Part shown: in pieces, positions 1 through 58,373 of the stretch
Layout: each line of letters begins with the position of its first letter
How positions within the stretch are numbered: position 1 is the stretch's first letter
From: Pseudogymnoascus verrucosus
Lineage: Eukaryota
DNA length: 58,373 nucleotides
Assembly (NCBI GenBank): GCA_001662655.1
Contig: KV460243.1
Direction: 5' to 3' (one strand)
Made by a program: the position numbers and the translations under genes
The notes under the pieces: model-generated
Database searches by the model: none
Seen by the model: the letters and a program-made list of their open reading frames with translations, nothing else
Told to the model about the DNA's origin: nothing

Positions 1-503
1 ATAGATGCCAAGTATGAGCTGAGCTACCCTGGCGACCCTGGCGATCCTACCGGTTAAATTGTCTGTCGCTATCAACAACCAGGATGCGACAACAAACAAA
101 GACAAGAAATCGCAAACGAGGCTCTTGAATCATTAGTAAAGTACAGTGAACTTATCCTGTGCATGTGATAAACTATTCAGTACGCAAGGAATCCGATATT
201 TGTGCCACAGCATACTCTTGACCAGCGAGTGTTTACCGATTATACGTCGCTACCGGGTTGTGCCTGCCTCGTTGTAGCCTTGTCGTGGAACAAACGTGTG
301 TTCTCGATCAAGACTCTTGACTTGCACAACACCCGAGGGTAAAACCCCAGTTTCGACTCTTTTACACAATCAACATAGACAAAGTCAGCAAGTTGCTGTC
401 TACTGTTATTACGAGCGTCAGAAAAATACCCAAGAGACAGCCCCGAGAACGCTGCAATTTCGAGCTCTGAGTTGACTGGAAAGAGCGAACTAAATCTGCA
501 ATC

Positions 504-2294
504 ATGGACAACAAAGAAGAAGGCGCTGTTTCGGGCGCTGAGGTAGTCAACCAGGTTGAAGCCAACGAGCCACTTCGCATTGAAATCTCCTCGACCACCA
601 AGGAAGAGGGCACCCAAGAAGAAGCCGACGATATCACCCCCACCGCCACACGCAAAACCGCAAGCACCGCGCCCTCACTCATCACAGTCCCCTCCCTGAT
701 CAACGGCATCGAAGAAACCAGCACCTCCATCTTCCCTGTGATAAGTCCCTACACCAACACTCCCTGCTGGAATGCAACCGCCGCGACCCCCTCGGACGCC
801 TTGCGTGCTGTCGAAGCAGCTTCAGCTGCCTTCCCAGCCTGGTCGGCTACCAAGCCCACCGTGCGTCGCGACATTCTGCTCCGCACGGCTGATATTCTTG
901 AGAGTCGTCTCGAGGAGATTTCGGAAATCATGCGCACGGAGATGGGTGCTGATGTGGGGACATCGCAGTTCTTCATTGCGCCGTTTGGTATCCGTATGCT
1001 GCGCGATCTCGCAGGACGCATCACGTCAATCTGTGGCAGTGTGCCAGTTGTTGAAGAGGAGGGCCAGAGCGCCATTGTTCATAAGGAACCGATGGGTGTT
1101 ATTCTTGGGATTGTGCCTTGGTATGTCCTCGCATTTAAATACTGCTATTAAGAAGTAATTGCTGATCAAACAGGAATGCACCGTATGTCTTTGGGATCCG
1201 TGCCGCAGCTGGAGCACTTGCGGGGGGTAATACCACCATCCTCAAGTCCTCTGATCTTACCCCTCGCTGTTACTGGGCTATCGGCCGTGCATTTACCGAC
1301 GCAGGCCTGCCACCGGGATGCCTCAATATCCTTAGTTGTCGACCAGAAGATGCCCCCAGCGTCGTAAACACTATGATTGAGCACCCAGCAGTCCGCAAGA
1401 TAAACTTCACAGGCAGCACAGCTACTGGCCGCAAAATTGCGAGAACTTGCGGAGAGAACCTCAAGCCCTGCCTGATGGAGCTTGGAGGCAAGAATAGCGC
1501 GATCGTATGTGAAGATGCGAATATTGAGGTGGCCGTGAGAGAAGTACTGGCAGGGACTCTCATCAATGTATGACCCTAATAACATCCATATATTTAATTT
1601 ACTAACAATGGAGTAGTCTGGACAGATCTGCATGTCAACTGATCGAATTCTAGTCCACTCCACCATCGCGCCAACGTTTATCAGCGCAATTAAAGGTGCC
1701 CTCAATGCAAGCGCTAACCAGTCCTTCGAGCCACCAACACTTGTATCCACTGCGTCAAAGATTCGCGTTCAAGGGCTGATCACGGACGCTCTTGCCTCAG
1801 GAGCCCATCTTATCCATGGCTCCGTCGACAACGATAGCTCCCCATCCACCAGCGCCACGTCGGTTCGCATGGCGCCAATCTTCATCGGTGACGTCGATGA
1901 AAAGTCAGCTCTTTGGCAAGACGAGGCCTTTGCATCCCTCGCCGCCATCAGGGTTGTTGATTCCGATGCCGAGGCTGTTAGGATCGCGAACCAGGGCGGC
2001 TACGGTCTCTCAGCCGCTATCTTCACCGAAGATCTACGCAAGGGATTCAAGCTGGCAAAGCAGATCGAGTCTGGGTAAGTCACCCCCACATTCTTCGTTG
2101 TATTGGGATTGGAGCAAGGGGCGGCATCGATACTGACTGTGTCTTACAGGGCTGTGCATATCAACAGCATGACCGTTCATGACGAGGTTGTGCTTCCATT
2201 TGGCGGGGTCAAGAATAGCGGATGGGGACGCTTCAATGAGAAACAAGGGATTGAAGAGTTCCTTGTTACAAAGACTGTGACGTGGAAGGATTAA
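504..2294 (+). CDS. Aldehyde dehydrogenase (vanillin/salicylaldehyde dehydrogenase-like), 4 exons
   Basis: Introns 1121-1173, 1568-1616 and 2075-2149 join the ALDH motifs GIVPWNAP, INFTGSTATG, LMELGGKN, catalytic GQICMST, YGLSAAIFT and PFGGVKNSGWGRF; TAA at 2292-2294. Confidence 0.93.
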
Positions 2295-2683
2295 GTAGTC
2301 GTGGATGTGAGTCGCTGATACTACAAACGCATTATTGTACCTGTGTGGGAAAGGTACATCGGTATATCGGCTCCCCACATTGCGATCTTTACAAGGTGCT
2401 AGTTTAGTTCGTGCGGGAACGGGAGCGCTATGATAGCGCCCGGTCCCTGAAATGTCTCATTTTAGTGCAATTGAGGATCATCAAATATTATTCTGGTAAT
2501 GCATCTTGATTTCTAATGCAGTTATGTGAGTGTAAGAACCCAGCTAGTTACAAATGAGTTACCCTTCGGCAATGCAGTAATGTTCTGTCTTGAGTACATG
2601 GCTATAGACTCTAGTCTAGCCAGCCCTTTATACCCCGTAGTTTCCCTTACTTACACCCTATCCGGGACCACTGAAACAACAAA

Positions 2684-4514
2684 TCAGCAGCTTCGCATCC
2701 TAACAGCGTGGAGATCTCTCTCCACATCCGCCATACGAATGATACGTGGCTGCTCAATGATCTTCTGTCCATCCTCCGTGGCAGCAATCGTGGTGCTAAT
2801 ACGGTTCGTGTACTTCCTGACCTCGTGTCCCTTGAACAGGACAATCATCATCAGTCCATCCACCAACAGCACAAAGATAGCACCCATACCCCACATCCAT
2901 CCCACCCCAACAGCGCCCTGCCACTTCATGATGATAAACACTGACATCAGCCCAAACGCAATACGGTACGAGTTCAGCGCCACGGAAGCCTCGACAGGAG
3001 TCTGCACGAAGCACTCAACGATGTAATTGTAGCAAACCGGCAGCGCCAACAGAGCCGCGAACCAGATCAAAAAACTCGCGAGCGCCAAAACCATGTAATG
3101 GAGGTGAAACTGCAATCCCACGCCATAGATGGCAAGGCCGATCGGGAGCAGGAAACCGGGAATGATCGTGTTGGCTAGGCGGTATTCCGGGCGCCAGATT
3201 CCGCCGACGCGGCGAGCGACGGCGAGGGGGATGCGGTCATTGGACAAGTAACCGTAGAGCTGGGCGGTGATGATGCCAGCCCACGCGGTCATGGTGAAGA
3301 ATGCCAGTTGGAGTGCTGAGAAGCCGTAACCGCCGGCAGAGACAGGGGCCATCATGTATATTGCGAGGGTGGAGGCTTGCATAATTGGGAGGCCGAGGGC
3401 GACGAAGACAAAGGTTCCGATGAGGATGGTGATTGGAGTTATTGTGATTTGGAGGGGGACAATGAAGCGGCGCTTTGGGGGGGGATTGTTAGCTTGATTG
3501 TTTTGGGAATTGTAGTGTATTGAGAGGGGATCTTACAAAGACAGCTGCGCGCTTATCAAGGGTACCGGCCTGAGTCTTGACACCAGGGAAGAAGGTTGCA
3601 ACGCGGTTGGCGAACCAAGCCTTTGGAAGTGGAGGGCGCTGAACGGCATTCGGACCACGAGTGAAAGTGGTATCCTCAACGAAGACAAAGACAAGGATGG
3701 CAGCAGCACTGACAGGTCCGACAGTCCACCAGAACACGCCGCTCCATGGTCCATACTGAGCAATGAAGCCACCGAGGGTACCTCCACCTACGACAGCGAA
3801 AATGATGAGCACCTCAAAGATCGCAAAAGCCTTTCCGCGCTGGTGAAGGAAGAACATGTCCATGATGTAGCCGGTGCCGAGGATAGCGGGGATGACGCCA
3901 AATACGCCGCAGAAAGCACGGGAGATAGCGAATGGGATGAAATCATTGGGACCGGTCATCTTAGCAGCCCAGATCTGGCAAGCCAAGGTCCCAATCAAAC
4001 TCCAGAAGATTACAGAGCTGCGACCGACAAGGGCAGCCAAGGGGACCAGGATGAAGGGGCCCAGCATCCAGCCAGCGAGAGCGGCTGCGACGGTGTTGAG
4101 CATATCGGCCTGAGTCCTGCCAACATAGTTGGGGATTTGCAGGACGAAAGTCAGTTGGTTAGAGTTGGGTGACATCTGGCCGGCAAAGCCGGCGAAGCAG
4201 ATGCATGCGAAGATGATGAGCTTCTTGGTGATGCTCCAGTTCTGTAGATCGAAGGTTAGAATTCACATCCGCTGGTCCGTAGTGTGTTTCAAATGACAGA
4301 TCGATCTAGGACTTACCAATGGGTCGGCGGCATCATCACTTGGTTGCGGGATGAGGATAACAGGAACGTCGTTCTCCCTAGTCATCGTCGTCTTGGGGGC
4401 AGCAGCGGCCATGCCCGACGGGGTGACGGTGGGGGTCAAAGTAGGGGTGACCGTGGATGACTTGAGGAAAATACCCTCAGACCCAGAAGTCGCAGCTGAC
4501 GGGGGTACAGACAT
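2684..4514 (-). CDS. MFS transporter (DHA1-like), 3 exons
   Basis: ILIPQPSDDAADPL|NWSITKK N-terminal MFS signature, multiple TM segments, DMFFLHQRGKA and WRPEYRL motifs; introns at about 4242-4316 and 3473-3536. Confidence 0.88.
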
Positions 4515-5714
4515 GATTGTCGTACTTGATGAACGAATACGGCTGAGGTTGTGGGATCGACAGGAAGCTGGAGGGGGACAAGATGTAGGCAGGAGAACGA
4601 GAGATGTGGAATGCGAGATGCAGAATGCGAGAAGCAAACTGCAAAAAGGTGAAGCTGAAAGGTGGAGTTTTGAATTGAAGTGTAAAAGAGGAACGGAATT
4701 GAAAGTTTAAAGTTTTAGAAGAAGGGGGTTGTGAGTGGTGGTGTTGGGGGTTGTAAACATGTTAGTCCTTCTCACTTACGCGTTCCCCCCCTTGTTGTTC
4801 AAGGCCGCCACAGTTTTAACATTTTAGTAACTACAATTTGGAAGAGGGAGACGCTCAATTTCTACTTTCCTCGGCTTTTACTGTACCGTTAGTGATTAAT
4901 ATGTGTTGCACGAGGATATCAGACTTATTCAGCCTGGCGCTCTCTATGGTCTGCACGGTTTCTGTACCTGGAAGATTAAAATCAAGAGTGATGGTGTGCA
5001 GCGATATATATTAGGGTCTTCAAGTAGGAGCGACTCCATCTTGCCATAGAACATATACACCCATATATTTATTGCGCTGCCAAGGTTTGTATAATTGATG
5101 GCCTTTGACTTGGTCGGGTGTCGTAAGTTCATATTCGACCCGGAGACATAGAAAGGGAATACAAAGGATGATCCTCGTGCACTCACACCGATGAGAATAT
5201 CGTCAATCACTTCACGCTACCTTGCATTTGTCGGGTTACCCTGCTTACTTTATACACAAAAAAATACATCGATATGCAAGAAGACGCAATCAAAATGCAG
5301 GAAAACCCCGGAAAGCCTTACCGCCGTGTGCGACTCCAGAATCGGTATGACCATACTTTGTTGGGCGGCGCTGACATGCTGCAGCCAACCACATCAAGCA
5401 TCGGCTTATACTGGAAATGCCAAACGAGGGCTGAGATGTCGTGTCTACAACAAACCAACTCCCTTGCGTCCCACGTCAAACAATGCCGTGCCCCATCGTA
5501 TCGGCTGCACGTCGATACTCGATGATCCTCCCGACCCATGGGCGAGTAATCCAGCTCTCCCCATCTACAGCAAATCCGCCCGCCTCCACCATTCCTCGCT
5601 GCCGCTGCACGCATATATGACAATCCTTACTGCCGGTTCTCTCCAGAGCCCTGGCGCCACCTTTCAGCCATCAATCCTCTAGCTGTTTGAGAGTTCTCTC
5701 CAGTTGCCACCACC

Positions 5715-6997
5715 ATGGCGATCAGCGAGAGGGAATGGAAGATGATCATTATTGTCTCGGTGCTGGTCGGTCTCGCCACCATTTCTGCTATCTTGCGCCT
5801 ATTCGCCAGGTACAAGCTTCGCGTCAGGATTGAGGCGGACGACTATCTGTGCTTTACGGCTCTGTTTCTATTATATGGCATGCTAATACAATTAATTCTT
5901 TGTGGGTGTGCATTCCTTCCAATTGCGGAACACTGAAGCTAATTCTTTGTTGAAAAAGGGGTTGCCATTGGCGGAAATGGCACTCATATAAAATATCTCT
6001 CTCCCGAAACACTATTAACTTTTGGCAAGGTACGTCTCCGTTTCCTACAAGGCTTATAGCAGTGCACTAACCGGCTCAGATCTTCATCGCCAACCAATTC
6101 ACGTACTTTGCTCTGGTCCCCATCCTCAAAATCTCATTCATCAGCTTCTATCGCCGCATCTTCTTTACTTCCCATCGCTTCAACGTGATCTCCTGCACTT
6201 TCATCTGGATCATCGGTATTTGGGGCGCTGGCATATTCCTCATCTGCGCTTTACAGTGTCGGCCGCTTCGGGGTTACTGGGATAAGAGCATCGAGGCGCA
6301 TTGCATCAACGGAAATGTTTTCTTCATTGTTAATCAGGGCTTCAATGTAGTTATGGATTTTGTCATCCTGGCGCTACCGCTGCCGATTATCTTTAACCTG
6401 AAGAGGGCATGGCAGGATAAGTTGGCGCTGACCGGAATATTCGCTCTTGGGGGATTGTGAGTATTTTCCAAGACCGATGAGATGAAGGAAGAAACTGATT
6501 ATTGGCATAGCGTTTGCTTCGCGAGCATTTACCGCATTGTTGTTTTGTTCTATATTGACCCGGCAGACCCAACCCGTAAGTTATTGCCGCTGGGGAGATA
6601 CCCTCAATATTCCACTAGCTAACCGTCATAAACTCCAGATACTGTCTACCGGGCCACCCTATGGACACATATAGAGCCCTCAGTTGGCCTTATTTGTTCC
6701 TGTCTCCCCACGATCCGTGGACTCTTTCCTGCCTACCGTTGGCACTCGCGGAGCTCTCCCTATCCGCCGGATCACCACGACTATATTAATTCTTCTTCGA
6801 ATAGAGGAGCGGAGCACCTCGTACCCAGCGACCTGTCAAAGAACTCAGTCTACATCATGATGGAGGATGGGTTGGTGAAGCCAGAGCAGGATCACGGGTG
6901 GGTCGAGGACCGGCATGATATTGAGGAGAATGAGGGAAGGCGCGAGGGAGGGATTGTACGGAGGACAGATACACAAGTTGTCCAGGGATTGGTATAG
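5715..6997 (+). CDS. PTH11-like integral membrane protein (fungal rhodopsin domain, no CFEM)
   Basis: ILRLFARYK..IEADDYL, QCRPLRGYWDK, MDFVILALPLPIIFNL..KLAL.GIFALG and WTHIEPSVGLICSCLP motifs across about 5 exons; TAG at 6995-6997. Confidence 0.88.
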
Positions 6998-7277
6998 GTC
7001 TTGTTTATGAAGGAAGCCTTGTTCCATAGTTTATACCTTAAATGATGATATTGTAGAATAGTTAATGAAGAAGTAGACGAGGAACGAACCATATACAAAT
7101 GGCTCGATTATCACGTGGGTGGTACATCTACACGCGCCATGTTTGATCAGCTCCCAACTGTGGTCAAACATAATATACACTACTCGGTATTAAACTACCC
7201 AAGGATAAATTTCCTGCAGAGAATAACATATATTTACTTATTGCACGATACGGTCTCACGGCTATCACATCTAGGAG

Positions 7278-7763
7278 ATGGCCTCGCTTGACTCGTCATC
7301 CGGTCCCACCTTCCCACTTCTCGCTCTCCCCGGCGAAATTCAAAACGCAATCCTCGCTGGCCTTGATTTCCTGGACCTGTACACTCTTCGCCTAACCAAC
7401 CGCTACTTCTACTCCTTAATCCCTCCGATGTCAATCGAAAGGCTTCTGCAAATCGAAGAAGAGTTTATGCCTGACTGGTATTTGGCCTGCGTCGAATGCA
7501 AAAGACTTCGTCCTGTTACCAAATTTATACCTGGCACGTTGGGCTTGTTCAAGGGGTCCATCGAGCCTACCGTATGTATACAGCGTTGTGAAGAATGCGT
7601 GCGTCAACATTTGAACGAACTGGACCCGTGCTGGATGCAGTATAACGTTCCTATTGTATGGTGCGTAAAGTGTAAAAGGGCTATTCAGGCGCGGATTGAT
7701 ATCCAGGTACAACACACTCTATCATGTCAGCCGCAAGATTCGAAGAGCAATAAATTATCCTAG
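7278..7763 (+). CDS. Small F-box domain protein with Cys-rich C-terminus
   Basis: LLALPGEIQNAILAGLDFLDLYTLRLTNRYFY F-box motif followed by three CxxC pairs; single-exon 161-aa ORF. Confidence 0.75.
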   Translation: MASLDSSSGPTFPLLALPGEIQNAILAGLDFLDLYTLRLTNRYFYSLIPPMSIERLLQIEEEFMPDWYLACVECKRLRPVTKFIPGTLGLFKGSIEPTVCIQRCEECVRQHLNELDPCWMQYNVPIVWCVKCKRAIQARIDIQVQHTLSCQPQDSKSNKLS

Positions 7764-8142
7764 AAATGGAAGACGACACAGAAGATACGAAGAAGCAAGA
7801 TTGCTAAATTTACCTAAGGGCGAAAGAAAGTACAGATAATACTGAGAAGCAAGAGGATGAATAGCGGCTGAAGGTTAAGAGAAGGCTAGAATGGCGTGAC
7901 CACGGCAACTACATATATTATTTTGGTATGGACGAAGCAAATGAGGAGAGCTATGTATGAGTCTAATATTTTTGAAGGGGAGGATCCGATTTGGGCTCGA
8001 CCCATGCAGGGTATACGCAGCAGCAACATCGGATGAATGCTGTTATGAGTCCTCCACTCCAATTACTATGTATGTTTTATATTCAGTTGGCGTCTGGTTC
8101 ATTAATTATAGTCCCATGACTCCAACCTCGGTCTACCTCTAT

Positions 8143-9342
8143 CTAATTCTGTTCCTTCTTCAGAAATTCAACATACTGCCCAATGAGATCGCGCATAGTC
8201 TTCTCAAATGGGACACACTTCCACCCAAATGCCTTCTCCGTAGTTGACACATTCAACCTCCACTTTCTAGTTGGCATCGAGCCCCCCAACTTCAAAAGCC
8301 CGCTCTCTACTTCATCCGGAAAGTACTTCCTCGCAATATCAGTCATGGAGTCCCACTCAATCCCCTCCTCTCCATCAGACGACAGGACATAATCCGCATT
8401 CCCTGGCACACTGGGCTTGATGGCATCCACGTGCGCCCTGGCCACGTCGTCAACATGCACTGGCGTGCCAACGAGTGGCATATCTAGCTTTGCTCCTTGC
8501 AGGACTGGTACGAGCATTGCCCGGGTACCGACAAGGAGGGTAGAGTTGCCTGTGGCGAGGTCCTCTGGTCCGAGGACCACAGATGGGAGGAGTCCGACGA
8601 TGTCGAAATGTGGTTTCCTCTCCTCGATGAACTTATTAGTTGACAAGCGCGCAAAGGCTTTTGAGGCCCAGTACGCTTCCATTGCGCTGTGGAAGGGTCT
8701 TGTTGGGTTGGAGTTAATGTCCCTTTCTGTGGTTTAGTGTGATTAGTATGGTATCCATTGGGTAATTGAGGTCAGTGGAGGCTCACCTGTGAAGACTGTC
8801 TCGGTGTCTGAAGTTCCGAGCCATTCCATGGGGATGAGAGAGACGGCAGATGATGTGACGACTATCCTTCTCAGAGTGGTGATGTGGATTGCTGCCTCCA
8901 GGACAGCCATGAGGAGATCTCGCGCTGGTTTGACAATATCTCGCTCGTAGTCATCCGTCTACAGATTCCCGTTAGTCTAAGATTTCCGACATGATTGTGG
9001 TAACCATATAATCATACCTCTTTCGCAAGCGGCGAAGCCAAATGCACTATTGCTTTCGCGCCATCGAAAACCCCAGCGAATGCATCCTTTGCAACCAAGT
9101 CTGGCACCACGACAAAGCTCAAGTTTTCGGCATTCGTGACTTTGGGATGGTTTTTAAGCTTCTCTATCTGCTCTTCTCTGCGGACAATGGCGCGGACTTG
9201 GTAGCCTTGGGCAAGGGCCATATACATCGTCTTGAACCCGATGTATCCAGAGACACCGGTAATCTTTAACGCAATTGTGTCAACAAAGCGACCAAGAAAA
9301 ATAAGAGGGCATGAGACTCACCACTATAAGATCTCCTGCCAT
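8143..9342 (-). CDS. NAD(P)-dependent epimerase/dehydratase-family reductase (Gre2/aldehyde reductase II-like)
   Basis: MAGDLIV|ITGVSGYIG Rossmann motif, IVHLASP, catalytic YWASK, VHVDDVARAHV; 4 exons. Confidence 0.88.
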
Positions 9343-10013
9343 TGTGTCGGTTGAATGTCTAAATTATATAGTCTTTTCTGAATAATCAAGCTGTATTAGT
9401 CGAGAGGTGTGAAAGATGATTGATGCCTCATTACCCCGCGAGGGGCAATGGCATTTATAAACATTTCTTTATCACCGAAACTACTTTATCGCCGAAGCTA
9501 AAGCTCCTCTTCATGCATGGACCTGACAGCTCCGATCGAAAATAGAAATAATAAGAGTAGTCCAAGTAGTCATCACCACAGTCATCACACTTGTCCTAAT
9601 TAGGAATGGACCGGTTTGCGTAACGAATGTGTCAGCCATTCACAGGGCAGCTAGCAGATCACCACTAAACCGGAACTCCGGCACAGATGGGGATAAGGTT
9701 GCTGCCGACGGGGAACACTATTGGTAGGTCCAATCACCGAACAACCAAACAATCCGTCAATACTGGTACTCTACGAGATAATCGTCACTACAGCTTACGA
9801 ATTTGTTTGTTAGAAAGCACGTCGTATGAAATAATGAACAAATTCTCCTCCAGAAACTCCACGAGTAAGTTATATAAAGATAAGTGTCAAGCCGTTGTAT
9901 TCGTTCTCACATATCCATCCTCTCACAATCAGTCTGCCTCCGTTGTCTTACTTTAAATCACTTCTTGTCTCTGTCATTCCTTGTTCTGATCATTCCTCAA
10001 ACTCTCCTCAACC

Positions 10014-11466
10014 ATGTCTTCCACAACAAGAGAATACGATATCGTGGTGTTGGGAGCCAGCGGTTATACTGCCTCAATCGGCGCCGAATACATTACGAAG
10101 AACTCTCGCACTGACTTGAGATGGGCCATTGCTGGCAGAAGTCGTGGGAAGCTAGAGGATTTGGCCGAGAAGCTAAAGGCTATCAATCCTGATCGCATTC
10201 AACCAGGTACGCCTGATCACCCCAAGAATAACTCTTCCTATGCTGAATTATAACTTCCCAGGCATCATTGTTGTAACAATGGAACAGCCAAGCCTTAACG
10301 AGATGGCAGCAAGAAGCACTCTGGTCATAAACGGCATTGGCCCCTATCATCTCTATTCGACCCCGGTCGTGGAAGCATGTGCGACGATGGGCACGCATTA
10401 CGTTGGTTTGTGAGTCGAAGCCCCCAGATATCTCAGGCAAATAGTTTGCTTTAAGCTAATATTTCCACCAGCTCATTGGAAACTCCGTGGGTTGAAGAGA
10501 TGATCTCGAAGTACCACAAAACTGCAACTGAAAATGGGGCAATTGTATAAAATTCGAACTAGATTCTGACGACGGACGGGTTGCTAACGTGATTTTAAAA
10601 GATTATCCCAACCATCGCGCTCTGTCCTTCGGATGTCGTCTCGTTTCTAGTTGCTAAGACTATTCATGATCGCTATGGGGGTATCGGCACGGGCGAGGTC
10701 AACAGCACAGCCAAGCTCGAGTACGCATTCTTCACCCCCATTCAATTGTTTTGGTAACTAATAAAATTGAAGTATTCAGGGAATGAGCGGAGGTTCTTTA
10801 AATACTGTGCTGAGTCTCATCCAGTCCTACGGTATCGGATGGATTCTCGTCGGAAACCCATGGAGCCTATCCGCCACTTCTACGCGCCGGAAGCCAAACC
10901 GCACCCCTCTCCTCTCTCGCATCTTCGGCTACAGATCGATTCCAGGCTTTGGCGATGTGACTACCTCTTTCCTCGCTATCTGCAACGAATCGATTGCCCA
11001 CCGCAGCTCCAGCCTCATGCCCAAAATCTACGGCCCAGACTTCAACTTCCACGAGTACCTCCCCACAACAGGCCCCTTCGCCGGCATAGTCGCGCATTTA
11101 ATCCTACGACTAGTCATGCTCATTGTCTCCTTTCCTCCTTTGCAATGGCTCGCAGCAAAATACCTCATCCCAGCGTCAGGAACCGGCCCGGACCTTGCTA
11201 TCGCGGCGACTGCGGAGCGCCAGGAGTTCGTCGCCATTGGCGCCTCGCTGAAATCGAAGGGGGAGCAGGTAAGTGCGCGGTACGTATATGAGGGATCTCT
11301 ATACTACTGCAGCGCACTTATGGGGGTGGAGGCAGCTTTGTCTATTCTGGGAGAGAAGACGTATGCCCATGATATTGGTGGTGGAATTTTGACTCCTGCT
11401 ACTTTGGGGATGCCTTTCGTCGAGAGGCTTCGCAATGCCGGGATTAAGATTGAGGTCGATGCTTGA
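10014..11466 (+). CDS. Saccharopine dehydrogenase-like oxidoreductase (trans-acting enoyl reductase-like)
   Basis: REYDIVVLGASGYTA, WAIAGRSRGKL, INGIGPYHLYSTPVVEACA, C-terminal GGGILTPATLGMPFVERLRNAG; about 5 exons. Confidence 0.85.
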
Positions 11467-11716
11467 GATTTTTTCTTTGTGGTATTTTCATAGATTAGAT
11501 TTGTATTATTATTATTAGTGATTTTTATTGGAGTTACAAAGTGGATTGGGAAATTAGAATGGGATTATTATTTATAAATTTATTTTTCATGATATAACTC
11601 GGTGACTCAGAATATAAAGTTAGGCTTTCATCAAGAAATATGTCAGAAAGCCTATATTGCTTGATTTGTAACTTGGCAGTGCTGACAAACTACTCAAATA
11701 TGCTAAATTAGCTATC

Positions 11717-12662
11717 TTAGTAGCAGGACCCGGAGATGCTCGCAGTAACGTATGCACTCAAGGCGCTTCCTCCACACTTCAAGCCCTTAACGAATTGCCC
11801 TGCAACAGACTCGGCACCCGCTGGGCTGGTGTGCGTGTGGTCAACGGGGTAAAATGCGTTAACCTTGGTTGCGCCAAGTGCCTTATACTCGTTTGCAACG
11901 TACAGACCGTGGTCGACGAAGGCAGCCAGGCTTCCCAGGCTGGTTACCACACTCCTTCCGTAACCGGTAAATCGAGGAGCAGTGTAGCTCCAGGTTCCAG
12001 TCTCCCAAAGGTTGTTAGGCGTTGGGGAGGCGATGACAACGTGGGCACCCTTGGCGGTCATAAGTTTACTATGAGTTCGTGAGTTAGCAATATGAACTTT
12101 GACTTAGCCGACAGATATTTGCTTACCCAGCTTGTAGCAGATAGAACACGTAAGTGTAGACTTTCTCCCCAGTTGTTGGGGAGATGCAGACCTCAGAACC
12201 ACCTCCAAAGCAGTCGGTGCGACCATTGTCGGTTGTGCTCAGGGAGCCACCATCATTGTGTCCAAATTCGCTGCAGAAAACATTATTAGCAAAACAAAAC
12301 ATCTATTATAGGGTTCTAGACAACTACACACATGAGAACGTAGTCGCCGGCCTTAACAAGGTCTGCAATGGCTTGGAATCTCCCCTCGTTCCAGTATGAT
12401 CTTGCAGATCGGCCACCAATGGCTTTGTTCACAATGGTGATACCGGAAAAGCTATTCTTCAGATATTCTCCGAATCCTATCATCGCAGTTTCGTTAGCCA
12501 GCTATTCTCAACAGCCATGAAAGGGAGACTGGTAAACAAACCCTGGGTGCCGCTACCACCGCCGCCACTGGCCATCGTCGAATCTCCTGCAAGGTACAGC
12601 GTTGGAACAGCCCATGACTGAGTCGCGAGAGCAGCAACGAGAAATGGAGCAAAGATCTTCAT
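11717..12662 (-). CDS. Secreted rhamnogalacturonan acetylesterase (CE12, SGNH/GDSL hydrolase)
   Basis: Signal peptide, [10 protein letters not shown] (block I), [19 protein letters not shown] and catalytic DHTHTS; 4 exons. Confidence 0.92.
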
Positions 12663-14276
12663 CTTGATTTATTTTACTGGTCGGATGAAACTGCTGGGCT
12701 AAACTTTAAGCTGTAGATTTCCAACGTTTTCTCCTTCTCTGTCGACGGATACTCCATCTTTATGTATGTTCCCATGATTTAATTAAGGCCCCGGCATATT
12801 ATGGCGGGGAAATGGGCCAAGAAAAAATTGAATTTAACTATATTGTTTATTTGGCGTGCTCATTGCATCCGCTCATGCGGCGGAGGCATTACCCCAGGTT
12901 ACTGCTGTTAGATTGGGTGTTCCGCTGGCGCGATCAGCAGACTAGAGGAGAAGTTTATTGTTTCTTAGAACCGGAGTCTTATTAATCCCTAGTTCAGTTT
13001 ATACTTCTGTGATAGATGGATTTTCCTTGTTACAGTGGGGAAGGGGAGGGAGCTATTCGGTTAAATTAATGAAGTAAATTAATGCTTGCGTTGTAAGATC
13101 CACCAATCGAGGGAAGAGTACAAATGGCCAATTGAAAGTCTTACTTTTATAAACAAGAGAGCCATACACAACACTCTATATAGAACCGATAAAATGAGCG
13201 TACAGGAATCAGAGGATGTGGAGAATTTAAGTTGGGATTAGAAGTGTATCAAGGTATGTGAAGTAATATGAGGAGATGACGGATTTACTCCAGCTCCGGC
13301 ATTTCTACGGCAGACGGCCAACGAACCGCACTTCCCCTATGTTTTGCTTCGTCGTCTCTTCTTGGCACGTTCCATCATATTTCGACGTTTGGACGACATG
13401 TGCAACACCACGCGAGAGTGGAGTGCTTCAGTCCCAAGATTGCGGCAATAATAGTAGGTACAGTACTACTGTGCAAGGTAGTCCATAAAGTCGCATGATA
13501 TTGGCTTGCGCGACTGGAGAGTGTTGGCCTAGAACGAATCTCGTGCTTTTAGAGTTGGTTAGGCCCCGTTTCACAACGTGACAGCCAAGAACTTCCAAGA
13601 AGATCCAGACATTGCTCAAAGTTCCAGGTCGCTGTCTGGGACGTGCCGCGCGTCACTGTTATTGCCCACTCATCTACTCCTGCGCCCTTGGCAAATCCTC
13701 ACCGTGGCCACGCTCAACCTTCATAGGCTATTGTTGCCACAACTGGTTACCCTCTCTGGCGTCAAGTGAGGCGATGGCGATCCTCTTCAAAAGCACAGTT
13801 CATGCCCGCCTAGAGCCCCATCAGTATGAGACAGGTCCATAGCTGCATGATACAGGTCCAAGCAGCGTGCGACAAGCTTCCAGCCTGTTAGAAACGCCCT
13901 TTGGCGGCTATCATACCATCTCATCCCCAGTCCAAAGTGGAGACACATTTAACCTGCCGCCGATTCAGATGGCTGGTAACTGTTTTCCTTCATCTTAATA
14001 TGCCTCTCCACATAGTGAAATATAAGTACGGTTGACAGCTCTGAACATCGGATTCTAGCCCAACTTTTTTCTTCTGATGTTTATTATTTCTTGACTTGGC
14101 GTTGACCGTCAGCTTTTTTTTTATATTCTTCCATTTATTTTATTCCTTTCCTCTCTATTATATTACAAGCCGCCTCAAGGAATTTTTCAGCAGTAGCCCT
14201 GGTGGCCCATTGCTGCAATCGAGCATTATATGTTATATGCAAATCTAGGCTTCCAGGATAAGGACCGTTCGTGAAA

Positions 14277-17200
14277 ATGTCGGAAAGATCATGTCCTGTG
14301 TCGGCTTCGGTTGGATCAGTATGTCCTATGGGCAACGGAGCTGGAGAGAATGGTCGCGCACGGGGCTGCAACTTTGCTAGCTTCAGCCGTCCAGAAGATA
14401 TTCATTCTACCTTTGGTGTACGTCCATATTAATCCTCCTCTCTCGAAATCAATTTAATTAACTCTTCTCAGATCCCTTCGGACGCTGATGTCACCGATTT
14501 CTTACGACAAAGGTTCGCTTTTATCCAAATTGTTTATGACTCTTGCTCATTTATTACAGAGAACGTAAAGCAATCAATGAGTTGCTATACTCCGATGTCC
14601 CTTCAATGCCGGCCATTAAAGATTTGCAAAACGCCCAAGGCACCAAAAGTCTGGACACCCTAAATGTGAACGACCAAGATCTGCTCGCCGTAGCACTCGG
14701 CGCCCCGGCTCGGCAAGTTCTCCTAAGGGCAGAAGAGGTTGGGCCCCGGACTGGTTGGAGAGATGGTTATCTAAGCAGGGAGCATGGCTTCTGTCCGCCA
14801 GATGCAGATGAGGCACCGAGTGCGTTGGCAAGATCGCCTGGCCGAGTTTGGTCCGATATGTGCGAGCGTATGCCAGGCTGTGTGGCAAGAGGCCGGGTCC
14901 GACAATCTATCGCGGCACTTCCTCTCGTTGAGGGAACAGCAGATGTTATTCCGGATAAGGCACTTTGGGCAGCATTGGTTACTCTTGGTATGCTGTGCTC
15001 CATTTACAGGTACGAGGAAACGCACAATGGCACCGAGGGTGTCAATGTCAGCACAAGGTCACCTACACCCAACGTGGAGATGAGCGATGACTTGGGTGAT
15101 GAAGTGAAGGGAATCCCCAAATGCATTGGCCTCGCCTACGTCCAAATCTCGAGGCGGATGGGTCGATCAATCCCACATCTTACATTCTATGACCAGGCGT
15201 CATATAACATTAAGGTCCGCGACCCAACCTCCACCCACCCCTATATCGGACGATTCGACAACACGGACTTGAGATGGCCAATGTTTGGTATACGGTCTGA
15301 GATTGCATTTCTCAAGGGATGCGCCGACACATCAGGTAAGTTCTCAGAGCCTCCATCTATTACCTGGTCTAATAATTTCCAGCGTCCTTTCAACACGGAG
15401 TAGACGCAATTGCAAGCTGCCAGGAATTCGTCATGAGCAAGAATAAGGCCGGCCTGCTTCGCGCGCTCATTCGATTAAAAGAAATCCTGGAGCGAATGCC
15501 CAATGCCTTTCACTCCATATCTCTGAACCCGAGCTCTGGGGCCAACTTCGTCTCGCCCCCAGAATGGGTCCGCTGGGCGAAATTTTCGGCTCCGCTCTCT
15601 AAGCGCTGTCCAGCAACTTCCGGTCTGCAATTTCCACCATACCTGCTGATGGACGCCTTCCTCGGCCGTACAAAGTACGAAAGCTTTCTCGGGGAAGAGG
15701 GACTCCACCTTCGGGCGTGGTTGCCATCAAACTGGAGAGCTTTCATCGCCGCTGTCGAGTATCATTACAGTATTCCCGATTTCGTCAACCAATCAGGCGA
15801 CCCCAGACTCATTGGCGCTTTTGACGGCATTGTTGAAGCTTATACCGGCGAACGCGGATTTATGGGAACGCATCGCTACAAAGTATTTGGCCTTCTTGAG
15901 ATTGCTGGAAAGACAGGAAGAGCAGAGACAAATGGGAACTCCGGATCTGCCGAGGTTAATGCTAAACCACATGAAGAGACACACAAGGCTTTCTCCGACG
16001 CAATGAAGGAACGCCTCGAGCCGCATCGTGGTAACCTTCATCTAGAACCTCACGAGATGCGTGGCTCATTTGCCGAGTGCCGATATAAGTCAACTGTCCT
16101 GAGCCGATCTCTAGTGGACTCCGACCCGGAGAGGTCGATTGCTAGGGTCATTATTGACATTCAGGATACTGGTATCACGTTTCAGCCTGGCGATCGCCTC
16201 GCAATAATGCCTCTCAACAGCTGGCTGGAGTGCGCAAAGGTTGCAGCTGCTCTCGGCCTTGACGTTATGCTTGAAAGCCCCGTTTCTCTTGATAATCAAT
16301 GGAATAGATTTGCAGATCACCTTGGTTCAGTATCAAGGACGCCAACACCACGACTTACCGTAAAGGATATCCTACGCCGGGGTCACCTCGCACCCCTCAC
16401 CAAAGATCTCGTCATGAAACTTCATACATTGCTCCGAGCATCGTCGAACACCGTTCTTCAGATCCTTGCAACAACCGAGTGGCCCGTGCGAGCTTCTCTG
16501 GGCGACCTTCTCCAGGCAGCTGTCACTGATACTCCTTCCAAAATTTGGGATCAAGCATTTGACATCTCGGGAAATCTCTCGTGGCTCCCCGAGATAGTTG
16601 CACTTGAGGTCCCAAGAACATACAGTATCTCGAACTACCCCGACGAATTGTTGCCTAGTACCGTCGAGCTTACTGTGTCGAGGTCTGAGTACAATATCTG
16701 CCCTACTCTCGCTGGACCAGAGCCCGTGGTTCGATATGGAGTCGGGAGTGGCTTCTTAAACCCGCCTGTCTCCGGCCAAGACGAATTCATCACAGACGAC
16801 GAGGAGATACTTATTGGCATCTCGCGGCCTCTTTCTTTCCAACTGCCGATTGATGATGCCGCTCCGTGTGCATTCTTTGCCGGCGGTAGCGGTATTGCGC
16901 CGTTTAGAAGCTTTTGGCAATCCCGTGCCGGGCGCTCCGTTGGAAAGAATCTCTTATTTCTTGGTGTACAATCGCGAGAAAAATTCTGCTACGAGAATGA
17001 GCTCCGAGAATACGTCAACGCTGGCTTTATGGAAGTCTACACCGCTTTCTCGCGCGATTCTCGCGGTCTCAACTACGACAGCTATTTGCGGGACTTGGTA
17101 GAGAAAGAGACAACACCACGATATATCGACTCTTTGATTGTGGAGCAGGGATCTACGGTCTGTGACCTTGTTATGTCGAAGAAACAAGGCGGCTTAGGAG

Positions 17201-19251
17201 GCTATCTATACGTCTGCGGCTCCCTTTCTGTGTTCGACTCCGTCATGTCTGGAATTCGAAAGGCAATTTACAACCACAGGACAGCCAGCATGGAGTCTAC
17301 CAGCGTCATTCTTGATACTGCCTTTGCAGAGCGCCGCTTCATGCTGGATGTGTTTATGTCACCGAAACCACTACCATGCAACATACCGACGATCCTCCCT
17401 TCCCAATTGGCAATGCACACAGGGCATCGCCCGAACAGCCGCATCCATATTGCAGTACATGGGAGTGTGTATGATGTTACAGACTTTTGTCCCATGCATC
17501 CTGGAGGGACGATGATTATCCAATCGAACGCAGGAGTTGATTGCTCAAAATCTTTCGATCTCCTTGCTCATTCAAATAACCCCGAGGTCTCTAGTCTCTT
17601 GAATAAATACTTCATTGGGCATCTCACGCCAAAGCCCAATTACCGTAAGTGCGAGGACATCAGCATGCTCTACGATCTTTGGTCTGATTATTTGAGGACG
17701 TCGGTTGAGACGCTTGTGGGAGATCAATTTGAGACTCGCGAATTTATGGACTCGACAAATATTTGGTTTCAAGGTAGTCTCTTCAACATGGGTGGTGTGC
17801 GGAGTTTCTATCAACACCAATCGAGGTTGCTTCAAAATGGTTTCTCGGCTCTATTTGGCGCCAAACTCCAAGAGCTTTATCTTAAGCTTTCTTTCACTCT
17901 CGCAAACAGTGGAGCAAGCTCTGGCCAACTTCCAGATGTTTTAGGCGTCATTGGCCGTGCGAAAAGCTCACCGGATGCGATGATAACCTCAAATGAGGTT
18001 TCCCAAATCGGGAAATTCACTTGTGACAGTGAAGCGGCTCGTTTCCATGAAAGAGGCATCATAGAATATGTCAAAACATCTATTCAACTTAACTTGGAGC
18101 TCTTGGAGGGGATTCGCGAGGAAGCATGCTGTGGTATGGATGCATTTGATACTATCATGGATCTTGAGGTATCATCGGAAACTCAACGTCTCACCGCGCT
18201 GTCCACATTCCTCCTACAATTGACCGAGCGCATGGCCATCAGATTGGAAGGATTCTATTCAAAGCTGGCCCAGCATTCCGTCTACCATCCAGAAATGGAG
18301 CACAACCCCGCAAGGACTCGGTGGAATTTGGTGAAACGCAAAGTGCGCGACGGTTCGTTCTTCGTTCTGACACAAAACGTTGCGATCAATACAGGGGCCA
18401 GTTACGTGCCTCGCCGAGGCCAAGAGGCTGTCGAGTTCGACCACGTTATTACTCAGATCCAACACAGCATTAACAAAGCGCCAATTCAAGTGAGGAAAAC
18501 AATGGAACTCAATGAGCAGCATATTGCTCGAGGACGCACAAATCCAAACGGCGTCTCGGCGAATGAGTCTCATGAAAATAGCCACGCCATGAACCGCATG
18601 TCATCTTTCGTAAACAACAACATGCGCGCCATCCGCCGACTCAGCAAACTTCCGCCGGCGGGAGTAAGCCTTGAACAGCTGATGAACACATACGGCAACT
18701 CAGCTCATCAATCTTACGACCGCCACCCCGCAGCCATGCGCAGCCTGACGCCAAACCAAAGTCGTTCGCCATCAGTTTCTCGCGAGCATGATGGTTTCGA
18801 TCCTCATCAATTGAGCAAGCTCAACGTCCGGGGGCGCTCGGTATCAAATGCCGGTTCCTTAACGCGGGGCTCTAGTCACAGCAGTCATGTCTCTTCTAGT
18901 AGCCACATGGATTTCCATCTTCCCATGACAATGTCACCTGCTCTCACGCCTCCTTCTTCGGCGCCACAGTCGTCCGCCTCCTCTCCTGTGTCTCACACCC
19001 CAGCATCGGCAGCTCTCCCATCGATGTTTAACAAGATGAACAGGCGGCAGAAATCCAGCGATATGGCCCCGACTCTCGCGAGCCTACCTGAGAACCGTAT
19101 GCGAAAATTGATGCAAGGTAGTGCGAGTAATTCTGGGGGTTACTCGTCAATGCTGCCCAAGGATAGTGGTTCTCACATGCGCGCCCGCTCCACAACGGGA
19201 TCACTCAGAGCGCTCAAGCTGCCCGAGATGCGAGTTGCGCCAACATTTTAA
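14277..19251 (+). CDS. ~1608-aa multidomain oxidoreductase: IDO-like heme domain + FAD/NADPH reductase (CPR/NOS-type FNR module) + cytochrome b5 + uncharacterised helical domain + Ser-rich tail
   Basis: Exons 14277-14417, 14472-14512, 14560-15335 and 15383-19251 splice in frame. IDO-like motifs: TSGLQ...MDAFLG, LRAWLPSNWRAFI, GTHRYKV. Reductase motifs: FQPGDRLAIMPLN, PRTYSIS, AGGSGIAPFRSF, TAFSR, YLYVCG, FMLDVF. b5 motif: HGSVYDVTDFCPMHPGG...AHS. Confidence 0.88.
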
Positions 19252-19339
19252 CGTAGTTCTTTCAAGTTAATCATAGAATTTTTAACGCTGAGTCATGCAT
19301 AAGTTGCCCGTGAAAAAAACGCTAAAACTATATTTTATA
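19189..19339 (+). repeat. 151-bp direct repeat, copy 1 (last 20 codons, stop and 3' UTR of the IDO-fusion gene)
   Basis: Aligns ungapped with 23283-23433; I count 10 mismatches in 151 bp. Confidence 0.97.
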
Positions 19340-19559
19340 AGCCGTCTAGCCCTGATATGTGGAAGTACTTGCGGTCATGCTTAAAAGTGCGATTCGGTAA
19401 TGAGCCTGATGATACTGTCATCTCTTGGCGATGCATTTGCTACGAGACATTCGCGTTGTGTTCGTCTCAACAGCCCCGGAGTGACGGCTGGGAGGATTAG
19501 CGGCAGTGAGGCTAGAGGCAGCTCCTCCTCCTTTTTGACAGCATAGGCCATCATCTTCG

Positions 19560-20380
19560 TTGAGGACTATAGAGACCCACAAGTATGTTCCTCCCGCTCT
19601 ATCTATCAATTCTTCAACTACGTTATTCTTTAGATCTGCAGGAAAATGACGAAGCTCTGTGACTCTACCCTCGATAACAATTCCGAGGTCCTTAGGTCTG
19701 GCCTTAAACTCCATGTAAGTGTCTCCAAGCTCAATGTTGATGTCCACAATGGGTCGGCTTGTGATGAGCAGTTTCATAGTTGGAGAGAATTTTCCTCTGC
19801 TATTTCGGTCGTAGAGAAGTCTCTTCATCCGACGGCTCAACCTCTGCCGTGTCTTTTCATCCTCGCTTTCATCTAGGGCGTCGAGGACGCAATATATAGT
19901 CCTTTTAATGGGAGCTCGGATGATCTCTTCAAATACCTCCTATAACTCTTCTTCTAATTCTACCGAAGGATCGCACTCAAAAAAATGCACTTGACAGTTT
20001 AGAAACGTCGGTAGTTATGGGCAATTGCTTGATTAGCGACCGCAAGCACGACTCAATGGTCCGAAATTGCTCGTCTTAGTCGTAAAAGAAGAAGTAGATG
20101 ATGCTGTCTTGTTCCTGGGTTTTCGCTAGCCGATCATACAAGTGGTCCAGGATGAACCTCAAAAGAAAAGTTTTTCCTTGACCAGGAGCGCCTCTGACCC
20201 AGAGAAATGATGATTTATCTTTGATAGCCATGTATTTACCATTTTGTCACGTAATAACCACTGCAGAGTTCCCCGGGCCGGGCTCTCGGCTCTTCGGAAG
20301 GAGGCATAATCTGGTGCATTTAGAGCCTTCACGTATCTTGTCTGAGCAGCTGAAAATGCTATTTTAAAGTTCCATACCAA
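19560..20380 (-). pseudogene. NACHT NTPase (fungal NLR-like) fragment
   Basis: GTLQWL, then a -1 frameshift into Walker A FLWVRGAPGQGKT, an in-frame TAA after YFFFYD, Walker B YCVLDALDE, LLITSRP and RAGGTYLWVSIV; truncated. Confidence 0.85.
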
Positions 20381-21002
20381 ACCTGCGCCTAACCTGGATC
20401 CACTGATTGTCCGATAGCCCCTCAGCCGATGATTTTCCCGCCATATTATCTAAGTGCGGTTCTCATCCGCATTTGGTGTTCTCTGATGTACTCCAAACGT
20501 TTTGTTAAAGGACTTTCAAAATGCATCGACAAATAACTTAGCTATGACAGCATCTGAGAAGCGAGGATTGATAGAGGGAAAGGCAAAGGCAAAGGCAAGC
20601 GCCTGTTCGCCCTGAGGTCGGCGGCTCATGCGAGGTGTTTAACGAGAGACCACTACCAGAGGAGATAGCATTGTACTGTACATAACAAGGCACAAAAACA
20701 AAACTCCCAAAACTAACAGCCTTCAGCCAGTTATGGAGATGCAACAGACCCATAAGTTTAATTAAATCATGATCTGTAGACAAGTACATTGGCGGATCAT
20801 GAGTAGCCACAGCCTATAGGATGTGAAGTTGATGCCAAAGCTGTGGAAACTTTACTTCGACGGGCTTTCTCTGACTTGCGTAACGAGAGTGGAAACTGCG
20901 ACAAAGGATAGAATCGCCTTGTCACATACGGCGAGGTACGATGGAAAGGGGTCGAACAGGGCTTTAGGGCCATGGTAATATCGTTTAGCAACGCAAAATT
21001 GA

Positions 21003-23015
21003 CTAGTATTGTTCGCCAAATATCACCCAACCCAAACTCTCAGTAAATGCCTCCTCTGCCCACTTTCGCTCTCTCATGAGGTGCTCTTGATCTCGCCTTG
21101 CCTCATCGATACCAACTGGCCAACTGTCTGCCATGTCCGTAATCAATTCGGCTACCTCTAGTGGAATTCCATGTGAGATAAGTATGCCGTGAACTTCCTC
21201 CGACCACCAGACATGCCCCTGTGGAGGCACGTTTCTTGTCGAACACACGCGGTAATGTGGATCAACCAACGATAACATTACGAATCGGCGGTGCCCTGGG
21301 ATGGTCGCATTAATTATTGTAACTGGCTCAATGCGGTGTTGCAGAGTATTGGGCCATGTAATGAGACGTCCTTGTGGTGCGGATATAGACCCAACTTCCT
21401 GCATGGGCGGTATGGAACAACTATGGGTGGGTTTAAAGCCAAGCATTGCCTCGATATCGACAACATCAACTTCAAACTCACTTGGTTGGAGTGCCCCATT
21501 ACCTCTATTGTAGTTATAATCCTCCTCTCCTGCATATGTTCGTTGACGAAAGGAGATTCGGGTTTCAGTTGTGTTCTCAACGTCGAAGAAGTACATGGCC
21601 GTGGCTACGATATGCTCATTCAAGGTATCCATATGCCAGCCATTAGTATATGACGGTTCAATGCTACCAATCTTGACGATAACTTGTAAGCCTTGATCAC
21701 GAAACGTATCTTCTAATTTGACAGAGTAAAACTCGTGATCTGGGTCTGGTCGTATAATGACGCTTTCTGTCTCGTAACCACCCCACTTCCCTTTAATCGC
21801 CGCCCCATTTCGACCATCCTACCAATCATTATATGAAAACGACATGTCAGGCTCTGGATGATGTAGTTTGTATGCATTTTTCCATTTAGCATTGACGTGC
21901 CATTCTGTATGGAAATGCTTATCCCAACCTTCCGGAAGGTCTGTTGGTTGATTTGAGCCGCGGTTTGGAAGTTTGAGGAACTGTTCAGCCTCTTTCATCG
22001 CCTCTTTATAGGCGTTAGTCTCGCAGCCTTGGTATAACCCATCTATTATTGATGACTGAGGATATTCTGGTTCCCATGTAAGACCATATGTCCTAATCCG
22101 TATTGGCCAACGACCTTTCTCCCCTCTAACAAGGCACTCATTCCACGGCTTGATTGCTAGTGAAATAAGCTTCTCAATACTGTCATACATAGACTTGTGC
22201 CGCAGAGGATGCAGATTATTGATGTATGAAGTGATGTGGGCATCCGTGCCCGACTTGTCGAATTCAACCTCGCATGGCAGCAGCTGGAAATTAGAAGACC
22301 AGTAGAACCGTTTGAGTTCATCAAGCTCATTAGTACAAAATACTACAGCATCGCCTTCTTTTATTCTCAGCTCAACACCAGAGGTATCCATTCGCTCATC
22401 TAGCTGCTTTGGAGCGGGCCTTCCGCTTCCAATCAACTTAAAGCCATCTCGTAGGCCTACTCGGCCCTCCATCAACACTGACGTCTTTCCGAATACTAAA
22501 GGGAACAACGAAGGGTCGACAAGCATTTGATCTTGATCCGAATACGACTTCTTAAGCATCGGCGCAATGCCATCCTTTAGCGCAAGACGTAGACAATCAG
22601 AAACGAGCGCATCTGATTTACACACTGCGGACCCGGCGTCGAAAAGGCGAATGAGTTTGTCTTCCTCAAACATGGACGCTTTGTCACGAAGCTCCATGAT
22701 ACACCAACCCCATGCCCTTCCGCTAATCAATCGCATTCGAAGCGCCACCCGGACCTCAGCGTCCTCTTGGGCCTTGAATGTCTCTTCGCGCCACTTTGCA
22801 ACAATATCATCGTTGAATACGTCGATATTCCAGTCACGCTTGTCAGTCAAGTCGCTCATGAGTTGCAACATGGCCATCTCAGGTGCAGTTAGGGCAGGCC
22901 TTTGTTCCAATCCGCTTACGGCGTCAGCAAAGCGATCGTCGGCGCCGAGTTCCTCATAGAGGGATCTCCCACCAAAGCCAGGAACTGAAAGTGGCCTTTG
23001 GCCGCTATTATCCAT
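21003..23015 (-). pseudogene. DUF4246-family protein with a single in-frame stop
   Basis: LVDPSLFPLVFG, FQLLPCEV, ITSYINNLHP, GLQVIVKI, WH..LNEHIVATA.Y, PNTLQHR and LVDP motifs. The two ORFs are in the same frame, separated by TAG at 21819-21821. Confidence 0.82.
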
Positions 23016-23282
23016 CCTATATTCAGCAATCAATATTTGATTACAAGGCGGCGTGTCGAATTGTCAGCAAGAAATCCTCTCCCGTAGTATGTTGGGAGTG
23101 AAGTCAGGAGTGAAAGTTGGCAGTCTACAGCCTGCATCTTTTTGGTGGAAGCAGGACTTGAGCTCCGGGATACGGTGATTTTTGGCCCTGGAATGGCAGT
23201 TTCCCGACCGCACCGTCCTACTCCCGGATTGGCTCATCGGTGCGACAGAGCATACAGTCACCGGAACCTGTCACAAACTGAG

Positions 23283-23433
23283 TCCACAACGGGATCGCTC
23301 AGAGCGCTCAAGTTGCCCGAGATGCGAGTTGCGCTAACATTTTAACGTAGTTCTTTCAAGTTAATTATAGAAATTTTGACGCTGAGTCATGCATAAGCTG
23401 CCTGTGAAAAAGACACTAAAACTATATTTTATA
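23283..23433 (+). repeat. 151-bp direct repeat, copy 2 (orphan 3' end of the IDO-fusion gene)
   Basis: Encodes STTGSLRALKLPEMRVALTF* versus STTGSLRALKLPEMRVAPTF* in copy 1. Confidence 0.97.
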
Positions 23434-23770
23434 TTAAGATTACGTGAGATTTCCAAAATACGGCGGAATTATATGCTGTATAGCGATTATGTAACCCTAT
23501 TTTTGGATTTCCAACATCATGCTCAGTAATGTAGATGAATGGATCCGCGTCACGTGTTACATGCCAAGGTTGAACAATAGGAGCTACTGTGGTGCTGACA
23601 AAAGGGCATTGAAGAATTAAAGAATGCCCCAGTATCTCGATTATTCGAAAGTTGGTTTGTGTGATTTGGTTCTATATATGTTGTATAAGCGGAAAAGAAC
23701 AATCCGCCCGGTTTTAATTTGAACGACTTCCAAGCTTCGGTCTGTTGTACTGTCGCACCCCGCTCTTACA

Positions 23771-25470
23771 ATGGTCAACAGTGGCCAAGGCGAGTTTGAA
23801 TGCGCCATTTGTCACCGCCAATACGCAGCGCGTAAGTTGTGACCCGCTATTGTAACTGACAGCGCTTGTCAGATATTTCAGTGTGCTAATTGAGAGCCAT
23901 AGGTTCATCATACACGAGGCACACAAAACAGTGCCTTGAGCAGTCTGAAGTGACGCCGCGGCAGAAATCCTGCCATGAGTGCTCCAGTGCCAAAGCCCGG
24001 TGTGACCAACAGCGGCCGCGCTGCTCCCGCTGTGTAGAGCGGAATGCACACTGTGAATATGTTTCCGGGAAGAGCATCAACCACGCCAAGCAAGTTAACT
24101 CTCAGGATTCTAACGCTCAGCTTCCTCATAAACAAAGGAGTGATGAGATTGGGGATTCATTTCTTGAGGCACTAGGAGCAGAGCAACAGACATGGGACGC
24201 CCAAATTACCTCAATGGACTATCTTCCTCCAAATGGCCAGGGCGTGTCTGATCAAAACGCCCCAGTAGTCTCTGAACACTCCAGCAACCATTCCACGCCA
24301 CGGTCCACCGCTTCGACGGGCTGTCTCAGCGCAACACTATCAAGCCGGACCATTGACACAGCAGCAACCTCAAACCACTCACCGAAGGATTCGAACTACC
24401 CTGAACAGACAAGGCAACTAGTACCAGATGAGGATTTTAACGTTATCCGCGACCGGTGGCTGTATCCTTATATCGAACCCTCACCTCTCTCGTACGCGCT
24501 CAGGGAGCAGAGCATGTTCTATCTATGTCGAGTCTTTCGCACTTTCCCCCGCATGATGGCTCGAAGGGAACGACTTCCCCCAATGATTCACCCCATGCAG
24601 GCAACCCAGGAAATGAAGCTGCCTCTCAAAAACTGCTTTTCGATTACGAGGATGTGGGAGGGCGGCGCGGAGGAAGCTAGTAGCTTAGTCCAGGGGACCA
24701 TTGAGCGAGAAATGGAGAGGTTGTTTGCTGAAGTAAGCATTACTCACCGAACCCCTTTTCCTACGATGCAACTGTGCTATAGGTCAGAAGAACATCAGCT
24801 AAGGCTTAATCTACAGTACCGCACCTACGACGAGGAAACTCTTATCACAGCCTTTCAGGCCCTTGTTATCTACGCTATAATCCTCCTCTTCCCAACGCCA
24901 CAAAAGCCCACCACTAAGAACCTGTCCCTGCAAACAGTTGTCAACCTACAGGAAGTGGGCTACCACGTTGGACAGACAGGCCTTATGCTGCATGCAGAGG
25001 CCTCGCATGTGCGTCCCACGTGGGACGCGTGGATCCTTATGAACGCCAAACGGCGCACAATGAGCGCCCTGTACTGCCTGGAGTGGATATACGCGATGCT
25101 CAACAAGCTTCCCACTTTCCCCTGCAAGGAATTAGGCTTTATGCCAGCTGTGTGCAGCAAGGCCCTGTGGCATGCGAGGACCAAGGATGAGTGGGAAGCG
25201 ATATACAACTGCTGGCTGGCACGGTGGACTGTGGGTGGGGGATACTTAATGCGGGAGCTAATGGCGGTCGAGCCTGGGCCTGAGCTTGATCTACGGACGG
25301 AGATGTGGCTTGAGGAGGTTGATGAGTTTGGCATGATGTATATGAGTCTTGGTATGTGTTATCTGACGGATCTAAACGTCGATCTTGTGCTAACTATAGT
25401 AGTGAACGCAACTGAGGTCCCTGGTGGAGGAGGTGAACTACGACCCGAAAAGCAGAGCGTCGAGACCTGA
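23771..25470 (+). CDS. Transcription factor: C2H2/C2HC-like finger + Zn(II)2Cys6 cluster
   Basis: Intron 23832-23902 joins FECAICHRQYAAR|SSYTRHTKQC. This is followed by KSCHECSSAKARCDQQRPRCSRCVERNAHCEY and a C-terminal PTWDAWI...KRRT domain; further introns at 24733-24816 and about 25352-25402. Confidence 0.88.
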
Positions 25471-26277
25471 TCAGTTTTCGGGCTTCACATAGACTTCTTT
25501 CCTGTTGCATTACGGTATTAATGATTAAATGAGGATATATACTATTTGAGGCGTAAATAACAGTTCATACGAGATAACTTGGTTGATAATGCTCTCCAAA
25601 CCCATATGCTTCAAGTGATAAATGGCTCTATCGCGGATGAAGGACGGAGGTCGAAGCAAAATAATTGATAACTAGACATTTACTCAATACCTTTAGGATT
25701 TGAAGCTATGTGATCATCATGCAGGAAATCTACAATTGTTCCCATCTGCAAAAATGCATGTTGTTTCCTTTTTGGCAGGGTTGATGCTGACCGGACTTCG
25801 GAGTACCGGTTTGAAATGGCGCTAAAGTTAATATTGTGGGGCCTTTCCCGTCCACAGATTTATAACCGATGACTTGCTTATCCAATAGCTGACTGGTCTT
25901 CGGTTTCCAAGTCTTCAGTTTATTGATATTTATGCTGGGATTGGAGACTGAGGAGCGATTCCTTCGGGACAGGGCGGCGGATTTGGTCCAGCGACATAGT
26001 GTACAGCTCTTTAGCTAACGTAAGCATGTGTATTATTATCTTGCTCCGGCGGTTCAGTGCATCTACTACGGGAAGTCCTGTATGAGTTGCAGGAAGTCCG
26101 GGAGAATACAATTAACACGGAGAAGACGAGTTATAAATATGGCCTTGGACGTCTGGAACTGAAACTTATCATCTTCAATATATTCTCAACTTTCCACACA
26201 TATCACAAGTTAACAGCTTATTGTTATCATTTTATCACTTACTTTTTACAAGCATATCGCCAGTAAACAAAATCTCA

Positions 26278-27193
26278 ATGGCTTCATACCTAGTCACCGG
26301 TAGCTCCCGTGGCCTTGGCCTTGCAATGGTTACCCACCTTGCGAATTCCACTCCATCTGATGCGAGAGTCGTATTCGCAACGGCACGTTCTCAGAACCCT
26401 GACCTCAAGGAACTCGTTGAGAAATCGTCTGGGAGAGTGGTGTTTGTCGAGATGGATACTACCGATCAAGCCAGCGTCGATAAAGCTGTGAAGGCTGTCG
26501 AAGTTCAAGTTGGTGATAAAGGCCTGGACTACCTTGTCAACAACGCCGGTGTTGGTGGATTTGCTCCAGAATGGACGGAGAAATTGTGAGTAGCCCATAA
26601 TCAGCAACTACTGGTAGATCTAACTTTTAGATAGGGCGAACCTGAACGAGGAGTTCAATGTCAACGTCACCGGCACCCACATCGTAATCACCAAGTTCCT
26701 CCCCTTGATGCGAAAGGGTCAGGCCAAGAAAATCACGAGCATGTAAGAACCGTGTTATGAGTCTACTCCCATTTCAACCGCTGATCTGTTGTAGTGCAAG
26801 CACAATGGGCTCCTTGGCGATGGCCGAGCCCTTCGGCATCTTTCCGCTCCCAGCATACAAGATCTCTAAGGCGGCATTGAATGCTCTAACCGTACAGTGG
26901 GCACTGGCACTCTCTAGTGAAGGATTTGTTGTAACAGGAATAAACCCCGGGGTAAGACTCTCTCTTTTCTTTTCGAGGAGTACGATACTAATTGGCGGGA
27001 ATAGACTGTTAAATCTGCGATGGGAGGCGGAGATATTGCGGACCTTACTCTCGAGCAGGGCGCAAGAGGGGTTATTGAGGCTCTAGTGAAGGGAGGTGCC
27101 GAGAAGAATGGAAAGTCTTTTATGATTGAAGTCGCCGGGTGGGAGAACGCCACTGGGGTGCATCAGTATAATGGTAAAACTATGCCATGGTAA
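26278..27193 (+). CDS. Short-chain dehydrogenase/reductase (CsgA/sniffer-like)
   Basis: YLVTGSSRGLG, LVNNAG, catalytic YKISK and NPG; 4 exons; ends MPW with TAA at 27191-27193. Confidence 0.9.
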
Positions 27194-27956
27194 TGAAAGG
27201 TATAATGCTAGAGCTCAGCCAGCCGGCCAATGCGTACAATAGAATAGCTAGTGTGTTTAGATTCCATTCTTTATATAGAAACCTATGGGGCATTCTACAT
27301 AATCTGAATAACTCCGTTGGGCGTAAATAATAAATTGTTGACGAGGTACATATCGCCCCTTTTTAGTGATATTGTCTGCTTAAACTTCTCCGCCAGAATC
27401 TAGAAAACAGACACGAGATAAAATATTAAATGCTAATAACATACTTATATGCATGATCCTAATATCGGACGCCCTTCCTATTGAGAAACAGAGCTGTAAG
27501 GGTATAACTGCAGTGTTTCGTTGGGGGTAGCTGTTGGGTTACTAGGTGGTTGCTTTGTTGCATAAGTTTTCAATCGGATAGTTGAGGTTGATATGCAGGT
27601 CGTCTACAGAGCAGTTATGGACCTAAGAAATGCGTAATCCTGTTGGTTCTCAACTGGCTAGAATTAAGTCGAGCGGCGCATGGCGCGCGGCGGAGCAGTG
27701 ACACGGTATCTAGTTACTGGGTATAAAGCCTCGATATTCCGGCTATAGAGTGTGTTGTTGGATTTGAAGGCCGATGCAGGCTCGGAGATGAAGCCAAAAA
27801 AAAGGCGGACATAATAACAAGACATGGACTGCCTATGCTGGAAATCTAGGAGGATAATTCGCTCTGGGACGAGCTAAAGGGCAGGGGTAACAAATCGTTG
27901 TGACAGCCTAGGATATCACATTCGATTACCACTATTGCCACTAACCAAGCTCGCAT

Positions 27957-28058
27957 GTCCTTCAATAGCGTCCTTCAATAGTCCGGGGTATAATAGTCTG
28001 GGGTACAACAACAGTCTAGTTTAGGGTATAGCAGTCTAGTTTAGGGTATAACAGTCTA
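27957..28058. repeat. Nested short tandem duplications including a 20-bp unit containing TTAGGG
   Basis: GTCCTTCAATAG x2, ATAGTCYGGGGTA x2, CAGTCTAGTTTAGGGTATA x2 plus a partial copy. Confidence 0.8.
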
Positions 28059-28491
28059 TGGCAGGTGCGTGCCCTGGTTGACATTCTATTTTCTACTCCG
28101 TACCTTCGGCTGGCTATACTGCCCAGATATATTATATACTATTGTATTTAACCCAGGTGTTGGTCTGCAATTTACCTCACCGAGTACATGAATACAGTAC
28201 TCTCACCAAAAAACAAAGTTATGAAATACTACCCTGGTGTAGGCACATTGGGCAGTAGTGGAATCTCAGACCCCTCTTTCCGCTCCTGTCAGGCCTAATT
28301 TCATCCAGCCAAGCGGAACTGCCGACCTTAACCCTCTGGTAAACAATGTTAATGTGATGCTAGTGCGATGTTGGTTCCGATCGCGTTTTTGGATGATAAA
28401 CGCTTCAAACAACATCGCCACATTTGCCATCTCTTCCGTCTCACCAGCCCGCACACACAAAGAAATCATACAACAAAAGTCCTTGGAAACA

Positions 28492-29381
28492 ATGCACAGC
28501 TTTCTTCTCGTGTTTCTTCTCCTCTCGATATGGCGTGCGGCTAAGACAACATTTCCCCAAACTGTCGATCTTGATCTCGTTTTTCCCCGTGAGAATGAGA
28601 CATACGCATCTGGGGGTTACTTCCCCTTTGTTTGGGGCGTCCAGAATGCCGCCGCGGCCTGCCGGGAAGGTTTGGCGTTATGTGGACAATCCATCAACTG
28701 AGCCCTATGGGTGACAATACCACCAGTCTAGAAGGCTATAAGATTACGGAAATGACAGGTAGCAAGTGGGACAACGACGACGCTACCTCGTCGCATATTA
28801 TGAACAATACAGAGAGCCCATTTCTGTTTGTCGATAGCTTCGTGCCAAAGAACGACACAGCTACAAAATGGCTCTTGTCCTGGCACATCGATTTCGTGGG
28901 GAATTGCTCGGTGGGAACTCGATCTCGAGAGAATTGGAGTAGCGATCCGAGCCAACAAATCCAGTTTAACACAGCTCCTGGAGGAAAACTCTCGGATATC
29001 CTGACAGACGATACTACCTGTTCTTCTTACTCCGCCTTATTTGAGGTTCAAGACACAACTACAGACTTGTCCAATGATGTCTGCCTCGTTCTCTGTCCCG
29101 AAGACAAATTTCCCACTGCGAATCCATGTGCGTTTAAGGTGGATAAGGCTGTTGCGGCGAGCGTCGCGTCAGCGATGATGCAGTCCGCAGGCTGCACCAA
29201 GACCTTAGGACAAACTCCAACTGCCGTTTGGCCAAATATCACAGGCCCCTGCGTGAAGAGTGCTGCTGCTGGGAGAGTTGGCCGAGGAGGTACAATCCTC
29301 ATGTTCTTGTTATTTCAGTGCTCGTCATCATTAATTAAATACCCTATTTTTTGTCAAATATATATATATTTATCGGTTTAA
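28492..29381 (+). pseudogene. Secreted, probably GPI-anchored protein (DUF7136-like) with a -1 frameshift near 28661
   Basis: Signal peptide MHSFLLVFLLLSIW and DLVFPRENETY..FPFVWGVQN, then a frame change into a Cys-containing domain (PTANPCAFKVD) and a hydrophobic C-terminus. Confidence 0.65.
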
Positions 29382-29615
29382 ATTCCGAGACTCGTATGAA
29401 GTGAATGTTAGAACCAGCACATGACACTGCTGACTAATCCAACAACCAACATCGCGTCCTCGAATCCAGCAAGGCGCCTTTATTCCCCACCTTTACCACC
29501 AACCTTCCTTATCCAAGTCAGTGATTTCATACTTTCTATCAATACTAAATGGAAACCCCATCAATAATTATATCATCCAACAAGACGTATATCTCTCTCG
29601 GCGTACGGGTTGGTC

Positions 29616-30600
29616 ATGTCGTTCGACCTAGACGCCCTGTCTGACAGCGAGATAGCTACACTTTGCGAGAACCCAGATATCAGAGTCAATAGCACCAAGG
29701 TTGCGCGGGGTCTGGCAAAACTCTCGGACGATATTGCTGTTAAATATGGAAGAAGCATCACTGATGAAGAGGTTGCAAATCAGAACTTTGCATATGAATA
29801 TTCTCTCACGAGTGAAATAAAAGTTCCGAAGATTCATCGATTTTTCAGAATTGGCTATAAGGCCTACATTGTGATGGATTTCATCGAAGGGGTGACGCTA
29901 GACGAGATTAATTGCCGTGAGCATCCGGGGCTCATAGATCGCTTGGCTCTGGCCATACATGGCCTCTTCTCTCAAATACCCTGTGGCCCACCTGGTCCCA
30001 CAAACGGCGGAATCCCTCGAGGTTATCTCTTTTCGGAAGATGGCGCGCTCACAACTTTCAACACGATTCCAAAACTCAATAAGTGGATGAATAAGCGCCT
30101 CCGGGCTAAGGATGGCGAGCCCGGGTTTGATTTCACGGCATCTGAGTGCGTGTTCTATCACCAAGACCTTGCCCGTCGAAATATCATTTTGCGTCCGGAT
30201 GGTTCGTTTTGCCTTATCGACTGGGAACATGCGGGCTTTTACCCTCGTATCTGCGCGGCTTATTGTCTCCAATTTGTTAGAATATTTGATTGGGAATTCG
30301 CCAATGATCTCTTAGAGGCGTTGGAGAAACTCTGGCCAAAAACTGAGAATCGAGATGAGTTGCTCAAGATGCTAAATCGAGTGTATCAAAACAATTTGAG
30401 GTATTCATAGTAAGTTGCACAGCAACATCTCCCATTTCAAGATTCTAACTATCGATAGCTTCCCATCAGACCATCCCGCTAGGTTCGAAAATTTCTGCAA
30501 GAACAACGGGATCGCCATCCCATCCACAGGAAAAGCCACAGAAATTTACCCTTATCCGCCACCCGATTTCCCATCGCCTCCTTCTTCTCCCCTTGAATGA
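29616..30600 (+). CDS. Aminoglycoside phosphotransferase / choline kinase-like protein
   Basis: IAVKYG, VPKIHRFF, YIVMDFIEG, Brenner-type HQDLARRNI and IDWEHAGFYP; intron 30410-30458; TGA at 30598-30600. Confidence 0.85.
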
Positions 30601-30603
30601 AAG

Positions 30604-31334
30604 TTACACAAACTGCCCTTCTTCGATTGGGGATGGGATTCTATTAACTCTCCTGTTGCTATCCCTATGATATTTGTGTCTCAAATGGTTGTAGAATTGT
30701 GCTGTTACGTTCCGACGATCAGGAGTTGCAATATCAATGTAGTCATATGCCAAAAAGTCGTTAAAGAGATACCAGCTGGTTAAATATTAGCCTCTAGTCC
30801 TACATAAATGGATATAATGAATGAGTATGCTTACACCCAATGTCGACATCCATTTCCATTGCCTGTCATTCTGTACCTGTTGCGACGCTTGTTGACTACC
30901 AGGTTGCAGAATTCGTACACCCTTTTGCCGGGTACTACAGGATAGTCGAAATATGCAAGTTCAGAACGCGAGAGGAGATAATCGTGACCGGTAACGCCGA
31001 AGCTTCCAAGTTCGTCTGATCCATCCACATTGCTCATATTTAGGCGTACAGATGCCGCTTCGTTGCCCGCTAGAAGCAGGAAGATAGACCAGTGGTTTGC
31101 ACTCCTCCCGTCCTCAGTATACTGTGCATTTCCACCTGTATGGACAACAACTCTAAGCGTGGTGACTTCCGAACTCACATATTGAGAAGTGTCGTAGAAT
31201 GTATCCAGGCTAATTGCGACTCGCTTGGCTTCTTTCTGCGAAGAGGAAGAGGAATCGTAGTCGCTTGGGGATCCGCTAGTAGCCTGAGTAGACCTGCTAC
31301 CACTAGCTGATTTCTTGCTTCCTTTTCCGAACAT
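30604..31334 (-). CDS. Small fungal protein (DUF7770-like)
   Basis: NHWSIFL, SVRLNM and RYRMTGNGNGCRHWV; an intron at about 30776-30833 joins a final exon ending PIEEGQFV*. Confidence 0.7.
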
Positions 31335-32378
31335 GGTGGCTTGTAGATAGGTAGGGTGGTATGTGAGGTGGTTGTCAGATTCCGTAGTAGCAAAATGAGA
31401 ATTGCGGCAGCGTAACAATAGTATCGATAGAACAGTGACTGGCGATGAAAGCAATAGATAATGTAACAGAACACCCGATATAGTTACAATGAGTAGTATG
31501 ACAATATTTGCGATAGAACTGTAGTTGTAATATATGAAAAGGACTCAGAAAGACTGAAGGCGGCTGGTGAAATTCGAGGAAGTGATGCAATTCAAAGGAT
31601 TATTATTTCACAGAGCAGAGAAATCCGAAGGCTTATATCCCTTTTCACATACATAGTATTAGGGTTTCTCTATCTAATTTTGGATTAATGAAGCGCTGGT
31701 AGCAAAAGCCCTGGGCCGGTTCATCGTCGGCGGTTAATCCGAAACTCATCCTGTTCGTACTTGGCCGCTGTTGGTAGCGACCTGTGCCGCCAAAAAACAT
31801 CACAACTCCTATTACCCCACCACACCGAGCAGGGTATCTGACGGCGGTTACTGCCTCGGAAGCGCTTGGGATTGAGGAATATCACTCTTGGGACCCCAAA
31901 TGGGCGCATCGCACCTCAGCCACCAATCGGCTCTATCCGCTGGCTCAGCGACGGTCAAAGGCACAGCCCCGCACAGGGCCTGCGCTGCCGCCGACTCATT
32001 GCTGAAACTCAAGTCGGAAACAAATAGAACAGTCGCCAAATTCCGACAGTTTGGGAATAGAGGCGGGCGCGCGTAAACGACGTCCAGGTGTTTACGCGCG
32101 GTTACCCGTCATCCAATCACCACGGCCGTCTTAACGCTTATTGGGCAACCACGACTGTGGTAATGGCGCCAGCGAATAACATACGATTCCCATTTGGGAT
32201 AATTCTACCTCTGGATAATGCTCGCACCTGACATTATTATCTATTTCCGACCATTCTGTGCCTTGAAACAAGGAGATTGAGCCCGTCCTATGGATTGTTG
32301 TTCCTGTTATCACTTTCTGAGCAGAGCAAGAACCCTTGGGGATATACGTATAATCCAACAGAACAAAACAACTTTACA

Positions 32379-33576
32379 ATGGCCTTGGTTGCAAATTCCT
32401 GGAGAAAACTGATGTCAGCGATTTGGAGTGATACTGTCAATAACGAGGAAGAACCTGAAACTCCACCAGACCTACTTCGCCTTCCACCAGAAATAATATT
32501 ATCAATAGCAAGCATGCTTCCTGCACAATCTGCTGCCAGTCTTGCTCTATGTTGCCCCCAGCTGGGCCAAATACTGGGGCCTAAGTCTTGGAAATCATTA
32601 CGGCGTGCGCCGCATGATGACCGGTTCGAATTTCTATCAACCCTAGCAAAGGATCTTCCCCAATTCCTTCCATGTCGGAATTGCCTCCTACTTCATCACA
32701 TTAGCGCAATTAAATGGCCCCGGGAAATCTCATACGCTCGAGGCCCTCCATGCACCTCTGAGGGTTCGCCGGCTACGTATCGGCATCTATATGGTTCTTT
32801 TTATGAGATCATTATCCCCAAATTCAGCTGGCGATGAGGCAGCACCGTGACGGAATTGATATTGGGTTCCCACTTGAGGCTTTTCGCTACTTGGAGGTTT
32901 GGCAAGGCGAAGGGTCCCCATGGAAAGTTGTTCTTTCGTCAGCCAACGCCCAAATAGTCTCCGATGAGTTCATCGTACGCTTCAGATTTGGACACTAGTT
33001 CCGTGGAACCGAAGCGACACGTTTGTCGAAGAATTGGAAAAATATAACCTTTGGTACAATATCTGTGCTCACAATCGAAGAGCAGGACGTCGAGATGAAA
33101 GCACAGTAACAGCTCTTATGATATCCCGAGTTCGACAGCTGGAGAAGGCGGAGAAAAACTGCCAGACCCGCACTTTCCAATGTCCCTACTGCTATATGGA
33201 ATATATGGTTGATGCAAAAGACTTTGGGGAGCGAGGACTCGCGGTAATTACTACAAAATGGGTCAATCTTGGCGCTGGCAGAGAGACACCTGATGCCAAA
33301 TGGAAAAGTCATCGGGATCGATATGGAGATAGAGATAGACGGGAAATCAACCAAACCGATGAGCATCGGAGAAGTCTTCGGGAAGACTTTGAAAACCAGG
33401 CAGAAGTGTCACTGGAAGATCTCACCGCTGATAACGAGAAGAAACTGTTTTCGACAAGGAAACCTCAGGTGGTTACTCGAGCGCCGGATGGTTGTATCTG
33501 GCAATGGAGATACGGGACACGGTGGTACCTAGATCCTTCAGGGACTACTGGATCCGCATGGGAATATTGGTTGTAA
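32379..33576 (+). pseudogene. F-box protein with two -1 frameshifts (about 32812 and 32982)
   Basis: F-box LLRLPPEIILSIASMLPAQSAASLALCC, C..C..LH, then QIQLAMRQHR in the second frame and ICAH / CPYCYMEY..D / TKWVNLG in the third frame. Confidence 0.75.
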
Positions 33577-33898
33577 TAATTAGCGGAAGTTCTTTCACAG
33601 CTTTGCTTGAACCTATGGCACTTGCCTCTTCCATACAAATATTTGCGTCTCGAGTGGTGATTGTGGGAACGAATGATTATTAGAGCTTCCCTCCCAGACT
33701 GACTGGACGGATATAAGAAACCGACAGCTATAGTATGCTGCCGAGCATTATCAATACAGGTATCTATTACCACTTCCACCCTATGTACACGCCCTGGCAT
33801 TCCGGAGATGCCATCCACAAGGGTATCATTGCATTTCTCCCTCCCGGCTCCATATCACCCTCCCAGAGCTACCTTCGTCCTCACACCATCCCCACTCC

Positions 33899-34668
33899 CT
33901 ACTCATCGTCCAAAATCCGACTCGCCAGCGGCCCAAAGAACGGGACCTCACACCGATCAAGCGTATCCGCTACACCACCGTCAGCACTTCCCTCTCACCC
34001 ACAAAGCCACACCAGAAAGAGCACTCACCATCCTTATAAGCTCTCATCGTCAAATACCCAATCATCCCCACATCCCCCACCAACAACACCCAGCTCAAGA
34101 AACTCGACCACGCAAACACCAGATGCACCACAAACATCGCACTAAACAGCAGCGCCGACTGCCACGCATGGAACCTACACAGCATCAGCTTCACCCCTCA
34201 CCAAGTCACCACCGCCCCAGCTGCCCCCCTCCAGCCACACCCCCCAAACTCACCTCACATAATCACTCTTCCACTCCACCAACAACAACCCCACTGCCCC
34301 CGCCGGCGGCAACGCCAAATACGCCAAACACGCCTCATAATCCAACCTCAACGGCAAGCTCGTCTCGTAATCATGCAGCGCTTCGCGCCCGCGCCCACCC
34401 ATCTCCACATCCCTTGTATTCGTGAACCCACCACCACCACCGCCCTGTGCCAGCGGCGGACTACCAGATTGCGCAGCCCATGGGTTTGCGTGGGATGTTT
34501 GGAGGGGAGGAGAGGCGGAGGTGGAGCGCCGGTCGTTGGGTGGTGGTGAGAGGGTGCGCGTTGCGTCGGGGGAGGTGTCTTGTGCTCGTTAGCTTGGTTT
34601 GGTTCATTTCCTGAGCGCCGGGGTTTCGTAAGGGGTATGGGCGAACCTTGGTACGGTGCGAAATCCAT
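33899..34668 (-). CDS. UPF0132-like small membrane protein
   Basis: MDFAPYQ|..., YETSLPLRLDYEACLAYLALPPAG, KSDY|VRFHAWQSALLF and AYKD|ADTLDRCEVPFFGPLASRILDDE*; 4 exons. Confidence 0.8.
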
Positions 34669-35720
34669 TTTGGCAACGGCGACGACGACGAACTCAGCAG
34701 CAACGGCCCTGTTGAAACGGGAGCGAGCGTGGTAGAAAAACTCAAACGTGGACTTGGGAACGGAGTGTTGGTGGGTTGGGCGGTGGTCGCGATATACTTT
34801 GACAGTTCGTGCTAGCTACGCGGGTTGCGCGGCCATGGGGCGTGAGGTGGGGCAAACAGAGCAAACAGGGGGGAAGGGGCGATGATGGGGGGTGGGTTGT
34901 GGCACGTGCGCGATTGGGGGTGGTGGTGGTGGGTGCTATGGGTAAATAGAGATCGGGGGTTGAATACCCCGGTGCTGGGCACGAGGACAGACTGTGCATG
35001 AACGATGGGAAGGGGGGGGGTTGTATGTTGATATATGGAATGGGGAAGCATAGATATATAAATCAGGGGAGGATCACAGAAGCATATTTACATTGACATT
35101 CACTGGGCCCTGGCTTGGAATAACTTCACCCCAAAAGCAAAAAACTAGTTGGTCCCCGCGTCCAAAGCGTTCAATTGCCGCATCACCAGAACGGCTAATC
35201 GTACTGTATATGGTATGGAATTGGAATACACATCCACCATCCCCGTTCTCGTCTCCTTTTCATCACTCCCCTCCCCATCCCGTTCGCTCCCTTCTTGAAA
35301 AAGACGCTCAAAAAGATAACACCCCCTCTCCCATTCACGACCCCCCACTTCAACGCAACGCATTCCCTCAGCCCTCTTCCCATCCTGTAGAAAGGTTTCC
35401 AAAAAAAAATGGTAACAAAAACTAAAACGTAAAAAGTTAAAATAGACAAATCGAAATCGAGTAAACAAAGCCCGCCAGCCTCCTGCCTCACTCCTCCTCC
35501 CAAACCACCTGAACCCCCTTGGTGGGGAGCGGGGATGGGAGGGGGGGTGGTGATGGGAGGAGGCTGGGCTGGGGGGAATCAGTTTCCGTATATGCACCGC
35601 GCTCATGTTATCCTGCCCTAAAATCGCCTTATGTCGTGTCTCTGTGTGTGTGAGTGTGTTCACCCTGCCCGTTGTCGCCCTACTCCGTGTGTCCCTGCCA
35701 GAGGTCCTGTGCCATCCGGC

Positions 35721-36852
35721 TCACCTGAATTCAATTGCGCCGTAGGTCCCGCGGTCGGGGACGTGCTTGAGCTCGAGCTGTTGGAATCTAGGGAGTGTTA
35801 GTCAAGACCTTGAACGGCTGATGCTGATAGTAAAGGGATACGCACTTCTCGCTCTTCGCATGGAAGTAAATCCCGCTCACGCTCCCACTCCGCTGGTTAA
35901 AGCAGATATAATAGAAGCCCTCGAAACTCGCCCCCGTAATCGTGCGAACCCGGTGGTCCGGGACGAGGAAGTGCTCCTTCCAGCGCATAAAGATGTTCTC
36001 CCGCTGCGCCAGGTTGGGGATATGCAGGTTCCCCCGCCGCGCAGCCTTGCTGAAGGGCCGGAACGCCTGGAACTTCGACCAGTGCTCCAGGTCCACTTTG
36101 TCCGTCGAGCCCCAGTCGTCGTGCTTGGTGAGGAAGGAGTACTTCGACCCGATGATCTCGCCCTCGAAGTAGGTCGTCAGGGTTGGGTGGTCTTCTGTCA
36201 GGCCTGGCCGCGGGTTGGGTTAGCATCTATCATGTATGTATATAGTTCGAAACGTTGGTTGGGGGGTCGCACCTTGTATGCGCAGGTATCCGCACAGCGA
36301 CGACTCTCTCATATCGACATGTTTAATCTCAACCTGCACCTCATAAACCTGTCTCTCCGAATGCTGCGTGCCGCGAAACTGGCTTCCCGACCGCAAAAAC
36401 GACGACGGCGACGACGGCTTCAACTGTATCAGGCCAACTCGTCAGCACATGCCTCCCAAAAACCCCTCTCCATCACATCACGAAGCACTCACCCGGACAT
36501 TAGAGAACTCATAGCTCATCGACGGCGAACTCCCTGCATAACTCCTCCTCAGCACCGGCGCCTCCCTCTCCTTCTCCTCCCCCTTCTCCTCCACACTAAC
36601 AGGCGACAACATCTCCACGCTCGCCCGCTCCCCCGCCTCAACCCTCTTCATCATCTGCTGTCCATCCGGCGGCGGCGGCGTCGGCGTAGCGCTCTGGCTC
36701 CCACCACCACCACCCACAGCCTCTGACTCCTCGCTACCCTCGACCGCCACCCACGCCTCCCCGCGCTCCTCCTCCGGCGGACACGACGCGTGGAGCCTCA
36801 TCGCCTCCTCCGCCGCCGCCGCATCCACTCGCACTGATGGCGTGCCTGGCAT
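35721..36852 (-). CDS. GID4: GID complex substrate receptor Gid4/Vid24
   Basis: FLRSGSQFRGTQHS, LCGYLRIQG, TTYFEGEIIG, DLEHWSKF, IFMRWKEHFLVPDHRV..ITGASFEGFYYICF, SEK|FQQLEL and EFR*. Confidence 0.93.
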
Positions 36853-37754
36853 ATCGATATCGGAATCGCTCGCTCGATCGAATCGTGGCGCCCACGGCCG
36901 AGTCCCGCTGGCCCCGTCGCACGGTGTGGAGCCCGCTTGGATTCCGGGGTATCCTGGGTTCGTACTGTACAATCGCTGTTGGTTGGTGAAGGGGAGGGGG
37001 AGGTGTTTTAATCTGACGGTGCCGGGGCGGCGAAATGCATCGCTCGGCTGATGGGGTGTAGGGGGATTGTTGAGGGTTGTGTAAATGTCGTTGATGGGAT
37101 GGAGAGTGTGTGTTGTTTATAAGGCGGGTTTCGTGGGGTTTTTGGTGGCGGGAGTGGATGGATGCGATTGTCGATTCTATGACCCCCATGGGTGCCAAGG
37201 CTGGCCTGGGTCCTGGCTTACCAGTGGTTGGAGGGAACTAAAAGGGACGGATGGGGGGGGTTCCAAGGTCCAATCCCCGCAAATAATGTCTTTCACCCCA
37301 CGGACGGCTCTTTTTTTTAGACCGATGGTGAAAAATTATGGTAGGTACAGTGTCGGAATTGGATATATAATATAATTTATAGATCATTTTAGAGATAGAG
37401 TGTGCAAGCATCACATATAGATGAACATTAAAAAACGTCAATGTGACAAAGTGTCAGAGAGACAAAGTGTCAGGGTGGCAAAGTGTCAAAGTGTCAGGGC
37501 GAAAGTGCTGGAAAGGCAATATTCCTCCTCCATGCGGATATCTACATTCATTTGATCATGTTTGGTCTGCTTGCTCGGTCCCTGTGGTCCTTGTACAGCT
37601 GTACAGCCTCAAAACGCACGCCTTTTCTTGTAATTCCCCTGATCAACCTTCAATGGTATCGAGAAACACGATACAAAACGCCCCGTTTCTCCTAGCAAAA
37701 TGCGCAAATGCCACACAACGCCCCCCTTCTTCTTCTTCTTCCCCTTCCCACTGC

Positions 37755-38573
37755 TCATATCGGCTTGATCTTGAAGTGAAGGCCTATCAGCGAGAAGACG
37801 AGCGCCTTGAGGTCCTGCACAAGATAGTAGAAGACGCGGAGGCCTTCTGGGTCGGCGGAGTCGCTGACGTCGACGAGGGATCCGATCTTCGCTGTCTGGA
37901 TTGCGCAAGTGTTGTCAGTATTCCATCCCAGCACATCGTGACGCAAAGCGCAGCAGGCATAGCTTACCTCAAACGAGATGTGGTCATTCCCCAGTCTGAT
38001 CTCCAGCTCCTGTCGCCCGTCCTTGTTCTTCTGCGGCCACTTGCCATCATCTTCCCTGTGTCATCGTCAGCACATGTATATTGTGTGTTGTAACCAGCCA
38101 CCCTTTGCTTGACATACTTCAGGATCTCGCTGGTCTTGATAATGCGTTTGATCTCGTCAATCATCGTCGAGCTGACGCACACTACACTCATCCTGATTAG
38201 CTATACACCCAACCAGCAGGGGCAATCGGCCAGACGCACTCTCTTTCCGGATCAGGGAGTCATTGCGGTAGTTTGAGTTGTTCGCATATCGCGCCGATGC
38301 GCTCCTTCCATCGCCGAGCACGCGGAAGTCGAACTCTGGAGGAAGGCACAGTCAGTGGATGCGCAGCGGGAGAAGGGGCGGGCGTGTGAGAAAGGCACCT
38401 ACCTAGGAATTCATGGCCGTGTCGACCTTGGTGTCCTGAGCTGTAGAGTGAGTTAGACAAGACAGAGCTGCGGGGTATATGGGGTGTATTGGGTCAACGG
38501 GGAGGGGGTAGAGCAAGACATACTAGTATCGGACATAGAAGGGTTCAGAGTTTGCAGCACCGGTGGCAGCCAT
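37755..38573 (-). CDS. mago: Mago nashi (exon junction complex core), 6 exons
   Basis: [42 protein letters not shown] and [32 protein letters not shown]. Confidence 0.97.
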
Positions 38574-39207
38574 GTTGACTCTGAGTCTATAAGCCTGTGC
38601 CTATAAACAATTGATGCAGCTAGAGAATGAGGTTGAGGCTGCAGAAGGGTAGATCGTGGATATATATTAATCGCAGAAGGTCGAATTATTGTCTCAGCCC
38701 TGTCAAGCTTTCGCGACTGAGACCACCCAAAAGACCTAGTGGACGGTTCAAACACCACTATAAACCACTACAACCACCAAAATGACACCCTTGCTCCCAT
38801 TTTGGCGGGGCAGAAATCCCAAGGTACCACTCCACCCACCAAAACCGCCGCTTTCACGTGACTTGAATCGAACACATCGCTTAATTCACGGAATCTCCAA
38901 CGTGGTTCTAACTAAGGGGATAGAGCCGCAATTAAGAGAGCTTGCGGTTGATTGTTTGTTGATTCTCTGTTGATAAGCCTCACCTCACCAATATTTATAC
39001 CCTTGGGGACTCCGACTCTACAATCTTTTAACTACAACTTCCTGTTGACGCCGATCCCTCCGTCGACAAACCCTCCGCAAACCGACCGACCGACGGCCAC
39101 TGCCCGCGCATCGAACTGAAGCTGGGGAAACACGCAAGTCCTTGACCGACAAGGAGCAAAGCCACAGCCCACAGGTCCGCCCGATTCGGGGAGCAAACAC
39201 ACACACA

Positions 39208-42200
39208 ATGGCCTCCTTCCTCGAGAGCTCCTACAGCTTGGTGCACCAGGATAACCTCTCTGATGTGCCCTCCATGTCCGAGCTGCGCACGCAGCTTGAG
39301 AAGGGGACCGACGAGACCAAGATCGATACCATGAAGCGCATCCTCACAATTATGCTCAACGGCGATCCAATGCCCCAACTTCTTATGCACATCATCCGTT
39401 TCGTCATGCCCTCCAAGAATAAGCCCCTCAAGAAGCTCCTCTACTTCTACTACGAGATCTGCCCCAAGCTTGACGCCGGCGGGAAGCTCAAGCAGGAGAT
39501 GATCTTGGTCTGGTAGGTTCACCACATACATCTTCAATGATTCATAGCTAACTATAACTGCAGTAACGGGATCATGTTCGACTTGCAGCACAGCAATGAG
39601 TATATTAGGGGGAATACGCTCCGTTTCCTGTGCAAGCTCCGCGAACCCGAGCTCATTGAGCCCCTCCTCTCCTCGGTCCGATCCTGCCTCGAGCACCGCC
39701 ACGCATATGTCCGCAAAAACTCTGTTTTCGCCGTCTCCTCCATCTTCCAGCTCTCGGAAGCCCTGATCCCCGATGCTGCCGACCTGCTTGCGGCCTTCCT
39801 CGAGACTGAGAGCGATCACACATGCAAGCGCAACGCATTCGCCGCGCTCTCGAGCATCAACCACGACAAGGCCTTGGCATACCTCAGTAGCGTCTTCGAC
39901 GGTATCCCCAACGCCGATGAGCTAATCCAACTCGTAGAGTTGGAGTTTATCAGGAAGGATGCGTTCCAGAACCCCCAGAACAAGGCCAAATACCTGCGCT
40001 TGATCTTCGATCTCCTCGAGGCGGGTGCTTCCACAGTGGTATACGAGGCAGCGTCCTCCCTAACGGCATTGACGAACAACCCGGTCGCGGTGAAGGCAGC
40101 GGCTGCCAAGTTCATTGAGCTGAGCATCAAGGAGGCGGATAACAACGTGAAGCTTATCGTTCTCGACCGTGTCGATCAGCTACGTCGCAAGAATGAGGGT
40201 GTTCTGAACGACCTTACCATGGAAATCCTCCGCGTGCTGTCTAGCCCAGATATCGATGTCAGGCGCAAGGCCCTCGAGCTGGCCTTGGAGATGGTGTCAA
40301 GCAAGAACGTGGCTGATGTTGTGCTTCTCCTGAAGAAGGAATTGACAAAGACTGTTGACCAGGAGTACGAAAAGAACAACGAGTACCGCCAACTCCTTAT
40401 TCACTCGATACATCAATGCGCCATCAAGTTCTCCGAAGTTGCCGCAAGTGTCGTTGACCTGCTGATGGATTTCATCGCCGATTTCAACAGCACCTCGGCT
40501 GTCGATGTCATCTCGTTCGTAAAGGAGGTTGTCGAGAAGTTCCCCAAGCTCCGCCAGACTATCGTCGAGAGACTGGTCTCGACCCTGAGCGAGGTCCGCG
40601 CCGGAAAGGTTTACCGTGGCGCACTCTGGATTGTTGGAGAATACTCTACGGACGCCAATGACATTAGAGACGCCTGGAAGCGGATACGCGCCAGTTTGGG
40701 TGAGATCCCGATACTGGCTTCCGAGCAACGGCTACTGGATGAAGGATCTGAGGGCCAGGAGGAGAAGGAGGCGGCCACGAACGGCACCGACAAGCCATCA
40801 GCACCCACCGGTTCAAGGAGGGTCTTGGCAGACGGCACATATGCGACCGAGAGCGCTCTCACAAGCACATCCGCAGTACTGGCAAAGTTGGAAGCTGTCA
40901 AGGCTGCACAAAAGCCGCCGCTCCGTCAACTTATCCTGGATGGCGACTACTACCTCGCCAGCGTGCTGTCGTCAACCCTCACAAAACTTGTCATGCGCCA
41001 CTCGGAAATCTCCAAGGACGAGGCACGAACAAACGCCCTCCGCGCTGAGGCTATGCTGATCATGATCTCCATCATCCGCGTTGGACAATCGCAGTTCGTC
41101 AAGGCTCCTATTGACGAGGACTCAGTGGACAGGATCATGTCTTGTGTGCGATCGCTGGCGGAATTCGCGCAGAAGAAGGAGCTCGAGACTGTGTTCCTTG
41201 AAGACACCCGAAAGGCCTTCAGGGCTATGGTCCAGGTTGAGGAGAAGAAGCGCGCGGCGAAGGAGGCGGTGGAGAAGGCCAAGACTGCGGTCCAGGTTGA
41301 CGATGTCGTTCAGATCCGCCAGCTCGCCAAGAAGAACGCGAGCGATGGCGCTGATGAGATTGAGCTCGACCTCGAGAAGGCGACTGGAGGCGACACTGCA
41401 ACTGAGGATCTCTCGTCGAAACTCAGCCGCGTCGTCCAGCTCACCGGTTTCTCGGATCCAGTCTACGCCGAGGCGTACGTCAAGGTCCACCAGTTCGATA
41501 TCGTCCTCGACGTCCTGCTCGTCAACCAGACCACCGAGACACTGCAAAATCTGTCTGTGGAATTCGCCACCCTCGGTGACCTCAAGGTTGTCGAGCGCCC
41601 GACGACACAGAACTTGGGTCCCCACGACTTCCAGAACGTCCAGTGCACCATCAAGGTCTCATCCACCGACACTGGTGTTATCTTCGGCAACGTGGTCTAC
41701 GACGGCCAGAGCTCCACCGATAACAACGTCGTCATCCTCAACGACGTCCACGTCGACATCATGGACTACATCCAGCCAGCCACCTGCACCGAAACGCAGT
41801 TCCGCACCATGTGGACCGAGTTCGAGTGGGAGAACAAGGTCAACATCAACTCCAAGGCGAAGTCGCTGAGGGAGTTCCTGACGCAGCTTATGGCGTGCAC
41901 TAATATGACGTGTCTGACCCCCGAGGCTTCGCTGAAGGGCGACTGCCAGTTCTTGAGTGCGAATCTGTACGCGCGCAGTGTGTTTGGTACGTTTTTATCC
42001 TTCTTTCTTCCGTTCTTCCATCCTTCCTTCACTTCTAGGGGAGTTATCAAGTATACGGGATATTTACTAACATATCACAGGCGAGGACGCGCTAGCAAAC
42101 TTAAGTATCGAGAAGGAGGGTGACGACGGCCCCGTCACAGGTTTCGTCCGCATCCGCAGTCGCTCACAAGGCCTGGCACTAAGCCTGGGTTCGCTAAAGG

Positions 42201-42229
42201 GCCTCAACAAGGTCGGAGAGGTGGCTTGA
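39208..42229 (+). CDS. SEC26: Coatomer subunit beta (COPI)
   Basis: [66 protein letters not shown] and [14 protein letters not shown]; introns at about 39513-39562 and 41987-42080. Confidence 0.97.
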
Positions 42230-43058
42230 GCAGGGCCAGCTGCTGGGTAGTTGAAGAAGAGGGGGGTTACGGAACATACTAGAGCGCCTTCGCCGGCTGC
42301 AAAATGGATGAATTATGGGGACTGTGTCATGTCTGGGTATGTTGGGAGGGGGGCTTTATGATTGTGATGGAATGGGGGAGGGGGATGTAGTGCTAGAAGC
42401 GTTACATTGGTATATAATGCGAGCCACGCCGTTGTTTTGCGAAGAGAGGAGGCGCAAGAAAAGAAGCATTGGGCGTTTTTTTATGTAGAGACGTAGTAGG
42501 CATTTGCAATAGTAAAGAATTGATAAATGAAAGGGATTCGACGATGTGTGTGCGTGTGTTTATTTGAGGGGGAATTCACTTGTTAGAGTGTTGTTGCTTG
42601 CAGGATGAATATATATAACAAAGTAAGTAATTGTTCACTCATTATTCACTCAAGCGGCCTTTCACATGCAAGACATTTCTTTGTACTTTATTCCTCGTAT
42701 TTTAATGTTTCCCGTTTAATTAATTTATTTGCGTCTATTTTTGATCTATTTCCCCAGATCACAGGACAGGAACCCAGACCATCTAACCTCTCGGCGTTAT
42801 TGTTCCGACCCGTACTACTACTACTACTACACTACTACACACCACTACAACCTTCCTTAGTAAGGTAGCCTGGGTAACGGCCATTGCGGGATTACTACCT
42901 ACCTCCTCTTACTCTTATATTCACTGTCTTTATCTTCTCTCCTCTCTCCTCCTTCTTCTGTTCCTTCTTGTCTCCCCTCCTACTCATTCTCAAGCAAGAA
43001 ATCCAAAACGAAAAGGCATATATACAGCATGCTTAGACCACCACACTCGCTATAAGTA

Positions 43059-44905
43059 ATGACCGACCACCACGCAACACCCGCATCGCCCACCCGGGCC
43101 TCCAGCGACCCCTTCATGGACCCCGCTGCCCCCGACGCCTCCGGCGATGGAGACATTGACTTCGCGCGCGACACCACCCTCGTGGTCGGCAAAGATGCCA
43201 GCCTCACCCTCGGCACCGAGTCGCTGATTGTACTTGGTGAGCACTCCTCCTCCTCCTCCTCCCCTCTCCTCGCGCCCCTGCGCCGGACAGCCCGGCATTG
43301 GGCAGCACAGACACGATCCATGGAGCCAAACTAACGGGCTGCTTCGCGCCCAGATGACGATATTCAAAAAGACGGAAAGACGTCGTGCTGCGCGCTGTGC
43401 CGGCCCGGTACGCACCCCCGCCGCGCGCACTCGTGACAACAGCGAGACAGCGAGCCACCGCACTCCAACAAACAACAGAACTAACAGCGCAAAACAGGAA
43501 GCTCCAACACCCGCGCCATCCCCTTCTACAACGTCCTCTGGGCCGAAACCTCCGACACCCTCCTCACCATCTCCTTCGCGGCCCCCATCTCCAAAATCGC
43601 CGTCCGCCCAGAATTCCTCACCTACCCCCTCCCCCTCGACCCGGGACCAGCACGCATCTGGATCGCCAAGCTCCTCGACCGCGCGTACGGCGAGTCGCAG
43701 AAGCGCAAGCGCGCGAAGGTGCTCCTGAACCCGCACGCGGGGAAGGGCAGCGCGGTGAAATGGTGGATCAGGGATATTGAACCGATTCTCCGCGCCGCGC
43801 ACGTCGAGCTCGATGTACACACCACCTCGAGCCAGGGGGAGGCGGTCACGATCGCAGAGAAATTGGATATCGAGGCCTTTGATATGGTGGTCTCGTGCTC
43901 GGGGGACGGGCTGCCGCATGAAGTTTTCAATGGGCTTGGAAAGCGCCCGGATGCTCGGCGTGCACTGGCTAAGATCGCGGTCGTGCAGATGCCGTGCGGT
44001 AGCGGGAATGCGATGAGCTGCAACTTGACGGGCAGCGCGAGCCCCAGTCTCGCAGCCCTGGCGACGGTAAAGGGTGTCGTGACGCCACTGGATCTCATCT
44101 CCATCACGCAGGGGTCGACGCGCACGCTGTCCTTCCTGTCGCAATCGGTTGGCATCGTAGCCGAGTCTGATCTGGCGACTGAGAATATCCGCTGGATGGG
44201 ACAGGCGCGCTTCACCTACGGCTTCCTGACCCGACTGCTGAAGAAGAGAATATACCCGTGTGATTTGGCTGTCAAGGTCGTGATTGAGGATAAGGCTGCT
44301 ATTAGGGAGCATTATCGCCAGGAGAGTGAGAGGAGGGGTACGTTGGGCGAGAGACGCGGGAATAAAGATGAGAACGATGATGATTCGGCGGCCAGCACGA
44401 GCGCGGCGAATGAGGAGGGATTGCCGACGTTGAGGTATGGGACGGTCAATGATAAGTTGCCTTCGGACTGGGTGAATGTTCCCTATGACACGTTGGGCAA
44501 TTTCTACTGCGGTAATGTAAGATACCTCCCACCATTCCCATTTTCGCACACAAGGAAGTTTGTTAACATAAGCAGATGTCCTACATGGCCGCCGACGCAA
44601 ACTTCTTCCCCGCCACCCTGCCAAGCGACGGCCTCATGGATCTAGTCTGCATCGATGGCCGCATCGCGCGCACCGCCGCCGTGGACCTCATGCTCGCCGT
44701 CGAGAATAACAAGTTCTTCGACAAGCCGCTCGTCAGCTACCGCAAGGTGCTCGGATACCGCATTGTTCCCCGCGAGCAGGAGTCGGGATACATCAGCATC
44801 GACGGGGAGAGAGTGCCTTTCGAGCCATTCCAGGCGGAGATTCACCGTGGGTTGGGGACTGTGTTAAGTTGCTCGGGGTGGAAGTACGAGGCGCAGGGCC
44901 CATAG
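43059..44905 (+). CDS. LCB4: Sphingoid long-chain base kinase (Lcb4/Lcb5, sphingosine kinase)
   Basis: LLNPHAGKG, CSGDGLPHEVFNG, PCGSGNAM, AESDLATENIRWMGQARF and ISIDGE; includes a 54-nt mini-exon at 43354-43407. Confidence 0.92.
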
Positions 44906-45194
44906 TTGGGGGGGTGTCTTGTACAAGAGGGTAGGAGATGGGGAATAAGGGATGATGATGGATAGGATAGCGTTTGGAGATCAGTTTTTCGTCGCGTCGC
45001 GTCATGGCATGATATACCCAGGAGTTGCCATAGTCGAGGACGCTTGTATAATAGACTTGTGTAGATTGTACAGAATGCATTAATCGTCACCTCTTGCCAA
45101 CACCAGACGCCGCTGTCCCTCCCATGCACTCCACAGCCTATTCCATCCTCCAATAATCATCTGCTCAAGCACGCACATCACTTTTTTTCTTCCT

Positions 45195-45986
45195 TCACTC
45201 CGCAAAACCCCCCCATCCCTCATCCTCCTCCATAACCACATCCTCCTTCTCATTCCCCGGCAACCTCTCATCAGCAAGCGCCTCCTTACACTTCTTCCTC
45301 ACACTCTTTGTCGGGCTCTCCGTCCCCAACACCTTCAGCGGCTCCAGCAGCACCTCGAGCTCAACCCCCTTCCTCTTCTCCCCCAACCCCCCCGCCCGCT
45401 CCAACTCATCCACCCAAACATCAATAACATGGTACCTCATCCCATTCGGCACGCCCCTCGCCTCCGGCTCCAACGGTCCCTCCCTAAGCACCCTCATCTG
45501 CTCCTCCACCACCTCAGCTGTCCACCCCTTATCCGCGCACTGCGCAAACGCAGCCCCAACATACCGACGCGTCAGCAGCAGAAACTTCTCCATCCTCAAC
45601 ACATCGATGCGCGTCCACTCCCGCGCCATAGTAGTCCAGAACGCAGCCGTGAACGCGGTGCGGTTACTCGTGTGCGTGATTGCTGGGAGCGCGGCGAGGG
45701 AGGCGGCGAGGGATTGCTGCGGGAGCGGACGGTCGGTGAGCCACATTGTGTAGAAGAGCGCGGTGTGCAGCTTGAGGAGGGCGTCTTGGGGGAGGGAGCG
45801 CCGGCCGGAGAGGTAGGTGCGCAGGGAGTCGAGGGCGTTGGTGCGGGTTTGGCGGTCTAGAGGGGGGGGTTAGTGGGGTGTTCTACATATGTTTTGAACA
45901 ATGGGGGAGGGGGAATTACCGGGAGAGGCGAGTTGTTTGACGAAGGGGGTTTGGGAGAGGTCGGGGGTTGAGGTTGAGTCGGTCAT
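45195..45986 (-). CDS. RRP1: Nucleolar protein Rrp1/Nop52
   Basis: PFVKQLAS|.DRQTR, LFYTMWLTDRPLPQQ, MAREWTRIDVLRMEKFLLL and NGMRYHVIDVWVDEL. Confidence 0.92.
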
Positions 45987-46836
45987 ATTTGCGGTTTTGG
46001 AGGGACTTTCTTATCTCTCTTTTCGTCTGGGATGTAAAGAGAAAGATCGACGTTATCTGCGTCTAGTTTTCGAGGGGACGTATATTCTCGAATCGCCTAC
46101 AGCTCGTCGCGCTATTGAGGAGCTGGGATTGTAAGAGCGAGGGGGTTCTGGGCTTCTGTCGCGGCTACGACGGGGCGCTGAGGTGGGGGAATGGGTTTTG
46201 AGGTGTCGGCGATAAATAAATTTTGGAGGAGAATTTGGCGCGGGGACGCTAGGCGCGGGGCGCTATGTGCGGGAGTGGCGTGCAGTAGCGTAGGGTCGAT
46301 TGGGCTTGGCGGGGGGAGGATGGGAGGATGTTTATTTGATTTATTTATTTACGGAGGGATAAAGGTGATAATATTATAATAATTTGGATGAACTGAATCT
46401 GAGTATGCTAGATTTTAATTCTTGCTTGAAAGCTGAATCAAAGAGTGATGTTCGAATAAATTTACTTCTGGATTAATATTTTATTCGACAGTCAAAAAAT
46501 ATTAAATGCTAACAAGTTATCTCTCCCTCTGCCCAATGAGCTATTTACGGAGCATAAAAGCTATAAAAAAGAATGAGACCTGCCCTCTGATATATTTAGT
46601 TCTCGAATGTTAGAATCATGTCTTTGTCTGTCGCCGAAAGCAGTCTTGCCATGCTCTCGACAAAGAGAGCTGGTGACAATGAAGCTACATTCTCCAATGG
46701 AACAACCTCTTCTTCAGAGTCTACTATTAAATGCCTGACCTTCCTCATAAATTAGAGCCATGGCATCTATCCTGTTTCCTCTTCATCGCCTGTATCAATA
46801 TATATATCTTTATAAATATACTGATCACTTAATAGC

Positions 46837-48251
46837 ATGGTCAAGGTCAAGCGAGCACCTAAGTCCATGATCGGGGTCAACCGAGGCATGGTGGCCCGTG
46901 CACGGGCCCTCTCCGCCTTGTTGTCAACCTCCCACCTGCAACTTTCAAAGTCCAAGACTCGACCTCAGCCTCGCGACGATCGCGACCGTCAACGCGACCA
47001 GAAGCACTCAACGAAGATGCCACTTGATGACATGAGGGAGAGACACCGTCTGTACCATGGGACGACGAAGGTTTGTGATCTGACTTAAATTTCACATTTG
47101 AAGCCAATATTAACTCATTGCCATCCAGCCTGCCGAGGAGCTTGACCTGAGTGTGCTCAATACAAGACGTCAAATATCCAGACATCCGAGCGTCGCCAAG
47201 GCCCCATCCCAAGACGAGAATGACGACGTTGTGTTTTTATATGATACAAAGGGTCTGGAGAAGGAGAAAATCGGATGTAATTTTTGCGAGCTGGCCAAGT
47301 TCAGCACCCACTCCGACTATCCAGTCACTGTCACCAACAACGTCGACAAGGCCACGTTCCCCGAAGGATTTCACTTTATTGAGCACTCAATCCTGCGCGA
47401 AGGTGTTGCACGTGCAGACGCGGGGTTCAGGATGGGCTGCGAGTGCGGGGAAGATGGGGATTGTGAGTATCGAGGATGTTATTGCATTCAGGATATGGAG
47501 GCAAAGAAGAACAAGTTGGGGCAACCAAAAAAAGCGAACGCATATCTGTCGAAAGGGCCAAAGGCCGGCTGCTTGCGGAAGGATATACTCGACAGCAGAT
47601 TGGTGCTTTATGAGTGCCACGATTCTTGCGCTTGCTCCAAGGATTGCATCAACCGCATTGTCGAGCAAGGGAGGAAGGTGCCGCTGGAGATTTTCCGGAC
47701 ATCTGACGGACGTGGATGGGGTAAGTGTCTTTCCCACTCCCGCACCTGCACCGGCATACATACTAACCTACCCAGGCGTACGATCAAGCGTGACAATACA
47801 AGAAGGCCAATTCCTCGACACGTATGTGGGCGAGATCATCACGAGCGCAGAAGCGCAGCGTCGCCGGGAGGATAGCCGTGTCGCCCAGCGCAAGGACGTC
47901 TATCTGTTTGCCCTCGACAAGTTCTCCGACCCCGAGTCAATCGATGAGCGTCTTTCAGGACCCTGCTTGGAGGTTGACGGCGAATTCATGGCGGGGCCAA
48001 CCCGTTTCATCAACCACTCCTGTGACCCCAATCTGCGAATCTTCGCGCGCGTGGGTGATCATGCAGATAAACATATTCATGATCTGGCATTCTTTGCGAT
48101 CCGCGATATTCCGGCTGGAGAAGAGCTGACTTTTGACTACGTGGATGGTCTGGAGGGTGATTTGGCCGAGGATGGAAAGGTTCAGAAGCACCATAAGGAT
48201 ATGACTGAGTGCTTGTGCGGTGCGCCGGAGTGCAGGAAGTTTTTGTGGTGA
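46837..48251 (+). CDS. dim-5: Histone H3K9 methyltransferase DIM-5/Clr4 (SUV39 family); start codon either 46837 or 47017
   Basis: Pre-SET GCEC..C..C.C and YECHDSCAC...C.NR, SET GRGWG, YVGEII, RFINHSCDPN, ELTFDY and post-SET CLCGAPECRKFLW; introns 47071-47128 and 47721-47775. Confidence 0.95.
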
Positions 48252-48605
48252 TTGGGCGGGCTGTTGGGCAGGATTTACCTTGGGGGGCGGCGTGTTTGAG
48301 CATTTACGGCGTCATGATACCCGGTGTTTGTTGTGTTGGAGTACGGATCTTGACATGTTTGGCATGATTCTCGGAATGTATGGAGCTCGTTTTACATAAT
48401 AGTGTCTACTATGATATACATAGATCCAGCGACGTGTAAATACACAGTTACTCCTGAATGGAATTCAAGAGATCTAATTCCATGATTTTAAATGCTGATA
48501 TAAATCGTGAGCTATGCAGCCGCACGAGTATATGGCGCTCATCCCACAACTCGTCACCCCTTAAATTAACAATGATATACAGCGATCCAATGCCCTGTGA
48601 CCTTC

Positions 48606-49455
48606 CTACTCATCATCACTATCCTCCTCCAGCACTAACGCCCTTAACTTCTCATCCCTCGCCCAATCCATCCCACTCCCCGCCACAACCCCACTCGCAA
48701 CCCCCTTCATCAACCTCCACTTCTGCCGACTCCTCCTCACCTCCCGCTCCATCTCCTCAATCTTCCCCCTCATCTCCGGATCCGTAATACCCCCCTTCTT
48801 CTGCCCTTCCACCTGCTCCGCAAGACCCACCATCCTACCCGCCATCTCCGTGTTACTCCGCGATAGCACCAACCTCTCCGCCTCGATGGCTGTGAGTGCT
48901 TCCCTGGCAGCAAGCACTTGCGCCGCTGTAGCTGCTAATTCCGTAGACACATCGTCGCGCTGCTGGATCAGCGGGAGCAGATCCCTGTGAGGTCAGTCAG
49001 TTTGGTACAGTTACATATGGGAAACGCGGGCAAGCAAACCGTTCTATAGGACTAGCATTCGACCCAGCATGCACAGCTTTCAGTATCGGATTCGCCATCA
49101 GAATACTCTCCGCAATACTCTTCTTCAACGCATACCGCGCTTTGGCTTCCAACAGCGCCTGCTGCTCGGCTTGAAGGTCTTCATCAGTGACTTCGTCGGT
49201 GGATGCTGCGGGGTGTTAGATCACGTGCATCTATCGCGAGGGGGGGTTTGACTTGCCATTCTGCGTGGCTTCTGGGGCGCTGAGGAGGCCGATCTCAAGC
49301 TGGAGCTCTTCGAGGCGGTCGTAGAGGTCCAGGATTTGTCGCTCGAGTTCGGAGAGTTGGAGCTCAGTGAAGCTGTCTTGTGGGGCGTCAGGGTTTGTGA
49401 TTTCTAGACCAGCCATTCCACTCGCGGCGGTGCTGTCAATGTCTGGAGCGGACAT
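48606..49455 (-). CDS. Centromere protein H-like (CENP-H/Fta3) kinetochore protein
   Basis: LSELERQILDLYDRLEEL, ILMANPILKAVH, E|RDLLPLIQQRD and WRLMKGVASGVVAGSGMDWARDEKLRALVL; 3 exons. Confidence 0.85.
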
Positions 49456-49892
49456 TTATTTATTTTTGGTGTTATTCCTCTTCGTGTGTGATATGTACGT
49501 GGCTGTGAATATGGCGGATAATGTGAAATATGAGTCTTTATCAGTCAGCATAGGCGTAGAAATGACGGATATCGACTTTTATGCATTTCCCCCTCCAAGA
49601 CGACATGTTCAGCACAGTAACCCCCAGCATAAACAAACACGGCCACAGTGGCTGACGCCCTTTAGCGCAATCGCAATCGCGGCGCGGGATAATTTGGTGC
49701 CTGTGTGGCGGCGTGTGACGGGGTACGGGTGACGGGTGGACTGACCCTACATGCCTTAGCTCCGTCCTCCCAGGTCACTCACTCACTCATTCCTACCTCC
49801 GGGCAACCTCTTCCTTCTCTCCCCAACGCCCACCTTACAACTCCTCTCCTCTCTTCATGTTACCTTCCGAAGCTGTAGACTGAGCCCGGCGA

Positions 49893-52800
49893 TATGGCGC
49901 TGCAAGTCTACATCGCGCATACGGGCGCGCGCCTGCAGACCGAGCCTGGCGCCTTCGCATCGTGAGCGCTACCTTGGAGGTCTGGGATGGGGGTGTACAG
50001 TGTGCTAACGTGATGGCAGGTTGGATGGGTTCAAGGCGTGGGTCGCGGATAAGGGGGGTGTGAGTGTGCAGAATCAGATATGTTTGACGGGGAGTGGGAA
50101 GTCGGTGAGGACGCAGTCGTTGTTTACTGAGGTATGTTACGTTGATGTGTTGGGGGACGGGAGACCCTGGAAGCAAGCTATGGTTGTGTGGCTGGGGATG
50201 GCGTCGCGATGGCCTCATACGTTATTTACCATAGGTGCCGTTGCTGTTCGACTTGAATAGCAGCTTCATTTTGGGAATGGGCTTATCATTTGCATCGATA
50301 CAAGCTACAAACGCTGACACTGGTTCAACCACAGCACGAAATATTCGTATATAATCGCCTCATTCTTAACGTCTCCTCTTCGAACTCGGCCATGGAACAG
50401 GTCTCGCAGCTACCGATGCCCGCTACATACGAAATAGAAAACCCTCCCGATACTATAGCAGACCAAAATGACCTAGGCGCATGGAAAGACCTCTTCCACG
50501 CGCGGAGAGAATGGGCTTCCAAGGTCGTCAACGATAGTGAGCGCATGTCAAGGGAGGCACAGAAGCGGTTTGGTGAGATAGACGTGATTGCGCGCTCTGT
50601 CCATGCCGCTGTTGTCAACCTGGGGGGCCATGTCGCGGGACTTGAGCAAAAATTCCCGCAGACACAGAAGTGGGCGCAGGATATCGTAGATGAATACGAT
50701 GTTAGGATTTCAGAGCTGGAGCAGTCGGCGAAGCTCTTGAGGACGTTGCCGGTGACAACGACCATGTTCCGATTTATTAGCGGAAAGAATCCAAAGGGTG
50801 GGAACCATCAGCCGAGCCTGGCGGACTTGATCGATATAAACGATATCCAGCAAGCAGGCGCCGAAGCCAGTGATGCTATATCAGCGTTAAGGACGAACCT
50901 GGATGATATGACGCGCGATCTTAAGAGGATTGACTCTGGCATGGATAAGATTACGAAGAAGGAAAAGGACAGCGTGGGGGCATCTGCTATGGCAAAAAGC
51001 GATGAGCCGGCAGGTCTCCTGGCGGATATCAAAGCCATTTTAAATAAGATAGGGAAGGATTACGAAAATCTGTTAACGTACGCGGATACGCAGAAATCGA
51101 TATCACAGGCCTCCAAGACTGCCCTGCTCCATACCAGAAGCTTCTTGCCATCCCTCTCGAAGAGGTGCATGGAGATGAATGAGATTCTGGCTGATGCAAC
51201 CAACATGCGCAATAGTGCTGCTGTAGAAGCTGTGGAGATCATGCAGGGGATTGCTACTCTTAATACGTTGTGCACTGAGGTGAACCGGAGGACTGATGGC
51301 CTTGAGATTTCAGATGATGGGCAGAAGTCCCTGGAACTCATATTACTTGTTGCACGGCTTCCTATTGTCTATGCGTCGTTCGTTGCCGAAGCTATCCGTC
51401 GCCGCGAATGGTCTGACAAGATGAAGAGCGACTCGTCTACCCTCGCGAACGAAATGGCCTCATTTCAGGACGAGGAAGGACGAAGACGTAAGAGGTGGCA
51501 AAAGAATACGGGCTTCTATTTCTGGGATGAAAAGCCCGAACGTAAAGTCCTGGGCCTCGAGGTTAATCTTCTGGGAGACGAGGATCAGCTCCCTCTAGTG
51601 TCGAGGCAAGATCTCGAGGATCTGGTTAACAAACTAAATTCCGCAAATGTACATCCTGATATTATCGCCGAAGTGTCTCAGATTGTTACAGATTTGAGCG
51701 CTCCCACAAAGCAACAAGCTAGGCGTGCAAAAGCGTTCAAAAATGGAAGTTTCCATGAGGCTTCAATGGGCCGCAGCACCTTGCTTGTCCGTGGAGACGA
51801 TGATATCATCAGAACTCTGCAAAGCGAGAAGGCTAAGACCGAGACCAAGCTTAAAGGTGCGGAAAGCAGAGTGAGGAAACTCGAAAGCCTGCTGCACCAA
51901 CAGAGTCATGCCTCGAGGACATCGTCCGGAAACATATTTCCTCTGCCTTCGGATGAACATGATGGAGCTAACATGGCTTCATCTCCTCAGTTCCGCGACG
52001 AGATTTCCAGACCTTCATCTGTCTCGTCCCGGCGCTATTCAGCGAACAAGACCCAGGATGACCGGGCTGCCACACAAAGGTATATACATCTTGAGGCTGA
52101 CCTCATCGCCGAACGTGAGCGAGCAGCTGGTCTTGAGAAAGAGGCCGCCGCGAAGTCGGCGATGTTAACAGACCTCAGAACCCAGTTTGAGGAGGCTACA
52201 TCGACCAAGCAGGATCTTATGCAGAACCTGGAAGCGCAGCTGCGGGAGTTTGGCACCGAACGGAAATCTCTCGAGGACGACAACAGGCGCCTCAAGAGCC
52301 AGCTGGAGGATTACGAGGACAGCATAGACCGGTCCAGGGAGAATGAGAGGCTGACGTTGGATGAGCAACTGCACACTCTGCGTACCGAACTCAACAAGGT
52401 CCGAGCTGATGCTGAAGCTGAATCTCAAAAAGCCCAAGGCCAGGTTGACTTTCTCCGCGGCGATGCCCAGCTACAAAGAGAGTCAAATGATAGCCTGCAG
52501 AAGCAACTGAATAAGGCAAGAGAAGAGAATAAGGAACTCAAAGATCGCATTGATTCCGCAGAGGATGGTCGACGAGAAGCAACCGCATCGCTTCGTGGCG
52601 TGCACTCCGTTCTGTTCCCCGCCTCCGATGAACAAGCTCAAACTCAGTCAACGGTGCTTGCTGAAAATCTATCGTCCCGTATTAAAGACCTTGTCACCCA
52701 AGCAGGTGTGCACGAAAGAGATCTTGCTATGGCACATGCCGATCGAGACGAGGTCAAAGAAAAATTATCAGAAGTCAGGAAGGAATTGGCAGATATTAAG

Positions 52801-54306
52801 GAAAAATTGAGCTCCGATGAATCGGAAAGTGTCAGACTACACGAGGAGATTGTTGGAGAGAGAGCGAAATACGCCGCCCTCGAATCTAACATGGCGGAAC
52901 ATCAGCAGGAGCTCACCAGCCTCCGAACCAAGTTTGCTGAAGGAGAGACTGGCTCAGAGGCGCTGCGAAGCAGGGTCAAGGAAGAGGAACAAAAAGTTAC
53001 CTCACTAATAGCGCAGCTAACCAGCTCGAGGACCCAGGTTGGGAGTCTTCAGGAGCAGCTTAAATCTGTCGAAGGGCGACTTGAAGAGTCACAAGGCAAG
53101 CTCGAGAAGGTCAGTGGTAGGTTTGAAGGGCGCACTATGCGCGCTAAGGATCTTACCCAACGCCTCTACGCGCAGAATGATCGTATATGGAGACTCCTCG
53201 ACCGACTCAGTTATTCTGTGTCAAGAGAGGCTGATTCTATGACAATCACCCGCATCCCGCGACAAGAGCGAGCCAATCTCACTGACTCTTCCGATCCCAG
53301 CTCAGCCATGCGACGGAGTATATCCGGCCAAGCGAAGAAACCTATGATAGAGAGCGGTGATCTTGAGCTCCTCTACTGGATGCATAACGACGATTCTGAG
53401 GTCGAGAGCGAGAAATACGAGGCCTATCTCTCTGCCATCGGCAGCTTCGACATCGAACTCTTCTGCGACACCATCCTGAAGCGCATCAAAGAAACCGAGC
53501 ACCAAGCTCGCAAAGCCACACGTGATGCGCGAACCTACCGCGACAAGTCGCACGCCGCGCAGAAGGAGGCCCACGAGAAGATAGCCTACCGGCACTTTAA
53601 GGACGGTGACCTCGCCCTCTTCTTGCCGACGCGCAACCAGGCCAATGGCGCATGGGCTGCCTTTAATGTCGGCGCTCCGCACTACTTCCTGCGCGAGCAG
53701 GACACGCATAAGCTGCGCTCGCGTGATTGGCTGCTCGCTCGCATCCAACGCGTCGAGAGCCGTGTGGTGGATCTGTCAAAGTCAATGACTGGCCAGCTGT
53801 CGACGGCGGGCGACAATGGGTCTTTCGGCGACGTGAGCGTAGACGATAGTTTCGAGGATGACAATCCGTTTGACCTCTCCGACGGTCTGCGTTGGTACCT
53901 AATCGACGCCGTGGAGGAGAAGCCAGGCGCACCGCCGCTGACGCCAAGTCTCGGGAAGAGCACCGTCGCTGCAGCGAACGTGGATGCGACGGGGAGTATC
54001 AGGCACTCGAAGAAGATTTCCGGGAGCGCGGTAGACAACATCAGCAAGACGCTCAGCCGCAGCCTTGACAGCCGCCGTAGCAGCAACAACTCCCGCAAAG
54101 CAGCACCCTTTGCATCTACGCCTGTTAAGCAGCACGACAGCGCCGCCGTCGTCGACGGCGAAGACTCCCTGCACCCATCGTCAGCGGCGGAAATAACACC
54201 CCGGCCGAACCACCCGCCGCAGCTGCAGGCCGGCGGCTCGAGCGGGCTAGAGGTGCGCGACTCCGATGCTACTCCGGCGGTCTTGGACCGTCTCCTTGGG
54301 CCGTGA
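49893..54306 (+). CDS. ATG11: Autophagy-related protein 11
   Basis: MALQVYIAHTG start, introns 49962-50019 and 50132-50334, long coiled coil, C-terminal KIAYRHFKDGDLALFLPTRN..WAAFNVGAPHYFL and NPFDLSDGLRWY. Confidence 0.95.
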
Positions 54307-54999
54307 AGCTGACGGTGCGTGTTGTGTATTAGGCGACCACAAGCACAGGGACCAGCCCTGGGAAGAAAAGCGTGATTTGGGATAGTCTCTGGAGTTTGGA
54401 TGTGAGCATTGATCGGGGACGGAAGTAGGGGGTGTTGTGAAAATGTTGGGGGGTGTCAGTTTTTATGGCGCATGGGTTGCGTAGATGGAGTTTGGGGGTG
54501 GTGCATCTTTGGCTGTCCATCCTTTACTGGCTTAGGGAGTCGCTTTGGGGGTTGCACGCATTTTTGAAAGCAGGGGATATTTTTATGAAAAGACTGGGTC
54601 TTTCGCCTGTATATACTCACCTTGATTTACGGAGATTTGTTGGCATGATATCTTCCAGGGCCGAGAAGTAAAATTTAGCTTTTAGTAGTATATTTTACAA
54701 AAACATATTGTATTACGGGCTGCACTCAACAAGCATAGAATATTTATCATTGCTAACTAGTCTCGATGATTTTTTTTTAGATATCTGACATGTTCGTTGT
54801 AGGGCAGAGTATTCCAAAATGGATACTTTGCCCAAGGTTGCTCTTCTGCATGGCCCCATTTTCAGACTTTCAGGCGTCCGCCTAACCCGCCAGTAACTGC
54901 GATTAATACATGCCTGGTGGAGGACCAACGCATCTCCGCGTTCTTGAGAACACCCTTCTTGATTTACATACTGCCGCCAGTCTCATACAAAAACAAGCT

Positions 55000-55412
55000 A
55001 TGGCAGTCTATATATCCGTGCCCATTCTCGACGAGCTCGTTCAATCCGTCAAAGACAACCCTACTTATAAAGCTGTAAATGCAATGGCTTGTGGAATCCT
55101 CAGCTACTACTTTGCACCATCCAACGGTTATGTAATCTCGCCAGAACGTGGCCGAAACGACCACGGCGTAGATATGGCCATCTACCGCATTCGACGCCGT
55201 TTTCCAGACGATCAAAACACTCTAGACCATACACTCGTTGGAGTAAAAGGCTCTATGGCCCCTACCGAGCAATCTTTAGATCTACTCGAAGGTGCTCTAG
55301 AAAATCAACCACTAGACCTGTGAGCTGTTGGGCTATGATAATTAAATCCAACTCTATGCAATTATTGAACTATAATAACCCTTGCACATGGCAACTAATA
55401 TACTCTATTTAA
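55000..55412 (+). pseudogene. Degenerate small protein resembling fungal PD-(D/E)xK-fold proteins
   Basis: GILSYYF.PSNGYVISPE, VDMAIY, LVGVK, then a -1 frameshift near 55303 into CWAMII. Family call is from motif recollection only. Confidence 0.45.
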
Positions 55413-55515
55413 CGATGCGACAGCTAGGAGGCTGCTGATAAGGGCAGCTTTTGTCGCTGTTTTAAGGAGCTCGTTGGCCTATTTTTCAAACTTCTACACC
55501 CCACCAGGGTCTGGC

Positions 55516-56773
55516 TTACAAGTATTTGTGCTCTGGAACCGGACTCATCAGCCTCCCCTTCTCAAGGGCGCTCCACACATTTTCGATACACCATATCTCC
55601 ATATTCATCTGCGTCTCCACAGTCCATGTTCCCATATGTGGCAGGAGCATTACATGTGAGTTAGCGATCAGGCCTGGGTGGACCTTAGGCTCGTCTTCGA
55701 AGACGTCGAGTCCACATGACCATACTTTCCCCTCATCTAACGCCTTTACAAGGGCATCCTCGTCCATAACTGCCCCTCGGGAGGTGTTGACTATCACGAC
55801 ACACTCCTTCATCAACTCAAACTCCTTGGTGCTAATAATGTGGTGGGTGCTTTTCTGTTGATTCACTAGTTACTCTCGTATCTAACAATGGTGGCTAGGC
55901 ATGGAACTTACATTCAAAGGTAAATTTAGAGATAGAACATCGCTAGTCCTTAATAACTCTTTGAAGCTAACGTATTTTGCTTCTCCACTTAGCTCGTCCG
56001 ATAGCTTTGAGCGATTGTGGTACTGGACGGTCATGCCAAACGCAGTAGCTTTCTTCATAAGGTTCTGGCCAATCCCTCCCATACCTAATATACCTAAGAT
56101 TTTGCCTTGTGGGTCGTGACCAAAAGGTGGTGGGGAGAAGCCCTTCCAGAAGCCATTGCGGAGTGCCACCATGGCTAAGATCCCATTAGTTTAGAGGCTA
56201 AGTCGATTATATAGAATGAATCTCACATGTGTTAAAGCCTCGCAGAGCTCCTAAGATAAGGAACATGTTCACATCTGCAGTAGCATTATCTGCCGCCATT
56301 GGCACATTAGCAACTCGGATATCGTGCTCTGTGCAGGTGTGCACATCAATCTGATCGTAGCCCGCTCCTATATTATGCAAAAATCAGCCACGGCTTTCTT
56401 CAAGTCTAACTCCCCAACTATTAGGCGATAAGGATAGAAGTCAGTAAGTTCCATACCATTATGAACTATGAAGTTTAGGCTCCTAGGGAGTATAGGCACG
56501 AGGTCCTCATCTATCCTGCCAGTAATGGCTACGCTCCCCACGGTCCTGAATGCTGCGACGACACCGTCGAAAGCGCCAGCCTTACACTCCTGTATAAATT
56601 CCTCGCGAGATCGAGCTTTGGGCTCAATAATTTCGGCCACGCAAGAGATTTTGGACCATTCTTTGTGCGCACTAAAAGTTCGGGATATCTGTTACCCGCC
56701 GGTTCATGTAAATGTTTTGCACGGGGACTTACAGCTCGATTTTTCCTAGGAGGAGAACTTTGGGCCTGGACAT
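55516..56773 (-). CDS. D-isomer 2-hydroxyacid dehydrogenase / glyoxylate reductase
   Basis: MSRPKVLLLG, HNG|AGYDQID, GILGMGGIG, SLNLPLN, VNTSRGAVMDE, GLDVFEDEP and LPHMGT; 5 exons. Confidence 0.93.
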
Positions 56774-58208
56774 ATTAGCGGTTGGAAGTTAGTAATCTAC
56801 TGAAGGACGAAAGAGAGAGGAGTTGGGAGCAAGTATTTATATACAGGGCCTGTGATGGATAGGCCGATATAGGATATAGGTGCAGATAGTTTATAGTGGG
56901 TATAGCTTGGCCCCTTCCCCCCCAACCTCCCCCACTAGGCCCGAGAATATCCAAGTCGGGATCACGATAGAGATAACTGTCTTTACGATCAGTAATAGAC
57001 AAGTGAGTCTATCTCTCTCGTGTCAAGTCAACAGGTGCAAGCACAGACAATAGAGCATCGACCTAAGTGGCGAGTTCGGCATGGATGATATTAATATTTA
57101 TTCCCTAACTACAGTACTACATTATATCTATAGTATCTCAGGTATTTTGGAAAGGAGCCTTATTTACCGCCATTTGCAAGAATTCAAATCGAAAACTTCA
57201 CATCAAGTAAAGGCTTACATGCATTATTCAGACTATTACGGTCGCCATTGACATCGCCATCAAAAGATGGGAATTAACCTGAAGGAGAATAAAAAACAGG
57301 TGAGCACAGGGGCGCAAATAAGAACCGATGAATCTAATCCAAGCAGGGAACTTGGGCGTTCTGACACTTTGGCTATGCGAACTAGCATTCCTCATTCTTC
57401 TTCTGGCCTTGCCTGACGTTGATCTGCCAGTAAAGTAATCCTAAGTAACTTCAAAAGGACGCCAACTCGCTGACAATTGCTACTCCAAAGGTCCCAGGAC
57501 TTCGGCAGTTCCTCCGAACGCCGTTAAAGCTCGCGCTAACACATATTCGCATTGGTGGGGCGCACTGTTTGTCGACCTAGCGAAAACGCCACTGGAGCCT
57601 ATCTTGTCGATCTCGTCGAGCTCGCGGACAACTTCCCCGTTTTCAATCCATTGAAAACGTTATGTTCACCCTAACCAACGTGACTGATATGACCAACAGG
57701 ACCAATGTGACCAAGATTATCACGTGCGTACATAAGTCTGACTAGGGTGAACTGTACAATGAGGTACGATGAGGTTATTCTCTGTGGTTTGCGGGACTTT
57801 TGAAGGTTGTGGACCACAACTGCTATGTGCTTCGCTCAGCAAGCCGATAGTGGCTGAATAGACCCAGTGGATTTGGCTTCAGCGCTGTCAGGTTTAAAAC
57901 GTGCGATAAAGAATAAGATCGCACGCAGCGTCCATCCGCCGAAATTGAATGCTCCGAGCACTTCCAGTAGAACTCCTAGTCTCTCTTTATACCCATCTCC
58001 TGGATGTCGAGGTCTCCTGACGCTGTTCCATTCTTCTAGAAAACGGAGTTGTGTTGAGGGAACTTGGACGTGCTCACTAGGATGCGGTAGTATTTGGCCC
58101 TGAAATGGCAGTTTTCCCGAACGCGCAGTCCAGCTCCCGGGTTGGTTTGGGTGTAAGGAAACTATCATATGGCACAAATATAAGTCACTAGCATACTGTA
58201 GAAAATGT

Positions 58209-58373
58209 CAGTGTTCGGCGGATACGTATCCGGGTAGTATCCGTGAACCTCACGGGTAGGGTATATACCCGGCGACGATCTGACGGGTAGGGTAGGTAAG
58301 TATCCGGATACATGAGGCTGAATATCGTATATAAAAATAGGAATAGCGTATATAAAAAAAAATGAAGCTTTTG
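58209..58373. mobile_element. Putative terminus of a class II (hAT-like) transposon running off the window edge
   Basis: Starts CAGTGTT, followed by dense subterminal motifs: palindromes CGGATACGTATCCG and GTATCCGGATAC, ACGGGTAGGGTA x2 and TACCCG; then AT-rich sequence. No transposase is visible in the window. Confidence 0.5.

Follow-up and report, generated by a model that had tools for sequence, protein, structure and literature searches.

Background

Which enzyme is encoded at positions 14,277 to 19,251 of this window (the whole analysed stretch of 58,373 nucleotides from Pseudogymnoascus verrucosus, contig KV460243.1), whose product goes in databases under names as different as "sulfite reductase flavoprotein", "NADPH--hemoprotein reductase" and "related to nitric-oxide synthase"? 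The original prediction, made from the letters alone, was that an IDO-like heme domain, an FAD/NADPH reductase and a cytochrome b5 are joined here in one chain, and that automated labels would follow the reductase part alone. The labels do just that, and a large family carries the name of the wrong enzyme in most of its records. All that could be checked by computation in the prediction held good. P450 BM3, nitric-oxide synthase (NOS) and flavohemoglobin, which are self-sufficient heme enzymes, have been central to our understanding of how electrons move in biology and are much used in biocatalysis; if the prediction is right, an IDO-fold enzyme with b5 heme as its shuttle would achieve self-sufficient heme catalysis in a new way, and would be a natural "Rosetta-stone" proof that IDO-type hemes have b5 as their physiological reductant. 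In public databases the IDO-like/reductase/b5 combination can already be read from the Pfam domains; our search of the literature found no biochemical characterisation of the architecture or of any member, in line with what the prediction had supposed.

The gene and the integrity of the fusion

The gene has four exons on the plus strand (14277-19251) and a coding sequence of 4827 nt, that is, 1608 aa and a stop, exactly the size proposed for a single spliced reading frame. Exon 1 (14277-14417, residues 1-47) runs from the ATG at 14277 to a GTACGT donor at 14418 and is collinear with P0001, a hypothetical protein of Pseudogymnoascus sp.; exon 2 (14472-14512, 41 nt) lies between a CAG acceptor and a GTTCGC donor, both canonical, and is called because without it the reading frame would break and the match to P0001 would have a gap. 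No reads were found for the exon 1 junction or for exon 2. Exon 3 (14560-15335, donor GTAAGT at 15336) encodes the N-terminal half of the IDO-like domain, judging from its Pfam IDO match, and exon 4 (15383-19251, within the ORF 15376..19251) is a single ORF which, from its Pfam and PDB matches, takes in the C-terminal half of that domain, the reductase, the b5, a helical domain of about 350 aa and a Ser-rich tail, in this order. The three introns (54, 47 and 47 nt) are all GT..AG, and the product is identical to P0001 at 1486 of 1608 positions. The motifs on which the prediction was built are all found where it had placed them: LSREHGFCPP at 14771-14800, ATSGLQ...FLG at 15613-15666, LRAWLP...AVE at 15709-15759, DFVNQ...EAY at 15778-15843, a candidate ligand histidine at 15871 and HPGG at 17497.

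One could argue that an IDO gene and an adjacent reductase-b5 gene have been misread as one by annotation or assembly, the more so as short ORF-based database entries cut the gene into pieces and as no RNA contig covers it entirely. We reject this scenario, whose probability is close to nil. The IDO domain runs on for 183 residues inside the very ORF that encodes the reductase; a contig from run X3 joins 15335 to 15383, so that removal of intron 3 is seen; in a related fungal contig (L075:9938-14671) the four Pfam domains all lie within a single unbroken ORF of 1578 aa; and the same architecture recurs in intron-free bacterial genes. All four families are present, too, in 7/7 full-length homologues scanned. 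The fusion of IDO-like domain, reductase and b5 is real, as had been claimed, and not an artefact of the gene model.

A putative heme domain of the IDO fold

The putative heme domain spans residues ~77-503 (14606..15933, plus strand, across intron 3), the envelope of the family HMM on P0001. Pfam IDO (PF01231) is matched by exon 3 alone (E 1.7e-6; 27.5 bits, above the cutoff of 26) and by P0001, used as full-length proxy, at 46.1 bits (E 3.8e-12), the match in fungal proteins being limited to profile positions 7 to ~216 of 412. The family profile, compared with PDB chains, finds IDO1 at E 4e-34 and IDO2 at E 1.8e-33, and HMMER aligns the four motif stretches with the IDO1 stretches named in the original prediction. 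The AF2 model of the N-terminal part, made for the 83%-identical proxy P0121 and of only moderate confidence (mean pLDDT 65.6, with a core at 70-90), matches the two-domain, all-helical IDO fold with its small and large domains. Foldseek retrieves IDO1 (E 6.5e-11, TMt 0.70-0.76), and VIA gives IDO2 a Z of 29.7 (360 aligned residues, rmsd 3.0), IDO1 28.2 (model residues 68-489 against chain 12-401), PrnB 24.2, TDO 10.8 and MarE 9.5, the alignments to IDO1 and IDO2 covering 351-360 residues. Sequence identity to these two enzymes is 19-21%. With a profile E of 4e-34 to IDO1 and fold Z values of 28-30 the match is far beyond chance, and the modelled domain is of the IDO fold, which the prediction had read from sequence.

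The heme pocket is conserved in its outline: the Ser-Gly loop is kept, as is the Gly/Thr-rich loop that follows the proximal helix, and the pocket motifs of the fold persist from bacteria to fungi. The candidate proximal ligand is His483 (15871..15873, plus strand), in the motif G-T-H-R-Y-K. Its motif G.HR.K occurs in 36/36 full-length fungal orthologues, the residue is invariant in A4 and A5, and it is the only histidine common to the fungal family and 94 remote representatives (95% conserved among the latter). The prediction had placed it where IDO1 has H346. A conserved histidine does lie on the helix corresponding to the proximal helix, but in the ungapped HMMER alignment it falls three residues past the proximal histidine of IDO1, and the family-profile match ends seven residues short of it. 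The assignment as ligand therefore rests on conservation and fold.

Should we then speak of a genuine tryptophan/indoleamine 2,3-dioxygenase, whose reaction is electron-free and whose b5 and reductase only rescue the ferric heme? IDO1 and IDO2 are the best matches by sequence and fold, both loops are conserved, and in cells cytochrome b5 and b5 reductase keep IDO1 ferrous, its activation in vivo depending on them. The fused reductase would also be compatible with mere re-activation, because a dioxygenase needs no stoichiometric electrons. Against this stand the low identity to IDO1/2, the fact that canonical IDOs exist in fungi as separate enzymes, and the EF-hand, FHA and REC-CBS partners of relatives, unusual company for a catabolic dioxygenase. 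The arginine of IDO1 that binds the tryptophan carboxylate (which we take to be Arg231) is not conserved: HMMER pairs it with a glutamate in the fungal family, and in the broader profile it lies in an insert without equivalent, the alignment of this loop being uncertain. Since that arginine is not conserved, the substrate is probably something other than free L-tryptophan, and we regard a true dioxygenase as unlikely, although it is the strongest of the rival functions considered here.

Taken feature by feature, the domain shares with IDO1/IDO2 the two-domain fold, a conserved histidine on the proximal helix (here a candidate ligand) and, likely, b5 as electron donor; it differs in that b5 and b5 reductase are separate proteins there and are covalently fused here, along with a helical domain and a tail, and in the three-residue offset or insert before the proximal histidine. 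PrnB belongs with TDO, MarE, SfmD and TyrH to a common structural superfamily of histidine-ligated heme-dependent aromatic oxygenases (HDAO), and by its fold the present domain is a member too, on the IDO/PrnB branch. Not all enzymes of this superfamily are dioxygenases, as far as one account of it goes (PMC11791213). Those enzymes stand alone and are mostly found in biosynthetic clusters, whereas the present domain is fused and has no such neighbours in the window.

A reductase of the CPR/NOS type in a protein outside the NOS family

The second module (16102..17355, plus strand) is of the CPR/NOS/CysJ type, FNR-like with a connecting domain, as Pfam, PDB matches and motifs agree. FAD_binding_1 (PF00667) is found at 16102-16707 (E 9.3e-10) and NAD_binding_1 (PF00175) at 16876-17094 (E 1.4e-7), both scoring above the Pfam cutoff; the PDB matches include the reductase of nNOS (E 1.5e-15), SiR-FP (E 4e-13) and CPR, and the connecting domain aligns with SiR-FP at Z 8 (VIA). 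RTYSIS, GGSGIAPF, YVCG and LDVF are all present, and among the fungal orthologues R.Y[ST]I[SA] and Y[VI]CG are found in 36/36 and GG[ST]GI[AT]PF in 33/36. No flavodoxin/FMN domain is matched by Pfam at E<=1 before or after the reductase, and there is no room for one, because the neighbouring modules are separated by only ~55 and ~20 residues. Of the two halves of a diflavin reductase, the module has the FNR-like one alone; both its type and the missing FMN domain had been correctly foreseen. Nor is it an assimilatory sulfite reductase flavoprotein, although this is its name in most databases: P0001 reaches 66-88 bits against NCBIfam equivalog cutoffs of 432-838 for CysJ, and a bacterial relative 106-113 bits.

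The name "NOS-like" deserves more attention. As far as two reports go (PMC4778047, PMC4948021), a canonical NOS is absent from fungi and the origin of their oxidative NO production is unsettled. The present family is what fungal "NOS-like" searches retrieve, and to learn its true function would show if there is anything in that lead. As in NOS, a heme domain precedes an NADPH/FAD reductase, the two reductases being of one lineage, and relatives have a Ca2+-type regulatory module, the EF-hand; beyond that there is the name itself, which databases use and papers on NO in fungi may use too. The differences are more telling: there is no NOS oxygenase, FMN domain or calmodulin site, and the heme is predicted to be ligated by histidine and not by cysteine. 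Neither exon translation matches the NOS oxygenase family, the PDB matches to NOS are confined to the reductase, and no thiolate-type heme site is found, so that membership in the NOS family is rejected.

The label might nevertheless be right by function, if the protein were an NO dioxygenase or reductase like flavohemoglobin, or an unconventional NO-forming synthase. The NOS reductase is its closest reductase match, the combination of a heme domain with an NAD(P)H/FAD module parallels flavohemoglobin, and Ca2+-, phospho- and nucleotide-sensing modules are fused to or paired with relatives, as one would expect of a signalling enzyme (EF-hand, FHA and, in 44/67 bacterial loci, an immediately upstream CBS or REC-CBS gene), some loci also having a cNMP-binding protein close by. 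However, apart from the lack of a NOS oxygenase domain or thiolate-type heme site, no sequence feature specific to NO is present, and we consider a role in NO handling a rather poor bet, below that of a true dioxygenase. Knock-outs of the "NOS-like" genes NCU05006 and NCU05185 of N. crassa and NOL2 and NOL3 of M. oryzae had no NO, growth or conidiation phenotype in the accounts that these papers give (PMC4948021, PMC10607626, PMC4778047). These genes may be orthologues of ours, in which case the null results may also count against the reading of the protein as a self-reducing oxygenase.

Cytochrome b5 and the proposed electron path

The third module is a cytochrome b5 (17407..17625, plus strand; Pfam Cyt-b5, PF00173, 53.8 bits, E 2e-14), matched by PDB b5 chains at E 1e-10. 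Both axial histidines that the prediction had seen are there, His1025 in HPGG (17497) and His1049 (17569), and HPGG with a histidine 24 residues on is conserved in 36/36 orthologues. Among remote representatives b5 is the constant partner: of those of at least 900 aa, 62/66 have both FNR and b5. Sixteen representative clusters of 670-749 aa have the IDO-like domain and b5 without FNR (confirmed by Pfam for one of them, P0278), and 15/16 of these also carry the helical C-domain. That a bacterial form of ~700 aa keeps b5 and drops the reductase points to b5 as the direct partner of the IDO-like domain, and lends new support to b5 as the electron shuttle.

These short forms also bear on the idea that the IDO-like domain does no catalysis but senses heme or gas, or has a regulatory role, and that the output of the protein is electrons delivered by reductase and b5 to external acceptors (desaturases, P450s), as in Ncb5or. 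Fusions of b5 and reductase serving external partners are known, a conserved C-domain without fold match could dock such a partner, and substrate-binding residues are not assignable. Yet reductase-b5 as output makes little sense if IDO-like domain and b5 occur reductase-free, and the conservation of the heme-pocket motifs across bacteria and fungi is a second argument against it; we find the idea improbable.

We are thus inclined, by a modest preference, towards a self-reducing ("self-sufficient") histidine-ligated heme oxygenase of the IDO/PrnB fold. NADPH would reduce FAD in the CPR/NOS-type module, FAD would pass single electrons to the fused b5, standing in for the FMN domain of diflavin reductases, and b5 would reduce the catalytic heme in the IDO-like domain. 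That heme would bind O2 and oxidise a small substrate. What the analysis shows is the gene model, the modules, the fold, the conserved cofactor residues, the lack of an FMN domain and the phyletic pattern; occupancy by heme and FAD, the order of transfer, catalysis and substrate are inferred. Electrons are probably consumed at every turnover, in a monooxygenase-like or NO-dioxygenase-like reaction, and not in an occasional reductive restart. In b5 reductase, nitrate reductase and flavohemoglobin, a module of the FNR type is the direct reductant of b5 or of heme. A transfer from FAD to the catalytic heme bypassing b5 could be an alternative route.

Such a self-reducing oxygenase would resemble self-sufficient P450s (CYP102/P450 BM3, CYP116B) and flavohemoglobin in joining a catalytic heme domain and its NAD(P)H-flavin reductase within a single chain; it would differ in its IDO fold and in the use of a b5 shuttle instead of FMN, an Fe-S cluster or none. 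The proposed relay from FAD/NAD(P)H through b5 to a catalytic centre in a single polypeptide recalls assimilatory nitrate reductase and Ncb5or, but the flavin module is here of the CPR/NOS type with connecting domain and not of the b5-reductase type, and the relay would end at an IDO-fold heme in place of a Mo-cofactor or an external acceptor.

Distribution and a possible enzyme class

The family comprises 480 representative clusters at E<=1e-3 and is present in fungi (many of them plant pathogens), bacteria and protists. The architecture is not limited to fungi, being found in 72 bacterial loci and in Rhodelphis, where an EF-hand is added; FHA is another signalling-type add-on of relatives. 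The gene has no conserved neighbours across 28 fungal loci. It is tempting to see here the first example of an ancient, so far unstudied flavo-diheme enzyme class common to bacteria, protists and fungi, with a core of IDO-fold heme, b5 and helical domain, into which a reductase is usually inserted and on which different lineages have placed signalling controls of their own (EF-hand, FHA, CBS/REC-CBS). Its task would be to make or destroy a small molecule used in signalling or defence, perhaps NO or an oxidised derivative of indole or an amino acid. We offer this broader picture as speculative, with the balance against it; if true, it could explain part of the oxidative NO or indole chemistry of filamentous fungi. 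The bacterial orthologues, being intron-free, make the function directly testable.

The termini and the helical domain

Exon 1 encodes Cys-Pro dipeptides at residues 6-7 and 16-17 and a third cysteine in an R-G-C motif; two Cys-Pro within the first ~21 residues are seen in 26/36 full-length orthologues. The helical C-domain (residues ~1070-1420, 17632..18684, plus strand) is modelled as long helices at an AF2 pLDDT of 76.1. It is the part for which the original prediction could name no family, and rightly so: Pfam gives nothing above noise, Foldseek nothing at E<=0.001, and the best VIA match, BAR-like at Z 8.2, is at noise level for helical bundles. It is shared with a fungal paralogue of 2400 aa (E 1e-38 to 1e-48) and weakly related to the bacterial region after b5 (hhalign probability 67%, E 5e-5). 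In the reading favoured here it is accessory, as is the tail, with a role perhaps in assembly or regulation. The tail itself (18685..19251, plus strand) is of low complexity and Ser/Pro-rich, with 41 Ser in 188 aa, and ends in APTF before the stop, a PTF end being found in 23/36 orthologues.

A single fused gene

The gene on the + strand of the window, at 14277-19251, is best modelled with four exons (14277-14417, 14472-14512, 14560-15335 and 15383-19251), obtained by reading the DNA and testing splice models with a script; an ORF scan of the same interval finds long open frames at 14540-15403 and 15376-19251. Its three introns are of 54, 47 and 47 nt, each bounded by GT..AG, and its product is exactly 1608 aa, so that the original prediction of a fused four-part gene of about this size is borne out, and the motif positions that it quoted, among them those of the His codon (15871) and of HPGG (17497), are all correct. 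The product aligns with P0001, a hypothetical protein of Pseudogymnoascus sp., at 1486 identical residues out of 1608 and with no gap. The basis of introns 1 and 2 is this collinearity together with canonical splice sites, as both lie outside the contigs from read runs X1-X3; these contigs are short and, the intron 3 joint aside, uninformative on transcript ends. Intron 3 (47 nt) is precisely skipped in one contig from X3, a run that we take to be RNA only by guess, and is retained in the DNA-like run X5, which reads through it.

The prediction that the indoleamine dioxygenase (IDO)-like and reductase parts lie within one gene also stands. The IDO domain envelope (residues 77-503) spans intron 3 and extends 183 residues into the uninterrupted ORF of exon 4, which also encodes the reductase, the cytochrome b5 and the remainder of the protein. 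A related fungal metagenome contig (L075:9938-14671) carries a single uninterrupted ORF of 1578 aa with all four Pfam domains, and intron-free bacterial genes have the identical order of modules. We take the fusion as real because of the ORF shared across the IDO/reductase junction, the splice joint in X3, the single ORF of L075 and the bacterial genes.

An N-terminal domain of the IDO type

The translation of exon 3 alone matches the Pfam IDO family at 27.5 bits (cutoff 26), and all four families (IDO, FAD_binding_1, NAD_binding_1 and Cyt-b5) are present in the seven full-length homologues scanned, only the first ~210 of the 412 positions of the IDO model being matched in these. A profile built from fungal N-domain fragments reaches human IDO1 at E 1.1e-14, and a broader one including remote relatives reaches both IDO1 (E 4e-34) and IDO2 (E 1.8e-33), spanning IDO1 residues ~17-339. 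Since the window's own IDO domain is interrupted by an intron, an AlphaFold2 model was made on a proxy, P0121, a fragment of 712 aa that is 83% identical (mean pLDDT 65.6, with a core at 70-90). Foldseek matches this model to IDO1 at E 6.5e-11 (TMt 0.70-0.76). A second and independent comparison, by alignment of all against representatives, gives Z scores of 29.7 for IDO2 (360 residues aligned, rmsd 3.0), 28.2 for IDO1 (model 68-489 against chain 12-401), 24.2 for PrnB, 20.7 for the bacterial IDO-like SO4414, 10.8 for TDO and 9.5 for MarE. The domain as modelled is therefore of the two-domain IDO/PrnB type and not of the TDO type; profiles, predicted structure and Z scores agree that it is truly IDO-like, as had been proposed from the sequence.

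The candidate for the proximal heme ligand is His483 (codon at 15871), which sits in a G-x-H-R-x-K motif invariant across the fungal family, and which is the sole His shared between this family and 94 remote representatives (95% conservation in the latter). We grade it as the probable ligand and not as the established equivalent of the IDO1 His, because the HMMER alignment puts it three residues past the proximal His of IDO1 and the alignment with the broader profile stops seven residues before that His. In profile alignments, the Arg of IDO1 that binds the tryptophan carboxylate is not conserved in the family, and free L-Trp is for this reason disfavoured as the substrate.

Reductase and cytochrome b5 modules

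The translation of exon 4 matches FAD_binding_1 (E 9.3e-10), NAD_binding_1 (E 1.4e-7) and Cyt-b5 (E 2e-14), and no flavodoxin family appears at E<=1 in the Pfam scan of the exon translations. The solved structures that best match the reductase part are those of the nNOS reductase (E 1.5e-15), SiR-FP and CPR, which agrees with the proposal of a CPR/NOS-type FAD/NADPH module devoid of an FMN domain. For the b5 part, the matches are b5 proteins of the microsomal and the mitochondrial type (E 1e-10). In the 36 full-length fungal orthologues, the motifs R.Y[ST]I[SA] and Y[VI]CG are found in every sequence and GG[ST]GI[AT]PF in 33, and HPGG followed by a His 24 residues downstream is again present in 36/36, as expected for a b5 with both axial His; all four motifs are intact in the window gene.

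The helical C-domain and the protein ends

The region after b5 (residues ~1070-1420) is predicted to form long helices (pLDDT 76). The original prediction had left this fourth part without a name, rightly so: Foldseek gives no match at E<=0.001, the best hit of the wide search with the structure aligner VIA is BAR-like at Z 8.2, inside the noise stated for helical bundles, the ESM Atlas gives low recognition with tethering-complex look-alikes only, and Pfam offers DUF6331 at E 0.17 only. A weak relationship links it to the post-b5 region of the bacterial proteins (hhalign probability 67%, E 5e-5, 190 columns); a role in dimerisation is our guess.

The protein closes with a Ser-rich tail of 188 aa (18685-19248, +) ending in APTF; PTF is a conserved C-terminal tripeptide, found in 23 of the 36 full-length orthologues, most Dothideomycete sequences ending otherwise. 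At the other end, residues 1-35 (14277-14381, +) contain two Cys-Pro dipeptides (S-C-P-V and V-C-P-M) and then an R-G-C motif, both dipeptides occurring in 26/36 orthologues and one in 4/36. The pair resembles heme-regulatory motifs, and the stretch looks like such motifs or a small metal site.

Spread of the family and a form lacking the reductase

The architecture occurs in fungi, and its distribution is far wider than was supposed, with 72 bacterial loci and the eukaryote Rhodelphis marinus. A full search of representative proteins returns 480 clusters at E<=1e-3. The bacterial loci come from Chloroflexota, Actinomycetota (including Nocardioides immobilis), Myxococcota, Cyanobacteriota/Sericytochromatia, Bacteroidota (Aquimarina), Armatimonadota and others; examples are the intron-free genes of ~1,100 aa at L026 (N. 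immobilis) and L043 (Aquimarina agarilytica). The order of modules is unchanged in remote relatives of 28-39% identity; a Pfam scan of 28 of these finds IDO and Cyt-b5 together with one or more reductase families in 12, and all four families in 9. Among the 66 representatives of at least 900 aa that were newly listed, custom HMMs detect both FNR and b5 in 62. Some relatives bear N-terminal FHA or GGACT/AIG2 domains, and those of R. marinus carry C-terminal EF-hands.

Fungi have two paralogous families, one of ~1600 aa (that of the window gene) and one of ~2400 aa (e.g. in Cyphellophora europaea), which are sisters in both the IQ-TREE and FastTree trees and have the C-domain in common. The ~2400-aa paralogues P0247, P0261, P0263, P0266, P0271 and P0305 share the IDO-like, b5 and C-domain parts and have more than 1000 additional C-terminal residues that match no Pfam family at E<=1e-4. 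The IQ-TREE quick tree contains 49 of 86 rows, 37 having been left out (12 long-branch and 25 redundant bacterial), and the FastTree of all 86 rows, in which the nearest bacteria are Aquimarina (support 80), concurs with it. A recent transfer from bacteria to fungi is unsupported, the eukaryote rows being set apart from all others by a branch of SH-aLRT 100 in the IQ-TREE tree, which is unrooted.

Upstream sequence is available for 67 bacterial loci, and 44 of these have a CBS-pair gene immediately upstream on the same strand (e.g. L001:5517-5960 and L016:5153-6019), encoding ~150 aa, or ~288 aa in the fusions with a receiver domain. Ten bacterial loci contain RidA and ~15 a PIG-L/cNMP-binding protein, and HxlR regulators are close to the Aquimarina genes.

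A second natural architecture exists in the family. Sixteen representative clusters of 670-749 aa (P0278, P0315, P0316, P0319, P0321 and 11 more; P0321 comes from a Polyangiaceae MAG) combine the IDO-like domain with b5, the reductase being absent from all 16 and the C-domain present in 15. Because these clusters exist, we regard the IDO-like, b5 and helical domains as the constant core, with the reductase inserted between the first two.

Proposed mechanism

The modules are identified and their cofactor residues are in place, and the evidence best supports an internal relay in which electrons would pass from NADPH to FAD, then to the b5 heme and to the heme of the IDO fold, which would drive an O2-dependent oxidation of some substrate; we infer relay and catalysis from the architecture, the reductase-less forms and general knowledge. 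Cytochrome b5 and its reductase together reduce IDO1, and FNR modules pass electrons directly to b5 or heme in other enzymes. Forms with IDO and b5 and no reductase are what one expects if an IDO-type heme receives its electrons directly from b5, which the flavin module would in turn supply. Electrons could serve in every turnover, as in a monooxygenase or NO dioxygenase, or only for re-activation, as in a true dioxygenase; we tilt towards the former because the Trp-binding Arg is missing and relatives bear signalling additions. We rate the fusion protein among self-sufficient heme enzymes; to the extent that computation can test it, the earlier interpretation is supported.

Names and previous literature

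As anticipated, most database records name the protein after its reductase part ("sulfite reductase flavoprotein alpha-component", "NADPH--hemoprotein reductase", "related to nitric-oxide synthase"), and a few call it "putative indoleamine 2,3-dioxygenase". NCBIfam lacks a family that describes the protein as a whole, none reaching its cutoff. The architecture itself is already visible in public domain annotations; a search of full-text literature found no paper describing a naturally occurring IDO-reductase-b5 protein, in line with the original view that no biochemical characterisation was known. Most records carry the name of the wrong enzyme, for a family spread much more broadly than fungi. 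Fungal "NOS-like" genes were picked by BLAST with NOS and knocked out in Neurospora crassa (NCU05006, NCU05185) and Magnaporthe oryzae (NOL2, NOL3), and the mutants are reported to be unchanged in NO, growth and conidiation (PMC4948021, PMC10607626, PMC4778047). These genes are probably members of the two fungal paralogue families.

Genomic neighbourhood

The fusion gene is a stand-alone unit. Around it lie genes for an MFS transporter and an aldehyde dehydrogenase, an NPHP3_N/NACHT-like fragment, a DUF4246 gene and a Zn-cluster factor, with coatomer beta, SET and ATG11 genes further away. Membership of a biosynthetic cluster is rejected, as the neighbours are non-biosynthetic and none is conserved across fungal loci: no neighbour ORF family recurs in more than three loci among the window and 27 fungal metagenome loci of at least 9 kb (the 38 shorter loci of 65 being excluded). 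The NPHP3_N/NACHT-type NTPase fragment (19418-19939, -, E 9.6e-7) is convergent and begins ~170 nt past the stop of the fusion gene. The DUF4246 gene (21003-23063, -, identified by Pfam) consists of two abutting ORFs in the same frame split by one stop codon, with overlapping profile coverage (positions 3-224 and 215-401); either the stop lies inside an intron or this is a pseudogene. Further along, the G+C content climbs from 0.46-0.50 to 0.53-0.58 at ~34000-46000, and the high-GC part holds the housekeeping genes coatomer beta (39541-42123), SET (47151-48251) and ATG11 (50257-54306).
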